Source: a candidate division WWE3 bacterium CSP1-7 (GTDB taxonomy: Bacteria; Patescibacteriota; WWE3; 9FT-COMBO-53-11). Taken from it: a DNA stretch of 52,912 bases. Position 1 is the stretch's first letter, and every line of letters starts with the position of its first letter. The stretch lies in contig LDXK01000003.1 in assembly GCA_001443395.1 (NCBI GenBank), forward strand, positions 33,182 through 86,093, in the 5' to 3' direction. Position numbers and translations under genes: made by a program. The notes beneath the pieces are model-generated. The model saw only the letters and a program-made list of their open reading frames with translations, searched no databases and had not been told where the DNA came from. Positions 1 to 52,912 of this stretch are shown here, piece by piece.

Positions 1-1
1 G

Positions 2-178
2 GAGGGAGCGGATGTGAGAGGCTACTTCCACTGGTCCCTGTTGGACAACTTTGAGTGGGCGAAGGGATTTGAGCCGCGCTTCGGGCTGGTCGAGGTCGAT
101 TACGAGACAATGGAGCGAAAGGTTCGGTCTTCGGCTAAAGTCTACGCCCGAATTGCCAAGCAGAACGGCCTCGATTGA
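2..178 (+). CDS. Glycoside hydrolase family 1 beta-glucosidase, C-terminal fragment (gene begins left of window)
   Basis: Frame 2 reads ...[45 protein letters not shown]...*; WSLxDNFEW and RFGLxxVD are conserved GH1 C-terminal motifs; TGA at 176-178. Confidence 0.8.
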
Positions 179-232
179 CTATCGAAGGTCCCCGGCCTAA
201 AATACGCATAGAGAAGAGAGGAGGATGCGAGG

Positions 233-628
233 GTGGAAACCCATCCGGCGAGTCAGATCATTCTGTACGCGAAGGGTCGTTTCAATGAAGAGGGCGATTT
301 GATGGAAGATCTCCGGGTGCTGGTGGGCGATTACGTAGGGATTCCCCCCGGACACGTTTCGGTCAGGGATATTCTCGTGGTTCTCAGTGACATCACCATC
401 CCGTTTCTTCTGGCCGATCCCAGTTCCAAATGGCGGTTGTCCGAGCTTCTTCTTTCCCTGGCGGAAGAGGGCTTGCCAGTGCGCCGTACCACTCCTTCGG
501 AGCTCGTCGCCCGAAAGCTTCTGGGAATTCTGCGAGGAGTGAAGGTGCGCGACATGGGGAACGTGCTCGTCAACCTGGCCGATCCGAACCCCGATCTTCT
601 ACCGGTGCGGGCGATTTGTTCTGCTTAA
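233..628 (+). CDS. Hypothetical protein (131 aa)
   Basis: GTG-start ORF followed directly by a hairpin plus T-run terminator; no family recognised. Confidence 0.5.
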   Translation: METHPASQIILYAKGRFNEEGDLMEDLRVLVGDYVGIPPGHVSVRDILVVLSDITIPFLLADPSSKWRLSELLLSLAEEGLPVRRTTPSELVARKLLGILRGVKVRDMGNVLVNLADPNPDLLPVRAICSA

Positions 629-660
629 CCGAGACCCTAAAAGTCTCGGTTTTTTGTTTT
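629..660 (+). terminator. Rho-independent terminator
   Basis: Stem CCGAGAC (629-635) / GTCTCGG (643-649), 7-nt loop, then TTTTTTGTTTT. Confidence 0.8.
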
Positions 661-673
661 GAAGGTCTTCGGA

Positions 674-679
674 TATAAT
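674..679 (+). promoter_or_regulatory. -10 box (TATAAT) of the tRNA-Asn promoter
   Basis: Perfect TATAAT 8 nt upstream of the duplicated tRNA 5' segment at 688; -35 region is T-rich and weak. Confidence 0.4.
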
Positions 680-687
680 TAAGCTGA

Positions 688-705
688 TCCCCGGTAGCTC
701 AGTGG
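688..705 (+). repeat. 18-nt exact duplicate of the 5' end of tRNA-Asn (acceptor 5' strand plus D arm start)
   Basis: TCCCCGGTAGCTCAGTGG at 688-705 is identical to 769-786; no T arm or 3' acceptor follows the first copy. Confidence 0.9.
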
Positions 706-768
706 GACGCGACACTCGTTCGTCGCTAGCCGCTGACCTTCCGGGTAACTTCGGAAAGGTTCCCTCGT

Positions 769-843
769 TCCCCGGTAGCTCAGTGGTAGAGCGCGCGCCT
801 GTTAAGCGCTAGGTCGAAGGTTCGAATCCTTCCCGGGGAGCCA
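769..843 (+). tRNA. tRNA-Asn (anticodon GTT), CCA encoded
   Basis: Cloverleaf by hand: acceptor TCCCCGG/CCGGGGA, D stem GCTC/GAGC, anticodon loop CTGTTAA, T arm GAAGG-TTCGAAT-CCTTC, discriminator G, CCA. Confidence 0.9.
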
Positions 844-920
844 CACTTTTACTACTTCTGTTGTTAAGATTGTTTTGTGAAAATTATCCGTAAAATCGAA
901 GTGCAGCACGCAGCTCGCTC

Positions 921-1799
921 TTAGGTTCTTTTAGCAACTTCTCCCCAATCTTTTTCAGCTTCTGCTTCTTTAACAACATCGATTACCTTATCGAACTCTC
1001 TTCCAACTTGAGCTACTTTGTTAGGCATCGTTTTAACGATCGCGCCTAATGCGTCGTCGAATTTTTCCGCCCGTTCCCTCAGTTTTGCACTCCTATCTTT
1101 ATCGGGGTGTATATCCGGAAAAATAACAAACAACAACTTTATGTATGCCCAGATCAGGAATGTTAGCTGGTTTATAGGGATGGAAAGGTATCTCTCGTCG
1201 GATTCAAACCGTAAGCCGATTGGGCTGTGTTTCCCGGTCTCGCGCAAGTCTTTTATGATTTTGGTTATGTAGAGCTTGCCGTGAGATGCTGCTGATTGTA
1301 TCCCGTAAAGAAAGTCCCAATCAACTCTTAGCTCGTCCTTTACGAAGTTGGTTAAATTAAACTCCCTCTTCCCTTTCTCAGGTTTGGCGTATGTTGCAAA
1401 AGCGTCCTCGTCTCGTGGGTAGCAGGAGCAGTAGACTATTTTAATTAAAAGTTCGTATGCGGTGCGGGCGATTGTGGATGCCTCATCGTAAAACCCATCC
1501 AACGCGAGTGTAAAAGCCTTCCAGAGGGGATAGGTGGCTGCTCCGAAATAAATAGATTGCAGATTCCTCTTCCACGGCCATCCATTTTTAGGTAGATAGT
1601 TGATGGAATGCGTCGCTTCTATGAAAAATGAGTAAGCCTCCTCAAAATACTCAACAAATCCTTTAAAGTTGGTCACAACCCACCGTGTGTGAAGTTTTTC
1701 AGCATCATAGATAGCACCTATTCTCCTAGTAGAATCTTTGCTGTAAGCTTTCTCTAGCTTCCTGAATATTTCGGCATCACTGATACCTTGCTCTGGCAT
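921..1799 (-). CDS. Hypothetical protein (292 aa), mostly helical, in an AT-richer islet
   Basis: Long ORF; composition visibly more AT-rich than neighbours; TTGACA-like -35 box upstream on the minus strand inside the 1864-1910 repeat; no family recognised. Confidence 0.6.
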   Translation of the reverse strand: MPEQGISDAEIFRKLEKAYSKDSTRRIGAIYDAEKLHTRWVVTNFKGFVEYFEEAYSFFIEATHSINYLPKNGWPWKRNLQSIYFGAATYPLWKAFTLALDGFYDEASTIARTAYELLIKIVYCSCYPRDEDAFATYAKPEKGKREFNLTNFVKDELRVDWDFLYGIQSAASHGKLYITKIIKDLRETGKHSPIGLRFESDERYLSIPINQLTFLIWAYIKLLFVIFPDIHPDKDRSAKLRERAEKFDDALGAIVKTMPNKVAQVGREFDKVIDVVKEAEAEKDWGEVAKRT

Positions 1800-1863
1800 A
1801 CCTAATTTTAACAGTCAAAAGTCGGCACCGGAATTAAGCAAGGGCTTTACTGGTTCAAGGTCT

Positions 1864-1910
1864 GGTAAGCTAATCTCAGCTCTTCTAAATGTGTCAAGCA
1901 AGGGGAACCA
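1864..1910 (+). repeat. Intergenic repeat, copy 1 (pairs with 3767-3813)
   Basis: 40 of 47 positions identical, ungapped, to 3767-3813 (GGTAAGCT.AT.TC.GCTCTTCTAAA.G.GTC.AGCAAGGGGA.CCA). Confidence 0.8.
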
Positions 1911-1932
1911 TTCGGTTTCCTAACGTCAGTAG

Positions 1933-2325
1933 ATGCCAGATCTCACAAAGTTCCAAAAATTAATGCTTTTAAACGCTCACCCCATCAAACAGTTACTTAA
2001 TTATTTGGGGGCTGCTATTGGACTTTATTTTTTGTGGCTACACAATTGGTCCTCTGCCCTAATTTTCGGTTTTGGGGTTGTTCTTTTGGGATCGCTGATA
2101 GCAAAGTTTATCGGCAAATACGACCCGGTTGAAACCGCCAAAACTTGGTGGGGAAAAGCATTTTTGCACTACGCCTCTCCTTTGGGATTTACGCTCTACT
2201 TGATCAGCCACATCCTAGTCCCGGTCGCTTTTTGGTTCCATAGTTTGTATCTCGCTCTAATTGGAGTGGGAATATTGCTTGTTGGTTACTTCTTTCCGCC
2301 CCAACAATTTTCCAGAAAGTTATAA
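1933..2325 (+). CDS. Small integral membrane protein (130 aa, about 4 TM segments)
   Basis: ORF with four hydrophobic stretches; AT-richer composition; no family recognised. Confidence 0.55.
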   Translation: MPDLTKFQKLMLLNAHPIKQLLNYLGAAIGLYFLWLHNWSSALIFGFGVVLLGSLIAKFIGKYDPVETAKTWWGKAFLHYASPLGFTLYLISHILVPVAFWFHSLYLALIGVGILLVGYFFPPQQFSRKL

Positions 2326-2338
2326 CACCTACCATTAA

Positions 2339-2587
2339 ATGAAGTCCTCCAAAGTTACACATCGGATAAACGCAAAAGCAGTTGAGTTGCTCGACCAGCA
2401 CCCGGAAGGTCTGCGTTGGTCAGAACTGCTCTCAAAAATTAAGGCGTCAGATCCAACCTTTCATCCGAAAACGGTCAACGGGTGCGTCTGGAAACTTGTC
2501 GAAAAATATCCTGACAAGGTTTACAAACCAGCTAAAGGGCTTTTCCGTTTACTGAAATATAAATCCGCCGAAGCGGGCAAACCCTAA
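2339..2587 (+). CDS. Small hypothetical protein (82 aa), possibly winged-helix-like
   Basis: ORF 14 nt after the previous gene; basic helical sequence; weak hairpin plus T6 downstream (about 2626-2646). Confidence 0.45.
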   Translation: MKSSKVTHRINAKAVELLDQHPEGLRWSELLSKIKASDPTFHPKTVNGCVWKLVEKYPDKVYKPAKGLFRLLKYKSAEAGKP

Positions 2588-2659
2588 CAAAAACCAACCA
2601 TCCCCGCAGGCAAGATCGAGGAGGGTAGCCGCTTGGCTGTTTTTTGTTAACATCTTTGT

Positions 2660-3736
2660 ATGCGTAAGCGTCTTTTTCTGGGATTAATCTTGGCTGTGGC
2701 GGTTTTAGGTGTGGTTGGCTTTGCCGTGTACAGGATTTATCAAGCTAAGAGTGCGCCGGAACAGTTCTCATCGCCTCCAAAGCTAGAAAAGGTTACCGAG
2801 AATACAGTAGCAGCGGCTAGTTTATGGTTGTTCGCCGTTGACGACGGCACCCCGCAATTAGCTGTTTCGGCGGGACAGAACCAAGAAGTCGTACTTGGCC
2901 GGTTTGACCCCGATAATCCTACTCAATCGATCGATTGGAGAGTGGCAATAAGTAGGGCGGATGCCGGCGGCAAGGGCGTGGCGGACCATTGGCATATCTT
3001 TGCCCACGACCTGCACTGGGTAGCTTTCTCCACCCCCGGAGACCAAGAAAGCTACCTGGCGACTTTTGATAAAAACTTCAACCGGACAAACCTAGTTGCT
3101 ATTGAAAATACCGCCAACATTCCTACCAATGATATGTTTTTGGTAGCGGAAAAAGACGGCGTGGCAGTGGGGCATTTTCTTCCAGGTACCGGACATAAGA
3201 TATTCCGGTTCGACAAGGATGCCAAGCTAAAAGGAACGGTGGATGTCGGGGGAGGACAGTATGCTCACACCAACGGTTCTTCGGCTGAAATGACGGAAAC
3301 CGGTTTTATCATCTTTGCTACCGAAACCCTAGCCCCCGACATGGAAGGCGGGGTTAAAAAAATCGTAACGGACCTAAATTGGAAACCCTTGAATGCGGTG
3401 AGTTTGCTGCAAGAAGATGGTAAGAACATCGTTATGGCAACTTCCGTACTCCTTGAAAACGGATACAGGGTTATCAACGCCCGGGTAAGGGATGATGCAA
3501 AGACTTTCGACCCTACTAGCCCGCCGGAAGCCCCCGCGCCGGGGCAGTCCCTGCTGGACGATGCGGGAGCCATCGTGCGCTACATCATTTCGCCGGGCGA
3601 CAAAGTAGTGTCCCAAGAGACCCTGGACGCCCAGGGGGCCAACCGGCCGCACACCCTGTTAGCCGGCGACCTGCTGATCACGACCTGGGACAGCAAGAGC
3701 GGGGTTAAACTGCGAATTGACAGAGTTTCATTCTAG
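2660..3736 (+). CDS. Membrane-anchored/secreted hypothetical protein (358 aa)
   Basis: N-terminal hydrophobic signal-anchor (LFLGLILAVAVLGVVGFAVY); no family recognised. Confidence 0.6.
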   Translation: MRKRLFLGLILAVAVLGVVGFAVYRIYQAKSAPEQFSSPPKLEKVTENTVAAASLWLFAVDDGTPQLAVSAGQNQEVVLGRFDPDNPTQSIDWRVAISRADAGGKGVADHWHIFAHDLHWVAFSTPGDQESYLATFDKNFNRTNLVAIENTANIPTNDMFLVAEKDGVAVGHFLPGTGHKIFRFDKDAKLKGTVDVGGGQYAHTNGSSAEMTETGFIIFATETLAPDMEGGVKKIVTDLNWKPLNAVSLLQEDGKNIVMATSVLLENGYRVINARVRDDAKTFDPTSPPEAPAPGQSLLDDAGAIVRYIISPGDKVVSQETLDAQGANRPHTLLAGDLLITTWDSKSGVKLRIDRVSF

Positions 3737-3766
3737 TCCCGGAGCTAACTGTGATGGCTGCAACCC

Positions 3767-3813
3767 GGTAAGCTTATTTCGGCTCTTCTAAACGCGTCCA
3801 GCAAGGGGAGCCA
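3767..3813 (+). repeat. Intergenic repeat, copy 2 (pairs with 1864-1910)
   Basis: See copy 1; weaker similarity also extends about 30 nt upstream (CCGGA.(T/C)TAA). Confidence 0.8.
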
Positions 3814-3862
3814 ATTTTGTTACGTTGAATAAGACCTAATTGAAAAAGGAGGTGGATAGACT

Positions 3863-4228
3863 ATGACAAGCACTACCAAGAAAGCCGTGAAGAGGGTGGA
3901 CGGAGAAAGCGCCGTGATCGCGAACATCGCCGCGATGTCGGGACAGGACCGAGCCATTGGCGAGCGGCTCCATACTATCATCAAAGCCAGCGCGCCAGTC
4001 CTCTCGCCGAAGCTCTGGTACGGGATGCCCGCGTATGCTAAGGACGGCAAGGTCGTCTGCTTCTTCCAAAGCGCGCAGAAGTTCAAAACGAGGTACGCGA
4101 CGTTCGGCTTCATGCACGAGGCGAACCTCGACGAGGGCGCCATGTGGCCGACCGCCTTCGCGCTGAAGGAGTTGACCGCTGCCGAAGAGGCAAGGATCAG
4201 TGCGCTCATGAAGAAAGCGGCGAGCTGA
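3863..4228 (+). CDS. DUF1801 (YdhG-like) domain protein
   Basis: 121 aa; strong RBS AAAGGAGGTGG; sequence ...[33 protein letters not shown]... typical of the DUF1801/YdhG family. Confidence 0.7.
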
Positions 4229-4283
4229 GGGTCTAGATTTTGCCCAGGGCCAATTCCCACTTTTTAGCGTAAGATTAGAAGGG

Positions 4284-6203
4284 ATGAAAGCAAACCTTCG
4301 AACTCTATCGATCCTATTTCTAGCGGGGGCGGTGCTCTCGACACTTGTCGCCATCGCCGTTTCTAAAAACGGGACTTCCACGCCCATCAGGCGGGATGAA
4401 CAGACCCTCTTGGACCGATCAGCGAAAACCACCACCCTGACTCTTGGGGAAGGAGATACCGAGAAGGTTTGGGAATCCCCGACTTTTAAAGCGAAATACC
4501 TTTTTAATGCCATTGCCCCTCAGTGGGAGGAAGAAGAACTTGGGAGCGGGCAAACAAAAAACCGCCAGGTTTATCTCCGCACCTCTCGGGATGGGAAAAC
4601 CTGGAGCGAGTGGATGGATGTTGGGGAGGTGGGGCCGCTGCGCGACGACGACCCCCAACCCCGGACGATGCTTCCCGAGTTCCCCCTGCTTGCGGAGGGC
4701 AAATTTTTCCAGTATCGGGTGGTTCTAAAGAGAGACAAACTCTCCGATCCCGCCCCAAAAATATCCGGACTCAAGGTTACCTACATCGACTCCCACACCC
4801 CTCTCCTAACGGCGCTTTTGGACAAGCTGCGGCCGGAGGTGACAACCAGCGCCAGACAGGAACCGGTCGTTATCAGTCGTGCCAAATGGGGAAATCCCGA
4901 TCCCTACGGCCAGCGCTTCCGAGGCACCAGCCGGTGGTGGGCACCCACGTACGCGCCTGTAAAGCAGATCTTCGTTCACCACACCGTCTTTAACAGTAGT
5001 GACTCGGCGGCCGCGGTCCGCGCCGTTTGGGAGTACCACACTTATACCAGGGGGTGGGGGGATATCGGCTACAACTATCTGATCGACCGAAGGGGCGTTA
5101 TCTACGAGGGGCGGGCCGGCGGGGACAACGTTGTGGCCGGTCACACCTACACCTACAACCGCCGTTCCCTAGGGGTAGCATTTCTGGGGTGTTTTCAGAG
5201 CACGAGTAGCGCCTGTGCGGGGGCCCCACCGCCTACGGCGGCGATGATCGGCAGCCTGACCACGCTGCTGGCCTGGAAGTCCACCAGCTATGAGATCAAC
5301 CCCAACACCACTCAGACATTCTGTGGCTTAAAGTCCTGCCTGAAGCTCTGGACCGTGTCCGGACACAGAGACGCTAATCCCACCGCTTGTCCCGGGAATC
5401 TGGTTTATAACCAGCTAGGAGCGATTAGGCGGCAGACCCGCGACAAGAAAAACACCTGGCAGTATTCTGCCAAACAGCTCGACTTTGGGGCCGTCAGTTT
5501 TGGCGACTACGGTTTGGATAAGCCCGTCACCATCCGGTTCAAAAATACGGGAATAGCCGCCTGGAGCAGCACGGCAAATCGAATGCTTTTAAAACTCGCC
5601 AATCCTAGCACCCGCACCAGCATCTTCCAAGGGACCGGTTGGCTGGATGCCCAAACCCCCGCGGTTCTTAACGAGGCCAGCGTCGCTCCCGGGGAAACCG
5701 GAAGCTTCACTTTCAACCTTCAAAGCCCGCTTAATTCCGTCGGTTACTACTTCGAGAGCTTCAGCCTTGCGTTGGAGGGTGGCGCGGCCCTCTCTCCGGT
5801 TTTCAGCGTGGTTGTTCTGCCGCCCTCCTACAAGTGGAAATTCCTGGGGGTTTCCTACAGCGTGGGCAGCAATTCCATGGGCCCGGGAGAAAAAAAGACG
5901 GTCACCCTCTCGGCTAAGAACGTGGGAACGGCCACCTGGGTTCGCGATGGTTCCCACCCGGTGCAGCTGAGAACGTGGAAGTCGGGGCGCCGGAGTTCCT
6001 TCTACGATGTCAGCTGGCTCAGCCCCACCCGGTTGGGGCCCTTGGACCAAGCCTCTGTCGCCCCCGGAGAGATCGGAACATTTACTTTTACAATCACCTC
6101 TCCCTCAGGAGAAGGGCGGTACGATGAGCGCGTCAACCTAGCGGCGGCGGGATTAACCTGGCTAAACGACGCCGGTGCGAAGTTCACCATCTACGTTCGC
6201 TGA
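4284..6203 (+). CDS. Secreted N-acetylmuramoyl-L-alanine amidase (Amidase_2/PGRP domain) with two C-terminal Ig-like (NBR1-like) repeats
   Basis: Signal anchor. Amidase_2 motifs: VHHTV, GWGDIGYNYLIDRRGVIYEGR, GHRD..TACPG. Two internal repeats end in ASVAPGE(T/I)G(S/T)FTF. Confidence 0.8.
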   Translation: MKANLRTLSILFLAGAVLSTLVAIAVSKNGTSTPIRRDEQTLLDRSAKTTTLTLGEGDTEKVWESPTFKAKYLFNAIAPQWEEEELGSGQTKNRQVYLRTSRDGKTWSEWMDVGEVGPLRDDDPQPRTMLPEFPLLAEGKFFQYRVVLKRDKLSDPAPKISGLKVTYIDSHTPLLTALLDKLRPEVTTSARQEPVVISRAKWGNPDPYGQRFRGTSRWWAPTYAPVKQIFVHHTVFNSSDSAAAVRAVWEYHTYTRGWGDIGYNYLIDRRGVIYEGRAGGDNVVAGHTYTYNRRSLGVAFLGCFQSTSSACAGAPPPTAAMIGSLTTLLAWKSTSYEINPNTTQTFCGLKSCLKLWTVSGHRDANPTACPGNLVYNQLGAIRRQTRDKKNTWQYSAKQLDFGAVSFGDYGLDKPVTIRFKNTGIAAWSSTANRMLLKLANPSTRTSIFQGTGWLDAQTPAVLNEASVAPGETGSFTFNLQSPLNSVGYYFESFSLALEGGAALSPVFSVVVLPPSYKWKFLGVSYSVGSNSMGPGEKKTVTLSAKNVGTATWVRDGSHPVQLRTWKSGRRSSFYDVSWLSPTRLGPLDQASVAPGEIGTFTFTITSPSGEGRYDERVNLAAAGLTWLNDAGAKFTIYVR

Positions 6204-6218
6204 TGATATTTCTGATTA

Positions 6219-6737
6219 TTACTGTCGGAGCAGATTGATCGGGGCGGTGAGTTGGTAGGAAGCCCCTTGAAATTGGTGCGTCCCGGCCTTGTTAATCGTG
6301 ATTGTATCGGTGGTGAAAGAGCCCAAAAACACACCGAGACCGGTAAGGAATTGGCCAAAGTTTACTTTGGTGAGGCGGGAGCCGCTAATGACGGCGGTGG
6401 CGGTGACCGGCTTAGACCAGCCTAAATCGGGGTCGAAGCAACCGCTGGGGGTGTCCTTCTTGAAATTGTACGACAGCGTTCCTGAAATTTTGGTTTCGGT
6501 TTGGGTTTTGACGATCAATTTCACAAGATGTTGGACGGCGCACTCGCCGTTTACCGTGTAGCTCGCCGTTCCTTGCCAGGTGCCAACCAAGTCCCGAGCC
6601 GGTGTCAGCTCCGCGTCCTCAGGCGGCGGGGTCTCTTCTTTTCTTAGATTCATAAAGACAACTACCCCGATGATTATCGCCGGTATAACGACAGCTACGA
6701 AGACGATTGGTTTGATCATAACGCCGAACAATTTCAT
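6219..6737 (-). CDS. Membrane-anchored hypothetical protein, paralog of 46663-47259
   Basis: N-terminal TM. Shares LTPARDL(V/T)GTW, (I/V)SGSRL and G(S/N)FTTD with the 198-aa ORF at 46663. Confidence 0.6.
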   Translation of the reverse strand: MKLFGVMIKPIVFVAVVIPAIIIGVVVFMNLRKEETPPPEDAELTPARDLVGTWQGTASYTVNGECAVQHLVKLIVKTQTETKISGTLSYNFKKDTPSGCFDPDLGWSKPVTATAVISGSRLTKVNFGQFLTGLGVFLGSFTTDTITINKAGTHQFQGASYQLTAPINLLRQ

Positions 6738-6766
6738 TTCTTGAGAATAGCAAATATCTTGGGGTT

Positions 6767-6809
6767 AAAAAATAAAAAAGGGGTGGAACCTTGGAAAGAT
6801 TCCACCCTT
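6767..6809 (-). terminator. Rho-independent terminator of 6820-7026
   Basis: Stem GGGTGGAA (6781-6788) / TTCCACCC (6800-6807); on the minus strand followed by TTTTTTATTTTTT. Confidence 0.75.
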
Positions 6810-6819
6810 GGGTCCCTCG

Positions 6820-7026
6820 CTAGGCCTTGACGCTTCGCCAAAAGCCGAGGGCGCACACGGTCAGGAGGGCGGCGAGTGCCAGAAACGCGCCAAATCCTCT
6901 CCAGGCCCACACGAGATCCTGGATCGAGGAGACCACGACCGGTCCGCCCGTTCCCAGGAGGGCGTTGATCTGGGTCATCGTATAGACGATGGCCGCCGCG
7001 GCAAGTAACAAAAGAAAGCTTCGCAT
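6820..7026 (-). CDS. Small membrane protein (68 aa, 2 TM)
   Basis: RBS AGGGAGA upstream, TAGAAT -10 box on the minus strand at 7058-7063, own terminator. Confidence 0.55.
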   Translation of the reverse strand: MRSFLLLLAAAAIVYTMTQINALLGTGGPVVVSSIQDLVWAWRGFGAFLALAALLTVCALGFWRSVKA

Positions 7027-7079
7027 CTCGTTCTCCCTTTGCTTGGTAGGATGCTTAATTCTATCGCCAACCCCGATTC

Positions 7080-7997
7080 ATGTCAACTATGGGATACACG
7101 ATAACTCCCCGCCCCTTTTTTGCTATATTTGAATCGATGACCCTCAAACCAGTGGTTCACTGGGTTAAAACCAACAAGCTTGCCGCGCTGGTAATCCTCG
7201 TTCTTTCCGTCCTACTCTATACAGTCTCAGGCGCTCCAAGTGGAAGTAATCCCGTCACAAACGGAATTGGCGGGGTTCCGGAATTGGGCGAGGGGGCGGT
7301 GAGCGACAAGGGCGGAACCGGCGCGAGCGGAGACCGAGTGGTGATCGAGGAGTCGGCCCTTTCGCTAGTGGTAAGCGATGTTTCCAAGACGGCCGACGAG
7401 GTCGTAAAATACGCCGAAAAAGAGGGCGGTTTTCTGGTTTCTTCCGAGATCACCTCACCTGAAGAATCGCCGGTGGCGACGGTAACGGTTCGGGTTCCGA
7501 GCGCGAAGCTGCGGACGGCGATCGAATACTATCGGAAGTTGGCGGTCAAGGTCTCTTCTGAGAGCCTCGTTGGTACCGACGTCACCGAAGAGTTCAAAGA
7601 CCTCAACGCCCGGATCGCCACGCTGGAGAAGACCATCGACCAGTTTGAATCGATCAAGGCGAGGGCGACCAAGATCGCCGACCTGGTTTCGATCACCAGC
7701 CAGATCATTAGTCTCCGAGAACAGATTGATGCGCTGAAGGGGACCAAGAAGTTCATCGAAGAATCGGCCGCTTTTCCCAAGATCACCGCTTCTCTTGCCA
7801 CTGATGAGTTTGCCCTTCCTTATCAGCCGCCGGAGGGTTTCCGTCCCGGGGTGATCTTCAGGCAGGCGGTCCGCGCGCTCCTTTCGGGGGTCTACGCCGT
7901 CGCTGGAGGTCTGATCTGGGTGGGAGTCTATGCGGTGGTGGTGGTTCCGGTTCTCGCCCTGATTTGGTATCTCCTCAAGCGGGCGAAAGTTATCTAA
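7080..7997 (+). CDS. DUF4349 domain membrane protein
   Basis: N-terminal TM, coiled-coil middle, C-terminal TMs; sequence pattern typical of DUF4349; true start may be a downstream ATG (7089 or 7137). Confidence 0.6.
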   Translation: MSTMGYTITPRPFFAIFESMTLKPVVHWVKTNKLAALVILVLSVLLYTVSGAPSGSNPVTNGIGGVPELGEGAVSDKGGTGASGDRVVIEESALSLVVSDVSKTADEVVKYAEKEGGFLVSSEITSPEESPVATVTVRVPSAKLRTAIEYYRKLAVKVSSESLVGTDVTEEFKDLNARIATLEKTIDQFESIKARATKIADLVSITSQIISLREQIDALKGTKKFIEESAAFPKITASLATDEFALPYQPPEGFRPGVIFRQAVRALLSGVYAVAGGLIWVGVYAVVVVPVLALIWYLLKRAKVI

Positions 7998-8013
7998 CGC
8001 CTGTCAGATTCAA

Positions 8014-8310
8014 CTATCTCCTTTTGAAAAAGAAGAGCAAGAACGCCGCTCCTAAGAGGACGCCGGCTATTTGAGTGGCGTTTGCCACGATGGGGTCCAG
8101 CAACGAGCGGATAAACTCCGATTCCACGCCGAAAGAATTGAGGAGGATGCTTATGGCCTGGGGGATAAAGTAGATGACAATCGCGACAAAAACGATTGTC
8201 AGGGGATTGAGAGCGTTGGCGAAGAACTGGTCTTTAAGGGATAATTTGCGGTTTTCGTTCTCGGCCGGTGCCACGGGGTAATCGTAGCTTTGTTGCCAGA
8301 AAGTAATCAA
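8014..8310 (-). CDS. Small membrane protein (98 aa)
   Basis: ORF with two hydrophobic segments; convergent with the previous gene. Confidence 0.45.
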   Translation of the reverse strand: MITFWQQSYDYPVAPAENENRKLSLKDQFFANALNPLTIVFVAIVIYFIPQAISILLNSFGVESEFIRSLLDPIVANATQIAGVLLGAAFLLFFFKRR

Positions 8311-8329
8311 GAGGATATATTAGATAGCG

Positions 8330-9406
8330 GTGAGAAAGTTTCTGTTGGCAACCCTTTTATTCATTTTTAGTCTGGCCGGGGCGCGGATAGCAGTTGCTCA
8401 AGATATTTCGTCTTGCGTTTATTATTTCTACGGAGAAGGTTGTCCCCACTGTGCGAACGTCAAACCCGTTTTGGAAAGCTTGGAGCAAAAGTACCCAGAT
8501 CTGAACATTCAGCGTTTTGAAGTTTGGTATAACCGGGAAGACGCGGCGCGGTTTCAAGAGGTTTCGACCGCTTATAATGTTCCGGAGCCCTGGGGAGTTC
8601 CCGTAGTTTTTATTGGGGAAAAGTATTTGAGCGGCGATACGCCAATCATCGGTGGATTGGAGAGCGAGATTCTGGCCAATCCGGACGCCGCCTGTCCGTT
8701 GGCGGAAGCAGAAGGGACCTTGGCTGCCCCCGCGCTTCTGACTGTGATCGGAGCGGCGCTGGTGGATTCGATTAATCCCTGTGCGATCGCCGTTCTTCTA
8801 ATCCTGCTTTCAGCGTTCTTGATCGGTTCCGGCAGCAAGAAGCGAGCGCTGTTGGCGGGACTGGCCTTCACTCTCTCCATCTACCTCGCCTATTTTCTCT
8901 TTGGTTTGGGACTCTTTTCGGCGATCCAGGTTTCGGGCTGGGCCGATCTAATTTCCCGGCTGGTCGGAGTTTTGGCGATCGTCATTGGGCTTTTGAATAT
9001 CAAGGATTACTTCTGGTATCGGGGTGGGGGATTCGCAATGGAAATTCCCCGGAGCTGGCGACACACCCTCAAGGACATCATCTACAGAGCAACCTCTCCG
9101 CTGGGAGCGTTTTTGGTGGGGTTCGTGGTGGTTTTCTTTGAGCTTCCCTGCACCGGCGGGCCGTACTTCTTTGTCCTGGGCCTGTTGGCGAAAAGTTTAA
9201 CGCTGGCGGGCGCAGTACCGTATCTCCTGCTCTACAACGTCTTCTTCGTCCTTCCGCTCCTGCTGATCTTGGGGCTGGTTTTCTGGGGTTACTCCACGGT
9301 GGGGAAGGCGGCGGAGTGGAAAGATAGAAATACGCGAATTTTACACCTGATTGCGGGACTTGTTTTAACCGTTTTAGGATTAGCGGTAGCTTTGCGGTTG
9401 GTTTAA
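8330..9406 (+). CDS. Secreted thioredoxin-like domain (CPHC) fused to a CcdA/DsbD-type thiol-disulfide transporter
   Basis: Signal peptide, YGEGCPHCANVKP thioredoxin-fold motif, then a polytopic domain with DSINPCA and ELPCTGGPY motifs (CcdA/DsbD-beta family). Confidence 0.75.
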   Translation: MRKFLLATLLFIFSLAGARIAVAQDISSCVYYFYGEGCPHCANVKPVLESLEQKYPDLNIQRFEVWYNREDAARFQEVSTAYNVPEPWGVPVVFIGEKYLSGDTPIIGGLESEILANPDAACPLAEAEGTLAAPALLTVIGAALVDSINPCAIAVLLILLSAFLIGSGSKKRALLAGLAFTLSIYLAYFLFGLGLFSAIQVSGWADLISRLVGVLAIVIGLLNIKDYFWYRGGGFAMEIPRSWRHTLKDIIYRATSPLGAFLVGFVVVFFELPCTGGPYFFVLGLLAKSLTLAGAVPYLLLYNVFFVLPLLLILGLVFWGYSTVGKAAEWKDRNTRILHLIAGLVLTVLGLAVALRLV

Positions 9407-9438
9407 ATTATTAGGTAAAAAAAGGACGGCTCAAAAAA

Positions 9439-9470
9439 AAGCCACCTAAGGTTTTGAGGCCTAGGTGGCT
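9439..9470 (-). terminator. Hairpin terminator, copy 1 of an identical 32-nt element
   Basis: AAGCCACCTAAGGTTTTGAGGCCTAGGTGGCT; stem GCCACCTA(A)GG/CCTAGGTGGC; minus strand reads hairpin then TTTTTTTT; downstream of 9482-9811. Confidence 0.75.
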
Positions 9471-9481
9471 CGAAACATATT

Positions 9482-9811
9482 TCAAGACACTTGCTGAAGC
9501 GGTGCGCCACAGTGGTCGCAGGCCATGTGTCCCTGGCCGCAGTGATTGCAAACCGGGTTCAGGTGCTTCATCTTCTCCATGAGATCTTTGGCACCCTTCT
9601 CACCGAGGAGCATCGACTCCTCTGGGGTGTCGCCGCGGACCACCATTTCGTAGGAGAGAGTGCGCCCATAGATCCGACGGACAGCCACGACCTGGGTGAT
9701 GTCCACCATGAAGCTTCCGGATCCGTTCTCCCCATCTTCCCCGAACGGTTCGTCTTCAACCGTCACGAACATCGGCCCAACGGCCACTTCCTGTAGGGCT
9801 GTTTTCGGCAT
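9482..9811 (-). CDS. Hypothetical protein (109 aa) with C-terminal CxxC...CxxC
   Basis: RBS GAGAGGAGG upstream; ends ...VCNHCGQGHMACDHCGAPLQQVS (zinc-ribbon-like). Confidence 0.6.
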   Translation of the reverse strand: MPKTALQEVAVGPMFVTVEDEPFGEDGENGSGSFMVDITQVVAVRRIYGRTLSYEMVVRGDTPEESMLLGEKGAKDLMEKMKHLNPVCNHCGQGHMACDHCGAPLQQVS

Positions 9812-9885
9812 AGCTGCCTCCTCTCGAATTGTTACGTTAATTGTAACCCATAGTTTAAGTTAGTCAAGCGGATCAACATAAAAGA

Positions 9886-9917
9886 AAGCCACCTAAGGTT
9901 TTGAGGCCTAGGTGGCT
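9886..9917 (-). terminator. Hairpin terminator, copy 2 of the identical 32-nt element
   Basis: Same 32 nt as 9439-9470; downstream of 9961-10611 on the minus strand. Confidence 0.7.
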
Positions 9918-9960
9918 TTTGGTTCATGAACACTTACTTACCGATGCGGGAGCTGGCGAA

Positions 9961-10611
9961 CTAGTTCCTGCGTCGGCGGCGAATCACAAGGGTCGAGATG
10001 CCGGTGAGCAGGGCGCCCCCGCCGAACAGGAATAGCTCCCAACCGCCACCCGTCTTCGGGGTTTCCGGCGGATCCTCGCGCTCCCGGGTCGGGGTCGGCG
10101 TCACACCGGGCGTCGGCGGCGTTTCCGTCACCGTCGGCGTTCCATCGGTCGGCGTCGGTGTCACCTCAGTCGGCGTCGGCGGTGTCTCCGTCGGTGTCAC
10201 CTCAGTCGGCGTCGGCGGTGTCTCCGTCGGATCTTCCTCCGGGATGAAGTAGGACCAGTGGCTCAGGCCGCACGTGCCTTCCGGCTGCGGCCAGGAGTCG
10301 AAGATCCCACCCGTACACCCCTGGCTGTTGCTCGAGCCCGCCTTGAAGCAGTAGTCGGTGGCGCCGTCGACCGGGTAGAGGGACAGATCGTCGCTGTCGA
10401 TTTTGGTCCATCCGTCCCCGTCGGGACAGGTTGCTTCCCCTTGCAGGGGCACAACGGCCGGGGCGGCGAGGACCACGAACGGGATCGCCAGCACCATCAC
10501 GAGCACGGCTCCCAGAAGGAGCCTGAAGGTCCTCCGTGTTTTCACGAGTTCCTCTCCTTTTCTTGTTTCCGGGCGAACCCCCGGCGGGTTGGTGTTGCGT
10601 TTCGAGTTCAA
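9961..10611 (-). CDS. Sortase substrate: secreted Cys-rich protein with PT-repeat stalk and C-terminal sorting signal
   Basis: Signal anchor; TPTETPPTPTEV repeats; C-terminus ETPKTGGGWELFLFGGGALLTGISTLVIRRRRRN (LPXTG-like PKTGG, hydrophobic span, basic tail). Confidence 0.75.
   Translation of the reverse strand: MNSKRNTNPPGVRPETRKGEELVKTRRTFRLLLGAVLVMVLAIPFVVLAAPAVVPLQGEATCPDGDGWTKIDSDDLSLYPVDGATDYCFKAGSSNSQGCTGGIFDSWPQPEGTCGLSHWSYFIPEEDPTETPPTPTEVTPTETPPTPTEVTPTPTDGTPTVTETPPTPGVTPTPTREREDPPETPKTGGGWELFLFGGGALLTGISTLVIRRRRRN
10158..10229. repeat. Exact 36-bp tandem duplication inside the PT-repeat region
   Basis: 10158-10193 equals 10194-10229 base for base; in frame (12 codons); more degenerate copies upstream. 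Confidence 0.9.
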
Positions 10612-10620
10612 GTTAGGTTG

Positions 10621-11316
10621 TTACTCACCTCCTCTGACGAGCTCGGCGAAAACGACCAGTCGCTGCCAGTCTGTCCCCCAAGGAGTGCAGGTCCAGAGAG
10701 CGACTTGGATCTTTCCTTCTGCCAGCGCGGCGTCATCCCGTAAAAAGAACAACGGCCAGAGCTGCTCTGGTTCCACCACAACAGTCTCGGTAACCGCGAA
10801 CTCGATCACCTCACCTCTGTACCGAAACCGAATGATATCACCCGGTTCCAGTTTGTTCAAGGCGGTGAAGACCTTTCCGACCGGTCCCCACTGGCGGTGA
10901 CCATAGATCAGCGCTACCCCAACGTTCCCGATCTCTGCTCCCCACCCCGGTACCCAGAGGGGATGCTCGGAGGGTTTCGTTAGGTAGGTGGTGCCGTCTG
11001 GCGCCACTGCCTCTTCCGCCATCCGCAGTCCGGACTCCACCCCGATCTCGGGGATCTCCAGTACGACTCTTCCTGACATCACCTCCTCGCGGAGGAAGAA
11101 CGTAGGAACGGGGGTGGCGGTCGGGGTCGGTTCCGTTGTCGGCTCGTTGGTGGACACCACGAGGGGTGCTTCCGTCGGGACCGCGGTTTCCGGTAGGAAA
11201 GGGGTCGCCGTCGGCGACTCCGGAACCGAAATTTGAGCTGGCACGTCCGCCCGCGCACAGGCGAGCGACGCTGCCAAAATAAGAAGAAGCGGGAGAACGA
11301 TCGCAGACTTCCTCAT
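10621..11316 (-). CDS. Sortase family transpeptidase
   Basis: Signal/lipobox-like N-terminus, PT-rich linker, catalytic-type residues YGH...LWTCTPWG...QRLVVFAE (His, Cys, Arg); 9 nt upstream of its putative substrate gene. Confidence 0.75.
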   Translation of the reverse strand: MRKSAIVLPLLLILAASLACARADVPAQISVPESPTATPFLPETAVPTEAPLVVSTNEPTTEPTPTATPVPTFFLREEVMSGRVVLEIPEIGVESGLRMAEEAVAPDGTTYLTKPSEHPLWVPGWGAEIGNVGVALIYGHRQWGPVGKVFTALNKLEPGDIIRFRYRGEVIEFAVTETVVVEPEQLWPLFFLRDDAALAEGKIQVALWTCTPWGTDWQRLVVFAELVRGGE

Positions 11317-11503
11317 CTTGCTCCTTTCGTATAGGTTTTTAAGGTTCTGGACAGAGAGAACGGGGCCGATTGCCCGATTCTAAATTGCCATACTAAAGGA
11401 TAACACCGGAGTCAATCTCTGTCAACTATAAGTCTTTCCTCACGCAAAGCCATCCATTCATCGTTGGCGCTCGAAATGTGGGTTATTAGGATTTCGGAGA
11501 GAT

Positions 11504-11668
11504 TTAACAGAATTCGCAGATTTCGGAGCGGGGGCCGGTGCCCTTTTCGTACTGATGGACGTAGGTGCCGTCCTCTTTCTTCTTGGGTTCTCCGGGCTTA
11601 ATCTCTTTACCGCAGTTGTGGCAAATCAGCCTGCCTTCGGTTTCTTTCGTTTCTTTCTTGGGATCCAT
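11504..11668 (-). CDS. Small zinc-ribbon protein (54 aa), not in the ORF track
   Basis: My translation: MDPKKETKETEGRLICHNCGKEIKPGEPKKKEDGTYVHQYEKGTGPRSEICEFC*; two CxxC pairs; no obvious SD. Confidence 0.45.
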   Translation of the reverse strand: MDPKKETKETEGRLICHNCGKEIKPGEPKKKEDGTYVHQYEKGTGPRSEICEFC

Positions 11669-11725
11669 TGTGTCTTAAAGACTAGCAAACGGGCAGGGGT
11701 AAAGGCAATTGCTAAACTGATTGAG

Positions 11726-14149
11726 ATGATTTCCGGTTTAACCTCGGCAGAAGCAGGGAAGCGGTTGGCGCAGTTTGGCCCCAACGTTTTGGCCGGGGGC
11801 GCGCGGGTTCTCCCGCTGAAAATTTTCCTTTCCCAATTTAAGAGTTTTCTGGTCGTAATCCTGATGATCGCCGCGATCTTCTCCTTTTTTGTCGGTGAGG
11901 ATCTGGACGCGATCGTCATTCTGGCGATTGTGGTTCTCAATGCCGGTTTCGGTTTTATCCAGGAGTACCGGGCGGAAAACGCGATTGCGGCCCTGAAGAA
12001 ACTGGTGGTCAATCGAGTGCGGGTAATCCGCGATGGGCAGGAGATCGAAATCAATGCCGAGGAGTTGGTTCCCGGCGACGTCTTCTTTTTGGGAGTGGGA
12101 CAGAAAATCCCCGCCGATGCCCGGCTTCTCGAGGCCATCAATCTTTCGGCCAACGAGGCCTCTCTCACCGGGGAATCCGCCCCGGTTGCCAAGTTTTTCC
12201 AAGGGAATGGCGATGAGGGGATGGTCTTTATGGGAACCGTGGTCAATGGGGGACGCGGTTTGGGTGAGGTTCAGCAAACCGGAATGAAGACCAGATTTGG
12301 GCGGATTGCTTCTCTTCTCTCCGAAGTGAAAGAAGAGGCCACACCGCTCCAGAAAGACCTGACCCGCCTGGGTGGGACGATTATTGTGATCGGGATCCTA
12401 GCGGCTCTGGCGATTTTCATAATCGGAGAGCTCCGCGGAAATCCGCTGGTGGAAACCCTCCTTGCCGCAATCTCTCTAGCGGTCGCAATTGTTCCGGAGG
12501 GCCTGCCGGCAATTGTCACAATTACTCTGGGGTTGGGAGCCCAGCGGATGGCGCGGAAGAACGCGATCATCCGCCGGCTATCTGCCATCGAAACCTTTGG
12601 TTCAACCGATGTCATCTGCACGGACAAGACGGGAACGCTCACGAAGAACGAGATGATGGTGAAGAAGGTCTTCCTCGATGGCCGAATTTTCGAGGAAGCC
12701 GCTCTCCGCCAAGAGAAGAACAAAAAATTTGCTCAAATTATTCGAACCGGGGTGCTGGCGAACACCGCTTCCTTGGTGGAAGAGGCGGGAGGATTTAAAA
12801 TTTTGGGTGATTCCACCGAAGGAGCGCTCCTCCTCCTGGCGAAAGAACACGGGATTGATTATCGAGAAGAGCGAGAGAAGGGAAAGCTTTTCCGCGAGTT
12901 TTCTTTTGACCAAAAGCTGAAGAGAATGACCGTGGTTTGGAACACTCCCGGATTCGGGTACGAGGTCCTTACCAAAAGCGCTCCCGAAATTCTGCTGGAA
13001 CTATCGAACCTTTCCGATCAGGAAAAGAAACAAACCAAGGAGGAAATAGATTCTCTGGCTTCCCAAGGTTTTCGACTCCTGGGCTTCGGTTACCGGCGGA
13101 TTAAGACCGCGGACCCTTCCCCCTCCTTCACCCGTGAGCAGGTCGAGCGGAATCTCGATTACCTGGGTTTTGTGGCGATCTATGACCCGCCCCGGGAGGG
13201 GGTCCAGGAGGCGATCAAGCTCGCCCACCAATCCGGCATCGCGGTTCGGATGATCACCGGCGATAATCCCCTCACCGCTCGGGCGATCGGCCAGGAGGTG
13301 GGGCTTTTTGCGACGGAAGATCAGGTGATTGAAGGCCCGGCCATTGAAAAGCTGACGGATGAGGAACTCAAGGAAGTCGTCAGCCGGATTAAGATATTTG
13401 CTCGAGTTTCTCCTGAACACAAGATCCGGATTGTGAAGGCTTACAAGGCGTTGGGAAAGGTGGTGGCGGTGACAGGAGACGGGGTCAACGACGCTCCGGC
13501 TCTGAAACAGGCGGATGTCGGAATGGCGATGGGGATCACGGGGACCGATGTGGCGAAGGAATCGGCCGACGCCGTTCTGGCGGATGACAATTTCGTTTCG
13601 GTCGTGGCGGCGATCGAGCAGGGACGGTTGATCTACCGCAACATCCTCAAAAGCATCCGCTATCTCCTGGGCTGTAACTTTGGGGAGCTAATCACCGTCC
13701 TGGGAGCGGTGGCCCTGGGTTTTCCGGTGCCGCTCACCCCGATCCAGATCCTCTGGATGAATCTGGTCACCGACGGGCTCCCGGCGCTGGCGCTTTCGGA
13801 GGACCCGGGGGACCACCACGTCATGAACGAGCCCCCGCGGAGAAAGGGAATTCCGGTCCTGGACCTTCTGGGCAAGCGCTGGCTGCTCGCCACCGGTCTG
13901 GGGCTGGGAGGGCTGGCTCTGGTCACCTTTATCCTGCTGGATTTTGTTTCCCTGCCGGAAGCGCGGACGGCGACCTTTACCGTTTTCGTGGTCGGAGAGA
14001 TGGTTGCCGCCCTGGCGGTCCGCAAGGGGGAGCGCCTCTTCTCCAACCCCCTTCTCTGGGTTTCCATTACCCTCGCCCTTGGATTGCAGGCGGCGATTGT
14101 CTTTTTACCACCCTTGCAAAAAATCTTTGATACCGTCCCCTTCTTTTAA
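11726..14149 (+). CDS. P-type cation-transporting ATPase (type II, Ca2+/Mg2+-like)
   Basis: DKTGTLT, MITGDN, GDGVNDAPALKQADVG motifs. Start moved to ATG 11726 (MISGLTSAEAGKRLAQFGPN, the usual N-terminus); track start 11555 overlaps the antisense zinc-ribbon ORF. Confidence 0.9.
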   Translation: MISGLTSAEAGKRLAQFGPNVLAGGARVLPLKIFLSQFKSFLVVILMIAAIFSFFVGEDLDAIVILAIVVLNAGFGFIQEYRAENAIAALKKLVVNRVRVIRDGQEIEINAEELVPGDVFFLGVGQKIPADARLLEAINLSANEASLTGESAPVAKFFQGNGDEGMVFMGTVVNGGRGLGEVQQTGMKTRFGRIASLLSEVKEEATPLQKDLTRLGGTIIVIGILAALAIFIIGELRGNPLVETLLAAISLAVAIVPEGLPAIVTITLGLGAQRMARKNAIIRRLSAIETFGSTDVICTDKTGTLTKNEMMVKKVFLDGRIFEEAALRQEKNKKFAQIIRTGVLANTASLVEEAGGFKILGDSTEGALLLLAKEHGIDYREEREKGKLFREFSFDQKLKRMTVVWNTPGFGYEVLTKSAPEILLELSNLSDQEKKQTKEEIDSLASQGFRLLGFGYRRIKTADPSPSFTREQVERNLDYLGFVAIYDPPREGVQEAIKLAHQSGIAVRMITGDNPLTARAIGQEVGLFATEDQVIEGPAIEKLTDEELKEVVSRIKIFARVSPEHKIRIVKAYKALGKVVAVTGDGVNDAPALKQADVGMAMGITGTDVAKESADAVLADDNFVSVVAAIEQGRLIYRNILKSIRYLLGCNFGELITVLGAVALGFPVPLTPIQILWMNLVTDGLPALALSEDPGDHHVMNEPPRRKGIPVLDLLGKRWLLATGLGLGGLALVTFILLDFVSLPEARTATFTVFVVGEMVAALAVRKGERLFSNPLLWVSITLALGLQAAIVFLPPLQKIFDTVPFF

Positions 14150-14171
14150 CGGATTTTGATACATTGAATTA

Positions 14172-14954
14172 ATGTTCGAGCAGGTTTTGGCGCACGAAGG
14201 TGAGGAAGAAGAGCTGCCGATTTCTCCCCTTGGAGAAACGCTGGACCAGCGACTGAAGGGATTGTCCCTTCTGGGTTTGGAGTTGGCCACTGGGTTAGCC
14301 CTCTTCTTGATCATTCTGGCGGTTTTTTGGAAGAAAAAAACCGAGAAGGCGAAGTGGTTCCTCTACCTGGGAATCGCCCTCCCGATTGTCCTGGCAACGC
14401 TCTTCCTGGCCGGATCCACCGTTTACCTTAATCTCACTTCCATCACCGGCGGACCGGTGCACTGGCACGCCGATTTTCAGGTTTGGGCCTGCGGGAAAGA
14501 ACTCGATCTGATCGATCCGGCCGGAATCGCCAACCGAGTTGGCTCTCCTGTTTTCCACGAACACGGCGACGACCGGATCCACGTTGAGGGAGTGGTGACG
14601 GATTTGGAAGATGTCGCCCTTAAAAACTTTTTCGGATTTGTCGGCGGCGAACTACGCGACGATCATTTCACCTTTCCCACCAACAACAAGCTCTACGAAT
14701 ATGAGAACGGCGATCTCTGCCCGGACGGAAAAGCCGGGACATTGCAGGCCTTTGTTTGGAAAACCGATGTGGCAAAGGGAGAGTTCCATCAGGAGAAGCT
14801 GGAACATCCCGACGATTACGTCGTTTCTCCTTACGGCAACGTCCCGCCGGGGGACTGTTTGATTATCGAATTCGGAGAGAAGAAGGATCGGACCGATAAG
14901 CTCTGCAATTTCTACAAGGTGGAGGAGTCGAAAGGAGAGTTAAAGAGAAGGTGA
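14172..14954 (+). CDS. Membrane-anchored exported protein with conserved His/Cys (hypothetical)
   Basis: One TM, then GGPVHWHADFQVWACGKE...VFHEHGDDRIHVEG...GDLCPDG...GDCLIIEF; stop overlaps the start of the next gene (GTGATGG). Confidence 0.6.
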   Translation: MFEQVLAHEGEEEELPISPLGETLDQRLKGLSLLGLELATGLALFLIILAVFWKKKTEKAKWFLYLGIALPIVLATLFLAGSTVYLNLTSITGGPVHWHADFQVWACGKELDLIDPAGIANRVGSPVFHEHGDDRIHVEGVVTDLEDVALKNFFGFVGGELRDDHFTFPTNNKLYEYENGDLCPDGKAGTLQAFVWKTDVAKGEFHQEKLEHPDDYVVSPYGNVPPGDCLIIEFGEKKDRTDKLCNFYKVEESKGELKRR

Positions 14955-15676
14955 TGGAACCAACCGTACTAACTTCGCTTCCCACGGTCGCCACGGTTTT
15001 GGGGGCGGCCGCCATCGATTCAATCAATCCTTGTGCCATCGGGGTCCTGATCCTGATGATCTCGGTGATGCTCTCCCAAAAACACTCCGTCCGGCGAATG
15101 CTTCTTCTGGGTGGTTTTTATATCCTGGCAATCTTCCTGACCTATCTGGCGGCCGGGTTGGGTCTCCTGTACGGTCTGGCGAGAGTGCCGCTGTACGTGG
15201 CCGAGTATGTCTCGATCGCCGTGGGGGTTTTCATCATCTTTGCTGGGCTGATTGAAATCAAAGATTTCTTTTGGTACGGCCGCTGGTTTTCGTTGGGGAT
15301 TCCGGTGAGCATTTCAAAAAGGCTTCACAACATGACCCAGAACGCGACCGCCTCTCTTCTGGGGGTGTCTCTGCTGGGGGCCTTTGTGGCGGCAGTGGAG
15401 CTCCCTTGTACGGGGGCTCCCTACCTGGCGATCATCACCCTGCTTTCCCAGAATTTTGATTTCAGCGCCTTTCTTCTCCTGGTTCTCTACAACGTGGTCT
15501 TTGTGGTCCCGCTATTGGTAATTTTGTTGATGGTGGCTTCCGGCTTTGAGCTCTACAAGGTGCAGAAGTTTAGAATGGAAGGGAGAGGGTTTATGCGACT
15601 GTTGATCGGGATGTTGCTGGTGTTTTTGGGGTGGTTGCTGATGCTGATCGCCAACGGGACGATTAACCTAGGATAG
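14951..15676 (+). CDS. CcdA/DsbD-type thiol-disulfide transporter (second copy)
   Basis: DSINPCAIGV and ELPCTGAPY motifs, paralogous to the C-terminal half of 8330-9406; start GTG 14951 or ATG 14954. Confidence 0.75.
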   Translation: MMEPTVLTSLPTVATVLGAAAIDSINPCAIGVLILMISVMLSQKHSVRRMLLLGGFYILAIFLTYLAAGLGLLYGLARVPLYVAEYVSIAVGVFIIFAGLIEIKDFFWYGRWFSLGIPVSISKRLHNMTQNATASLLGVSLLGAFVAAVELPCTGAPYLAIITLLSQNFDFSAFLLLVLYNVVFVVPLLVILLMVASGFELYKVQKFRMEGRGFMRLLIGMLLVFLGWLLMLIANGTINLG

Positions 15677-15704
15677 GAGTAGGAATAGGAGTAGTTTAGG
15701 AAGA

Positions 15705-15986
15705 ATGGCAAGAAAAACGGTAACGATAATCAAAAGACAGGGGCATCGGGAGAAATACGACGAACACAAGGTCTATGGGAGCGTTTACGCGGCGTGTCTG
15801 GCGGCCGGAGAGTCGGAGGCCACCGCGGAGAAGATTTCCGCGACCGTGGCCAAGAAACTCTCTCATTCGATCACCGATTGGAAGGTCACCAATTCCGATC
15901 AGATCTTTCGGCAGGTGATCGTGGAGCTGGGGAAACTCTCTCCAAAAGCCGTCTTCCTGTATGAGATGCACCGCGATCTAAGCTAG
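15705..15986 (+). CDS. Stand-alone ATP-cone domain protein
   Basis: 93 aa; VTIIKRQGHREKYDEHKVYGSVYAAC... matches the ATP-cone pattern; no zinc ribbon, so not NrdR. Confidence 0.6.
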   Translation: MARKTVTIIKRQGHREKYDEHKVYGSVYAACLAAGESEATAEKISATVAKKLSHSITDWKVTNSDQIFRQVIVELGKLSPKAVFLYEMHRDLS

Positions 15987-16000
15987 AAAGGAGGGTAAAA

Positions 16001-16648
16001 GTGGAGAAGGTTTTCGTTGCCGTTTCGGGAAATATCGGCGTAGGCAAGTCCACTCTGGTGAAGAGGCTCGCCGCTAAACTTGACTGGGAGCCGATCTTTG
16101 AACCCCAGGACGAGAGTCCCTATCTCGCCGATTTCTATCGCGAGATGGGGGTTTGGGCTTTCCATTCCCAACTTTTCTTTTTGGGACGGCGGCTCCGGCA
16201 GTATCAGGATTTCCTGGCGATCCCTCGGAGCGTTATTCAGGACCGTTGTGTCTATGAGGATGCGGAGGTTTTCGCCCGCAACCTCTTTGAGCAGGGAAGG
16301 ATCAGTTCTCGGGATTGGGATACCTATCAGAGTCTTTACCAGGGGGTGCTGAACTTTATTCCCCCTCCTGATTTGCTCATCTATCTTAAGGCGGACCTAC
16401 CCACTTTGTTGGGGCGGGTCGAGAAGCGCGGCCGAGATTACGAAAAGGGAATTGAGCGAGATTATCTCGTGACCCTTCAGCAGCTCTACGAGCGCTGGAT
16501 CGCCGGCTTTCGCCTTGCTCCGGTTCTGGTCGTACCGGCGGATCGGCTGAATTTTGTTTCGGACGAGACCCATCTCGATCAAATCGCCGAAGTTGTGATG
16601 GCCAAACTCGCCGGCCACGAAACGCCCGCATTTGCCCGACAAAGCTAG
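16001..16648 (+). CDS. Deoxynucleoside kinase (dAK/dGK family)
   Basis: GTG start with RBS AAAGGAGGG; P-loop SGNIGVGKST, FEP...NPYL-like, ...FFLGRR... typical of the dNK family. Confidence 0.8.
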   Translation: MEKVFVAVSGNIGVGKSTLVKRLAAKLDWEPIFEPQDESPYLADFYREMGVWAFHSQLFFLGRRLRQYQDFLAIPRSVIQDRCVYEDAEVFARNLFEQGRISSRDWDTYQSLYQGVLNFIPPPDLLIYLKADLPTLLGRVEKRGRDYEKGIERDYLVTLQQLYERWIAGFRLAPVLVVPADRLNFVSDETHLDQIAEVVMAKLAGHETPAFARQS

Positions 16649-16722
16649 GGTCATTCTCGACCCGTCCGTCAATCGCCCCTGATTATTTGCGGTCAGGGGC
16701 TTCTTTTTGCGAAAATGTATAA

Positions 16723-17637
16723 GTGTCCAAACGACGAGTCCTAATTTCCACCATCGTTCTCCTCCTGCTGGCTGTTATCGGAGCCGGCGCCTATTACTTC
16801 CGCTCCCAGATCACGGACTTTATCAAGGGTATTAACGGAGATAACAAGGGTGACGAGAATGGTGAAGAAATCACCTGCGAAGACCAGGTCTACACCAATA
16901 CCCGCCAGGGTTATAAAGTCTGCTACAAAACCGGCTGGTACACGCAGGAGTTTGGATACTCGCAACTTTTAGTCGGGTTTGATGCTTTCCCAATTCCCAC
17001 CGCCAGCGAATACGCCGGGGTTTTTAACATTTCGGTCTCCCGCCAAAACAGTGCCACCCTTTTGGCGCAGTACCTGAGTTCCCTTAAGGATCCGGAAACG
17101 GCCGCCGCCTCCATTGGAGGAGTGACCGGCATCCGCATCGACGGGGCCTACGCCGCGGATGATGTCTTCTTTCCCAATTATCGTCAGAGCGCCGCGGTGG
17201 TTGAAAACGCCGGTCGGACATACTCTATCGTGATGCTTTCATCCCCAGACGGCTTCGTCAGCAACAAGGCGGATTTTGAGAAGTTCCTCAGTTCCTTCCA
17301 GTTTTTGGAGGATACTGCCGCCGCTCCTTGGGGAAAGAATATCTATCTGAATACGCCCTGGCCGAACGACGAAGTCAGTGATTCTTTCAGAATTGCCGGT
17401 TCAGCCCAGGGGGCATTTGAAAACACGATTGTGGCTCGGCTCAAAACCGAGAGCGGAACGATTCTCTTTGAAGAACCGATTATCTACAACGCTCCCGAAG
17501 TCGGGGAGTTGGGGTACTTTGATATCGCCGTTACTTTCCAGACCACGTCGGAATCAGGGACGCTGGAGGTGTTTTACACTTCTCCCAAAGACGGCTCGGT
17601 CGCAGACTTGGTCTCCGTTCCATTGAAATTCAAATAA
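16723..17637 (+). CDS. Secreted protein with C-terminal Gmad2-type Ig-like domain
   Basis: Signal anchor; C-terminal FRIAGSAQGAFENTIVARLKTESGTILFEEPIIYNAPEVGELGYFD...LEVFYTSPKDGS resembles Gmad2 domains. Confidence 0.6.
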   Translation: MSKRRVLISTIVLLLLAVIGAGAYYFRSQITDFIKGINGDNKGDENGEEITCEDQVYTNTRQGYKVCYKTGWYTQEFGYSQLLVGFDAFPIPTASEYAGVFNISVSRQNSATLLAQYLSSLKDPETAAASIGGVTGIRIDGAYAADDVFFPNYRQSAAVVENAGRTYSIVMLSSPDGFVSNKADFEKFLSSFQFLEDTAAAPWGKNIYLNTPWPNDEVSDSFRIAGSAQGAFENTIVARLKTESGTILFEEPIIYNAPEVGELGYFDIAVTFQTTSESGTLEVFYTSPKDGSVADLVSVPLKFK

Positions 17638-17638
17638 A

Positions 17639-18355
17639 ATGCCTTCGCCAGGTGAAGAGAAGCCGCCGGTAAAGCCACCCGAGGAAAAGAAGAACTTGCC
17701 TGCCGGTAAGCAGGGGGCAGGTAAGAGTTGTTTGAAGATTATTTTGATCATCGCCGCTATTCTGTTTTCCCTTTTTCTCCTGGTCTCCGGGGCAATCGCC
17801 ATCGCCATCACCGCGACCGGTTTGGTAAAGGTTCCCATTCTTTCCAATATCATTAAGCCCCCGGCCGTTACGGAGGACTTTTCCTACAAAAAAGTTTCTG
17901 AAAAGACTCTTTCCAAAAAGCTGGAGTCCTCGATGAGTGGGACCGAGGGGAATGTCAAGATCACAATGGCGCTCACCGATGATGAAGTGAATACCCTAAT
18001 TTCCGGCCTAGCATCAACCCCCGATTCCTTTGTTAAGAGTATTCTGGTTAAATTTCGCCCCGGCATAATTAAGATTAGTGGGGTCCTTTCCCAGAACGAC
18101 GCTCCCTTCTACGGCGAGCTCAAGATTTCCAAGAGCGCCAGTAGCTTTGAATTCGAATTTCAAAATGTCCGGTTGGGAGCGCTACCGCTCCCCGGGTTTT
18201 TGATCGAGGGGTTGATCAGCCAAGTGGCCGGGACGGGGCAGTTCCTGGGCAGCCTCACCGCAGATTCGCTTCCGGTGAACGCCATCACCGTTAAAGACGG
18301 TTCGATCACAATCAAGGGATTGGATCTGAGCGGGTTGGGTGGTCCGAGGGAATAA
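17639..18355 (+). CDS. Membrane-anchored hypothetical protein (238 aa)
   Basis: Starts 1 nt after the previous stop; one TM after a Lys/Pro-rich N-terminus. Confidence 0.55.
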   Translation: MPSPGEEKPPVKPPEEKKNLPAGKQGAGKSCLKIILIIAAILFSLFLLVSGAIAIAITATGLVKVPILSNIIKPPAVTEDFSYKKVSEKTLSKKLESSMSGTEGNVKITMALTDDEVNTLISGLASTPDSFVKSILVKFRPGIIKISGVLSQNDAPFYGELKISKSASSFEFEFQNVRLGALPLPGFLIEGLISQVAGTGQFLGSLTADSLPVNAITVKDGSITIKGLDLSGLGGPRE

Positions 18356-18532
18356 GCTCGTTCCACTCGCTTGCCTTGCGGCGCCTTCGCTAACGTTCAG
18401 GCGTCCAAGTGTTTGCTGGCGCTTGATTCGCTTCGCGAACAAATAGCATCCTCGGCTCCGCCTGCGGGTTGCTATTGGACGTGATTAAAAATCGCTAACA
18501 ATAGATAGCCCTGTCCCGCGCAGGGCGTCCTA

Positions 18533-18562
18533 TTGACAATCAGGAGAGCGTTCCTGTAAATT
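18533..18562 (+). promoter_or_regulatory. Sigma70-type promoter
   Basis: TTGACA (18533-18538), 18-nt spacer, TAAATT (18557-18562); about 55 nt upstream of ATG 18620. Confidence 0.6.
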
Positions 18563-18619
18563 ATGGTTAATGCCCTAAAAGGGCGTTTTAGTTTGATTTT
18601 TGAGAGGGGGTGAAATTAT

Positions 18620-18823
18620 ATGGCCTACAGCTTAGTGTCCAAGAAAAGTGGTGTCACCTACTACCTGCACGGACTGACCGTGACTCTGAAGAACACCGGT
18701 AAGCAGCAAACGATCTACTACTTTGCAAAGGACGTGCGCTCTGGCGCGTTGGACGCGATTCCGAGTGGGAAGATGGTCCAGGAGAATCCTCGCACTGGTC
18801 TTCCCTATCTTAAGAATTCTTAA
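18620..18823 (+). CDS. Small hypothetical protein (67 aa)
   Basis: RBS GAGAGGGGG; own promoter and strong terminator. Confidence 0.6.
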   Translation: MAYSLVSKKSGVTYYLHGLTVTLKNTGKQQTIYYFAKDVRSGALDAIPSGKMVQENPRTGLPYLKNS

Positions 18824-18869
18824 GAACAGAGAGTGACCTAACTCTCTAACTTAAGGCAGATCAGCTGGG

Positions 18870-18930
18870 CTGCTCTGCTAAGTTTGTCCGCCTAAGGCGG
18901 GTCGGCTTAACAGAGCAGTTCAGTTTTTTT
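18870..18930 (+). terminator. Rho-independent terminator (long hairpin)
   Basis: CTGCTCTG (18870-18877) / CAGAGCAG (18911-18918) with inner CCGCC-TAA-GGCGG, then TTCAGTTTTTTT. Confidence 0.8.
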
Positions 18931-18983
18931 ACTTGACGGCTATATGCAATTCTTTCTGGGTTATCTCTGGGCGGGCTTTTTCG

Positions 18984-18992
18984 TGCTAAAAT
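18984..18992 (+). promoter_or_regulatory. Extended -10 promoter element TGCTAAAAT
   Basis: TGnTAAAAT 27 nt upstream of ATG 19020; the same 9-mer occurs at 42158-42166. Confidence 0.5.
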
Positions 18993-19019
18993 TTCCTCTA
19001 ATCGGGAAGGAGGGAAGAG

Positions 19020-19517
19020 ATGCGCGCCTGGCTTTTGCGGGTAGTGTTGGTTCTTTGGCTGGCGCTCTACCCCGTAATCCATATTCCGCTGATGATTCCT
19101 TTGGTGGCGGTTCTGGGCTCGACGCTGGCCGCTCTGGTTGGGGCTCTGGTCATCGGCATTTGGGGAAGCGTTTTTTACTTCCTCCTCCGCCGCGAATCCG
19201 TTCTGACGGGAGCCAAAACCAAGCTAGTCCAGATCCGGAATGCGGGCGGGGTTTTAGGTTGGATTAACACCAAGATCCCCGAAGTTCGGGATGGGGCCCT
19301 GCTTTCCCCCTTTTGGATTCAGGTTTCGTTCGTTTTGTTTGGAGCCTGGGTGGGGGTTCTGCTCCTTCGGCTGACCTATCCCGATAGCCATCCGCTGCGG
19401 GCACTGTTTTGGGTTTGGTTGGGCGCGATTGTCAACACCCTCGTGTCGGTACTGGTGATCTACGGCCCGCCGGCGATCCTGGCGCGAGAGCTGATCACTG
19501 CTCTTCTCGAAAGATAG
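19020..19517 (+). CDS. Integral membrane protein (165 aa)
   Basis: RBS GGAAGGAGGG; 4-5 hydrophobic segments. Confidence 0.6.
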   Translation: MRAWLLRVVLVLWLALYPVIHIPLMIPLVAVLGSTLAALVGALVIGIWGSVFYFLLRRESVLTGAKTKLVQIRNAGGVLGWINTKIPEVRDGALLSPFWIQVSFVLFGAWVGVLLLRLTYPDSHPLRALFWVWLGAIVNTLVSVLVIYGPPAILARELITALLER

Positions 19518-19545
19518 GAACCGATCGGGACAGGACAAGTAGTTA

Positions 19546-19589
19546 AACCCGGGGGGTTTAGATCCTCAACCCTCCGGGTTATTTTTTTG
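19546..19589 (+). terminator. Rho-independent terminator
   Basis: CCCGGGGGG (19548-19556) pairs with CCCTCCGGG (19570-19578), then TTATTTTTTT. Confidence 0.75.
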
Positions 19590-19624
19590 TTATCCTTTCC
19601 TTAGAAAGGTGGTGAATTAACATA

Positions 19625-19834
19625 GTGTCAACTTCCAACCTACATCACAACCTAGTCCAGCAACTTTCGGAACTGATGGACTCCGTTTGGCGTTACGAAC
19701 ACTTCTACAAGAACGACGCTGAAGGCTGCGAAAAATGCCGAGCGCTCTGGGAAGAGCTTCACAAGCGCCACGAAGAGGATATCAAAATGCTTCGGGACCA
19801 CTTGGCCGATCACGTCAAGGCCGGTGACTGGTAG
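19625..19834 (+). CDS. Small hypothetical protein (69 aa)
   Basis: GTG start, RBS AGGTGG; helical, His/Glu-rich. Confidence 0.5.
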   Translation: MSTSNLHHNLVQQLSELMDSVWRYEHFYKNDAEGCEKCRALWEELHKRHEEDIKMLRDHLADHVKAGDW

Positions 19835-19908
19835 ATCTGAAAAGCAACAGTAGTAACGTCTCTTCTTGTTAGAGAGTCGGCTGCTGTTACTGGTGTTATT
19901 ATTAATTC

Positions 19909-20235
19909 ATGGCGGTTTCATTTGCCGAATTTCAAAAAATCGACTTGAGGGTCGGAAAGGTCAAGAAGGTCGAAGAAATTGAGGGTTTGGATCGGATCTA
20001 CAAACTGGAGATCAACATCGGAGAGAAGAAGCCCCGGACGATCCTAGCGGGAGTGAAGGAGCATTTCAAACCATCGGAATTACTGGGGAAAAGCGTGGTC
20101 GTGGTGGCGAACCTGGAGCCTAAGAATGTGCGGGGAACGCTATCCGAGGGAATGCTTTTGGCGGCGGAGGTTGACGGCCAGCCAATCCTGCTTGTTCCCG
20201 AAGAGAAGGTCAAGCCGGGAACTCCGATCCACTAA
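19909..20235 (+). CDS. tRNA-binding domain protein (Trbp111/CsaA/EMAP-II-like)
   Basis: FQKIDLRVGKV...INIGEKKPRTILAGVKEHFKPSELLGKSVVVVANLEPKNVRGTLSEGMLLAAE matches the OB-fold tRNA-binding domain. Confidence 0.8.
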   Translation: MAVSFAEFQKIDLRVGKVKKVEEIEGLDRIYKLEINIGEKKPRTILAGVKEHFKPSELLGKSVVVVANLEPKNVRGTLSEGMLLAAEVDGQPILLVPEEKVKPGTPIH

Positions 20236-20289
20236 TGACGCAGCGCCAGCGAGTAATTATTGCAACCGAGCGGGGCGAGGACAGCATTA
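20236..20289 (+). repeat. Stop-codon-adjacent repeat, family 1, copy A
   Basis: TGACGCAGCGCCAGCGAGTAATTATTGCAACCGAGCGGGGCGAGGACAGCATTA; about 85-90% identical to 35262-35314 and 38766-38820. Confidence 0.85.
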
Positions 20290-20291
20290 GA

Positions 20292-20368
20292 GGACGGGTA
20301 GCTTAGCGGTTTAAAGCATCAAGCTTATACCTTGAGGATCGAAGGTCCGAATCCTTCCCCGTCCACCA
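20292..20368 (+). tRNA. tRNA-Ile (anticodon TAT), CCA encoded
   Basis: Acceptor GGACGGG/CCCGTCC, D stem GCTT/AAGC, anticodon stem TCAAG/CTTGA, loop CTTATAC, T arm GAAGG-TCCGAAT-CCTTC, A, CCA. Confidence 0.85.
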
Positions 20369-20420
20369 AACCCATTCTTGATTAATTTCTAAGAACCACC
20401 TATACTCCATTCCGGAACAC

Positions 20421-20843
20421 ATGGCGTCGCTTACTTACAGAAAAACCGTGCTCTTCTTGGGACTCGCCGGGGTACTCTTCTCCGGATACCTCAGCGCCGT
20501 CAAGCTGTTTACCACCGCCTGCGCCCTGAACGAATCGTGCCCCTACTTCCTGGGCCTACCGGCCTGCTACTTCGGTTTCGTAATGTTCCTAACCATATTC
20601 TCCGCCGCCCTGCTGAGCGCCTCTGGGGCGATCTCAATCAGAGCCGCGGCGCTCGCAAATACGGTTGTCTCTTTTTTGGGAATCCTTTTCGCCGGCTACT
20701 TTACCATTCCGGAGATCGGTTACATGCTCTCCGGGAGCGCACCCCGCTACGCCCTCGGTTTGCCGACCTGCGCCTACGGCTTAGTCTTTTACACATTGGT
20801 CTTCATTTTGTCCCTCCTCTACCTCAAGAAGAACAGAGTTTAA
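20421..20843 (+). CDS. 4-TM membrane protein with VKOR-like LGLPxC motifs (uncertain)
   Basis: SGYLSAVKLFTTACALNESCPYFLGLPACYFG, repeated as LGLPTCAYG in the second half; no canonical CxxC, so the VKOR call is tentative. Confidence 0.35.
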   Translation: MASLTYRKTVLFLGLAGVLFSGYLSAVKLFTTACALNESCPYFLGLPACYFGFVMFLTIFSAALLSASGAISIRAAALANTVVSFLGILFAGYFTIPEIGYMLSGSAPRYALGLPTCAYGLVFYTLVFILSLLYLKKNRV

Positions 20844-20930
20844 CCCCTATAAAACGTGATATTTTATATCCTCTAGTATTTGTGCCCGTGTTAGAATTAA
20901 GAAAATCTGCTAAAAAGGAGGAGAGAACCC

Positions 20931-21950
20931 ATGAACCTCATTGAGGTACGCGGCGACCACTACGAAATTGGTTTTCAGATCGGCCAAGCGACGGCCGTCC
21001 AGATTGCCAAAATCCTTCCTTCAAAAGAGCTTTCTCCGGGGATCGAGAAGCGCCTAAACGCGCTGTTCCCACTCCACCGAGATGCTTTTCCTTCCCTGCT
21101 ATCCGAAATCAAGGGAATGGCGAATGGAAGCGGGCAAGATTACGAGAAGCTTCTGGCTTGGAACTTGTTCGAATCCGGTCTGTTGGGATGTACCAATGTT
21201 ATCTCGCTAGGGGACGATGGTTTCCTGATCCACAATGAAGACGGGCCGGCCCGCTTTCGGGGTTTGCTGACGCTGGTGAGGGCACAGCTTCCCAGTGGGA
21301 AGTCCTTCGTCTCCCTCCAGTATCCCGGAATGCTTCTCGGCAACACGGTTTCCGTCACCTCCGCCGGTCTGGCGTTGAACGTCAACACCCTGTGGCCGGA
21401 GCGATTGGCGAACGTGGGCTACTCTTCCAACTTCCTTGCCCGGGCGTTGCTGGAAGCCCAAAATCTGGATGAGGTTCCGGATATCTTGGCGCGGCATCGG
21501 CCGCGAATCGACGCCTACCACTGGTTCGTCTATTCTCGATCGGAGGAGAAAGCCCTTTCGATCGAGGTTCTTAAGGACAGAGAGTCGGTGGTTTGGTTGG
21601 AAGAGGGTACGCACTTCCATACCAACCACTACCTTCACGCGGATTCGCAAGACGAACCGCAAGAGGATTATCCTTCTTCGCGTGCTCGGCGGGAGCGCCT
21701 GCCGCGGTTTTTCAAGGATCTTCCCACCACCAGAGGACGCGCCCCCGGCGCTAGCTTTGTGGGATCCGCCGCCAAAGAGCGGGCCCGTTTGGCGCTCTCT
21801 GATCACAAGGGGAAGTGGCCGATCTGCCGGCACGGGGGGGAAGATTCTCTGACCCTGGCGAACGCCTCGATCGATCTCAATACCCTGAAGATGGAGATCG
21901 CGGAAGGCCCCACCTGTCAGATTAGAGAGTATTCGGAAGCGTCGGTTTAA
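20931..21950 (+). CDS. Peptidase C45 family acyltransferase/hydrolase
   Basis: RBS AAAGGAGGAG; N-terminal EVRGDHYEIGFQIGQ and the GCTN...IHNED nucleophile region typical of the C45 family. Confidence 0.7.
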   Translation: MNLIEVRGDHYEIGFQIGQATAVQIAKILPSKELSPGIEKRLNALFPLHRDAFPSLLSEIKGMANGSGQDYEKLLAWNLFESGLLGCTNVISLGDDGFLIHNEDGPARFRGLLTLVRAQLPSGKSFVSLQYPGMLLGNTVSVTSAGLALNVNTLWPERLANVGYSSNFLARALLEAQNLDEVPDILARHRPRIDAYHWFVYSRSEEKALSIEVLKDRESVVWLEEGTHFHTNHYLHADSQDEPQEDYPSSRARRERLPRFFKDLPTTRGRAPGASFVGSAAKERARLALSDHKGKWPICRHGGEDSLTLANASIDLNTLKMEIAEGPTCQIREYSEASV

Positions 21951-21970
21951 AACCCCGACGCTTATTTTTT
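21937..21970 (+). terminator. Rho-independent terminator
   Basis: AAGCGTCGG (21937-21945) / CCGACGCTT (21955-21963) then ATTTTTT; stop codon lies in the loop. Confidence 0.8.
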
Positions 21971-22000
21971 GCTACTCTTTAATTGAGGGGGTGAGAAAAT

Positions 22001-22183
22001 TTGAAATTTCTTGATCCTTACCGGAAAACATTGCACTGGGTTCTAGACATCGCCTCTCTTTTGAGTCTGGCTCTGGCGACTTACGGAGCTTTTTGGGGAG
22101 ACTTTTGGCTCGCCTCGACCCAGTGGCTGCTGGTTTCGCTCTGGCTTTTGATTCTCTCCACCCACATTCGCCGAATAGAGTGA
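22001..22183 (+). CDS. Small membrane protein (60 aa), TTG start
   Basis: RBS GAGGGGG 8 nt upstream; two hydrophobic segments. Confidence 0.4.
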   Translation: MKFLDPYRKTLHWVLDIASLLSLALATYGAFWGDFWLASTQWLLVSLWLLILSTHIRRIE

Positions 22184-22302
22184 GGTGAATGCTAGGTTCG
22201 ATACCAATCGAGCCGTCCGTCAGAAGTGTTTAAGAGAAAAGCTTCTCCAATCAAAAACCCGCCTCACGGCGGACCCCATTAGTTTGCTCTAGTTTATATA
22301 GT

Positions 22303-23196
22303 TTACAACTCAGCGAGCTCCATTTTCTCCTGAGGAGCGGTGACTTCAATGTGATCAAGATACTTCTCGGTGGTGGAGAGGCGGCGGTGGCCAGCGATTT
22401 TGGAAACCAGCACCAGCGAAGCCCCTCGCTTGAGGTGGTGGGCAATAAAGGTGTGGCGCAGATCGTTGACGGTGGCGTCTTCGATTCCGGCCAGTTCCAA
22501 GAAACGCTTGATGGTTGAGCGGATGTTCCGCACCAACAGCGATTTACCTGTGCGGGTAATGAAAACGTGGTCGGCTTTGGTTTTGGGACGTTCGTCCAGG
22601 TAGGCCTGTAACGCTTTCTGGGAACGGGAATTCAGAGGAACGGTTCTCTCGGGGTGACGATTAAAGGAGGCAATCCGAATTTCCCCGGGACGGCCACCGG
22701 TACCGAATTTGGCGTCGGAATTCTCAAGCCGGGACAATTCTCCGATCCGCATTCCGGTCTGCAGAAGCAGCTCCACAATTGCGTAGGTGCGAGCGTCGTT
22801 TTGGACGGTATCGCGCAGGGCCCGGTATTCTGTTTCCGAAAGAATCCGCGGAGGCTTGGTTTCGAAGCGCGGATGGGAAACCAGCAAGGCGGGATCATCG
22901 GTAATAAACTCGTTAACCTTTAGGAAACGGAAGAAGGTCTTCACCGCATTGGTCTTGCGAGAAACTGATTTGGGGGTATATCCGTTCTTAAGAAGTTTTG
23001 CGAGAAATGCTTCGATATCTTCTTTGGAGATTTCGGCGAGATGCGCTTTTCGAAGTTCCTCCAGAAATTCAACCAACTGATCAATGTCCTTGCCGTAAGC
23101 AAGAACAGTAGATTGGGAGCGATTCTTATCTCTAAGATGGTCGACAAATTTTCGGTGCGCGTCGCGAATCGGGATCATTCCAGAGAAGATTATCAT
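22303..23196 (-). CDS. Tyrosine site-specific recombinase (XerC/XerD-like, phage integrase family)
   Basis: N-terminal SAM-like domain; C-terminal ...RHTFIAHHLKRGASLVLVSKIAGHRRLSTTEKYL (R-H-R-Y catalytic pattern). Confidence 0.85.
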   Translation of the reverse strand: MIIFSGMIPIRDAHRKFVDHLRDKNRSQSTVLAYGKDIDQLVEFLEELRKAHLAEISKEDIEAFLAKLLKNGYTPKSVSRKTNAVKTFFRFLKVNEFITDDPALLVSHPRFETKPPRILSETEYRALRDTVQNDARTYAIVELLLQTGMRIGELSRLENSDAKFGTGGRPGEIRIASFNRHPERTVPLNSRSQKALQAYLDERPKTKADHVFITRTGKSLLVRNIRSTIKRFLELAGIEDATVNDLRHTFIAHHLKRGASLVLVSKIAGHRRLSTTEKYLDHIEVTAPQEKMELAEL

Positions 23197-23228
23197 TAAC
23201 CCATAGGGTTGTCAAGAGAGGGGATAAA

Positions 23229-23325
23229 GTCAGTAAAGGCAGTAAAACCAGTTAAGTCAGTAAACAGGAACCTTTCCATCAGATTTATTGATGTTACTGT
23301 CTTTACTGCTTTTACTGGTGTTACT
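23229..23325. repeat. Inverted array of 9-bp-spaced CAGTAAA iterons (4 direct plus 4 inverted)
   Basis: CAGTAAA/CAGTTAA at 23231, 23240, 23249, 23258. Complements (T/G)TTACT(G/A) at 23293, 23302, 23311, 23320. The arms are separated by about 25 bp. Confidence 0.85.
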
Positions 23326-23334
23326 ATTTTATTG

Positions 23335-23706
23335 ATGAAGCGTCCTGCCATTCTGCTCCTAATTATTTTGGCTCTCTTTTTCCTAACTGCTTTGGTTCGA
23401 TCCTACATTCTGATTCGGGCGAGAGGTGGGGAATTGGACCGCTTGCGGGGTCAGGTGGACCTACTCCAGGGTAAGGTGGATGAGCGAGAGGGGGCGCTTT
23501 CCTACTACAAATCCCCGGAGTTTATCTACAAGGAGGCCCTGGAACAGCTGGGCTGGACCCGCCGCGGCGAAGTGATCCCCGACCTCCCGGATTGGAAGGG
23601 TAAGGATATCGAGATCGAGGATAAGCCGGCCGGTTCCTCGATCGCGGCCGTCGCGGAACCACTTCCTTATTGGAAGCGCTGGCGCAACCTATTTTTTGAG
23701 AATTAA
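23335..23706 (+). CDS. Septum formation initiator (FtsB/DivIC-like) protein
   Basis: Start moved to ATG 23335 (MKRPAILLLII...): TM then coiled coil LDRLRGQVDLLQGKVDERE...YIYKEALEQLGW. The track's first 42 codons are a translation of the iteron array. Confidence 0.65.
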   Translation: MKRPAILLLIILALFFLTALVRSYILIRARGGELDRLRGQVDLLQGKVDEREGALSYYKSPEFIYKEALEQLGWTRRGEVIPDLPDWKGKDIEIEDKPAGSSIAAVAEPLPYWKRWRNLFFEN

Positions 23707-23723
23707 TCTTCCTGTACTATAAT
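23696..23723 (+). promoter_or_regulatory. Sigma70-type promoter of the tRNA(CAT) cluster
   Basis: TTGAGA (23696-23701), 16-nt spacer, TATAAT (23718-23723); first tRNA starts 11 nt downstream. Confidence 0.7.
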
Positions 23724-23733
23724 TGAGTAACGT

Positions 23734-23808
23734 AGCGGGCTGGTGGAACGGTTACCACGCCTGGCCCATAACCAGGAGGACCCGGTTCAATTCCGGGGCC
23801 CGCAACCA
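23734..23808 (+). tRNA. tRNA-Met (CAT), initiator-like, CCA encoded
   Basis: Aligns to E. coli tRNA-fMet architecture: A1xA72 mismatch, acceptor GCGGGC/GCCCGC, D stem GTGG/CCAC, anticodon arm CCTGG-CCCATAA-CCAGG, T arm CCCGG-TTCAATT-CCGGG, ACCA. Confidence 0.8.
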
Positions 23809-24048
23809 GGCTAGGTAGCTCATCCGGTTAGAGCGCCGCCCTCATATCGGCATCCGCCGGAGGCGGATACGCGATCTATCTTGAGAATCGCCAATCGGCG
23901 ATGTAGCTCAACGGTAAAGCATGGCCCTCATAAAGCCGAGACGGTGGTTCGACTCCACCCATCGCCACCACGCCGATAGATCGCTCCGCTTCCCGCGGAG
24001 CAAGATATAAAGCGGAGGTAGTCGGTTCGATTCCGACCCTAGCCACCA
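23809..24048 (+). tRNA. Interrupted tRNA (CAT), elongator-Met-like: exon 1 23809-23846, 163-nt insert, exon 2 24010-24048
   Basis: GGCTAGG-TA-GCTC..GAGC-G-CCGCC-CTCATA // A-AGCGG-AGGTA-GTCGG-TTCGATT-CCGAC-CCTAGCC-A-CCA. The halves form a cloverleaf only if 23847-24009 is removed. Confidence 0.6.
23897..23970 (+). tRNA. tRNA (CAT; Met or Ile2-type), complete, inside the insert of the preceding tRNA
   Basis: Acceptor GGCGATG/CATCGCC, D arm GCTC-AACGGTAA-AGC, anticodon arm TGGCC-CTCATAA-AGCCG, T arm GGTGG-TTCGACT-CCACC, A, CCA. Confidence 0.85.
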
Positions 24049-24108
24049 TCAGAATCCCACCTTTGATCTTTCCCTTTGGACTGGTTCGAGTGCTATCATT
24101 TCTCTGTT

Positions 24109-25113
24109 ATGGAAAAGAAAAGAGTTTTAACTGGCGATCGGCCGACCGGTCCGCTTCACCTCGGTCACTATGTTGGGACCCTCAAAGCCCGCCTGGAGCT
24201 GCAGGAGCAGGGGAATGAGGTCTTTATCCTCGTGGCGGACTACCACACTCTCACTCGCGGCATCAGCAAGGAAAAAACAGCCCAAATAAAGGTCAACACT
24301 AACGAACTCTTGTTGGATTATTTGGCGGTGGGTTTGGATCCTAAAAAGATAACCATCTATCGGCAGTCCGATATTCCCGCGGTCGCCGAGTTAGCACTTA
24401 TTTTCGGGATGTTAGTGACCGTACCGCGCCTCTCCCGGGTCCCGACTCTCAAGGAAGTGATGCGGGATGAGAAGATTGAAATTCCCTCCTTCGGACTCCT
24501 AGGTTATCCGGTCCTTCAGGCGGCGGACATTGCGCTGGTAAAGGGGGAGCTGGTTCCTGTGGGGAAGGATCAATCATCTCATTTGGAGGTGACGCGGGAG
24601 ATCATCCATCGGTTCAATAGCGAATTCGGCGAGGTCTTCCCCGAGCCGGAAGCCTTGGTCAGGGGTGACGTTCTTCCTGGCACCGACGGCAAAGCAAAGA
24701 TGAGTAAATCCCTCGGCAATGCGATTATGCTTTCCGACGACGAGAAAACGGTAAAGGGAAAGGTGATGGGAATGTACACCGATCCGACCCGGATCCGACC
24801 GACTGACCCCGGCCACATTGAAGGGAATCCGGTCTTCGCCTATCTTGATTCAATTGATTCTTCCAAAGATAAAGTGGCTGATCTCAAAGAGCGCTACCAA
24901 AAGGGGACGGTCGGAGATGTTGAGGTTAAAGAGTATTTGGCGAGGATCCTGAACGAATTTTTGAATCCGATTCGAGAGCGAAGGCAAGAATTTTCCAAAA
25001 ATGCTAACCTAGACGAGATCCTCGAGGCCGGTCGGGATAAGGTTTTGCCGATCGCGCAAGAAACTCTTGCCCAGGTAAGGAAAGCAATCGGAATCGGACG
25101 GCTCACTGCGTGA
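24109..25113 (+). CDS. trpS: Tryptophan--tRNA ligase
   Basis: HLGH (TGPLHLGHYVG) and KMSKS motifs; start moved to ATG 24109 (MEKKRVLTGDRPTG). Confidence 0.9.
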   Translation: MEKKRVLTGDRPTGPLHLGHYVGTLKARLELQEQGNEVFILVADYHTLTRGISKEKTAQIKVNTNELLLDYLAVGLDPKKITIYRQSDIPAVAELALIFGMLVTVPRLSRVPTLKEVMRDEKIEIPSFGLLGYPVLQAADIALVKGELVPVGKDQSSHLEVTREIIHRFNSEFGEVFPEPEALVRGDVLPGTDGKAKMSKSLGNAIMLSDDEKTVKGKVMGMYTDPTRIRPTDPGHIEGNPVFAYLDSIDSSKDKVADLKERYQKGTVGDVEVKEYLARILNEFLNPIRERRQEFSKNANLDEILEAGRDKVLPIAQETLAQVRKAIGIGRLTA

Positions 25114-25169
25114 ACCTAGATTCGGCGAATGGCCGAATAACGGCCAAGCGAAACGACCTAGCAATTTAG
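25096..25169 (+). repeat. Stop-codon-spanning repeat, family 2 (copy at the trpS 3' end)
   Basis: GGACGGCTCACTGCGTGAACCTAGATT...AACGGCCAAGCGAAACGACCTAGCAATTTAG aligns over about 75 nt with 38064-38135. Confidence 0.8.
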
Positions 25170-25190
25170 CTCGCTAAATTGAGTAAAAAT

Positions 25191-27023
25191 ATGGAACAAA
25201 AACGGATGCCCTCAAATCTGAAAAGTCCCTTGCCAAAAGTGCCGACAAAAGTTGGTTTTATCCAGGGGTTATTTCTGGTTTTGCTGATTGGCCTGGTAAT
25301 CTGGTCTTTCCTTACCCCGCTCTCTCAGCCGGTGGAGCTGCCGATCTCCGAGGTCCTGACCAGGGTCAAGAGCGAAGAGGTGAAGAAAATCGTGGTGGAA
25401 GGAACGAAACTGCAGGTCACCTTCAAATCAGGAGCGGAGGCCATCTCCACTCTGGAGACGGGAACGGTGTTTCTGGACACTCTCACCCAGGCGGGAATCG
25501 ACCCGGCCCTGGTGACGGAAGGGATTCTGGTTCAAGAGGGTTTCCCTTGGGCCAGAATTCTCATCGACCTGCTGCCGGTTTTTGCCATCGCAATTCTGTT
25601 CTTCTTTTTCCTCCGCCAGGCGCGCGGCGGCACCAACGATATTCTTTCTTTCGGCCGTTCGCGGGCGGAACTCTTCGTCCGCAACCGGAAGTCACGGGTG
25701 ACTTTTTCTGATGTGGCCGGAGTGGACGAGGCCAAACGGGAACTCGAGGAAGTGGTGGATTTTCTTAAGAATCCTGGCAAGTACCGGGCGCTGGGAGCGC
25801 GGATTCCTAAGGGAGTTTTGCTCGTCGGGCCGGCCGGTACAGGAAAGACACTGATGGCGCGGGCGGTGGCCGGTGAGGCTAATGTGGTTTTCTACTCGAT
25901 GTCCGGGAGCGAATTTATGGAGATGTTGGTGGGAGTGGGTGCGGCGCGGGTGCGGGACCTTTTTGACACCGCCAAGCGCAACGCCCCGGCGATTATTTTC
26001 ATTGACGAAATCGAGTCGATTGGCCGCCAACGGGGGTCGAGCATGACCGGTGGGCACGAGGAAAGGGAGCAGACTCTCAACCAGATTCTATCCGAGATGG
26101 ACGGTTTTACTCCCACCGACAACGTGATTGTCCTAGCCGCGACCAATCGCCCCGAACTGTTGGATCCGGCGCTGACCCGCCCGGGCCGTTTCGATCGGCG
26201 GGTGGTTTTGGATCTGCCCGATATCGAAGGTCGGAAGGAGATCTTCAAGATCCACATGCGCGGAAAGCCGATGGGACCGGACGTCGATCTGGATAAAATT
26301 GCGAAGCGCACGGTTGGTTTCTCGGGAGCCGATATTGAAAACATGCTCAACGAAGCGGCGATCTTAGCCGCTACTTTGAATAAAAAGGCGGTCGGAATGC
26401 CCGATTTGGAAGAAGCGGCAACCAGAGTTAAGCTCGGGCCGGAAAAGAAACGCCTCCAGTCGCCGGAAGAGCGCCGGATGACCGCCTATCATGAGGCCGG
26501 GCACGCGATTGTCGCCTCCCAACTCCCCCACATGGATCCGGTCCACCGCGTCAGCATTGTTTCTCGGGGGTTGGCGCTGGGATTCACTGAGATTCCGCCG
26601 GCGACGGACCGCTACCATCACACCAAGACCGAGCTCCTGGAACGGGTGACTTCTCTCCTGGGTGGGCGGGCGGCTGAAGAAGTCATTTTCAAAGAGTTCA
26701 GCGCCGGGGCGTCTTCCGATCTCGCTCAGGCGACGATGATCGTGCGGAAGATGGTGATGGAGCTGGGAATGTCCATCCTCGGACCAATCTCTCTTGCTTC
26801 CGGGGAGATGGAGTGGTATGGAGTTTCGCATGAGCAGGGAAATTTCATTTCCGAAGAAATGGCGGGGAAGGTTGATCGGGAAGTCGTTAAGATCTTGGGA
26901 GAGGCTTACGCCCAAGCCAAGAAAGTCTTGGAAAAGAATCTCCCCAGGATGGAAAAGGTGACCGACGCTCTCCTAGAGAAAGAAACTCTGGACGAGGAAG
27001 AATTCCGCAAGCTCGTCGGCTAG
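25191..27023 (+). CDS. ftsH: ATP-dependent zinc metalloprotease FtsH
   Basis: Walker [12 protein letters not shown] region, HEAGHA zinc site; start taken at ATG 25191. Confidence 0.95.
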
Positions 27024-27088
27024 CGGATCGGTTCAGATAATCGTATTTCAATCTGCTCATTTAACTGAGCCGATGAACCGATAAAAAT

Positions 27089-28006
27089 ATGAACCGATTA
27101 GTACTAATCGATACTCTCAATTTCTTCCACCGGGCTTTTCATGCTTATCCTCCCCAGTTAACGACGCTCCAGGGCGAATCGATCAATGCGGTCTACGGTT
27201 TCGCCACAATGCTTTTTAATCTTGGAGTGGAGTTGAAGCCGACCCACCTTGCCGTCGCCTACGAATCAGAAAAGGAACCGACTTTTCGGGTTTTGGAATT
27301 CCCCGCTTACAAAGCGACCCGGGTGCCTCTTCCTCCAGAAGAACAGGTCCAATTTGACTCCCAGCTCCCGCTTCTGGGAGAGTTCCTCGCCGCCGCCAAG
27401 ATTACGGCGCTGCGAGCGGAGGGATTTGAAGCCGACGATCTGATCGGGACCGCCGTTCACCAACTTCCCTCGGATACCGAGGCCGTCGTCGCTTCCAACG
27501 ACCGGGATCTGACTCAGTTGATTAGTCCCCGGGTCCATTTCTACCTTCCCGCTGTTGGCAGCAAGCAGAAGGCGAAGCTCTACGGGGAGAAGGAGTTCTT
27601 TGAAGAGTACGGCTTCCCGCCCGCGCAGATGGTCGATTACAAGGCCCTTCGAGGAGATCCTTCCGACAACATCCCCGGAGTGCGGGGGATCGGAGAGAAA
27701 ACCGCAGCGGAACTGGTGAAGAGGTACGGAACGGTGGCGGATATTTACAAGCACATTCTGGAAATCAGACCCGCCGTTGCCCAGAAGCTCGCCGACGGCA
27801 AGAAGGAGGCCGAGCTCTCTTACAAGTTGGCAACGATTGTGACTGACGCCCCGGTCAAGATCGATTATGAGAAGCTTCGTTTCTTAGGGTTTGACCGGCC
27901 GGAAGTGCACGCCCTTTTCGAGAGGTGGGGATTCCGGTCTCTCCTGAAAAAGATGGCCGGAGAGGAACCGGTACCGGACAATAAAGACCAAATGAAGCTG
28001 CTATGA
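27089..28006 (+). CDS. Stand-alone 5'-3' exonuclease (Pol I N-terminal / FEN-like, H3TH)
   Basis: LIDTLNFFHRAFHA..., ...DDLIGT..., GDPSDNIPGVRGIGEKTA (H3TH); 305 aa with no polymerase domain. Confidence 0.85.
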   Translation: MNRLVLIDTLNFFHRAFHAYPPQLTTLQGESINAVYGFATMLFNLGVELKPTHLAVAYESEKEPTFRVLEFPAYKATRVPLPPEEQVQFDSQLPLLGEFLAAAKITALRAEGFEADDLIGTAVHQLPSDTEAVVASNDRDLTQLISPRVHFYLPAVGSKQKAKLYGEKEFFEEYGFPPAQMVDYKALRGDPSDNIPGVRGIGEKTAAELVKRYGTVADIYKHILEIRPAVAQKLADGKKEAELSYKLATIVTDAPVKIDYEKLRFLGFDRPEVHALFERWGFRSLLKKMAGEEPVPDNKDQMKLL

Positions 28007-29100
28007 AGATTGCGCTAGTGCATGATTTCCTAGATCAATATGGGGGAGCGGAGCGGGTGTTGGAAGCGATTCACGAGATCTTTCCCTACGCTCACGTCTA
28101 CACTAGCCGACACGATCCGACCAAGCTTCCGTTGCGAATGCGGAACTGGGACATCCGTCCTTTTAAACTTCCCAAACTCCCCCTGGCGCATTTTCTGAAG
28201 TACTACACCGCCTTTTACCCCTTTCTCTTTGAGAACTTGGATCTACGGGAGTACGACCTGGTAATTTCCTCGACCGCTTTTTTTGCCAAAGGGGTACTGG
28301 TGCGGCCGGGAGCGGTTCACATCTCATACATCCACACCCCGCCCCGGTTTCTCTACCATTACCGAGCCGAGACGGGGAAGCGAGAGCTACTTTTCTATCG
28401 GCCGATTCTGGCGCTGTTAGACAATTTCTTCCGGATTTGGGATTACCGGGCCGCCCAGCGCCCGGATTTCATTGTGGTGAATTCTCGGGAGGTTGCCCGG
28501 CGGGTGAAGAAGTTTTACGGTCGAGAAGCGACCGTGATCTATCCTCCCGTGGAACTCCCTAATCAACCAAAAAACCAATCAACAAAACAACCCAAAAACC
28601 AGTTCTACTACCTCGTTGTCTCTCGGCTTTTAGGTTATAAACGAATTGACCTTGCGATTAGGGCGGCAAATGAGCTCCGAGTCCCACTCAAGATTATCGG
28701 TACGGGGAGGGAAGAAACACGGTTGAAAAGAATGGCCGGATCGACCGTGGAGTTCTTAGGTTTCTTGAGTGACGAAAAGATATCAGAACTTTATCTAGGT
28801 TGCCAAGCTCTTATTTTTCCCACAGATGAGGACTTTGGAATCGTACCAGTTGAAGCGATGTCTTTTGGCAAACCAGTGATTGCGTTTGCGAAGGGGGGTG
28901 CATTGGAGACGGTAATCGCTGGAAAAACCGGTGAATTCTTCAAAGAACCGACCATGGATTCTCTGATCGAAGTTTGGCGTAGCTTTGATCCTTCCAACTA
29001 CAAAGCAAAGGACTGCATCACGCAGGCGAAGAAATTCTCCAAGGAACGATTCCTCAAAGAGTTCTATAATTTCATAGAATCAAAAATAGATCATGCCTGA
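28003..29100 (+). CDS. Glycosyltransferase family 4 (GT-B fold)
   Basis: MKIALVHDFLDQYGGAERV... and C-terminal E..FGIVPVEAM..G.PVIA motif; 4-nt overlap with the previous gene. Confidence 0.8.
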   Translation: MKIALVHDFLDQYGGAERVLEAIHEIFPYAHVYTSRHDPTKLPLRMRNWDIRPFKLPKLPLAHFLKYYTAFYPFLFENLDLREYDLVISSTAFFAKGVLVRPGAVHISYIHTPPRFLYHYRAETGKRELLFYRPILALLDNFFRIWDYRAAQRPDFIVVNSREVARRVKKFYGREATVIYPPVELPNQPKNQSTKQPKNQFYYLVVSRLLGYKRIDLAIRAANELRVPLKIIGTGREETRLKRMAGSTVEFLGFLSDEKISELYLGCQALIFPTDEDFGIVPVEAMSFGKPVIAFAKGGALETVIAGKTGEFFKEPTMDSLIEVWRSFDPSNYKAKDCITQAKKFSKERFLKEFYNFIESKIDHA

Positions 29101-29923
29101 ACTACCGGAGGTTGAAACGATCCGAAAACAACTCAATAAAGAAGTCGCCGGTCTTTCCGTTGTCGATATCTGGACCGACGCTCCAAAGATGATCAGGCCG
29201 TCCCAGAGGGAGGTTCTCAAGCGCACCAAAGGGCAGAGAGTCACGGCCGTGGAGCGGCGGGGAAAGCTTTTGATTTTTCGCCTTGCTGGAAAGGAAAACC
29301 TCGTTCTTCATCTCCGGCTTTCCGGCCAGTTGTTTCTCCACAAACCGAATGACTCTCGCGACCCGTTTCTCCACGTGATTATTAAACTCTCCAACGGCAA
29401 AGAATTGCGCTTCAACGACCAGCGGAAATTTGGCTACATAAGTTTGGTGGCATCGGACGAGGATCTGGAGAAAATCGTGGCGGGATACGGCCCGGAGCCG
29501 TTTGCCGATCTGACCCTCGAGAAATTCTCCGCCGCATTAAAGAGATCCGGCCGGGCGATCAAAGTTCTCTTGCTTGATCAGAAAGCAGTCTCGGGGATCG
29601 GCAACATTTACGCCAACGAGGCGCTCTGGTTGGCGAAGATTCATCCGGAGGCAAAATCCTCTTCCATCTCCGATTCTCAGATCAAAAGCCTATACGAAGC
29701 GGTGCTGAAGGTTTTGGAGGATGGATTGCGTTTGGGCGGAGCGACCATTGCCGATGACAAGTACCGCAACCTCTACGGCGAGCGGGGAAATTACGCCCAG
29801 GTGGTGCGGGTCTACCAACGAAAAGGCCAACCTTGTCAGCGATGCGGACATAAGATAGAGTATCTTAGAGTTGGGCAGAGAGGAACGTTTGTCTGTTCGA
29901 ACTGTCAACGCCTAAATACTTAA
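29093..29923 (+). CDS. mutM: Formamidopyrimidine-DNA glycosylase
   Basis: N-terminal MPELPEVE, H2TH region, C-terminal zinc finger CQRCG...CSNCQ. Confidence 0.9.
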   Translation: MPELPEVETIRKQLNKEVAGLSVVDIWTDAPKMIRPSQREVLKRTKGQRVTAVERRGKLLIFRLAGKENLVLHLRLSGQLFLHKPNDSRDPFLHVIIKLSNGKELRFNDQRKFGYISLVASDEDLEKIVAGYGPEPFADLTLEKFSAALKRSGRAIKVLLLDQKAVSGIGNIYANEALWLAKIHPEAKSSSISDSQIKSLYEAVLKVLEDGLRLGGATIADDKYRNLYGERGNYAQVVRVYQRKGQPCQRCGHKIEYLRVGQRGTFVCSNCQRLNT

Positions 29924-29951
29924 AAACCTATCCCGAGAGGAGGAGATAATC

Positions 29952-31082
29952 GTGGAGACTTTTTCGCCGATCCTGGCGCAATCCTATGCGCTGGCGGTGG
30001 CCGAACTTCGCACCTGCTACGATGAGCGCGGTATTGTTGCCGGCCGCCACCAATACGATGACTACTGGACGAGGGATGCCGGGTTTGCCTGGATGGCCGC
30101 TCTAGAACTGGGTGATTGGCAAGTAGCTCAAAGGCACCTGGAATTCCTATCTCGGCTACAGCGTAGGGACGGGATGATTCCCTTTCTCATTCGGCGGCAT
30201 CTCTCTCCGTTCGCGATGTGGGACATTAAGATCAGGATCCCGCCCCGGCCGAAATTCCGCAGCCACAAATCGCTGTTTCTTTCGGAAGTAATTGACAGCA
30301 ATCCCTGGTTTGCGATTGGACTGGCCGACTTGGTGGCGCATACCCGGGAAGCTTTTTTGCTTACCGACCTGATTGCCCATATCTATCCCGCTTTGGGTTG
30401 GTGTTTGGGAAAAGTAGGGCCGGACGGTTTGGTGAGGGAAGGAATCCTGGCTGGTTGGAACGACGGTATCTTGAAATCCGGGCGAACCCTGCTCAACAAC
30501 GTAATCTTCTATCAGGCTTTCAACCGGTGGAGCGGTCTTGATCCCGATTTTTCCACCGCCGCTCGGGGAATCAAGGAAGCTCTGCAGCGGGATTTCTTTA
30601 ACGGCCATTACTTCATCGACTGGATTAATCGAAGGCCCCACAACTACTTCGATAGCAACGCCAACTTTCTCGCGATTCTCTGGGGCGTGGCGGACCAATA
30701 CCAAGCCGATCGGATCATGGACTTCGCGTTCGAGAACCTGCTCGATCCTCCTCTGGTGAAGCTGGTTCATCCGCGCTATCGCCCTGGACTGATCGATCCC
30801 GCGAATCGCTTGCTCAGGGTGGCGGACTACTCCGATGGTCGTCTCTACTGGCTGGATACGGCTTGCCTCTTCGTTCTGGCCCTGGAAAAGATGGGGCGGA
30901 AGAGGGAAGCGGAAGATTTTCTGTTCTGTTTGGCGAGTTTAGTCATCAAACACGGCGGCGTCTATGAGATCTACGATCGGAGTTTCCAGCCGGTCCGGCG
31001 TTGGAACTGCCGAGCCGAGCATCCCTTCGCTCGTTCCGCGGGACTGTTCGCCCTCGCTTGCCGGAAATTAGGATTGGTTTAA
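29952..31082 (+). CDS. (alpha/alpha)6-barrel glycoside hydrolase, glycogen-debranching (GDE_C)-like
   Basis: GTG start; ...DDYWTRDAGFAWMAALELGDW... and overall pattern resemble amylo-alpha-1,6-glucosidase-like proteins; assignment approximate. Confidence 0.5.
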   Translation: METFSPILAQSYALAVAELRTCYDERGIVAGRHQYDDYWTRDAGFAWMAALELGDWQVAQRHLEFLSRLQRRDGMIPFLIRRHLSPFAMWDIKIRIPPRPKFRSHKSLFLSEVIDSNPWFAIGLADLVAHTREAFLLTDLIAHIYPALGWCLGKVGPDGLVREGILAGWNDGILKSGRTLLNNVIFYQAFNRWSGLDPDFSTAARGIKEALQRDFFNGHYFIDWINRRPHNYFDSNANFLAILWGVADQYQADRIMDFAFENLLDPPLVKLVHPRYRPGLIDPANRLLRVADYSDGRLYWLDTACLFVLALEKMGRKREAEDFLFCLASLVIKHGGVYEIYDRSFQPVRRWNCRAEHPFARSAGLFALACRKLGLV

Positions 31083-31147
31083 GCCAAGTTGGATCCCCAG
31101 CTTGGCTTTTTTCTCTCTCCAGGCGTGCTAGATTTAATCTTGTTGCG

Positions 31148-32161
31148 ATGTTGATTAAGAAAATTTCCCTCGAAAACTTTCGAAGCTATCCCAAAAAAGA
31201 GTTTGAGTTCAAAGAAGGAGTCAACCTGGTGGTCGGCCCCAACACCGCCGGCAAGAGCAATCTTCTGGAGGCTGTTTTCCTGATTGCTTTTGGCAAATCA
31301 CCGCGGGCCGATCTGGATCGCGAGATGGTCCGGGGGGAGGAGAAGCTGGGTTTCGTTCGTGCGATCGTTACGGGAAGCGACGACCGGGATTTGGAGGTGG
31401 TGCTGACCGAAACCGGCAAGCGTTTTCGGGTGAACGGGGTCGGTCGGCGCCTGGCCGATTTCTCTCAGCACTTCCACGTGGTGATGTTTTCTCCCGAAGA
31501 TCTTAATCTCGTCACCGGTACTCCCGACCGGCGCCGGCGGTTTATCGATTTCGCGCTGGGGAGCGTTGACCCTCGCTACGCCCGCGCTTCGACCGAATTT
31601 GACCAAGTCCGCAAACGCCGGAATCGGCTCTTGGAGCAGATCAACAAGAGTTTTGCTTCGGAGGAAGAGTTGGGTTTTTGGGACGCCAAATTTCTGGAGC
31701 ACGGTACTCTTCTGCAGGATAAGCGGAAAGAATTTTTCAACGAAATCAATCAAGAGCTTGGAACTGAAAAAATGGAGCTCGGCTACCAACCTTCTGGATT
31801 GACAGCGGATCGGCTTTTGGAGTATCGGCCGCGCGAAATCGCGGCGGAAACTTCCTTGATCGGCCCGCACCGGGACGATTTTACATTTGAGATTGGAGAG
31901 CGCGATCTTGCGGCCTACGGTTCTCGGGGCGAGCAGCGTAAAGCGGTGCTGGCACTGAAGGAAGCTGAGCTGCGCTTTGCGGAGAAGAAGATCGAGAACC
32001 GGCCGGTTTTACTCTTGGACGACATCTTTTCCGAACTGGACGAAGAAAATCGCGCCCGGGTTTTTGATTTGATCGGTGAGGGCCAGACGATTATCACTAC
32101 GACCGATCTCAACCACATTCCCGCTTCTCTTCAAAAAGGTCTTTCGGTAATCCGGCTCTAA
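31148..32161 (+). CDS. recF: DNA replication and repair protein RecF
   Basis: Start at ATG 31148: MLIKKISLENFRSYPKKEFEF..GVNLVVGPNTAGKSNLLEA (Walker A); C-terminal LLLDDIFSELD. Confidence 0.9.
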   Translation: MLIKKISLENFRSYPKKEFEFKEGVNLVVGPNTAGKSNLLEAVFLIAFGKSPRADLDREMVRGEEKLGFVRAIVTGSDDRDLEVVLTETGKRFRVNGVGRRLADFSQHFHVVMFSPEDLNLVTGTPDRRRRFIDFALGSVDPRYARASTEFDQVRKRRNRLLEQINKSFASEEELGFWDAKFLEHGTLLQDKRKEFFNEINQELGTEKMELGYQPSGLTADRLLEYRPREIAAETSLIGPHRDDFTFEIGERDLAAYGSRGEQRKAVLALKEAELRFAEKKIENRPVLLLDDIFSELDEENRARVFDLIGEGQTIITTTDLNHIPASLQKGLSVIRL

Positions 32162-32166
32162 ATTAA

Positions 32167-32193
32167 AAAGCGAAGATTATTTATCTTCGCTTT
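32167..32193. terminator. Bidirectional hairpin terminator
   Basis: 11-bp stem AAAGCGAAGAT (32167-32177) / ATCTTCGCTTT (32183-32193); T-run on the minus strand, short T-run on the plus strand. Confidence 0.7.
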
Positions 32194-32321
32194 GAGGTTG
32201 CGAACAAGACCAGGGTGGCAACTCCCATGTTCCCGTAGAAGTAGAGGTTTTTCAATAGCTCATAGACCGCGAGTCCGATGATTAGAATTACCATAATCAG
32301 GACGGCGAGGGCGTTCCGCAT
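32181..32321 (-). CDS. Small membrane protein (46 aa), not in the ORF track
   Basis: My translation MRNALAVLIMVILIIGLAVYELLKNLYFYGNMGVATLVLFATSKRR*; RBS AGAGGAGGAAAC; extended -10 TGGTATGAT on the minus strand at 32352-32360. Confidence 0.55.
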   Translation of the reverse strand: MRNALAVLIMVILIIGLAVYELLKNLYFYGNMGVATLVLFATSKRR

Positions 32322-32411
32322 GTTTCCTCCTCTTTCGATTTTTCTGATTCAAATCATACCATGCGACTATGGGATTTCAACCGTTTCATCGGTTAAGCTA
32401 ACATATAAGCG

Positions 32412-34205
32412 ATGCTTTTTTCTAAACTGGCGCAATATTTTTCGCGGATCGAAGCCACCCCCAAACGCTTAGAGATTACCGCAATTCTCGCGGATCTTTT
32501 GAAAGAATCTTCTCCTGAGGAAATCGATAAAATCTGCTATCTCGTGCTTGGTCAGCTCGCCCCTCTCTACGAGGGCGTGGAGTTTAATCTCGCCGGAAAA
32601 ATGCTGCTGCGGGTGATGACGGATGCCTACATGGTTCCTGGAGCGGAGGTCGAGAAAATCGCCAAAGAGAAAGGGGATCTAGGGGATGCGGCAGAGGAAT
32701 TGGCGAAGAGGTCTAAAGTTTCCGGTTCACGGTTAACAGTCGGACAGGTGTATGCGAAGCTGCGGCAGATCGCCGAGGATTCCGGAACCGGCTCGCAGGA
32801 ACGCAAGGTCCGGGAAATGGCGGGGCTCTTCCAATCCCTCGATCCGCTTTCGGTTCGGTATGTTGCTCGGATTCCGGTGGCAAGCTTACGGTTAGGTTTC
32901 TCGGATAAAACCATCCTCGATGCGCTTTCGGTCGCCGAAGCGGGGGATAAATCCCTTCGCCCTCTGATCGAGCGGGCCTACAACGTCTCGGCCGACATCG
33001 GCCGGATCGCTCAGTTCGTTAAGAGTAAGGGAGCAAAAGGTATAGAAAAGATTGAAGTCACAGTGGGGGTCCCGGTGCGGATGGCGGCGGCGGAACGCCT
33101 GCCGACCCCGGCGGAAATCTTGGAGAAAATGGGTGGGAAGCTGGCCGCCGAGCCGAAGTATGACGGCTTTCGGGTTCAGGTTCACCTGGACAAAAGCCGC
33201 AAGCAGGCGGCGGATAATGAGGGCGTTGAGCAGCCGGCTCTGGCCGGATTGGTCGGGGTGGAAAAAGGTTCCTGGGTGCGAATCTTCTCCCGCAATCTGG
33301 AGAACACCACTCCGATGTTTCCGGAGATCGCCGCCGCCGCCCAGAAACTGGCGGCGAAATCATTAATCTTCGAGGGCGAAGCGATCGCCTACAATCCCGA
33401 TACTGAAGAATTTGAACCGTTCCAAGAAACCGCCAAGCGGAAGCGGAAGTACGGAATCAAGGAAAAGGCGGTCGAACTCCCTCTCAAAGTTTTTGCCTTT
33501 GATTTGCTTTACCTCGATGGCCGAGATCTCACCCGGGAACCCTACGAAACCCGGCGGCGGGCGCTGGAGAAGCTGGTTTCCGGTCATGAGGACACGATTA
33601 TCCTCGCCGAAGAGCGGGTTTTCACCAATGCGAAAGAGCTGGAGAAATTCTTTTTGGAGGAGATCGAGCACGGGTTAGAAGGGATTATGACAAAACGATT
33701 GGACGGAGTTTATCAAGCGGGAGTGCGCAATTTCAATTGGGTCAAGTTGAAGCGGGTCGAGGAGGGGAAACTGGAGGACACGATCGATTGCGTTGTTCTC
33801 GGCTATTACACGGGCCGAGGTAAACGGACCCAGTTCGGGATCGGGGGATTCCTCGTTGCCGTTTACGATGACAAAAACGACACTTTCAAAACGATTTCCC
33901 GCGTTGGCTCCGGTCTAACCGATGAGGAATGGCGGGAGATGAAGAAGCGGGTGGATGCCCTTAAGACCAAGGAAAAACCCAAGAACGCGGATGTTGCCAA
34001 AGAGCACAATCCAGATGTTTGGGCCGAGCCTTCCATCGTGGTGGCGATCCGGGCCGATGAGATTACCAAATCTCCGTTGCACACGGCGGGTGGGTTGGCC
34101 CTGCGCTTCCCCCGTCTGATGGCTTTCCGTGACGATAAAAATCCCGAACAGGCGACAACGGTCGCTGAAATGGAAGAGTTGTTTCGGCAGCAGCGAAAAC
34201 GCTAA
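32412..34205 (+). CDS. lig: ATP-dependent DNA ligase (archaeal/eukaryal Lig I-like)
   Basis: Adenylation motif AAEPKYDGFRVQVH, further nucleotidyltransferase and OB-fold motifs; 597 aa. Confidence 0.9.
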   Translation: MLFSKLAQYFSRIEATPKRLEITAILADLLKESSPEEIDKICYLVLGQLAPLYEGVEFNLAGKMLLRVMTDAYMVPGAEVEKIAKEKGDLGDAAEELAKRSKVSGSRLTVGQVYAKLRQIAEDSGTGSQERKVREMAGLFQSLDPLSVRYVARIPVASLRLGFSDKTILDALSVAEAGDKSLRPLIERAYNVSADIGRIAQFVKSKGAKGIEKIEVTVGVPVRMAAAERLPTPAEILEKMGGKLAAEPKYDGFRVQVHLDKSRKQAADNEGVEQPALAGLVGVEKGSWVRIFSRNLENTTPMFPEIAAAAQKLAAKSLIFEGEAIAYNPDTEEFEPFQETAKRKRKYGIKEKAVELPLKVFAFDLLYLDGRDLTREPYETRRRALEKLVSGHEDTIILAEERVFTNAKELEKFFLEEIEHGLEGIMTKRLDGVYQAGVRNFNWVKLKRVEEGKLEDTIDCVVLGYYTGRGKRTQFGIGGFLVAVYDDKNDTFKTISRVGSGLTDEEWREMKKRVDALKTKEKPKNADVAKEHNPDVWAEPSIVVAIRADEITKSPLHTAGGLALRFPRLMAFRDDKNPEQATTVAEMEELFRQQRKR

Positions 34206-34242
34206 ACTCAAGTTGATTAATTTTCGATGGGGGGTGATTTGA

Positions 34243-34590
34243 ATGGCTAAAACTCAAATCGGATTAGAAGAAAATTTGACGGGAGCACTGGCCTACGTTT
34301 TGGGATTTGTATCGGGAATCTTCTTTCTTTTGACGGAGAAGGAGAACAGATTCGTCCGCTTCCACGCGATGCAGTCCACTGTTCTTACCGGCGGATATTT
34401 CGTGTTGAACTTTGTCATCGGATACATTCCGGTAGTCAATGTTCTCTGGTTGGTGATCAGCGTTCCGCTAGGGCTGGCGCTTTTGGTTCTCTGGTTCTAT
34501 CTGATGTATCAGGCCTATCAGGGTAAGGAATACAAGTTGCCGGTGGTGGGAGATATCGCGGAAAAGCAGCTAGGCAAACTCAAAGTTTAA
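34243..34590 (+). CDS. DUF4870-like small membrane protein
   Basis: LAYVLGFVSGIFFLLTEKENRFVRFHAMQS pattern typical of the DUF4870 family. Confidence 0.6.
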   Translation: MAKTQIGLEENLTGALAYVLGFVSGIFFLLTEKENRFVRFHAMQSTVLTGGYFVLNFVIGYIPVVNVLWLVISVPLGLALLVLWFYLMYQAYQGKEYKLPVVGDIAEKQLGKLKV

Positions 34591-34592
34591 CT

Positions 34593-35264
34593 TTGATAGC
34601 GGACCTAATCAGGGCAAAAGAAATTATGCTTCGCGAGCACCTCGCCGCGCGGGGCATTGTTGATGTATATATTCTATCCGCATTTCGCGGAGTTCCTCGT
34701 GAAGCCTTCGTCCCTCCCAATCTGGTTGGTCTAGCGTATGAAGATAACCCGTTGGATATCGGGAGCGGTCAGACGATTTCCCAACCATACACGGTCGCTT
34801 TTATGACCCAACTCCTTGATCCTAAGCCCGGCGATACTGTCTTGGAAATCGGAACCGGTTCGGGGTATCAGGCCGCAATTATTTCTCGTTTGTGTCGGAA
34901 AGTTTACACAATCGAGCGGTTTGAGGATCTCGCGAAAAAGGCGGTCGGAATTCTTAAGAAGCTCAAATACGGTAACGTGGAAGTTATCGTCGGCGACGGG
35001 AGTCTTGGCTTGCCCTCCGTAGCCTTGGCGAAGGACGGGTTCGACGGGATCATTGTCACCGCCGCCGCGCCCGGAATTCCCCGGCCGCTGCTGGAACAGC
35101 TCAAAGTTGGTGGGAGATTGGTGATTCCGGTGACCGTTTCGACCGGGCTCAAGATCATGCAGGAGATGCTCAAGATCACAAAAACGGAAAAAGGATTTCA
35201 AGAGGAACGGTATCCCGGGTTTCGCTTTGTTCCGTTAGTCGGAAAACACGGATATGACAAATGA
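34593..35264 (+). CDS. pcm: Protein-L-isoaspartate O-methyltransferase
   Basis: GQTISQPYTVAFM and SAM-binding VLEIGTGSGYQAAI motifs; start codon uncertain (TTG 34593 or ATG 34626). Confidence 0.85.
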   Translation: MIADLIRAKEIMLREHLAARGIVDVYILSAFRGVPREAFVPPNLVGLAYEDNPLDIGSGQTISQPYTVAFMTQLLDPKPGDTVLEIGTGSGYQAAIISRLCRKVYTIERFEDLAKKAVGILKKLKYGNVEVIVGDGSLGLPSVALAKDGFDGIIVTAAAPGIPRPLLEQLKVGGRLVIPVTVSTGLKIMQEMLKITKTEKGFQEERYPGFRFVPLVGKHGYDK

Positions 35265-35314
35265 CACAGCGCTAGCGAGTAATTTGTGCAACCGAGCGAA
35301 GCGAGGACGGCATA
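35262..35314 (+). repeat. Stop-codon-adjacent repeat, family 1, copy B
   Basis: TGACACAGCGCTAGCGAGTAATTTGTGCAACCGAGCGAAGCGAGGACGGCATA; its first three nt are the pcm stop codon. Confidence 0.85.
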
Positions 35315-35335
35315 TCTGGTATTTTCATTCTAAGT

Positions 35336-36481
35336 ATGATCGGCCTTAACCGCTTCTACCGCCGCCCGCTCAATTCACTCTATTTGACCACCTCGATCCT
35401 GCACTTTGGGCTTTCGATGATCGGAATTTTTGTGCCGATCTACATCTTTCAGCTTACCGGCAACTTTTACTATTTGCCGGCTTTTTACGGGGTTCTTTCT
35501 TTGACAGCGATCTTTTCTCTTCTGGCCGCTCCGACTTTTTTGCTTCGGTTGGGAGCCGGCCGCAGTGTCTTGCTGGCCAATGTTTTTCGGATCCTAAACC
35601 TTCTTCTTTTGCTCTTAGCCGCCCGCAATCCTTTATTGATTTTACCGGCGGCTATTTTCGAAGGTCTGACCATCCCCACTTTCTGGGTAACCTATCACAG
35701 TGTTTTCCTGGCCTCCGGAAAGGATGGGGAATTCGGACGCAAGATCGCCTGGATGGGGGTTTTTGTTTCGGTGGTTTCGGCGCTGGCGCCGTTCTTCGGC
35801 GGGTTGGTGGTGGCAACCTTCGGATTTCCCGTCCTCTACGGGCTGGGGATGCTGCTGATCCTTCTTTCCAGCATTCCGATTCTTTGGGTCGGCGACCATC
35901 TCGGATTCCGTTTCGTTGGAGCGAAGCAGATTCTGGCGGAAACTTTTTCCCGCCCCTGGCGCCCGGTCCTGACCGGATTCCTAGGGATCAGGTTGGAGAA
36001 TGTGATCGCTGCTCTCTTTTGGCCGCTTTTCCTCTTTGGGGTGGTGAAGTCATTCACCAACTTGGGAGCGGTGACTTCCGTTTTTGCGGTGGTCGAGGTG
36101 GCGCTAATGGTTGTCGCCGGGAGAGTGGTGGATTCTCTCGGAAGCCGCCGGGTTTTTAAGGTAGGGGCGTTGTTCCTGGCGCCGTTTTGGTTCCTTGTCG
36201 GATTTTTCCCGGGCATTTTGGCACTGGCGGTTCTCAATGCTTACCGGGGGTTGGTGGCTCCTTTTTATGGGATTGGGGCAGAATCTCTGTTTTACAAACT
36301 GGCCGAAAAAGACCACTTCCTTTCAGTGATCAAGCGGGAGGTCAGCATTCACCTCTCGATTCTGGTTTCGGTTTTTATTTGCGCTGTTCTTTGGTTTTTC
36401 TTTCCAGCGAACTGGCCGGTTCTGCTCATCCCCGCCGCGCTGGCCTGCTTCTTGGCGATTACCTTCACCCGCGCCAAATAG
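35336..36481 (+). CDS. MFS-type transporter
   Basis: 381 aa, about 12 hydrophobic segments in a 6+6 arrangement. Confidence 0.6.
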   Translation: MIGLNRFYRRPLNSLYLTTSILHFGLSMIGIFVPIYIFQLTGNFYYLPAFYGVLSLTAIFSLLAAPTFLLRLGAGRSVLLANVFRILNLLLLLLAARNPLLILPAAIFEGLTIPTFWVTYHSVFLASGKDGEFGRKIAWMGVFVSVVSALAPFFGGLVVATFGFPVLYGLGMLLILLSSIPILWVGDHLGFRFVGAKQILAETFSRPWRPVLTGFLGIRLENVIAALFWPLFLFGVVKSFTNLGAVTSVFAVVEVALMVVAGRVVDSLGSRRVFKVGALFLAPFWFLVGFFPGILALAVLNAYRGLVAPFYGIGAESLFYKLAEKDHFLSVIKREVSIHLSILVSVFICAVLWFFFPANWPVLLIPAALACFLAITFTRAK

Positions 36482-36497
36482 TGCTAATTTGATAGTG

Positions 36498-36953
36498 ATG
36501 ATTTATCTCGGAACCGACCACCGCGGGTTTGAGCTCAAGGAAAAGATCAAGACTTGGCTGGCAGATTGGAAAATCCCTTTTGAGGACCTCGGCAACATCG
36601 TCTACGATCAGACCGACGACTATCCCGATTTTGCCGCTCAGGTCGCCCGGCGAGTGGCGGAAAGTCCTGAAGAAAACCGGGGGATTATGCTTTGCGGGTC
36701 GGCGGTGGGGGTGGACATCGTTGCCAACAAATTCCGAGGCGTGCGCTCGGCCGTGGTCTGGAGCGACGATGCGGCACTAGTGAAACAGTCCCGTCAGCAC
36801 GACGGCGCCAACGTGCTCGCCCTGCCGGCCGATCACCTCACCGAAGAACAGGCCAAAAACATCGTGAAACTCTGGCTCGAAACTCCTTCCCCCAGCGAGG
36901 AGCGGCACCTTCGCCGCCTCCAGAAAATCGCCGATCTGGAAGTCCAGCCGTAA
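36498..36953 (+). CDS. rpiB: Ribose-5-phosphate isomerase B
   Basis: YLGTDHRGFELKEKI and CGSAVGVDIVANKFRGVR motifs of RpiB/LacA; start at ATG 36498. Confidence 0.85.
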   Translation: MIYLGTDHRGFELKEKIKTWLADWKIPFEDLGNIVYDQTDDYPDFAAQVARRVAESPEENRGIMLCGSAVGVDIVANKFRGVRSAVVWSDDAALVKQSRQHDGANVLALPADHLTEEQAKNIVKLWLETPSPSEERHLRRLQKIADLEVQP

Positions 36954-36969
36954 AAAGGACGCCCCGCCA

Positions 36970-36999
36970 AAGAAAAAGCGAGGGGTTTTAATCCTCGCC
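36970..36999 (-). terminator. Rho-independent terminator of the minus-strand two-ORF unit
   Basis: GCGAGG (36978-36983) / CCTCGC (36993-36998); minus strand continues TTTTTCTTT. Confidence 0.65.
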
Positions 37000-37009
37000 A
37001 GCTGGCAGT

Positions 37010-37210
37010 CTAACTCTCCGGGGGGAAGATCTCGCTCACGCGCTTGTTGGCGAGTTGGTCGTACGGATTCTCTCGCCATCGGCGTCTCGGGTGTTCCTCA
37101 GGAAGGATCATATTCAAGATTTCCCACATGTACTTCGGCCGCCGCGCTCGCTTCGCCACCAGCCTCTCGGGGAGTTTCAGCCATCTCCGAACGATCCTCA
37201 ACAGGTTCAT
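37010..37210 (-). CDS. Small basic hypothetical protein (66 aa)
   Basis: RBS AAGGAGGAGAG 4 nt from the ATG; start lies inside the upstream ORF in another frame. Confidence 0.5.
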   Translation of the reverse strand: MNLLRIVRRWLKLPERLVAKRARRPKYMWEILNMILPEEHPRRRWRENPYDQLANKRVSEIFPPES

Positions 37211-37340
37211 CTTTCTCTCCTCCTTCGGCTTTTCGCCGCAAGAATTTCTCGCCGCACTTTTGGCAGACCCGACGGCCCTTGAAGACGGCTTCTTCCAGAG
37301 TGATGATGCTTCTTCGATATCGGCGCCACGCGGAGCGCAT
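37098..37340 (-). CDS. Small hypothetical protein (up to 80 aa) with one CxxC
   Basis: RBS GGAAAGGAGGAGAG directly upstream; extended -10 TGATAGGAT on the minus strand; its last 113 nt overlap the next ORF out of frame. Confidence 0.45.
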   Translation of the reverse strand: MRSAWRRYRRSIITLEEAVFKGRRVCQKCGEKFLRRKAEGGEKDEPVEDRSEMAETPREAGGEASAAAEVHVGNLEYDPS

Positions 37341-37424
37341 CTCTCCTCCTTTCCTAATTGGTTAGTTTTATCCTATCACGGGCCGTTTCTTTGACTGGGC
37401 CGACGTTGGTAGAATGAGGCAGAA

Positions 37425-38087
37425 ATGGTTGAGGTCGTTCCATCTCTCCTAGTCAACACCCGGGAAGAATTTCTCCAGCGCTTTGATCTGGTCGCCTCCC
37501 ACGTCGATCGGGTCCAGTGGGATATCATGGATGGCATTTTCGTCGACAACACCACCTTTTCCGATCCCCTGGTGTTGGACGAGATTGATAAGCTGGGCTA
37601 CAACCCGCCCCCGAAGATCGAAGCCGATCTGATGGTTTCCGATCCCGCGAACTGGATTGAACGTCTCCACCACCCCGGGGTGGAGCAGTTGATCTTCCAC
37701 GTTGAGTCCTCTAAGGATTGGGAACCAATCTTCGCCCAGGCTCGGGCGATCGGCTTCACCATCGGCCTCGCCGCCGAGCCGGAAACCCCTCTCGCCGGCT
37801 ACGAAAAAATTCTGGAAAAGGTGGATCGCTTCCAGGCGATGGGTGGGCAGAGCGGTTTTGGCGGACAGAAGTTCAACCCCGCGGTCCTGGAGACGATTAA
37901 GAAAGTCCGGAGCAGGTTTCCAAACCTGCCGATTTCGGTTGATATCGGGGTGAACGCCGAAACGGCGCCGGCGATGCTTGCCGCGGGAGTAACGATTCTG
38001 GTAGCGGGTTCAGCCATCTTCAAAGCCGAGGATGTCCCCAACGCGATAGAATCTCTAAGAAATGGACGGCCGTCTACAACGTCCTAG
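37425..38087 (+). CDS. rpe: Ribulose-phosphate 3-epimerase
   Basis: VQWDIMDGIFVDNTTF and C-terminal GVN...AG...LVAGSAIF motifs of the Rpe TIM barrel. Confidence 0.8.
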   Translation: MVEVVPSLLVNTREEFLQRFDLVASHVDRVQWDIMDGIFVDNTTFSDPLVLDEIDKLGYNPPPKIEADLMVSDPANWIERLHHPGVEQLIFHVESSKDWEPIFAQARAIGFTIGLAAEPETPLAGYEKILEKVDRFQAMGGQSGFGGQKFNPAVLETIKKVRSRFPNLPISVDIGVNAETAPAMLAAGVTILVAGSAIFKAEDVPNAIESLRNGRPSTTS

Positions 38088-38178
38088 ATTTCCGAAGGAA
38101 ATAACGGCCGTCCACAGCGACCTAGCATTTTAAAGAAACAAAAATGGACGGCCGAAGAAACGACCTACCATTTTAGAG
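38064..38178 (+). repeat. Family 2 repeat: three tandem subunits spanning the rpe stop codon and the rpe-LOG spacer
   Basis: Subunits (G/A)(G/A)ACGGCC-N8-11-CCTA(G/C) at 38064-38087, 38103-38125 and 38146-38168. The last two are each followed by ..ATTTTA.AGAAACAAAAATG. Confidence 0.8.
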
Positions 38179-38186
38179 AAACAAAA

Positions 38187-38765
38187 ATGTCAAAGTTTAA
38201 GAAAATCACCATTTTTGGTTTCGCGGACGCAAAAGAGGGCGATCAGGTCTGGAAGGATGCCTTTGCGACGACCAAACTCCTGGCGGAGAGCGGTTACACG
38301 ATTGTGAACGGCGGCGGGCCGGGAGTAATGAAAGCCGCGACTCTGGGCGCCCACGCTGGCGGGGGAAAAACCATCGGTGTCAGCTTCTACCCCAAAAACG
38401 CCCCCCTTTTTGAAGGCCGTGATAAGACCAACCTGATCGACGAGGAGATCGTGACCGAACACTACATCGACCGGACGATGAAGCTGCTGGACGCGGGCGA
38501 CGCCTACATCGCCTTTAAAGGCGGAACCGGTACCCTCTCGGAATTCGGGATGGCCTGGGGTCTGGCCCGCCTCTATTTCGGCCACCACAAGCCCTTCATT
38601 CTTTTCGGCGAGTTCTGGCGGGACATGTTGGCGGCTTTTGAGAAAAATATGTATATTAGAGGGGAGGAGATGAAGGTCTACCGGATTGTGGACAGCCCGG
38701 AGGAAGTTTTGAAGGAGATCCGAAGGTTGGAAGCGGACAACGACGGCCCGGCCGTTGTTTACTAA
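38187..38765 (+). CDS. LOG family / TIGR00730 (cytokinin riboside 5'-monophosphate phosphoribohydrolase-like) protein
   Basis: GGGPGVMKAATLGA and FKGGTGTLSEF motifs. Confidence 0.8.
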   Translation: MSKFKKITIFGFADAKEGDQVWKDAFATTKLLAESGYTIVNGGGPGVMKAATLGAHAGGGKTIGVSFYPKNAPLFEGRDKTNLIDEEIVTEHYIDRTMKLLDAGDAYIAFKGGTGTLSEFGMAWGLARLYFGHHKPFILFGEFWRDMLAAFEKNMYIRGEEMKVYRIVDSPEEVLKEIRRLEADNDGPAVVY

Positions 38766-38820
38766 TGACACAGCGCAAGCGAGTAATTATTGCAACCGAG
38801 CATCAGCGAGGACAGCATTA
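38766..38820 (+). repeat. Stop-codon-adjacent repeat, family 1, copy C
   Basis: TGACACAGCGCAAGCGAGTAATTATTGCAACCGAGCATCAGCGAGGACAGCATTA; starts 1 nt after the LOG stop and ends 2 nt before the tkt ATG. Confidence 0.85.
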
Positions 38821-38822
38821 AT

Positions 38823-39689
38823 ATGCAATTTCCCAAGAAAGAACACTACAGCGTAGATGAGCTCTACAAAATGGCGAACGAGATGAGGGTTGACCTCATT
38901 AAGATGCTGACCAAAGCCGGTTCCGGCCACTCCGCCTCACCGTTGGGGACGATGGAGATCTGGACCGCCTTCTACTTCCACATCCTGAACCACAACCCCA
39001 AAAAGCCCGATTGGGAAGAGCGGGACCGCCTCCTGCTCTCCTGCGGCCACTACTGTCCGGTTCGCTACACGGTAATGGCCCACGCTGGCTATTTCCCCCA
39101 CGAAGAGCTCTGGACCCTGCGGAAATACGGCACCCGCTTGCAGGGGCACCCGGAGCGGGAGCGCTTGCCGGGAGTGGAAACAACCTCCGGTCCGCTCGGT
39201 TCGGGCCTCTCTCAAGCCGCCGGGATGGCGAAGGTTGCCAAGATGGACGGCAAAAAGTGGTGGACCTACGTGCTGATGAGCGACGGGGAACAGCAGACCG
39301 GCCAGATCTGGGAGGCGGCGATGTTCGCCGGCAACAACAAGCTTGGTAATTTGATCGGAATTCTCGACCGCAACAACATCCAGATCAACGGGTTTACCGA
39401 AGACGTGATGCCGTTGGAGCCCCTGATGCAGAAATACGAGGCCTTCGGTTGGCACGTGCAGGATATCGACGGCCACAACATCGAGGAGCTGATCGACGCC
39501 GTCAACAAGGCCAAAGCCGTCTTCAACAAGCCCTCTCTGATCCTGGCTCACACGATTCCGGGGCGGGGAGTGGAGTTTATGGAGCGGAAGTATGAGTGGC
39601 ACGGCAAGCCGCCCAATCCGAAGGAAGCGCTGGAAGCGATTAGGGAGATCAGAACTCTTGGTGGTAGGATCAGGAGCGAACACGAATAA
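38823..39689 (+). CDS. tkt: Transketolase, N-terminal (TPP-binding) subunit
   Basis: Start at ATG 38823; GSGHSASPLGTMEI..., GHPE, SDGEQQTGQIWEA motifs; the track TTG start 38790 lies in the repeat. Confidence 0.85.
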   Translation: MQFPKKEHYSVDELYKMANEMRVDLIKMLTKAGSGHSASPLGTMEIWTAFYFHILNHNPKKPDWEERDRLLLSCGHYCPVRYTVMAHAGYFPHEELWTLRKYGTRLQGHPERERLPGVETTSGPLGSGLSQAAGMAKVAKMDGKKWWTYVLMSDGEQQTGQIWEAAMFAGNNKLGNLIGILDRNNIQINGFTEDVMPLEPLMQKYEAFGWHVQDIDGHNIEELIDAVNKAKAVFNKPSLILAHTIPGRGVEFMERKYEWHGKPPNPKEALEAIREIRTLGGRIRSEHE

Positions 39690-40693
39690 TGCCAATAAAC
39701 AAAGCCGCAAAACTGGTTGAAAACATCTTGGACAAGGCCAAGCTGGAAGCCAAACCCACTCGGGATGGATTCGGATTGGGAGCGGTGGCGGCCGGCAAAA
39801 AGGATCCGAACGTAGTGGTCCTCTGCGCGGATTTGTCGGAGTCGACCCGGGCCCAGATGTTCCAGAAGGAATTTCCCGATCGGTACGTCGAGGTGGGAGT
39901 GGCGGAGCAGAACATGGCCTCCCTCGCCGCCGGGATGGCGCTCGCCGGCAAGGTGCCCTTTATCGCCTCCTACGCCGCTTTTTCTCCGGGGAGAAACAAC
40001 GAACAGATCCGGACGACCATTTCGCTGAACAACGCTAACGTTAAGATCATGGGGGCCCACGCCGGAGTTTCGGTCGGACCGGACGGGGCGACCCACCAGG
40101 CGCTGGAGGACATGGCGCTGATGCGGGTCCAACCCAACATGAAGGTTTTTGCGCCCTGCGATGTTTGGGAAGCCAAGAAAATCGTCGAAGCGATCGCCCA
40201 GATCTACGGCCCGGCCTACATGCGCTTTGCCCGCGATAAAACGCCGGTGATTACGACCGCAGAAACGCCGTTTGCGATCGGCGTGGCTCAACTTTTTTGG
40301 GAATCTGCCAAAGAAAAAGTGGATGTGGCGATCTTCGCCTGCGGACCGTTGGTGCACGAGTCGATTTTGGCGGCCGCGGTGCTTGAAAAAGAGGGTTTGG
40401 GAGTGGAGGTTTACGACAGCTCGTCCGTCAAGCCGCTTGATGAAAAAACTGTTCTCGCTGCCGCGAAAAAGGCCGGAGCGGTTGTGACAGCGGAGGAGCA
40501 CCAAGCCAAAGGCGGGTTGGGAGGGGCGATTGCCGAATTTCTGGGAGAGAACCATCCTGTTCCAGTAATTAGGGTCGGCGTGAAGGACCGTTTTGGCGAA
40601 TCCGGCGAGCCGGACGAGTTGATGGTGGCTTTTGGACTGGTCGCCAAAGACATTGTTGCTGCTGCCAAGAGAGCCGTAGAGCTGAAGAAGTAA
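39689..40693 (+). CDS. tkt: Transketolase, C-terminal (pyrimidine-binding) subunit
   Basis: FPDRYVEVGVAEQNMASLAAGMA motif; start overlaps the previous stop (TAATG). Confidence 0.85.
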   Translation: MPINKAAKLVENILDKAKLEAKPTRDGFGLGAVAAGKKDPNVVVLCADLSESTRAQMFQKEFPDRYVEVGVAEQNMASLAAGMALAGKVPFIASYAAFSPGRNNEQIRTTISLNNANVKIMGAHAGVSVGPDGATHQALEDMALMRVQPNMKVFAPCDVWEAKKIVEAIAQIYGPAYMRFARDKTPVITTAETPFAIGVAQLFWESAKEKVDVAIFACGPLVHESILAAAVLEKEGLGVEVYDSSSVKPLDEKTVLAAAKKAGAVVTAEEHQAKGGLGGAIAEFLGENHPVPVIRVGVKDRFGESGEPDELMVAFGLVAKDIVAAAKRAVELKK

Positions 40694-40715
40694 TAAAGAG
40701 TAATTTAATTGTTCC

Positions 40716-40739
40716 TTATAGTATATTAATATACTATAA
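40716..40739. promoter_or_regulatory. Perfect 24-bp AT-rich palindrome (candidate operator) upstream of fba
   Basis: TTATAGTATATTAATATACTATAA equals its own reverse complement; ends 19 nt before ATG 40758. Confidence 0.6.
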
Positions 40740-40757
40740 CAGACTGGGTATATTTAA

Positions 40758-41618
40758 ATGAATTCAAGAGAAATTTTTGAACGGGCAAGACAAGAGGGTT
40801 ACGCGGTTGGGGCTTTTAACGCCGCCAATTTGGAGACTCTAAAGGCAATTGCCCAGGCGGCGGGGGCGCAAAAAGCGCCGGTGATCGCCGAGAGCTCCCA
40901 CGGCGAGACCGAATTTATTGAGGCCGCTAACTTGGTTGATGTTGTCCGCAATTTGAGTGAAGAGTTCAGCGTGCCGATGCTCATCAACTTGGATCATTCC
41001 CCTTCGGTGGAGGCGGCCGAGGAGGGCATCGCCGCCGGTTACGACCTGATTCACATCAACGCTTCCAAGCTGCCATACGAGGAGAATGTCGCCGCTACCA
41101 AAAAGATTGCCGAGGAAGCCCATGCGAAAGGGCTCTTGTGCGAGGCGGAGCTGACGCCGATCGGAGGAACGAGCGCGGTCCACGAGGAGAAAGCCGAGGA
41201 CGTGGTGGCTCAAGAGAAGATGACCGATCCGGACCAGGCCGAGGATTTCGTCGGGAGAACGGGGATTGATACTCTCGCCGTTTCGATCGGCAACGTCCAC
41301 GGGGTTTACGCGAGCGAGAAGCATCTCGATTTGGACCTTTTAGCGAAGCTGCGGGAGCGGCTTTCCTGTTTCTTCAGCCTGCACGGGGGGAGTACCATCT
41401 CGGAAGAACAGGTCCGGAATGCGATCAAGATTGGCAAAATCGTTAAGGTGAACGTCAACACCGAACTCCGGATTGCCTACCGGAAAACACTGGAGGAAAC
41501 TCTCAAATCTTCGGATGAAGTGGCGATCTACAAGATTATGCCTCCCGTGATCGCGGCCGTTCAAAAAATTATCGAGGCCAAAATCACCCTCTTCGGCTCC
41601 GCCGGCAAAGCTTCCTGA
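40758..41618 (+). CDS. fba: Class II fructose-bisphosphate aldolase
   Basis: GYAVGAFNAANLETLKAI, LDHS, ...IGNVHG... motifs of class II ketose-bisphosphate aldolases. Confidence 0.85.
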   Translation: MNSREIFERARQEGYAVGAFNAANLETLKAIAQAAGAQKAPVIAESSHGETEFIEAANLVDVVRNLSEEFSVPMLINLDHSPSVEAAEEGIAAGYDLIHINASKLPYEENVAATKKIAEEAHAKGLLCEAELTPIGGTSAVHEEKAEDVVAQEKMTDPDQAEDFVGRTGIDTLAVSIGNVHGVYASEKHLDLDLLAKLRERLSCFFSLHGGSTISEEQVRNAIKIGKIVKVNVNTELRIAYRKTLEETLKSSDEVAIYKIMPPVIAAVQKIIEAKITLFGSAGKAS

Positions 41619-41620
41619 AA

Positions 41621-41652
41621 AACAAAAAAGCAGCGAATTTGGGTTCGCTGCT
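41621..41652 (-). terminator. Rho-independent terminator of 41674-42090
   Basis: AGCAGCGAA (41629-41637) / TTCGCTGCT (41644-41652); minus strand continues TTTTTTGTTTTT. Confidence 0.75.
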
Positions 41653-41673
41653 TGGTAGTCGTTCCCGACAAGA

Positions 41674-42090
41674 TTACCGGTTGAGATAGTCGGTGTAGTC
41701 TTTCTGCACGGTGAAGCCGAAGTGCTTCGCCAGCCGTTGGGCGCGCCGAAACTCTCTTCGGCTTTTCCGGAAGACCCATTTCCAGTTGAGGCTGTCTTTC
41801 AGCAGCTTCTTGGCGTTCTTCTCAGCCTTTTTCCTCTCTGGCGATTTATCCTCGAGATCGATGGACTCGCTCATTCCGGCGAGAAACCCCTTGGCGCAGG
41901 CACGTTGGTAGCGGCGGAAAATGTCGAGTGGCTCGGCCATCGCCATCAGCCTCCCGTCGACCCCCGCTTGCGTCGCATTGCGGCCGAAGTATCGGATGAA
42001 CCGTCGCCGCAAGAACCAGTTCCGGATGGAAATGGCGATCGAAGCCAAAACCATCCCCAACAGCAGATAGAAAAGGGTCCTGTAATCCAT
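41674..42090 (-). CDS. Membrane-anchored basic hypothetical protein (138 aa)
   Basis: RBS GGAGGAGAG; TATAAT on the minus strand at 42121-42126; N-terminal TM. Confidence 0.6.
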   Translation of the reverse strand: MDYRTLFYLLLGMVLASIAISIRNWFLRRRFIRYFGRNATQAGVDGRLMAMAEPLDIFRRYQRACAKGFLAGMSESIDLEDKSPERKKAEKNAKKLLKDSLNWKWVFRKSRREFRRAQRLAKHFGFTVQKDYTDYLNR

Positions 42091-42153
42091 TTCGTCTCTC
42101 CTCCAACTCAGATTTGTCCTATTATACTACCCTACTATGGGATTTCAATCTTT

Positions 42154-42187
42154 CCTCTGCTAAAATAATTCCAAAAGAAGGGAGGCG
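42154..42187 (+). promoter_or_regulatory. Promoter-leader module, copy 1 (extended -10 TGCTAAAAT 42158-42166 plus SD)
   Basis: CCTCTGCTAAAATAATTCCAAAAGAAGGGAGGCG; 30 of 34 positions match 43136-43168. Confidence 0.6.
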
Positions 42188-42189
42188 AG

Positions 42190-42435
42190 ATGCTGACCTG
42201 CGAACTTTCCGTCAACGGCCGGGTGGTTGGGACTCTGACCGCGCACCGAACGACTCGACGGGATGGGAAGGGCCGCTATTCCTACGGTTGTGTCATTCGC
42301 ACTCCAGAGGGAGTCACCCGAAACGCGATTGTCTGGCACGACCCTAGCGACGGGATTTGGGCGCTGGTCCGGTCGGCGATCGAGGATCTCCGCCCGGAGA
42401 AGTGGTTTCCGGGTCCGGACAGGAAGGAGAACTAG
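42190..42435 (+). CDS. Hypothetical protein (81 aa)
   Basis: RBS GGGAGG; immediately followed by the next ORF. Confidence 0.6.
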   Translation: MLTCELSVNGRVVGTLTAHRTTRRDGKGRYSYGCVIRTPEGVTRNAIVWHDPSDGIWALVRSAIEDLRPEKWFPGPDRKEN

Positions 42436-42696
42436 ATGGCCAGGCCGGGTCGAGCCCAGTTCGGGATCGGTCACGTCTGCAGTCTGCCGGGGTTCGGGAT
42501 GAGTCCCGACGATCTTTGCCCGCAGTGCGAGTGCGAGCGGCTGGTGGAGCTCGGGGTTCCCCGCGAGATCGCCTGGCGCGCCGGCCGGATTCGGCAGTTG
42601 ATCGATTCGGGCATTGTTTCTCCCAAGACTATGGAAGGGCTTTGGGAGGATTTTCGGGCGCTGGAACGGGAATACGGAAGTAAGATTCCGTCCTAG
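42436..42696 (+). CDS. Hypothetical protein (86 aa) with a CPQCEC motif
   Basis: RBS AAGGAG; start abuts the previous stop (TAGATG). Confidence 0.6.
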   Translation: MARPGRAQFGIGHVCSLPGFGMSPDDLCPQCECERLVELGVPREIAWRAGRIRQLIDSGIVSPKTMEGLWEDFRALEREYGSKIPS

Positions 42697-42806
42697 TAGT
42701 GAGCGTAGTCGAATCTAGATCGTTTCAAGGGCTGAACTCATCGTTCGGCCCTTCTTTTTATTTTGCTCCCCGTTGTAGAATTACGTTATAGAGAGAGGAG
42801 GGGAGG

Positions 42807-42986
42807 ATGGCGAAAGGGAAAAAGGCGTACCGATCGAGAGAGGAACTGCGTTTGGTTCTGAAGAAATATCGAGAGAGTGCTAAGCGGCTGCGGAAGTTCT
42901 CCGGGTTTACGCCGCTGAATGGGGTGGAGCGGATGGCTCTGGATTGTTTTGAGGCTCTTGGAGAGGCTCTCTATTCTCTTCGATAG
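42807..42986 (+). CDS. Small basic hypothetical protein (59 aa), not in the ORF track
   Basis: My translation MAKGKKAYRSREELRLVLKKYRESAKRLRKFSGFTPLNGVERMALDCFEALGEALYSLR*; RBS GAGAGGAGGGGAGG. Confidence 0.5.
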   Translation: MAKGKKAYRSREELRLVLKKYRESAKRLRKFSGFTPLNGVERMALDCFEALGEALYSLR

Positions 42987-43083
42987 CCTCTTTTTCTTCA
43001 TCGGGATAAACCGCTCCGCCCTCGTCTTCCCAGCGGTGCATGTCTTCTTCGGGATGATTGGGGGGCTCGATCGGCTCGTCCAT
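42907..43083 (-). CDS. Small acidic protein (58 aa) with a WEDEGG motif, not in the ORF track
   Basis: My translation MDEPIEPPNHPEEDMHRWEDEGGAVYPDEEKEAIEENREPLQEPQNNPEPSAPPHSAA*; weak RBS; overlaps 42807-42986 by 80 nt. Confidence 0.35.
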   Translation of the reverse strand: MDEPIEPPNHPEEDMHRWEDEGGAVYPDEEKEAIEENREPLQEPQNNPEPSAPPHSAA

Positions 43084-43135
43084 CCTAAAATAAACCTACC
43101 ACAAGCTACCGTTTCTGTCCTTTATTTTATTTCCC

Positions 43136-43168
43136 CCTCTGTTAGAATAATTCCAAAGAAAGGAGGCG
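43136..43168 (+). promoter_or_regulatory. Promoter-leader module, copy 2 (extended -10 TGTTAGAAT 43140-43148 plus SD)
   Basis: CCTCTGTTAGAATAATTCCAAAGAAAGGAGGCG; see copy 1. Confidence 0.6.
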
Positions 43169-43171
43169 TCC

Positions 43172-43471
43172 ATGCCGAAATTTGGACGCAGTTGGGTGAT
43201 GCTTCGGGCAGGGGTGATTCGCCGCCGGCGAGAGCGCCTCGTGAAACGGTGGCCGCACTCGGAAAAGGAAGAGATGGAGATGTCGGTTGAGGTGTCCGCG
43301 GCGCTACGGGCGCTCCGGCCCGGAACCTACCGGCCGTTCAGACTTCATCGGTTGCTGGACCAGTTTCCTAATTTCATGGTTACTCGTGGGGGTCATGAAA
43401 TGGTCGAAAAGGGCCTGGCGGAGTGGACGCCAAATTCCCGCCTCAAGATTCTGCCGAAGGAGAAGAGGTAA
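43172..43471 (+). CDS. Hypothetical protein (99 aa), paralog of the next gene
   Basis: RBS AAGGAGG; C-terminal QFPNFMV...MVEKGLA...SRLKILPKE shared with the next ORF. Confidence 0.6.
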   Translation: MPKFGRSWVMLRAGVIRRRRERLVKRWPHSEKEEMEMSVEVSAALRALRPGTYRPFRLHRLLDQFPNFMVTRGGHEMVEKGLAEWTPNSRLKILPKEKR

Positions 43472-43734
43472 TGTACCAGAACTGGGCGGAGATGGGTGGT
43501 GGTTCGGGCATGAGCGCCGCCGAAGAGCATGCTCTCTACGAAGGCGCCTTTGAGGTCGTGAAGCAGCTGCCGCCGCGGGTGTACTCTCCGGATGGGGTTG
43601 CTCGCCGGGTGCCGCAATTCCCCCGGTACACCGTGATGGCGGCGATTTGGAGAATGATCGACAAGGGTCTGGCGAAAATGACGCTGGCGTCCCGCGTCCG
43701 GATTCTGCCGCCGAAGGAGGAGTCGAATGGTTGA
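43471..43734 (+). CDS. Hypothetical protein (87 aa), paralog of the previous gene
   Basis: Start moved to ATG 43471 (TAATG overlap, RBS AAGGAG); QFPRYTV...MIDKGLA...SRVRILPPKE. Confidence 0.6.
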   Translation: MYQNWAEMGGGSGMSAAEEHALYEGAFEVVKQLPPRVYSPDGVARRVPQFPRYTVMAAIWRMIDKGLAKMTLASRVRILPPKEESNG

Positions 43735-44254
43735 TTCGCAGGGACGGGAACGGAGATGGCTGAATAGGGTTATGTGGGAATCTGGTCGTACTCTGTTCTG
43801 CACTCCGGCGGAGGTGTTTGGAAAGGGCATTAACCCTTTCTATCCGCAATCCGACGAACCTCCTGCTCGAGTGGACAAAATCCACGTGGGGTTGGTCAAG
43901 GCGCTGTTGGAGAAATCCTGGTGCGCCGAAACGGCCACGAGAGGCAAGTGGTCGTCAGAAGTGCCGAGCCTGAATCAGTGCAAGGTTTCCGCCCTGGTCG
44001 TTCAGGAATTGCTGGGCGGTGAACTCCTCCGGTGCGATATGACCAACGGCGATAGCCATTACTGGAATCGGTTGCCGGACGGGTCGGAGGTTGATCTGAC
44101 CACCGACCAGTTCAGGCACATTGATGGCAAACCGCTGCGGGAGACCGTGATCGTGATGGACCGGTCATACGTCTTGAGCTATCCCGACACGATGCGCCGA
44201 TACGCTATTCTCTTGCAGCGGGTGGCGTATGCCCTCTGGGGAGAGCCGGAATGA
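43727..44254 (+). CDS. YunG-like hypothetical protein (175 aa)
   Basis: RBS AAGGAGGAG; 8-nt overlap with the previous gene; ...NQCKVSALVVQELLGGELLRCDMTNGDSHYWNRLPDGSEVDLTTDQF resembles the YunG family (from memory, unverified). Confidence 0.5.
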   Translation: MVDSQGRERRWLNRVMWESGRTLFCTPAEVFGKGINPFYPQSDEPPARVDKIHVGLVKALLEKSWCAETATRGKWSSEVPSLNQCKVSALVVQELLGGELLRCDMTNGDSHYWNRLPDGSEVDLTTDQFRHIDGKPLRETVIVMDRSYVLSYPDTMRRYAILLQRVAYALWGEPE

Positions 44255-44268
44255 TCTTGATCTGTTTC

Positions 44269-44298
44269 AAGGACCGAAACCCCCGTTTCGGTCCTTTT
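44269..44298 (+). terminator. Rho-independent terminator
   Basis: 12-bp stem AAGGACCGAAAC / GTTTCGGTCCTT then TT. Confidence 0.75.
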
Positions 44299-44310
44299 CC
44301 TGTCGGTTGG

Positions 44311-44348
44311 AAAAAATAAAAAACTCGTCAGGGGGATTGACGAGTTTT
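44311..44348 (-). terminator. Rho-independent terminator of the minus-strand membrane-protein genes
   Basis: AAAACTCGTCA / TGACGAGTTTT; minus strand continues TTTATTTTTT. Confidence 0.75.
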
Positions 44349-44365
44349 GGTTTCCGAACCGACGA

Positions 44366-44587
44366 TCAGCCCAGCGCGTACAGGACGGGACCAACGATGA
44401 AGAGGGCCCCGGTGGCGATGAAGACCAGGCTGCCGCACCCGAGCGCGATGTGTCCGGGCTCGAAGCCGAGGTCTCGGATGTCGCGGTAGGTGTACTGCAC
44501 GCCCAAGATACCCCCGGCGAGCGCCGCCAGACCGAGCACGAGCGCTTTGGCGTCGAGCAGATTCACGAACGTTAGGAAGTCAGACAT
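44366..44587 (-). CDS. Small membrane protein (73 aa)
   Basis: Start moved to ATG 44587 (RBS GGAGGATAAC); two hydrophobic segments. Confidence 0.55.
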   Translation of the reverse strand: MSDFLTFVNLLDAKALVLGLAALAGGILGVQYTYRDIRDLGFEPGHIALGCGSLVFIATGALFIVGPVLYALG

Positions 44588-44620
44588 GTTATCCTCCGAC
44601 AACGCTAAGACGTTCGGCAG

Positions 44621-44851
44621 CTAGCGACCCGGAATCCGAATGTACCATTGGACACCAGTCATCGGAACCAGTCCAAATGTGCCGGCGATGAGGAACAGGC
44701 CCTCAGCGATAACGACCACCCCGCTGATTCGTAAAAATGTCGGGATCCAGCGGTATGATCCCTGCGCCACATCGTTCGGCACGATCAAGGCCATCCAGAT
44801 GCCGCCGAGTATTGCCAGCAGGCCGATCAGGAGCGATCCTCCATCAAACAT
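44621..44851 (-). CDS. Small membrane protein (76 aa)
   Basis: RBS TAGGAGGCAACG; extended -10 TGTTATAAT on the minus strand at 44935-44943. Confidence 0.6.
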   Translation of the reverse strand: MFDGGSLLIGLLAILGGIWMALIVPNDVAQGSYRWIPTFLRISGVVVIAEGLFLIAGTFGLVPMTGVQWYIRIPGR

Positions 44852-45105
44852 CGTTGCCTCCTAAAGAAACTAGGAGCTACGGCGGATTGACTCTGCGGAA
44901 CTACGGGTGTTACCCCTTCTCCAAACGAATACCCTAATTATAACACACTATGGGTCAATAATAAAGTGAATCTTCTGGATCGGTGGGCTTTTTTTGCCGG
45001 TTGGAAACCGCTACCCCTCTCCTAAACCGTATCCTATAGCAGTTGATTTTCTGGAATAGCTAGGGTATAATTGAACCATCTCTGACACAGGCAAAGGAGG
45101 CTAAG

Positions 45106-45360
45106 ATGTCAGTTGCCGATAGAGCCATCGAGGTGGGCGAATTCCAGATGAGATTCATCCTCATCGCCCTTCCGTTCATCGCCTTGGCCGTCTACGGTTT
45201 TGAGCGCTTCATCGCGGCGGGAGCTTCGCCCGGGGACGAGGTAATCCTCTTTGTCGCGTTCCTGTGGCCGATGGTTCTCGCGGCGCTCGTGCCCACCATC
45301 GCCGTTTTTGCCCTCGTTGAACATCTTCGAGAGCGGCGGAAGCGAGGGAAGAGCGCGTGA
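45106..45360 (+). CDS. Small membrane protein (84 aa)
   Basis: TATAAT at 45066-45071, RBS AAAGGAGG, terminator follows. Confidence 0.6.
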   Translation: MSVADRAIEVGEFQMRFILIALPFIALAVYGFERFIAAGASPGDEVILFVAFLWPMVLAALVPTIAVFALVEHLRERRKRGKSA

Positions 45361-45368
45361 CGTACCTG

Positions 45369-45401
45369 GGACCAGATTCTTTACGGATCTGGTCCTTTTT
45401 T
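45369..45401 (+). terminator. Rho-independent terminator
   Basis: GGACCAGAT / ATCTGGTCC then TTTTTT. Confidence 0.8.
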
Positions 45402-45469
45402 GTTCTTTACCCTTGAAACATTAAAATGCCGTGTTAATCTTATAGCAACTCGGAAAGGAGAAAGAGGCC

Positions 45470-45775
45470 ATGGCATCGGATAGCGCCGTTCGTTTGAAGG
45501 AGAGCTGGGCGGCAATGCCGGCGGAGTTCTTTGAGCCGCTGACTTTTGGGGAGCTTGAGAAATACGATCGGTTCATTTGCCTCCCATCACCGGGGGACAA
45601 CCACGGTCACGGTGGGTTCAGGGGGACGGAGTACGTCTTCGTCAAGACCGAGCAGATCGTCACCGAGGTGACCCCCGGTCTTTCTTACGGCATTCCCCAC
45701 GGGAGAGCTAGAAACTTCTTTCGGGGAGTCCCCAGCGATTTTCCTCACTCGATGTTTGTAATCAGGATTCTTTAG
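45470..45775 (+). CDS. Hypothetical protein (101 aa)
   Basis: RBS GAAAGGAGAAAGAGG. Confidence 0.55.
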   Translation: MASDSAVRLKESWAAMPAEFFEPLTFGELEKYDRFICLPSPGDNHGHGGFRGTEYVFVKTEQIVTEVTPGLSYGIPHGRARNFFRGVPSDFPHSMFVIRIL

Positions 45776-45807
45776 ATCATTTCGCCACATCCCGAGAGGA
45801 GAGAAGG

Positions 45808-46065
45808 ATGAAAAGATCAAACCTCACGCTGGTCTTATTGGTTGCTCTGATCGTTGTTGCCGTGGCGATAATTGTCATCGCCAGTGGTCCCCGAAGTGAG
45901 ATCGTGAGCAGGTCGGTAACCATTCCGGGAGAGAGTGTCAGGTTGGATTGGCATTCGGTCAATCCTCCCCGACCGGGACTAACATGCTGGGCCGCTGAGA
46001 TTTCCGAGTCTTTTGGATACCTCGGCTACGGCTATTCCTACATCTACTGCGAGCCCTCTTCTTAA
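45808..46065 (+). CDS. Small secreted/membrane-anchored protein (85 aa)
   Basis: RBS GAGAGGAGAGAAGG; N-terminal TM. Confidence 0.55.
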   Translation: MKRSNLTLVLLVALIVVAVAIIVIASGPRSEIVSRSVTIPGESVRLDWHSVNPPRPGLTCWAAEISESFGYLGYGYSYIYCEPSS

Positions 46066-46086
46066 CAAGAGGGCTTTTTCTTTTTT
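46053..46086 (+). terminator. Rho-independent terminator
   Basis: GCCCTCTT / AAGAGGGC then TTTTTCTTTTTT. Confidence 0.8.
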
Positions 46087-46092
46087 CGTTAC

Positions 46093-46122
46093 TAAAAAAC
46101 CCAACGGGTTAGCGTTGGGTTT
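46093..46122 (-). terminator. Rho-independent terminator of the ASCH gene
   Basis: AAACCCAACG / CGTTGGGTTT; minus strand continues TTTTTT; the ASCH stop codon lies in the loop. Confidence 0.7.
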
Positions 46123-46573
46123 GGGAGGCGAGCAGAGCTTGGCGCACCGGTTCGGAGTCCACCCGGAACAGCTTCAGTGCGCCCTTGTACGGAATCGGTT
46201 CGGAGAACGGTCGCTGGTCTTCTAGAATCCAGGCGTAGGCGGTCTCGAGCGGAAATTGGCCGGTATCCAAGTGCCGGTCGCCCTCTTCTTTCCAGGTTTT
46301 CCGCGTGAATCGGAGGATTTCAGCCAGCTTGACACTGCCGATGATGGCTCCTCGCGGAACCGTTTCCATCGGGAATCTCCACATCGCCACTCGATCAAAC
46401 GTCATGCCGGCGTGGATCAGAAGCCGACCGCGGTACTTGGTCGCCCAGGTCCGGATCTCAATATCCTTGAGACCGAGGACGATCAAATTAGCCCAGGGTT
46501 GCCGGACCGACAAGGCCAACAAGCCGTTATTCGGCCATTCGCCGAATCTAGGTTCGCGGAGCGAGCCGTCCAT
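46109..46573 (-). CDS. ASCH domain protein
   Basis: LSVRQPWANLIVLGLKDIEIRTWATKYRGRLLIHA is the typical ASCH (PUA-like) N-terminal pattern. Confidence 0.7.
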   Translation of the reverse strand: MDGSLREPRFGEWPNNGLLALSVRQPWANLIVLGLKDIEIRTWATKYRGRLLIHAGMTFDRVAMWRFPMETVPRGAIIGSVKLAEILRFTRKTWKEEGDRHLDTGQFPLETAYAWILEDQRPFSEPIPYKGALKLFRVDSEPVRQALLASQTQR

Positions 46574-46662
46574 CTTCTCTCCTTTCGATCAAGACTGGTT
46601 CTAGGTTAGCACGGGGCGGGGGAAAATCAACGGTCTCCGATTTGTGGTAAAACTAGATTGAA

Positions 46663-47259
46663 ATGGGAAAACGTAGTGGAATCGCCTTTATCTTTATTCT
46701 CATCATCGCCGCCTTGGCGATCGGAACGGTTGCGTACGTCGGAACGAATCCCGATTTGGTCAACACTATTACCCAGAAAATCAAGGATATTATCACCCCC
46801 GGAGCCCCGATCGGGAATCTCACCCCCGCCCGCGATCTCACCGGAACTTGGGTTTCCTCTCTTAAGGGTAAAGGAATGGAGTTATACGGCAGTTTTCCTC
46901 TCGGCGGTGCCGGGACGGCTGTGGTGTATCAAAACAGCGATGTCACGTTGAAAATCACTTCGGTTTCCGGAAACACGGCCAGCGGTACTATTACCTACAC
47001 CAATCTGTGCACTTGGGGTTCGACGACGGTTACTGGTTACGGTGCCATTTCTACTCCGAAAACTTGTGTGAACGTGGGAGCGACGCCGATCAGCATCAGG
47101 GTCAGCGGGAGCCGACTTGATTTCGGCACGGTCAGCGCTGGCGGCGCGACGGTGACAATGCAGGGGAACTTCACTACCGATCTGATCTCGGGAACGATGA
47201 CGATGACCTCCGCCTACGGAGTTATTAAGGGCGAATTCCATTTAATTCGGAAAAAGTAA
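46663..47259 (+). CDS. Membrane-anchored hypothetical protein, paralog of 6219-6737
   Basis: N-terminal TM; LTPARDLTGTW, VSGSRLDFG, GNFTTDLISG shared with 6219-6737. Confidence 0.6.
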   Translation: MGKRSGIAFIFILIIAALAIGTVAYVGTNPDLVNTITQKIKDIITPGAPIGNLTPARDLTGTWVSSLKGKGMELYGSFPLGGAGTAVVYQNSDVTLKITSVSGNTASGTITYTNLCTWGSTTVTGYGAISTPKTCVNVGATPISIRVSGSRLDFGTVSAGGATVTMQGNFTTDLISGTMTMTSAYGVIKGEFHLIRKK

Positions 47260-47287
47260 CTGGAGAAAATCAACGTCGGTTGGACCG

Positions 47288-47638
47288 TTAACTGATTAGA
47301 GCGTTGAGGATGAGGAGTTTTATGAGGACAAGAAGAAAGAAAGCGAACAGCCAGCCGGTGGTGTAGAGAACCAGATCGGCGGCTTCTTTTTTCTTGCCGT
47401 CGAAGAAGAGCTGGTAGGGGTGGTAAAAGACCAGCAACCCGCAGACCAGGACCGAAACGCTGAGAAGAATCAGCATCAACGTCGGACCGAGAACGTTTCC
47501 CATTTGACCGAAGAGGATGTTTCCACTCCAGAGAACCGACCCGACTAAAGTGCAGTAGGCCGCCACTCCCAACGCCTGCAGGAATCCTAGCTTTGGGATG
47601 GATATTTTCGGTTTTTTTCCAAACAAATTTCCAAACAT
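47288..47638 (-). CDS. Integral membrane protein (116 aa)
   Basis: Start moved to ATG 47638, 1 nt after the cupin stop (TAAAATG); the upstream part of the track ORF is a Pro/Thr/Arg-rich shadow of the cupin gene. Confidence 0.55.
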   Translation of the reverse strand: MFGNLFGKKPKISIPKLGFLQALGVAAYCTLVGSVLWSGNILFGQMGNVLGPTLMLILLSVSVLVCGLLVFYHPYQLFFDGKKKEAADLVLYTTGWLFAFFLLVLIKLLILNALIS

Positions 47639-47639
47639 T

Positions 47640-48038
47640 TTATACGCTATTGTGTCCGTCGAAGTGCTCGTCGTCGGCCTCCGCCGCCGCCTTGGTGGCG
47701 TGAACGACGCCGTCCCGGTGGTTGGGCGGGGAGTAAACGGTGTAGAGCTTGAGGGGTTTATCTTGGGAGGTGTTGATGATGTTGTGGCGAGTACCGGCGG
47801 GGACAACGACGACGCTGGTCGGTCCGATCTCGTGCTCCTCCCCTTCCAGGACCGTCTTTCCGGTGCCCTCTTCAATCCGGAAGAACTGGTCGACGCTCTC
47901 GTGAACCTCCTCGCCGATGTCCTCGCTCGGTTTGAGGGTCATCACGACGAGCTGGCTGTGGGGGGCGGTGTAGAGGACCCTCCGAAAGTTCTCGTTCCCT
48001 AGAGTTTCCTTTTCAATATCGGTGACGTATCCGGGCAT
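47640..48038 (-). CDS. Cupin domain protein
   Basis: ...LKPSEDIGEEVHESVDQFFRIEEGTGKTVLEGEEHEIGPTSVVVVPAGTRHNIIN (cupin motifs 1 and 2); start at ATG 48038 or 48080. Confidence 0.75.
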   Translation of the reverse strand: MPGYVTDIEKETLGNENFRRVLYTAPHSQLVVMTLKPSEDIGEEVHESVDQFFRIEEGTGKTVLEGEEHEIGPTSVVVVPAGTRHNIINTSQDKPLKLYTVYSPPNHRDGVVHATKAAAEADDEHFDGHNSV

Positions 48039-48087
48039 CTGTTCGGTCAAATTATAGCGAATTTGTGGGAGTGCTATCATTCAAATA

Positions 48088-48573
48088 ATGTTGAAAATCA
48101 ATCTCAAGTTTATGAAGAAGAGCAAGCCGTTGGCCAAGCGGTTGAAGGCCTGGGCCGGCAAACGTCCCCTTTGGTTGAAGTTCGTGGTGGCGGTCGTCTT
48201 GCTCTCTACTCTTACTTCCTTGCTCGCCGTCGGTCTCTACGACCGCTACTACGGCAGCAGTCCCTGGAGCAACAAGATGCGGTTTGTGAAAGAGGCGCTG
48301 GCGGTTTGCAATCAAGCCCAGACTCTCGCCGCCACCGTGGTTGATTTCGGCGACTGGCCGTTGGCAAAGGATTACGGCTTGAAGGGGGAGTCGTTGGACA
48401 ATATCTCCGGTTATCTAGACGGCGCCGGGGCTTTGGGTTCCGGGGACGTCCCCACCACCGGCGAAGCTGCGGTCGCGGTCTCCTGGCTCAAGCAGAAATA
48501 CCCCGATTATTTCACCTCCAAATCCCGTTGCGAGGAAATGTCGACGGAATATCAGGAGAAGTACGCCTACTAA
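48088..48573 (+). CDS. Membrane-anchored hypothetical protein (161 aa)
   Basis: Basic N-terminus then a TM; divergent from the cupin gene. Confidence 0.5.
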   Translation: MLKINLKFMKKSKPLAKRLKAWAGKRPLWLKFVVAVVLLSTLTSLLAVGLYDRYYGSSPWSNKMRFVKEALAVCNQAQTLAATVVDFGDWPLAKDYGLKGESLDNISGYLDGAGALGSGDVPTTGEAAVAVSWLKQKYPDYFTSKSRCEEMSTEYQEKYAY

Positions 48574-48637
48574 CGTAGGCTAGCTTTTCCTACGGAAAAG
48601 GACGCGTATTAAAAATACGCTGACTTTTCTCAAACTC

Positions 48638-48661
48638 GCTCTCAATCGGAGAGCTTTTTTC
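48638..48661 (+). terminator. Rho-independent terminator (third of three consecutive hairpins 48574-48661)
   Basis: GCTCTC / GAGAGC then TTTTTT; preceded by hairpins CGTAGG/CCTACG and GCGTATT/AATACGC. Confidence 0.65.
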
Positions 48662-48716
48662 TTGACCCAGCGAAATTTGGGATTAAACTTTAGCTAGTTA
48701 AAAGAAGGAGGAGGAG

Positions 48717-49229
48717 ATGACGCTGAAACGGACGGCCGATGTTCTGACCGCGATCCGGCTCTTGGGCGCAATGGTCGTTCCCGTGATCGGTTGGATCAAG
48801 GGACCGGCCGCAATCGCCGGTGCCGGCGGTTGGCTTCTGCTCTTACTCTGGCTGACCGACCTCTTCGACGGCCGATTGGCGCGCCGGAGCGGCCACGCCG
48901 GTGAGGGCTTTTTCGGGAGAAACGACGGCTGGGTGGATCTGGCGCTGGGAGTGGCGAGCTTCACTCTGCTGGCGATCACCGGTTTTGTGAACCCCTGGAT
49001 GTACTGGGGCGTGGTGGTCGCCATCGCCGTCCTGCTCCGAGTGGACTTCCTGGTCTTCCAGGGCCTAATCACTTTCGCTTGGGCCGTCCTCTACTTCGCG
49101 GTCGCTGTCGGCCAGGATCCGGTCTATTTGGTAGGGATCGCATTGCTGGGGGGTCTGCACGCGCTCTTCTCGCGGGAACGGTTCATGGTCCTCTGGAATC
49201 AATTTTGGGGACACGTTTTTAAGCGTTAG
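48717..49229 (+). CDS. CDP-alcohol phosphatidyltransferase family protein
   Basis: RBS AGGAGGAGGAG; DLFDGRLARRSG...G...DGWVDL fits DG(x)2AR...G(x)3D(x)3D. Confidence 0.75.
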   Translation: MTLKRTADVLTAIRLLGAMVVPVIGWIKGPAAIAGAGGWLLLLLWLTDLFDGRLARRSGHAGEGFFGRNDGWVDLALGVASFTLLAITGFVNPWMYWGVVVAIAVLLRVDFLVFQGLITFAWAVLYFAVAVGQDPVYLVGIALLGGLHALFSRERFMVLWNQFWGHVFKR

Positions 49230-49238
49230 AATTCGAAC

Positions 49239-49270
49239 GGGCTGTGCCTTTTGTCGCACAGCTCTTTTTT
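49239..49270 (+). terminator. Rho-independent terminator
   Basis: GCTGTGC / GCACAGC then TCTTTTTT. Confidence 0.75.
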
Positions 49271-49276
49271 GTGTCC

Positions 49277-49311
49277 ATAAAAAAGCGGCGAGATTTTCAT
49301 CTCAACCGCTT
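49277..49311 (-). terminator. Rho-independent terminator of the minus-strand three-gene unit
   Basis: AAGCGG..GAGAT-TTTC-ATCTC..CCGCTT compound hairpin; minus strand continues TTTTTTAT. Confidence 0.7.
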
Positions 49312-49326
49312 GAGGTTCGACCCGCG

Positions 49327-49536
49327 TTACTCCTTCCTTTCGGCGAGAATCCGCGGCTTCCATCCCAGAGTGTGCGGTTCCGCCCTTTCAATGTTGGCGA
49401 TGAGTGAGCCGCAGTTTCGGCACCAATCGAGTGTTCCCACGAGGTACGGAAGGTCCAGCAACTTGATGAGCTCGTGGCGGCCGGCCGCACAATTGGCAAG
49501 AACCTCGTCCAGAGCGGGCGGTTGGCCGGCGCTCAT
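49327..49536 (-). CDS. Small Cys-containing hypothetical protein (69 aa)
   Basis: ATG overlaps the upstream stop (ATGA); ...NCAAGRHE...DWCRNCGS...; it is the only non-low-complexity part of the 226-aa track ORF. Confidence 0.5.
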   Translation of the reverse strand: MSAGQPPALDEVLANCAAGRHELIKLLDLPYLVGTLDWCRNCGSLIANIERAEPHTLGWKPRILAERKE

Positions 49537-49667
49537 TTGGATTCCCTGTTGCGGTCCTTCGTGATCCGGTGGAGGACCCACCCCAGAGCAATGAGGATCA
49601 GAATTGGAATGCCGATGCGCAAACCGATCCCGACGCAGACGGCGGCGACTTCGCAGGCAATATCCAT
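49533..49667 (-). CDS. Very small membrane protein (44 aa), not in the ORF track
   Basis: My translation MDIACEVAAVCVGIGLRIGIPILILIALGWVLHRITKDRNRESK*; RBS GAGGAGGCGAG. Confidence 0.5.
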   Translation of the reverse strand: MDIACEVAAVCVGIGLRIGIPILILIALGWVLHRITKDRNRESK

Positions 49668-49685
49668 CTCGCCTCCTCAATCCGG

Positions 49686-49976
49686 TTAGTAATATCGCCA
49701 CAGGTTGGCGAAGAACTCCCAGGCCAGGTAGAACGGTCCGCCCAGTCCCATCAGGAAAGACATCTTCCGCCCGTACTTCCGGGTGAAGTACTGCCGGTCG
49801 CGTTCGCTGTAGGTGCGAACGGTCGCGTCCAGGATGTAGCCGGAAACCAGATAGAGGGCGCCGATGAGGAAGATCACCCCGGTGTGGGGAAAGATCCGGT
49901 TCAGCCCCAAGAGCACCGTTCCGCCAGACAACAGGGTTCCGAGCCAGATTAACACGCGCATGAACCGGGTGGACAT
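49686..49976 (-). CDS. Small membrane protein (96 aa)
   Basis: RBS AAGAGGAGGAGAAC; three hydrophobic segments. Confidence 0.6.
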   Translation of the reverse strand: MSTRFMRVLIWLGTLLSGGTVLLGLNRIFPHTGVIFLIGALYLVSGYILDATVRTYSERDRQYFTRKYGRKMSFLMGLGGPFYLAWEFFANLWRYY

Positions 49977-50034
49977 GTTCTCCTCCTCTTTCGGTTTTCT
50001 GGCTCAAGTTTACACCCGTCCGGTCTAGTTCGCA

Positions 50035-50063
50035 AAAAAACCCATCGGGTTGGGATGGGTTTA
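50035..50063 (-). terminator. Rho-independent terminator
   Basis: AAACCCATC / GATGGGTTT; minus strand continues TTTTTTT. Confidence 0.75.
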
Positions 50064-50067
50064 GGGT

Positions 50068-50652
50068 TCACCGGCTTCGGCCGAGCTTACCCATTGAGAC
50101 TAGTCGAGAGTAGTTTACCGGGTAGCCGCCGAGGCAAGCCTGGTAAACGACGTTGCTCACGTCATGTTTCGGCGGCCAGGCACCCCACCGGAGCTTTATT
50201 CCGGCCTGGTCCCTCATCAGCGGGAACAACAGGACGCCGTGGGCTTCAGGACAGAGATCCACGATCGTTCCCGGGTTCTCTTTGAGGAACTTCTGGGCCT
50301 CGGCGTACAACCGGGCCCGGGCCCGATTCTGCCAGTACCGGACGTTGTACCATTCCGCCGGGAACCGGAGGTTGGGGTGAGTTCGCCGGCGTTCATCCGC
50401 ATCCTTTCCTACCGGATATTGAGTGTAAATCAGGTAGGTGCCCTGACCGAAGTCGAGAATCTCGTCGATCAGAATCTCGGTCGGAGGACACTCCCTGGTC
50501 ACCCGTCCTTTCAGGTCAGCGGCGATGCCGTCCAGCGGGCGGAAGTAACCGATGTTCGGACAACCGCGGGGATGTTTGGGATATGGGTTCCCACACAGCT
50601 CCTGCGTCTGCCGCCGAAAGCGAATCGTGCCGGGATCGATTCGGAGAATCAT
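50068..50652 (-). CDS. Hypothetical Cys-containing protein (194 aa)
   Basis: Start at ATG 50652 overlapping the upstream stop (ATGA); MILRIDPGTIRFRRQTQELCGNPYPKHPRGCPNIG...; the upstream part of the 320-aa track ORF is an R/G/P-rich shadow. Confidence 0.55.
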   Translation of the reverse strand: MILRIDPGTIRFRRQTQELCGNPYPKHPRGCPNIGYFRPLDGIAADLKGRVTRECPPTEILIDEILDFGQGTYLIYTQYPVGKDADERRRTHPNLRFPAEWYNVRYWQNRARARLYAEAQKFLKENPGTIVDLCPEAHGVLLFPLMRDQAGIKLRWGAWPPKHDVSNVVYQACLGGYPVNYSRLVSMGKLGRSR

Positions 50653-50990
50653 TGGCCCACCTTTTCGGGAACGTACAGGCGGCGAGCGAGCCAGGAGCCG
50701 GCCCGGGTGCGTGGTTTCCGGTGTAGATCGGCGACCAAAACTTCTCGAATAACGTACTTCCCCTTGGTTTGCTTCTGGAAGGCGAGAACGGCCTGCCAAT
50801 TCCGAAAGCAGTGGAATCCAGCCCGGTACTTTCGGCCGGCGGCGCCCTCTCGGACCCAGCGGGCTTTCGCTTCCACCCAGATTCCCCGGGGAACCACACT
50901 CGTTCCGGCGTGAGCGCGAAACAGAAACCGCAGCCGTCCCTGCCGGTCCACTCGAAAAGCTTTCCAAGCGCGAGTGCTTCCGTTGGACAT
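50649..50990 (-). CDS. Hypothetical protein (113 aa)
   Basis: Start at ATG 50990 with RBS AGAAGGAGGAGACA; extended -10 TGTTATCAT on the minus strand at 51021-51029. Confidence 0.55.
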   Translation of the reverse strand: MSNGSTRAWKAFRVDRQGRLRFLFRAHAGTSVVPRGIWVEAKARWVREGAAGRKYRAGFHCFRNWQAVLAFQKQTKGKYVIREVLVADLHRKPRTRAGSWLARRLYVPEKVGQ

Positions 50991-51074
50991 TGTCTCCTCC
51001 TTCTGTTGGTTTTCGCAGAAATGATAACACGGAAACACATTTGATGCTATAGGGTTTCGGTGGTATTATTTAGT

Positions 51075-51109
51075 TTGAGTTCCCTCTGGGCAGAGGGAGG
51101 CACTCAAAA
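51075..51109 (+). promoter_or_regulatory. 5'-leader hairpin downstream of extended -10 TGGTATTAT (51062-51070)
   Basis: Outer stem TTTGAGT/ACTCAAA, inner stem TCCCTCT/AGAGGGA, loop GGGC; lies between the divergent promoters. Confidence 0.5.
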
Positions 51110-51154
51110 CCATAGCCGATGGTGAAAAACCTAGGCGATTGAGGAGAGTGACGC

Positions 51155-51775
51155 GTGAGTGGAAATCTGATGGGTCAAGATGTCCGTGCTCGAATGGCAG
51201 CGATTCTGTTGACTCGCGCCCAAAACCGGTTGGTGGTCCGTGTCGGGGTCGATTTCGTGTCGGGAGAGTTTCCGCACATCGGTCTTCGGCGCCGGATCTC
51301 GATTTACCTACTGACCTTCTGCAAAACCGAAGGACAGGAGGGCTTTTTCGAAGTTCGCTACTTGAGCGACGACGATCCTACCGGATGGTACCAGGCCAAG
51401 TTTGAGCTGAAACCGCTGTACACCATCGGGCCGTGGGGTTCCGAGCTGTTGGCCGTGCCGGAGCAAGAGCGGAGCCTGATTGCGCTTCAGAGCCAGCTCG
51501 CGCTTTGGGAGATACTCTTCCCGCCGTTCGTCTCGGCCGCTGAGGAAATGATCGGCGTCAAGGATCAACGGGGGAGCTTCTCAAACCGGCCGATTATGAA
51601 TCCGCGAACGATGATCCACTTTTCCCGCCTCTATGGCCGGCTGGAGCAGCTCTTGAAGTCGGGGGGTTCCTCTGATGTTTGGGTGGCGGAAACGTTTCTC
51701 AAACGCCTGGGACCTTACCTTGCCGCCAGTGTCAAAGTTTGGGCGGATTGGAATCGGCAGTTTGGGATCGAGTGA
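51155..51775 (+). CDS. Hypothetical protein (206 aa)
   Basis: GTG start, RBS GAGGAGAG; strong terminator follows. Confidence 0.55.
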   Translation: MSGNLMGQDVRARMAAILLTRAQNRLVVRVGVDFVSGEFPHIGLRRRISIYLLTFCKTEGQEGFFEVRYLSDDDPTGWYQAKFELKPLYTIGPWGSELLAVPEQERSLIALQSQLALWEILFPPFVSAAEEMIGVKDQRGSFSNRPIMNPRTMIHFSRLYGRLEQLLKSGGSSDVWVAETFLKRLGPYLAASVKVWADWNRQFGIE

Positions 51776-51793
51776 TATCGGATAGCACCTTTC

Positions 51794-51824
51794 AGCTCGC
51801 TGCTGCCCCAGCGAGCTTTTTTTT
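51794..51824 (+). terminator. Rho-independent terminator
   Basis: AGCTCGCT / AGCGAGCT then TTTTTTTT. Confidence 0.85.
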
Positions 51825-51825
51825 G

Positions 51826-51859
51826 CAAAAAGAAAACCCTCTATTTCCTAGAGGGTTTT
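51826..51859 (-). terminator. Rho-independent terminator
   Basis: AAAACCCTCTA / TAGAGGGTTTT; minus strand continues TTTTCTTTTT; the stop of 51841-52293 lies inside the hairpin. Confidence 0.7.
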
Positions 51860-52293
51860 GATCGTTTCGGTCGGGGAATCGCGTTCAGCTCTTTCGCGGC
51901 ATGTTCCTCGAATTCTTCCACCAGCTGCCTGATCCGGCGGCGAACTCTCCGGCGGAAGTTCTTGTCATCGCCGTAGGCAAAGATTTGCCCCCAGGTGAAC
52001 TGGCCCCAGAACTTGCGGTCGAGGATGTCCTCAATCGCTTCGCCCGAATCAAGATTGACGATCTGGAAATCAGGGTCGGATCGATTTCCGCTCCCGCGCC
52101 GGAAACGGAAGTGAGAACCGCTGGTGGCGGCGGCCCAGACCGAGACTCTCCCGTTCTTCCTCGTCACAAAGATGCGGCAAAGTCCGGGGCCGATTCCAAC
52201 TCCTGGACTCACATAGAGGGTCTGATTCTTACCAAGAAAGAACTTGATCTCTTCGGCGAGTCGTCCCCGCTTGGTCTCCCTTCGTTTCTTCAT
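51841..52293 (-). CDS. Hypothetical basic protein (150 aa)
   Basis: ATG overlaps the upstream stop (ATGA). Confidence 0.55.
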   Translation of the reverse strand: MKKRRETKRGRLAEEIKFFLGKNQTLYVSPGVGIGPGLCRIFVTRKNGRVSVWAAATSGSHFRFRRGSGNRSDPDFQIVNLDSGEAIEDILDRKFWGQFTWGQIFAYGDDKNFRRRVRRRIRQLVEEFEEHAAKELNAIPRPKRSKPSRK

Positions 52294-52472
52294 CTCCGAG
52301 ACTCCTTATTCAGCTTCTCGATGTGGTCTAGCGCATCGGCAAACCATCGGTCCAGTCGGTCGTAGTCCCGGCGTGGGACCCACCAGATACCGAGATGACC
52401 GAGGATTTTCTGGCCTTTCTTTTGGAACCGGCGCTGAAATTTCCGGGCGGCGGCCAAGCTGAACTTAGCCAT
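52290..52472 (-). CDS. Small basic hypothetical protein (60 aa)
   Basis: Start moved to ATG 52472 (RBS CAGGGAGAAAT); 8-nt overlap with the upstream gene. Confidence 0.5.
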   Translation of the reverse strand: MAKFSLAAARKFQRRFQKKGQKILGHLGIWWVPRRDYDRLDRWFADALDHIEKLNKESRR

Positions 52473-52716
52473 ATTTCTCCCTGTTTTCGACAACGTTGAT
52501 CTGTCGGTCCAGCTCCTCCAGATAGGGTTTCGAAGAGAGGGTTACCAGGAAGAGCAGGAGATCAACGGCGAGGTTCAGGGAGGCCAGGGCCAGCCGGATC
52601 TCTCGATTCTCGACGCGCACCAGCTCTCTGTTGGCGGCCCGCGATAGGTCTTCGATCGCGCTTTTGACGCCATCGATCTGCGCCTTGATCAAACGGGGAT
52701 CGGTGCCGGGAGCCAT
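52465..52716 (-). CDS. Hypothetical coiled-coil protein (83 aa)
   Basis: RBS AGAAAGGAGAGGCG. Confidence 0.55.
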   Translation of the reverse strand: MAPGTDPRLIKAQIDGVKSAIEDLSRAANRELVRVENREIRLALASLNLAVDLLLFLVTLSSKPYLEELDRQINVVENREKYG

Positions 52717-52788
52717 CGCCTCTCCTTTCTAAATGAGTTTTCGAGAAAATGATAGCACGGGATTTAAACCGCTTCCTATGGTTGTCCG

Positions 52789-52826
52789 AAAAACAAAAAG
52801 CAGTGGGAGATAAACTCGCCACTGCT
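52789..52826 (-). terminator. Rho-independent terminator
   Basis: AGCAGTGG / CCACTGCT; minus strand continues TTTTTGTTTTT. Confidence 0.75.
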
Positions 52827-52835
52827 GTGGTGCGT

Positions 52836-52912
52836 TCAGAAGCCCGTCATCATCCCGCCGAATGCCACGATCCAATTTGGGCGATCACTTTCCAGATCGA
52901 CGTGATAACCGC
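52836..52912 (-). CDS. 3' end of an unidentified gene (starts right of window)
   Basis: Open frame ...GYHVDLESDRPNWIVAFGGMMTGF* ending TGA at 52836-52838, followed by a terminator. Confidence 0.3.
   Translation of the reverse strand, partial: GYHVDLESDRPNWIVAFGGMMTGF

Follow-up and report, generated by a model that had tools for sequence, protein, structure and literature searches.

A complete tRNA-Met gene nested in the anticodon loop of another in WWE3 bacteria: probably a young insertion that replaces the gene it broke

In candidate division WWE3 bacterium CSP1-7, an uncultured groundwater member of the Patescibacteria, a gene that appears to encode an elongator tRNA-Met is interrupted in its anticodon loop by a 163-nt insert, and the insert itself holds a second, complete tRNA-Met gene. 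We know of no described tRNA gene whose anticodon loop harbors another, complete tRNA gene, and none was present in the literature that we searched; searches on tRNA introns or splicing endonucleases in Patescibacteria or CPR, and on nested tRNAs, returned nothing relevant. The insert most likely replaces the gene that it broke, rather than being a spliced intron. Our preferred reading, which we hold to be probable though far from certain, is a young, self-compensating insertion in which the inner tRNA works and the outer gene persists as a relic or a processing scaffold. The window, that is, the whole stretch of DNA that was analyzed, comprises 52,912 nt of contig LDXK01000003.1; all features below lie on its plus strand.

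Results

The outer gene, here termed type A, is encoded in two parts. Its 5' half (23809–23846) supplies one acceptor strand, the D arm, the 5' strand of the anticodon stem and the loop bases CTCATA, and its 3' half (24010–24048) supplies A38, the 3' strand of the anticodon stem, the variable loop, the T arm, the second acceptor strand and ACCA. In intron mode, ARAGORN recognized a tRNA-Met(cat) at 23809–24048 that is interrupted by a 163-nt intron. When joined, the halves give a canonical cloverleaf that equals a bona fide gene, and every base of this tRNA(CAU) matches the uninterrupted gene that a related locus has in the same syntenic slot (L003:1944–2020, of which 1944–1981 is identical to the 5' half and 1982–2020 to the 3' half). 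The uninterrupted gene of L030 is also identical, and those of L004 and L005 are close type A variants with compensatory T-stem changes. An earlier note on this DNA had proposed that the outer halves give a good tRNA(CAU) cloverleaf once 163 nt are removed; the intron-mode prediction and the identical intact gene in L003 bear this out, and the coordinates and sequences in that note were all correct.

The inner gene, termed type C (23897–23970), is complete, encodes its own CCA and presumably yields a working elongator tRNA-Met. ARAGORN called it tRNA-Met(cat), and it scored 62.8 bits with a full cloverleaf against the Rfam tRNA family RF00005, well above the gathering threshold of 29; the claim of a complete tRNA(CAU) nested in the outer anticodon loop is thus upheld by both programs. 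Outer and inner tRNA have the C31-A39 mismatch in common, as the earlier note had observed. Only structure-compatible changes were seen in the inner tRNA: the variant in locus L027 carries A5 to G, which gives a G-U pair, and A22 to G, which restores C13-G22.

The borders of the insert (23847–24009) were set by comparing the filled site of the window with the empty sites in L003, L030, L004 and L005, and by ARAGORN in intron mode. With ATA at either border, the junction can be placed at any of four positions, from 34/35 to 37/38. The earlier note had recognized this ambiguity, which stands, but had placed the break specifically at 37/38; that placement does not stand, as all four positions are allowed.

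The nested pair lies downstream of an initiator-like tRNA(CAU) gene (23734–23808; ARAGORN and Rfam in default mode, 51.7 bits), in which A1 and A72 are mismatched and G12 pairs with C23, and which, in L011 and L026, shows a compensatory C-G to G-C change in the anticodon stem. Its CCA end (23808) directly adjoins base +1 of the outer tRNA (23809), leaving a spacer of 0 nt; in relatives the initiator is likewise separated from the next tRNA by 0–2 nt. A sigma-70-like promoter (TTGAGA, 16 nt, TATAAT; 23696–23723) with 11/12 consensus matches is the sole promoter-like site in 23000–24600, is kept in sequence in L032 and L003, and is predicted to drive the entire tRNA cluster. Downstream lies trpS (24109–25113), encoding tryptophanyl-tRNA synthetase (TrpRS), which served as a marker of synteny and divergence. 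The window and L003 have the gene order XerC / DivIC-like / tRNA / trpS / ftsH in common, and the XerC-like gene is present beside the locus in all relatives with empty sites as well.

Next, we considered which amino acid the two genes serve. The discriminators of tRNA-Met from tRNA-Ile2(CAU) are the presence of C3-G70 and the absence of C4-G69 and C5-G68 (Silva et al., 2006, PMC1635315). The acceptor strands are GGCTAGG/CCTAGCC in type A, GGCTGGG/CCCAGCC in a third allele found in relatives (type B) and GGCGATG/CATCGCC in type C; all three have C3-G70 and none has C4-G69 or C5-G68. On these sequences the outer, inner and type B genes all appear to be elongator tRNA-Met, and types A and B fill the same slot adjoining the initiator. 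A tRNA-Ile(UAU) gene (20292–20368) is kept in nested, A-type and B-type genomes (it is conserved in the type B genome of L040 and the type A genome of L041). The gain of an AUA-reading tRNA-Ile(UAU) is known to make tRNA-Ile(CAU) and TilS dispensable; the tRNA-Ile(UAU) seen here likely reads AUA, so that a CAU-type tRNA-Ile2 would be unnecessary. Given the apparently identical identity of the two nested tRNAs and a tRNA-Ile(UAU) in this clade that can read AUA, the outer gene would be redundant once the inner one is present, and there would be no need to rescue it.

The inner gene is framed by two arms that are imperfect inverted repeats of each other. The left arm (23844–23880), the 5' strand of a long stem, holds the palindrome ATCCGCCGGAGGCGGAT and GCGATCTATC; the right arm (23975–24008), the 3' strand, holds GATAGATCGC, CTCCGCTTCCCGCGGAG and GATAT. 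They align at ~31/38 positions to give an interrupted stem of ~31 bp, and both arms have a sub-terminal hairpin built on an identical TCCGC...GCGGA stem. An unpaired leader (23881–23896) precedes the inner tRNA, and its ATCGCC is able to pair with the inner acceptor strand GGCGAT. Cofolding of the flanks gave –46.2 kcal/mol versus –24.9 ± 3.2 kcal/mol for shuffled sequences, none of 500 of which reached the observed value (z ~ –6.7), and the full 240 nt folded at –105.1 kcal/mol (z = –5.8). These results agree with the earlier claim that the insert flanks are structured, and the 10-bp helix that it described is perfect and the 5-bp ATATC/GATAT helix is present. The two local hairpins of a four-way junction fared less well: with both cloverleaves enforced, that fold reached –73.8 kcal/mol versus –99.6 kcal/mol for a single long interrupted stem between the flanks. 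Only three flank sites vary among the nested alleles. The two flank positions at which L027 departs from the window are both located in the unpaired leader, and a C to T change at 23858 keeps a G-U pair.

To place the arrangement among relatives, we ordered the related loci by TrpRS identity to the window. Nested genes are found at 95–100% identity, type B at 93% and 89%, and uninterrupted type A at 92%, 86%, 83% and 75%; judged from these sequences, the nested arrangement is confined to one narrow lineage whose TrpRS is at least 95% identical. A scan of a genome collection with the B/C-type anticodon arm returned two matches, the nested MAG DATDSA01 and WWE3 RBG_19FT (type B), hence one nested species representative for a scan aimed at that arm. 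A metagenome scan for the type A anticodon arm, a gap of 148–178 nt and the 3' arm returned six matches, of which a single one, from the same species at Rifle, was genuine; within this range of gaps no insert of another length was found. The other five of the six were chance matches inside protein genes.

Short identical stretches common to both tRNAs (GTAGCTCA, CCCTCATAAAGC and GGTTCGA), together with the fact that some short contigs break within the locus, might suggest that reads of two similar tRNA genes had been mis-joined into a chimera. Against this, the same 240-nt structure occurs in >25 contigs from different samples, projects and assemblers (MEGAHIT k141, JGI, NCBI MAG), among them 20 contigs that stem from distinct ENA and JGI samples as well as L027/L039, L028, L038 and L042, and these contigs include allelic variants and several flanking backgrounds. 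Mis-assembly at the junctions, which the earlier note had named as a way in which its proposal could fail, is therefore excluded by the independently assembled contigs, and we give an artefact practically no credence.

The flanks of the nested allele are mosaic. L026 joins an L003-like upstream region to a window-like nested tRNA and trpS, L024 has a third upstream background, in L027 and L042 the nested allele is followed by an unrelated spacer, and the downstream spacer of the window is shared with the type B loci L032 and L043. The nested allele thus occurs with several recombinant flanks. In a comparison of the window with L027, 26% of the fourfold sites in trpS differ, and the 240-nt nested region has four differing sites, none of them in the outer halves. 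We tentatively attribute this low divergence of the nested region to recent recombinational spread. One observation points away from a young insertion with a dead outer gene: if descent were vertical, the absence of changes in the outer halves and the few changes in the flanks would imply strong purifying selection, unlike what is expected of a relic. We nevertheless set aside the argument that purifying selection acts on the outer halves (0/77 changes vs 26% silent divergence), which is unsafe because the locus is demonstrably mosaic.

Evidence on constraint comes from position 24012, where G is replaced by A in L010, L012, L013, L016, L017 and L026 (6/20 conspecific contigs, ~30%). The change turns the outer C30-G40 pair into C-A beside the existing C31-A39 mismatch and leaves just three pairs in the outer anticodon stem. 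A stem-breaking substitution in the outer halves was the sequence half of what, according to the earlier note, would mark a dead gene split by an insertion, and here one is common in the population. We count it in favor of our preferred reading, as it suggests relaxed constraint on the outer tRNA; the earlier note's own alternatives of an insertion-disrupted pseudogene and a processing scaffold fit the data best.

A conserved scaffold in a stricter sense seems rather improbable to us. Here the outer tRNA would no longer decode, but its acceptor/T-arm minihelix and the long stem would be under selection, the former as an RNase P site that makes the 3' CCA of the initiator and the latter as a clamp for the folding and release of the inner tRNA. 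The 0-nt spacer between initiator and outer gene (0–2 nt in relatives) fits this proposal, as do the changes among nested alleles, all of which spare the outer acceptor and T arms and the stem pairs, with G40A lying in the anticodon stem. The G-U pair retained at 23858, the confinement of both L027 flank changes to the unpaired leader, and a divergence that is very low compared with silent sites of trpS also agree with it. However, the variable sites are too few for statistics, recent recombination explains the low divergence equally well, and the dependence on RNase P is postulated.

We then compared the insert with the known classes of tRNA introns. With the cloverleaves enforced, none of the four possible junctions lies in a bulge-helix-bulge (BHB) motif: positions 32–35 (CUCA), taken in the canonical register, face GAUA with 0/4 pairs, and the predicted structure at the junction is a 4x3 internal loop followed by a 5-bp helix that buries the junctions. 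No Rfam Intron_gpI match was found in 23650–24150, even at E ≤ 10. At the four allowed junctions the insert ends in T, A, T or A, never in a terminal G (omega-G), and only the U36 junction leaves a U at the end of the 5' exon. At 163 nt, the insert falls short of a group II intron (at least ~400 nt and six domains with domain V) and gave no Rfam match to one; no intron, ribozyme or other Rfam family matched at E ≤ 10. A 16-bit 'permuted tmRNA' match and similar ones were dismissed as noise. A split or permuted tRNA was also rejected, the halves being collinear, in one unit, under one promoter and free of a BHB motif. Among the ~40 open reading frames of the window, Pfam searches, which cover the window only and not the rest of the genome, found no EndA, RtcB or TilS, and no other endonuclease or RNA ligase gene was found in the window.

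These results make it very unlikely that the insert is a true intron, removed from the transcript while the outer halves are ligated by a novel bacterial route to give two elongators besides the initiator. Such a route would need neither BHB nor ribozyme: RNase P and 3' processing would free the inner tRNA-Met, the long stem would hold the halves, and a Patescibacteria activity would trim and ligate them. The position of the insert in the anticodon loop fits, as does the long stem, which in the folding model would stack on the outer anticodon stem and hold the halves, and the outer halves are identical across two lineages with 26% silent trpS divergence. CPR bacteria also have many rRNA insertions that are absent from the mature RNA, some of unknown type. 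Yet the insert lacks a BHB, a group I/II core and a terminal G; a bona fide tRNA fills most of its 163 nt; G40A, which leaves three anticodon-stem pairs, is frequent in the population; outer and inner tRNA appear to share an identity that calls for no rescue; the window has no endonuclease or RNA ligase gene; and close relatives have empty sites. The earlier note had pointed to 37/38 as the archaeal intron position; an intron there is not supported, given the missing BHB and group I/II signatures, the uninterrupted genes of relatives, the apparently shared identity and the stem-breaking G to A at 24012.

Lastly, we asked where the insert came from. No stand-alone type C donor gene was found in the genome-collection scan or the related loci, and neither the 52.9-kb window nor ~200 kb of related loci contained the arms a second time; both observations run against our preferred reading. 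When the flanks were compared with the window and all loci by local short-word BLAST, chance 9–13-mers were the only matches. Viral contigs, scanned for the 3' part of the inner tRNA and the 10-bp helix pair, had no match, and BLAST of the 240 nt against phages and plasmids returned tRNA-Met genes at 77–84% identity only, with the flanks unmatched.

One refinement of our preferred reading, which concerns the origin of the insert and which we regard as possible but unlikely, is a mobile cassette: a non-autonomous element of 160–163 nt (of MITE, IVS or IS200/IS605-PATE type) that targets the anticodon loop of elongator tRNA-Met. As part of the same tentative proposal, transposition or homing-like gene conversion would carry it from one WWE3 lineage to another. 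Because such a cassette brings its own replacement tRNA-Met, the host could survive its entry into an essential single-copy gene. The inverted-repeat arms (~31/38), each with its sub-terminal TCCGC...GCGGA hairpin, the border repeat of 2–3 bp (AT or ATA), the match between the identities of cargo and target, and the sporadic occurrence among close relatives all fit this. So does a near-identical insert despite 26% fourfold trpS divergence and unrelated downstream spacers, as expected for recent invasion of empty type A sites. On the other hand, the arms are single-copy in the window and in the ~200 kb of related loci, viral contigs hold nothing and phage and plasmid records match at the tRNA level only, one target site is known, and the 3-bp repeat could be plain microhomology. 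Moreover, no transposase or homing endonuclease is linked to the insert, and the XerC-like neighbor also stands beside empty sites.

Discussion

Returning to a young, self-compensating insertion, we envisage that the resident elongator tRNA-Met gene (type A) recently received, in its anticodon loop and at the DNA level, a small cassette made up of a complete elongator tRNA-Met gene (type C) between ~35-nt imperfect inverted repeats. The event would have destroyed the host gene while supplying a working replacement of the same identity, and it would have been tolerated for this reason. We infer the processing steps from general bacterial tRNA maturation. A single transcript from the promoter at 23696–23723 would carry all three tRNA structures, and RNase P would cleave 5' of the initiator, 5' of the inner tRNA and 5' of the outer acceptor/T-arm minihelix, this last cut perhaps also making the CCA end of the initiator because the two genes abut. 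The long stem between the flanks might prevent mis-pairing between the two similar tRNAs and is a plausible target of RNase III, whose cut would free the inner 3' end for trimming to the encoded CCA. The outer halves would stay unjoined, as by-products or, at most, as a processing scaffold. The nested allele would later have spread between close lineages via recombination at tRNA boundaries.

The locus suggests how disruption of an essential tRNA gene that is probably single-copy can be tolerated, namely via replacement by a gene of the same identity. Should the cassette be mobile, this would be a new selfish strategy, akin to target-restoring tRNA islands and self-splicing introns. The slot adjoining the initiator in WWE3 bacteria also appears to be one at which whole tRNA-Met alleles (A, B and nested A[C]) are swapped between lineages. 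In addition, the locus is an annotation trap, since default tRNA finders report only the inner gene of the nested pair, and it offers a natural substrate for studying how RNase P handles tRNA-in-tRNA precursors.

Comparison with known systems

The intervening sequences (IVSs) of bacterial 23S and 16S rRNA, for example in Salmonella, Campylobacter and Leptospira, are excised by RNase III without religation. Like these, the insert is an extended, imperfect inverted-repeat stem-loop of 100–200 nt that stands where a structural RNA would have a terminal loop, is present in some close relatives and alleles but not in others, has no protein-coding capacity, and is probably removed by endonucleolytic processing, not splicing. 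Unlike them, its host is not an rRNA but a tRNA anticodon loop, where fragmentation kills function, and the tip of its stem is a complete tRNA gene.

With the protein-spliced tRNA introns of archaea and eukaryotes (BHB, EndA and RtcB), the insert shares a location in the anticodon loop, a 37/38 junction among those allowed, and self-pairing that extends the anticodon stem; that a tRNA intron can harbor a functional small RNA is known from archaeal tRNA-Trp, whose intron contains a C/D box sRNA. It differs in lacking the 3-nt bulge / 4-bp helix / 3-nt bulge, in its bacterial host, in a cargo that is a whole tRNA, and in the lack of EndA and RtcB in the window. Group I introns of tRNA genes (cyanobacterial tRNA-Leu(UAA) and tRNA-fMet, Azoarcus tRNA-Ile) likewise interrupt bacterial anticodon loops, and U36 is an allowed 5' exon end here, but the insert is too short, is mostly tRNA, and has neither a terminal G nor a P3–P9 core.

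Miniature elements such as MITEs and palindrome-associated transposable elements resemble the insert in length (160–163 nt), in terminal or sub-terminal inverted repeats of ~35 nt (~31/38 positions), in a short border repeat and in the lack of a transposase. The border repeat (ATA or AT, 2–3 bp) is too short to tell target-site duplication from microhomology. In contrast to their multi-copy nature, no further copy was found in the window, 43 loci or viral contigs; a single copy and target are known, and the cargo is a tRNA. Integrative elements that target tRNA genes also bring in DNA that restores the function of the gene hit, but theirs span kilobases, encode an integrase and duplicate the 3' part of the target, whereas here a whole second tRNA arrives and the target is left split.

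Finally, in engineered 'tRNA scaffold' RNAs, a recombinant RNA is placed in the anticodon stem of a tRNA for stable expression. The nested locus is comparable in that a structured RNA is grafted on the anticodon stem of a tRNA-Met-like body that RNase P should recognize; it differs in being natural, and the RNA grafted on is here another tRNA, which RNase P would be expected to release.

A tRNA(CAU) gene is nested within another tRNA(CAU) gene

We confirmed that a complete tRNA(CAU) gene (inner tRNA, 23897–23970) lies in a 163-nt insert (23847–24009) that separates the halves (23809–23846 and 24010–24048) of a second, outer tRNA(CAU) gene; on re-checking, the earlier note's description of the locus matches the sequence. 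ARAGORN in default mode and Rfam called two CAU tRNAs at this locus, an initiator-like tRNA (23734–23808) and the inner tRNA (62.8 bits, Rfam). When long introns were allowed, ARAGORN reported a tRNA-Met(cat) at 23809–24048, interrupted by a 163-nt intron. The same mode split an ordinary tRNA-Asn(GUU) (769–843, plus strand) with a 2-nt "intron", a tool artefact, hence its calls need comparative confirmation. In L003, a related locus (86% TrpRS identity), an uninterrupted 77-nt tRNA occupies the syntenic slot directly downstream of the initiator, and direct comparison showed it to be identical to the window's outer halves joined. L030 carries the same uninterrupted gene; the outer halves therefore belong to a genuine gene that was interrupted by an insert. 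L004 and L005 carry variants of the uninterrupted gene with compensatory T-stem changes. The empty site reads CTCATAAAGCGG and ATA occurs at both insert borders, hence four insert positions, 34/35 to 37/38, fit the sequence.

An identical nested arrangement was present in 20 contigs from separate ENA and JGI samples, and also in L027/L039, L028, L038, and L042. This recurrence excludes mis-assembly, and we assign a negligible probability to an assembly artefact. The tRNA-in-tRNA arrangement is undescribed as far as our literature search could find.

The insert forms a long stem and is not a known kind of intron

When the two cloverleaves were imposed as constraints, the flanks of the inner tRNA (50 nt on the 5' side, 39 nt on the 3' side) were predicted to fold into one long interrupted stem (segments of 5, 2, 5, 9, and 10 bp; –99.6 kcal/mol) that links the outer anticodon stem to the inner tRNA's base. 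By contrast, the two local hairpins and four-way junction initially proposed came to –73.8 kcal/mol, ~26 kcal/mol worse. The flank–flank duplex alone had an energy of –46.2 kcal/mol, compared to –24.9 ± 3.2 kcal/mol for shuffled flanks, and none of 500 shuffles reached this value. In DNA, the arms (23844–23880 and 23975–24008) are imperfect inverted repeats (~31/38 positions), each with a small palindrome of the same TCCGC...GCGGA stem.

The earlier note had placed the break at 37/38, the canonical position of protein-spliced introns, and listed a true intron among its alternatives. In the canonical bulge-helix-bulge register, positions 32–35 (CUCA) are set against GAUA and no pairs form; in the actual predicted fold, a 4 × 3 internal loop is followed by a 5-bp helix, within which every candidate junction is buried. 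A group I intron was rejected because the insert cannot end in G at any of the four junctions. No intron or ribozyme family in Rfam matched, even at E ≤ 10, and a bona fide tRNA accounts for 74 of the 163 nt. No EndA, RtcB, or TilS gene was found among the ~40 window ORFs. With no bulge-helix-bulge, group I, or Rfam intron signal, the insert is not a known kind of intron, and a genuine spliced intron is very unlikely.

Alleles of an elongator tRNA-Met

In this clade, the slot next to the initiator holds one of three alleles: type A (the outer tRNA), type B (which starts GGCTGGG), or the nested A[C], whose inner tRNA is type C. Type C has its D arm and anticodon arm in common with type B. The CUCAUAA loop and C31–A39 mismatch noted previously in both the outer and inner tRNAs were borne out, and type B has both too. 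According to Silva et al. (2006; PMC1635315), C3–G70 marks Met or fMet tRNAs, and tRNA-Ile(CAU) frequently has C4–G69 and C5–G68. Types A, B, and C all have C3–G70 and all lack C4–G69 and C5–G68; judged by these acceptor-stem discriminators, they are Met-like.

A tRNA-Ile(UAU) gene (20292–20368, plus strand) lies 3.5 kb upstream of the nested locus, and is kept beside the same tRNA-binding-domain gene in L040 (3148–3223; type-B genome) and L041 (6795–6870; type-A genome), so the two genes are adjacent in three WWE3 lineages. A tRNA-Ile with a UAU anticodon is rare in bacteria and is known to render tRNA-Ile(CAU) and TilS dispensable. Its conservation in the three lineages suggests that this clade decodes AUA without lysidine or TilS. 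We infer a requirement for one elongator tRNA-Met per genome, with types A, B, and C as its interchangeable alleles and the nested locus as a tRNA-Met within a tRNA-Met; the insertion would thus be self-compensating.

The initiator-like tRNA (23734–23808, plus strand) is atypical. It has an A1–A72 mismatch, a CCCATAA anticodon loop with C33 in place of the near-universal U33, and U11–A24 (with G12–C23 present), where bacterial initiators have A11–U24. Its L005 homologue has a normal CTCATAA loop.

The nested allele is narrowly distributed in a mosaic locus

The window derives from a WWE3-group bacterium of the Patescibacteria (CPR). Its TrpRS (24109–25113) shares 87% identity with the TrpRS of "candidate division WWE3 bacterium RBG_19FT_COMBO_53_11" and 95% with the one encoded in a "Patescibacteria group bacterium" MAG. 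By TrpRS identity to the window, the nested allele is confined to relatives at 95–100%; those at 93% and 89% have type B, and those at 92%, 86%, 83%, and 75% have uninterrupted type A.

The trpS genes of the window and L027 differ at 39 of 152 fourfold sites, whereas their 240-nt nested regions differ at just four positions, none of them within the outer halves. Taken alone, this would suggest purifying selection on the whole nested region, outer halves included. However, the locus is mosaic. The downstream spacer of L027 and L042 is unrelated to the window's (38/62 positions), which is shared with the B-type L032 (57/60) and L043 (52/60). In L026, the upstream 1.1 kb is 91–98% identical to the empty-site L003 and 66–82% to the window (22600–23733), yet a window-type nested tRNA and trpS follow. 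L024 provides a third upstream background, so the nested allele and trpS stand behind at least three, which indicates crossovers within the tRNA cluster. Whole tRNA alleles have evidently been swapped through crossovers at tRNA boundaries, and the low divergence of the nested region is thus best read as recent spread.

Six of 20 conspecific contigs carry G to A at 24012, which converts C30–G40 to C–A next to the existing C31–A39 mismatch and leaves three anticodon-stem pairs, an indication that the outer gene is under relaxed constraint. The remaining variation is structure-preserving: a compensatory C–G to G–C change in the initiator anticodon stem (conspecific contigs), C to U at 23858 in the left arm (yielding G–U) and, in L027, A5 to G (G–U) and A22 to G (restoring C13–G22) in the inner tRNA, with two changes in the unpaired leader.

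Gene neighbourhood

The order XerC-like recombinase (22303–23196, minus strand), DivIC-like ORF (23209–23706), tRNA cluster, trpS, ftsH, and 5'-3' exonuclease is common to all relatives examined. In several relatives (L001/L002:2799–2949, L004:2756–2907, L030:810–962, L040:6970–7120, and L041:9756–9907), the initiator–elongator pair and its promoter run in the opposite orientation to trpS; in the window, L003, L005, and L032, they are co-oriented with it. An APH-family (aminoglycoside phosphotransferase-like) kinase gene between the pair and trpS, in L003 only (2032–2967), is a further sign of an insertion hotspot. Directly upstream of and including the trpS start codon, GCTATCATTTCTCTGTTATGG (24088–24111) is almost invariant among relatives, including L001, L004, L005, L030, L032, and L043, in which the rest of the spacer has diverged; this motif may act as a regulatory site or, alternatively, as a –10-like element followed by a very short leader. 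Positions 32412–34205 (plus strand) encode an ATP-dependent DNA ligase with the three domains (DNA_ligase_A_N, _M, _C) of the archaeal/eukaryal type, which also occurs in L041. Within 38190–52365, a run of ORFs (38190–38771, 39548–40555, 41722–42168, 43304–43885, 46663–47259, 47288–47875, 49327–50007, 50068–51030, and 51155–51775) had no Pfam match at E ≤ 1e-5, as is typical of CPR genomes.

A possible origin of the nested gene

We favor, as the probable explanation, a young insertion that split the outer gene and supplied, as cargo, the tRNA that replaces it. A single transcript would start at a strong sigma-70-type promoter upstream of the tRNA cluster (TTGAGA, 16 nt, TATAAT; 23696–23723). 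RNase P would cleave 5' of the initiator, of the outer minihelix, and of the inner tRNA; since the genes abut, the cut at the outer minihelix would also make the initiator CCA end. The long stem would serve as a clamp and probably as an RNase III target. Trimming would bring the 3' end of the inner tRNA back to its encoded CCA, and the outer halves would be discarded. A variant of this replacement scenario, in which the outer gene is kept as a processing scaffold, seems decidedly improbable.

A second refinement of the young insertion, that the cassette is a mobile element, is rather unlikely. Neither a second copy nor a donor was detected in the window, the 43 related loci, one genome-collection scan, one metagenome scan, or viral, phage, or plasmid collections. 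In its inverted-repeat arms, sub-terminal hairpins, and 2–3-bp border repeat, which is short enough to be mere microhomology, the insert resembles MITEs, PATEs, and rRNA-type IVSs.
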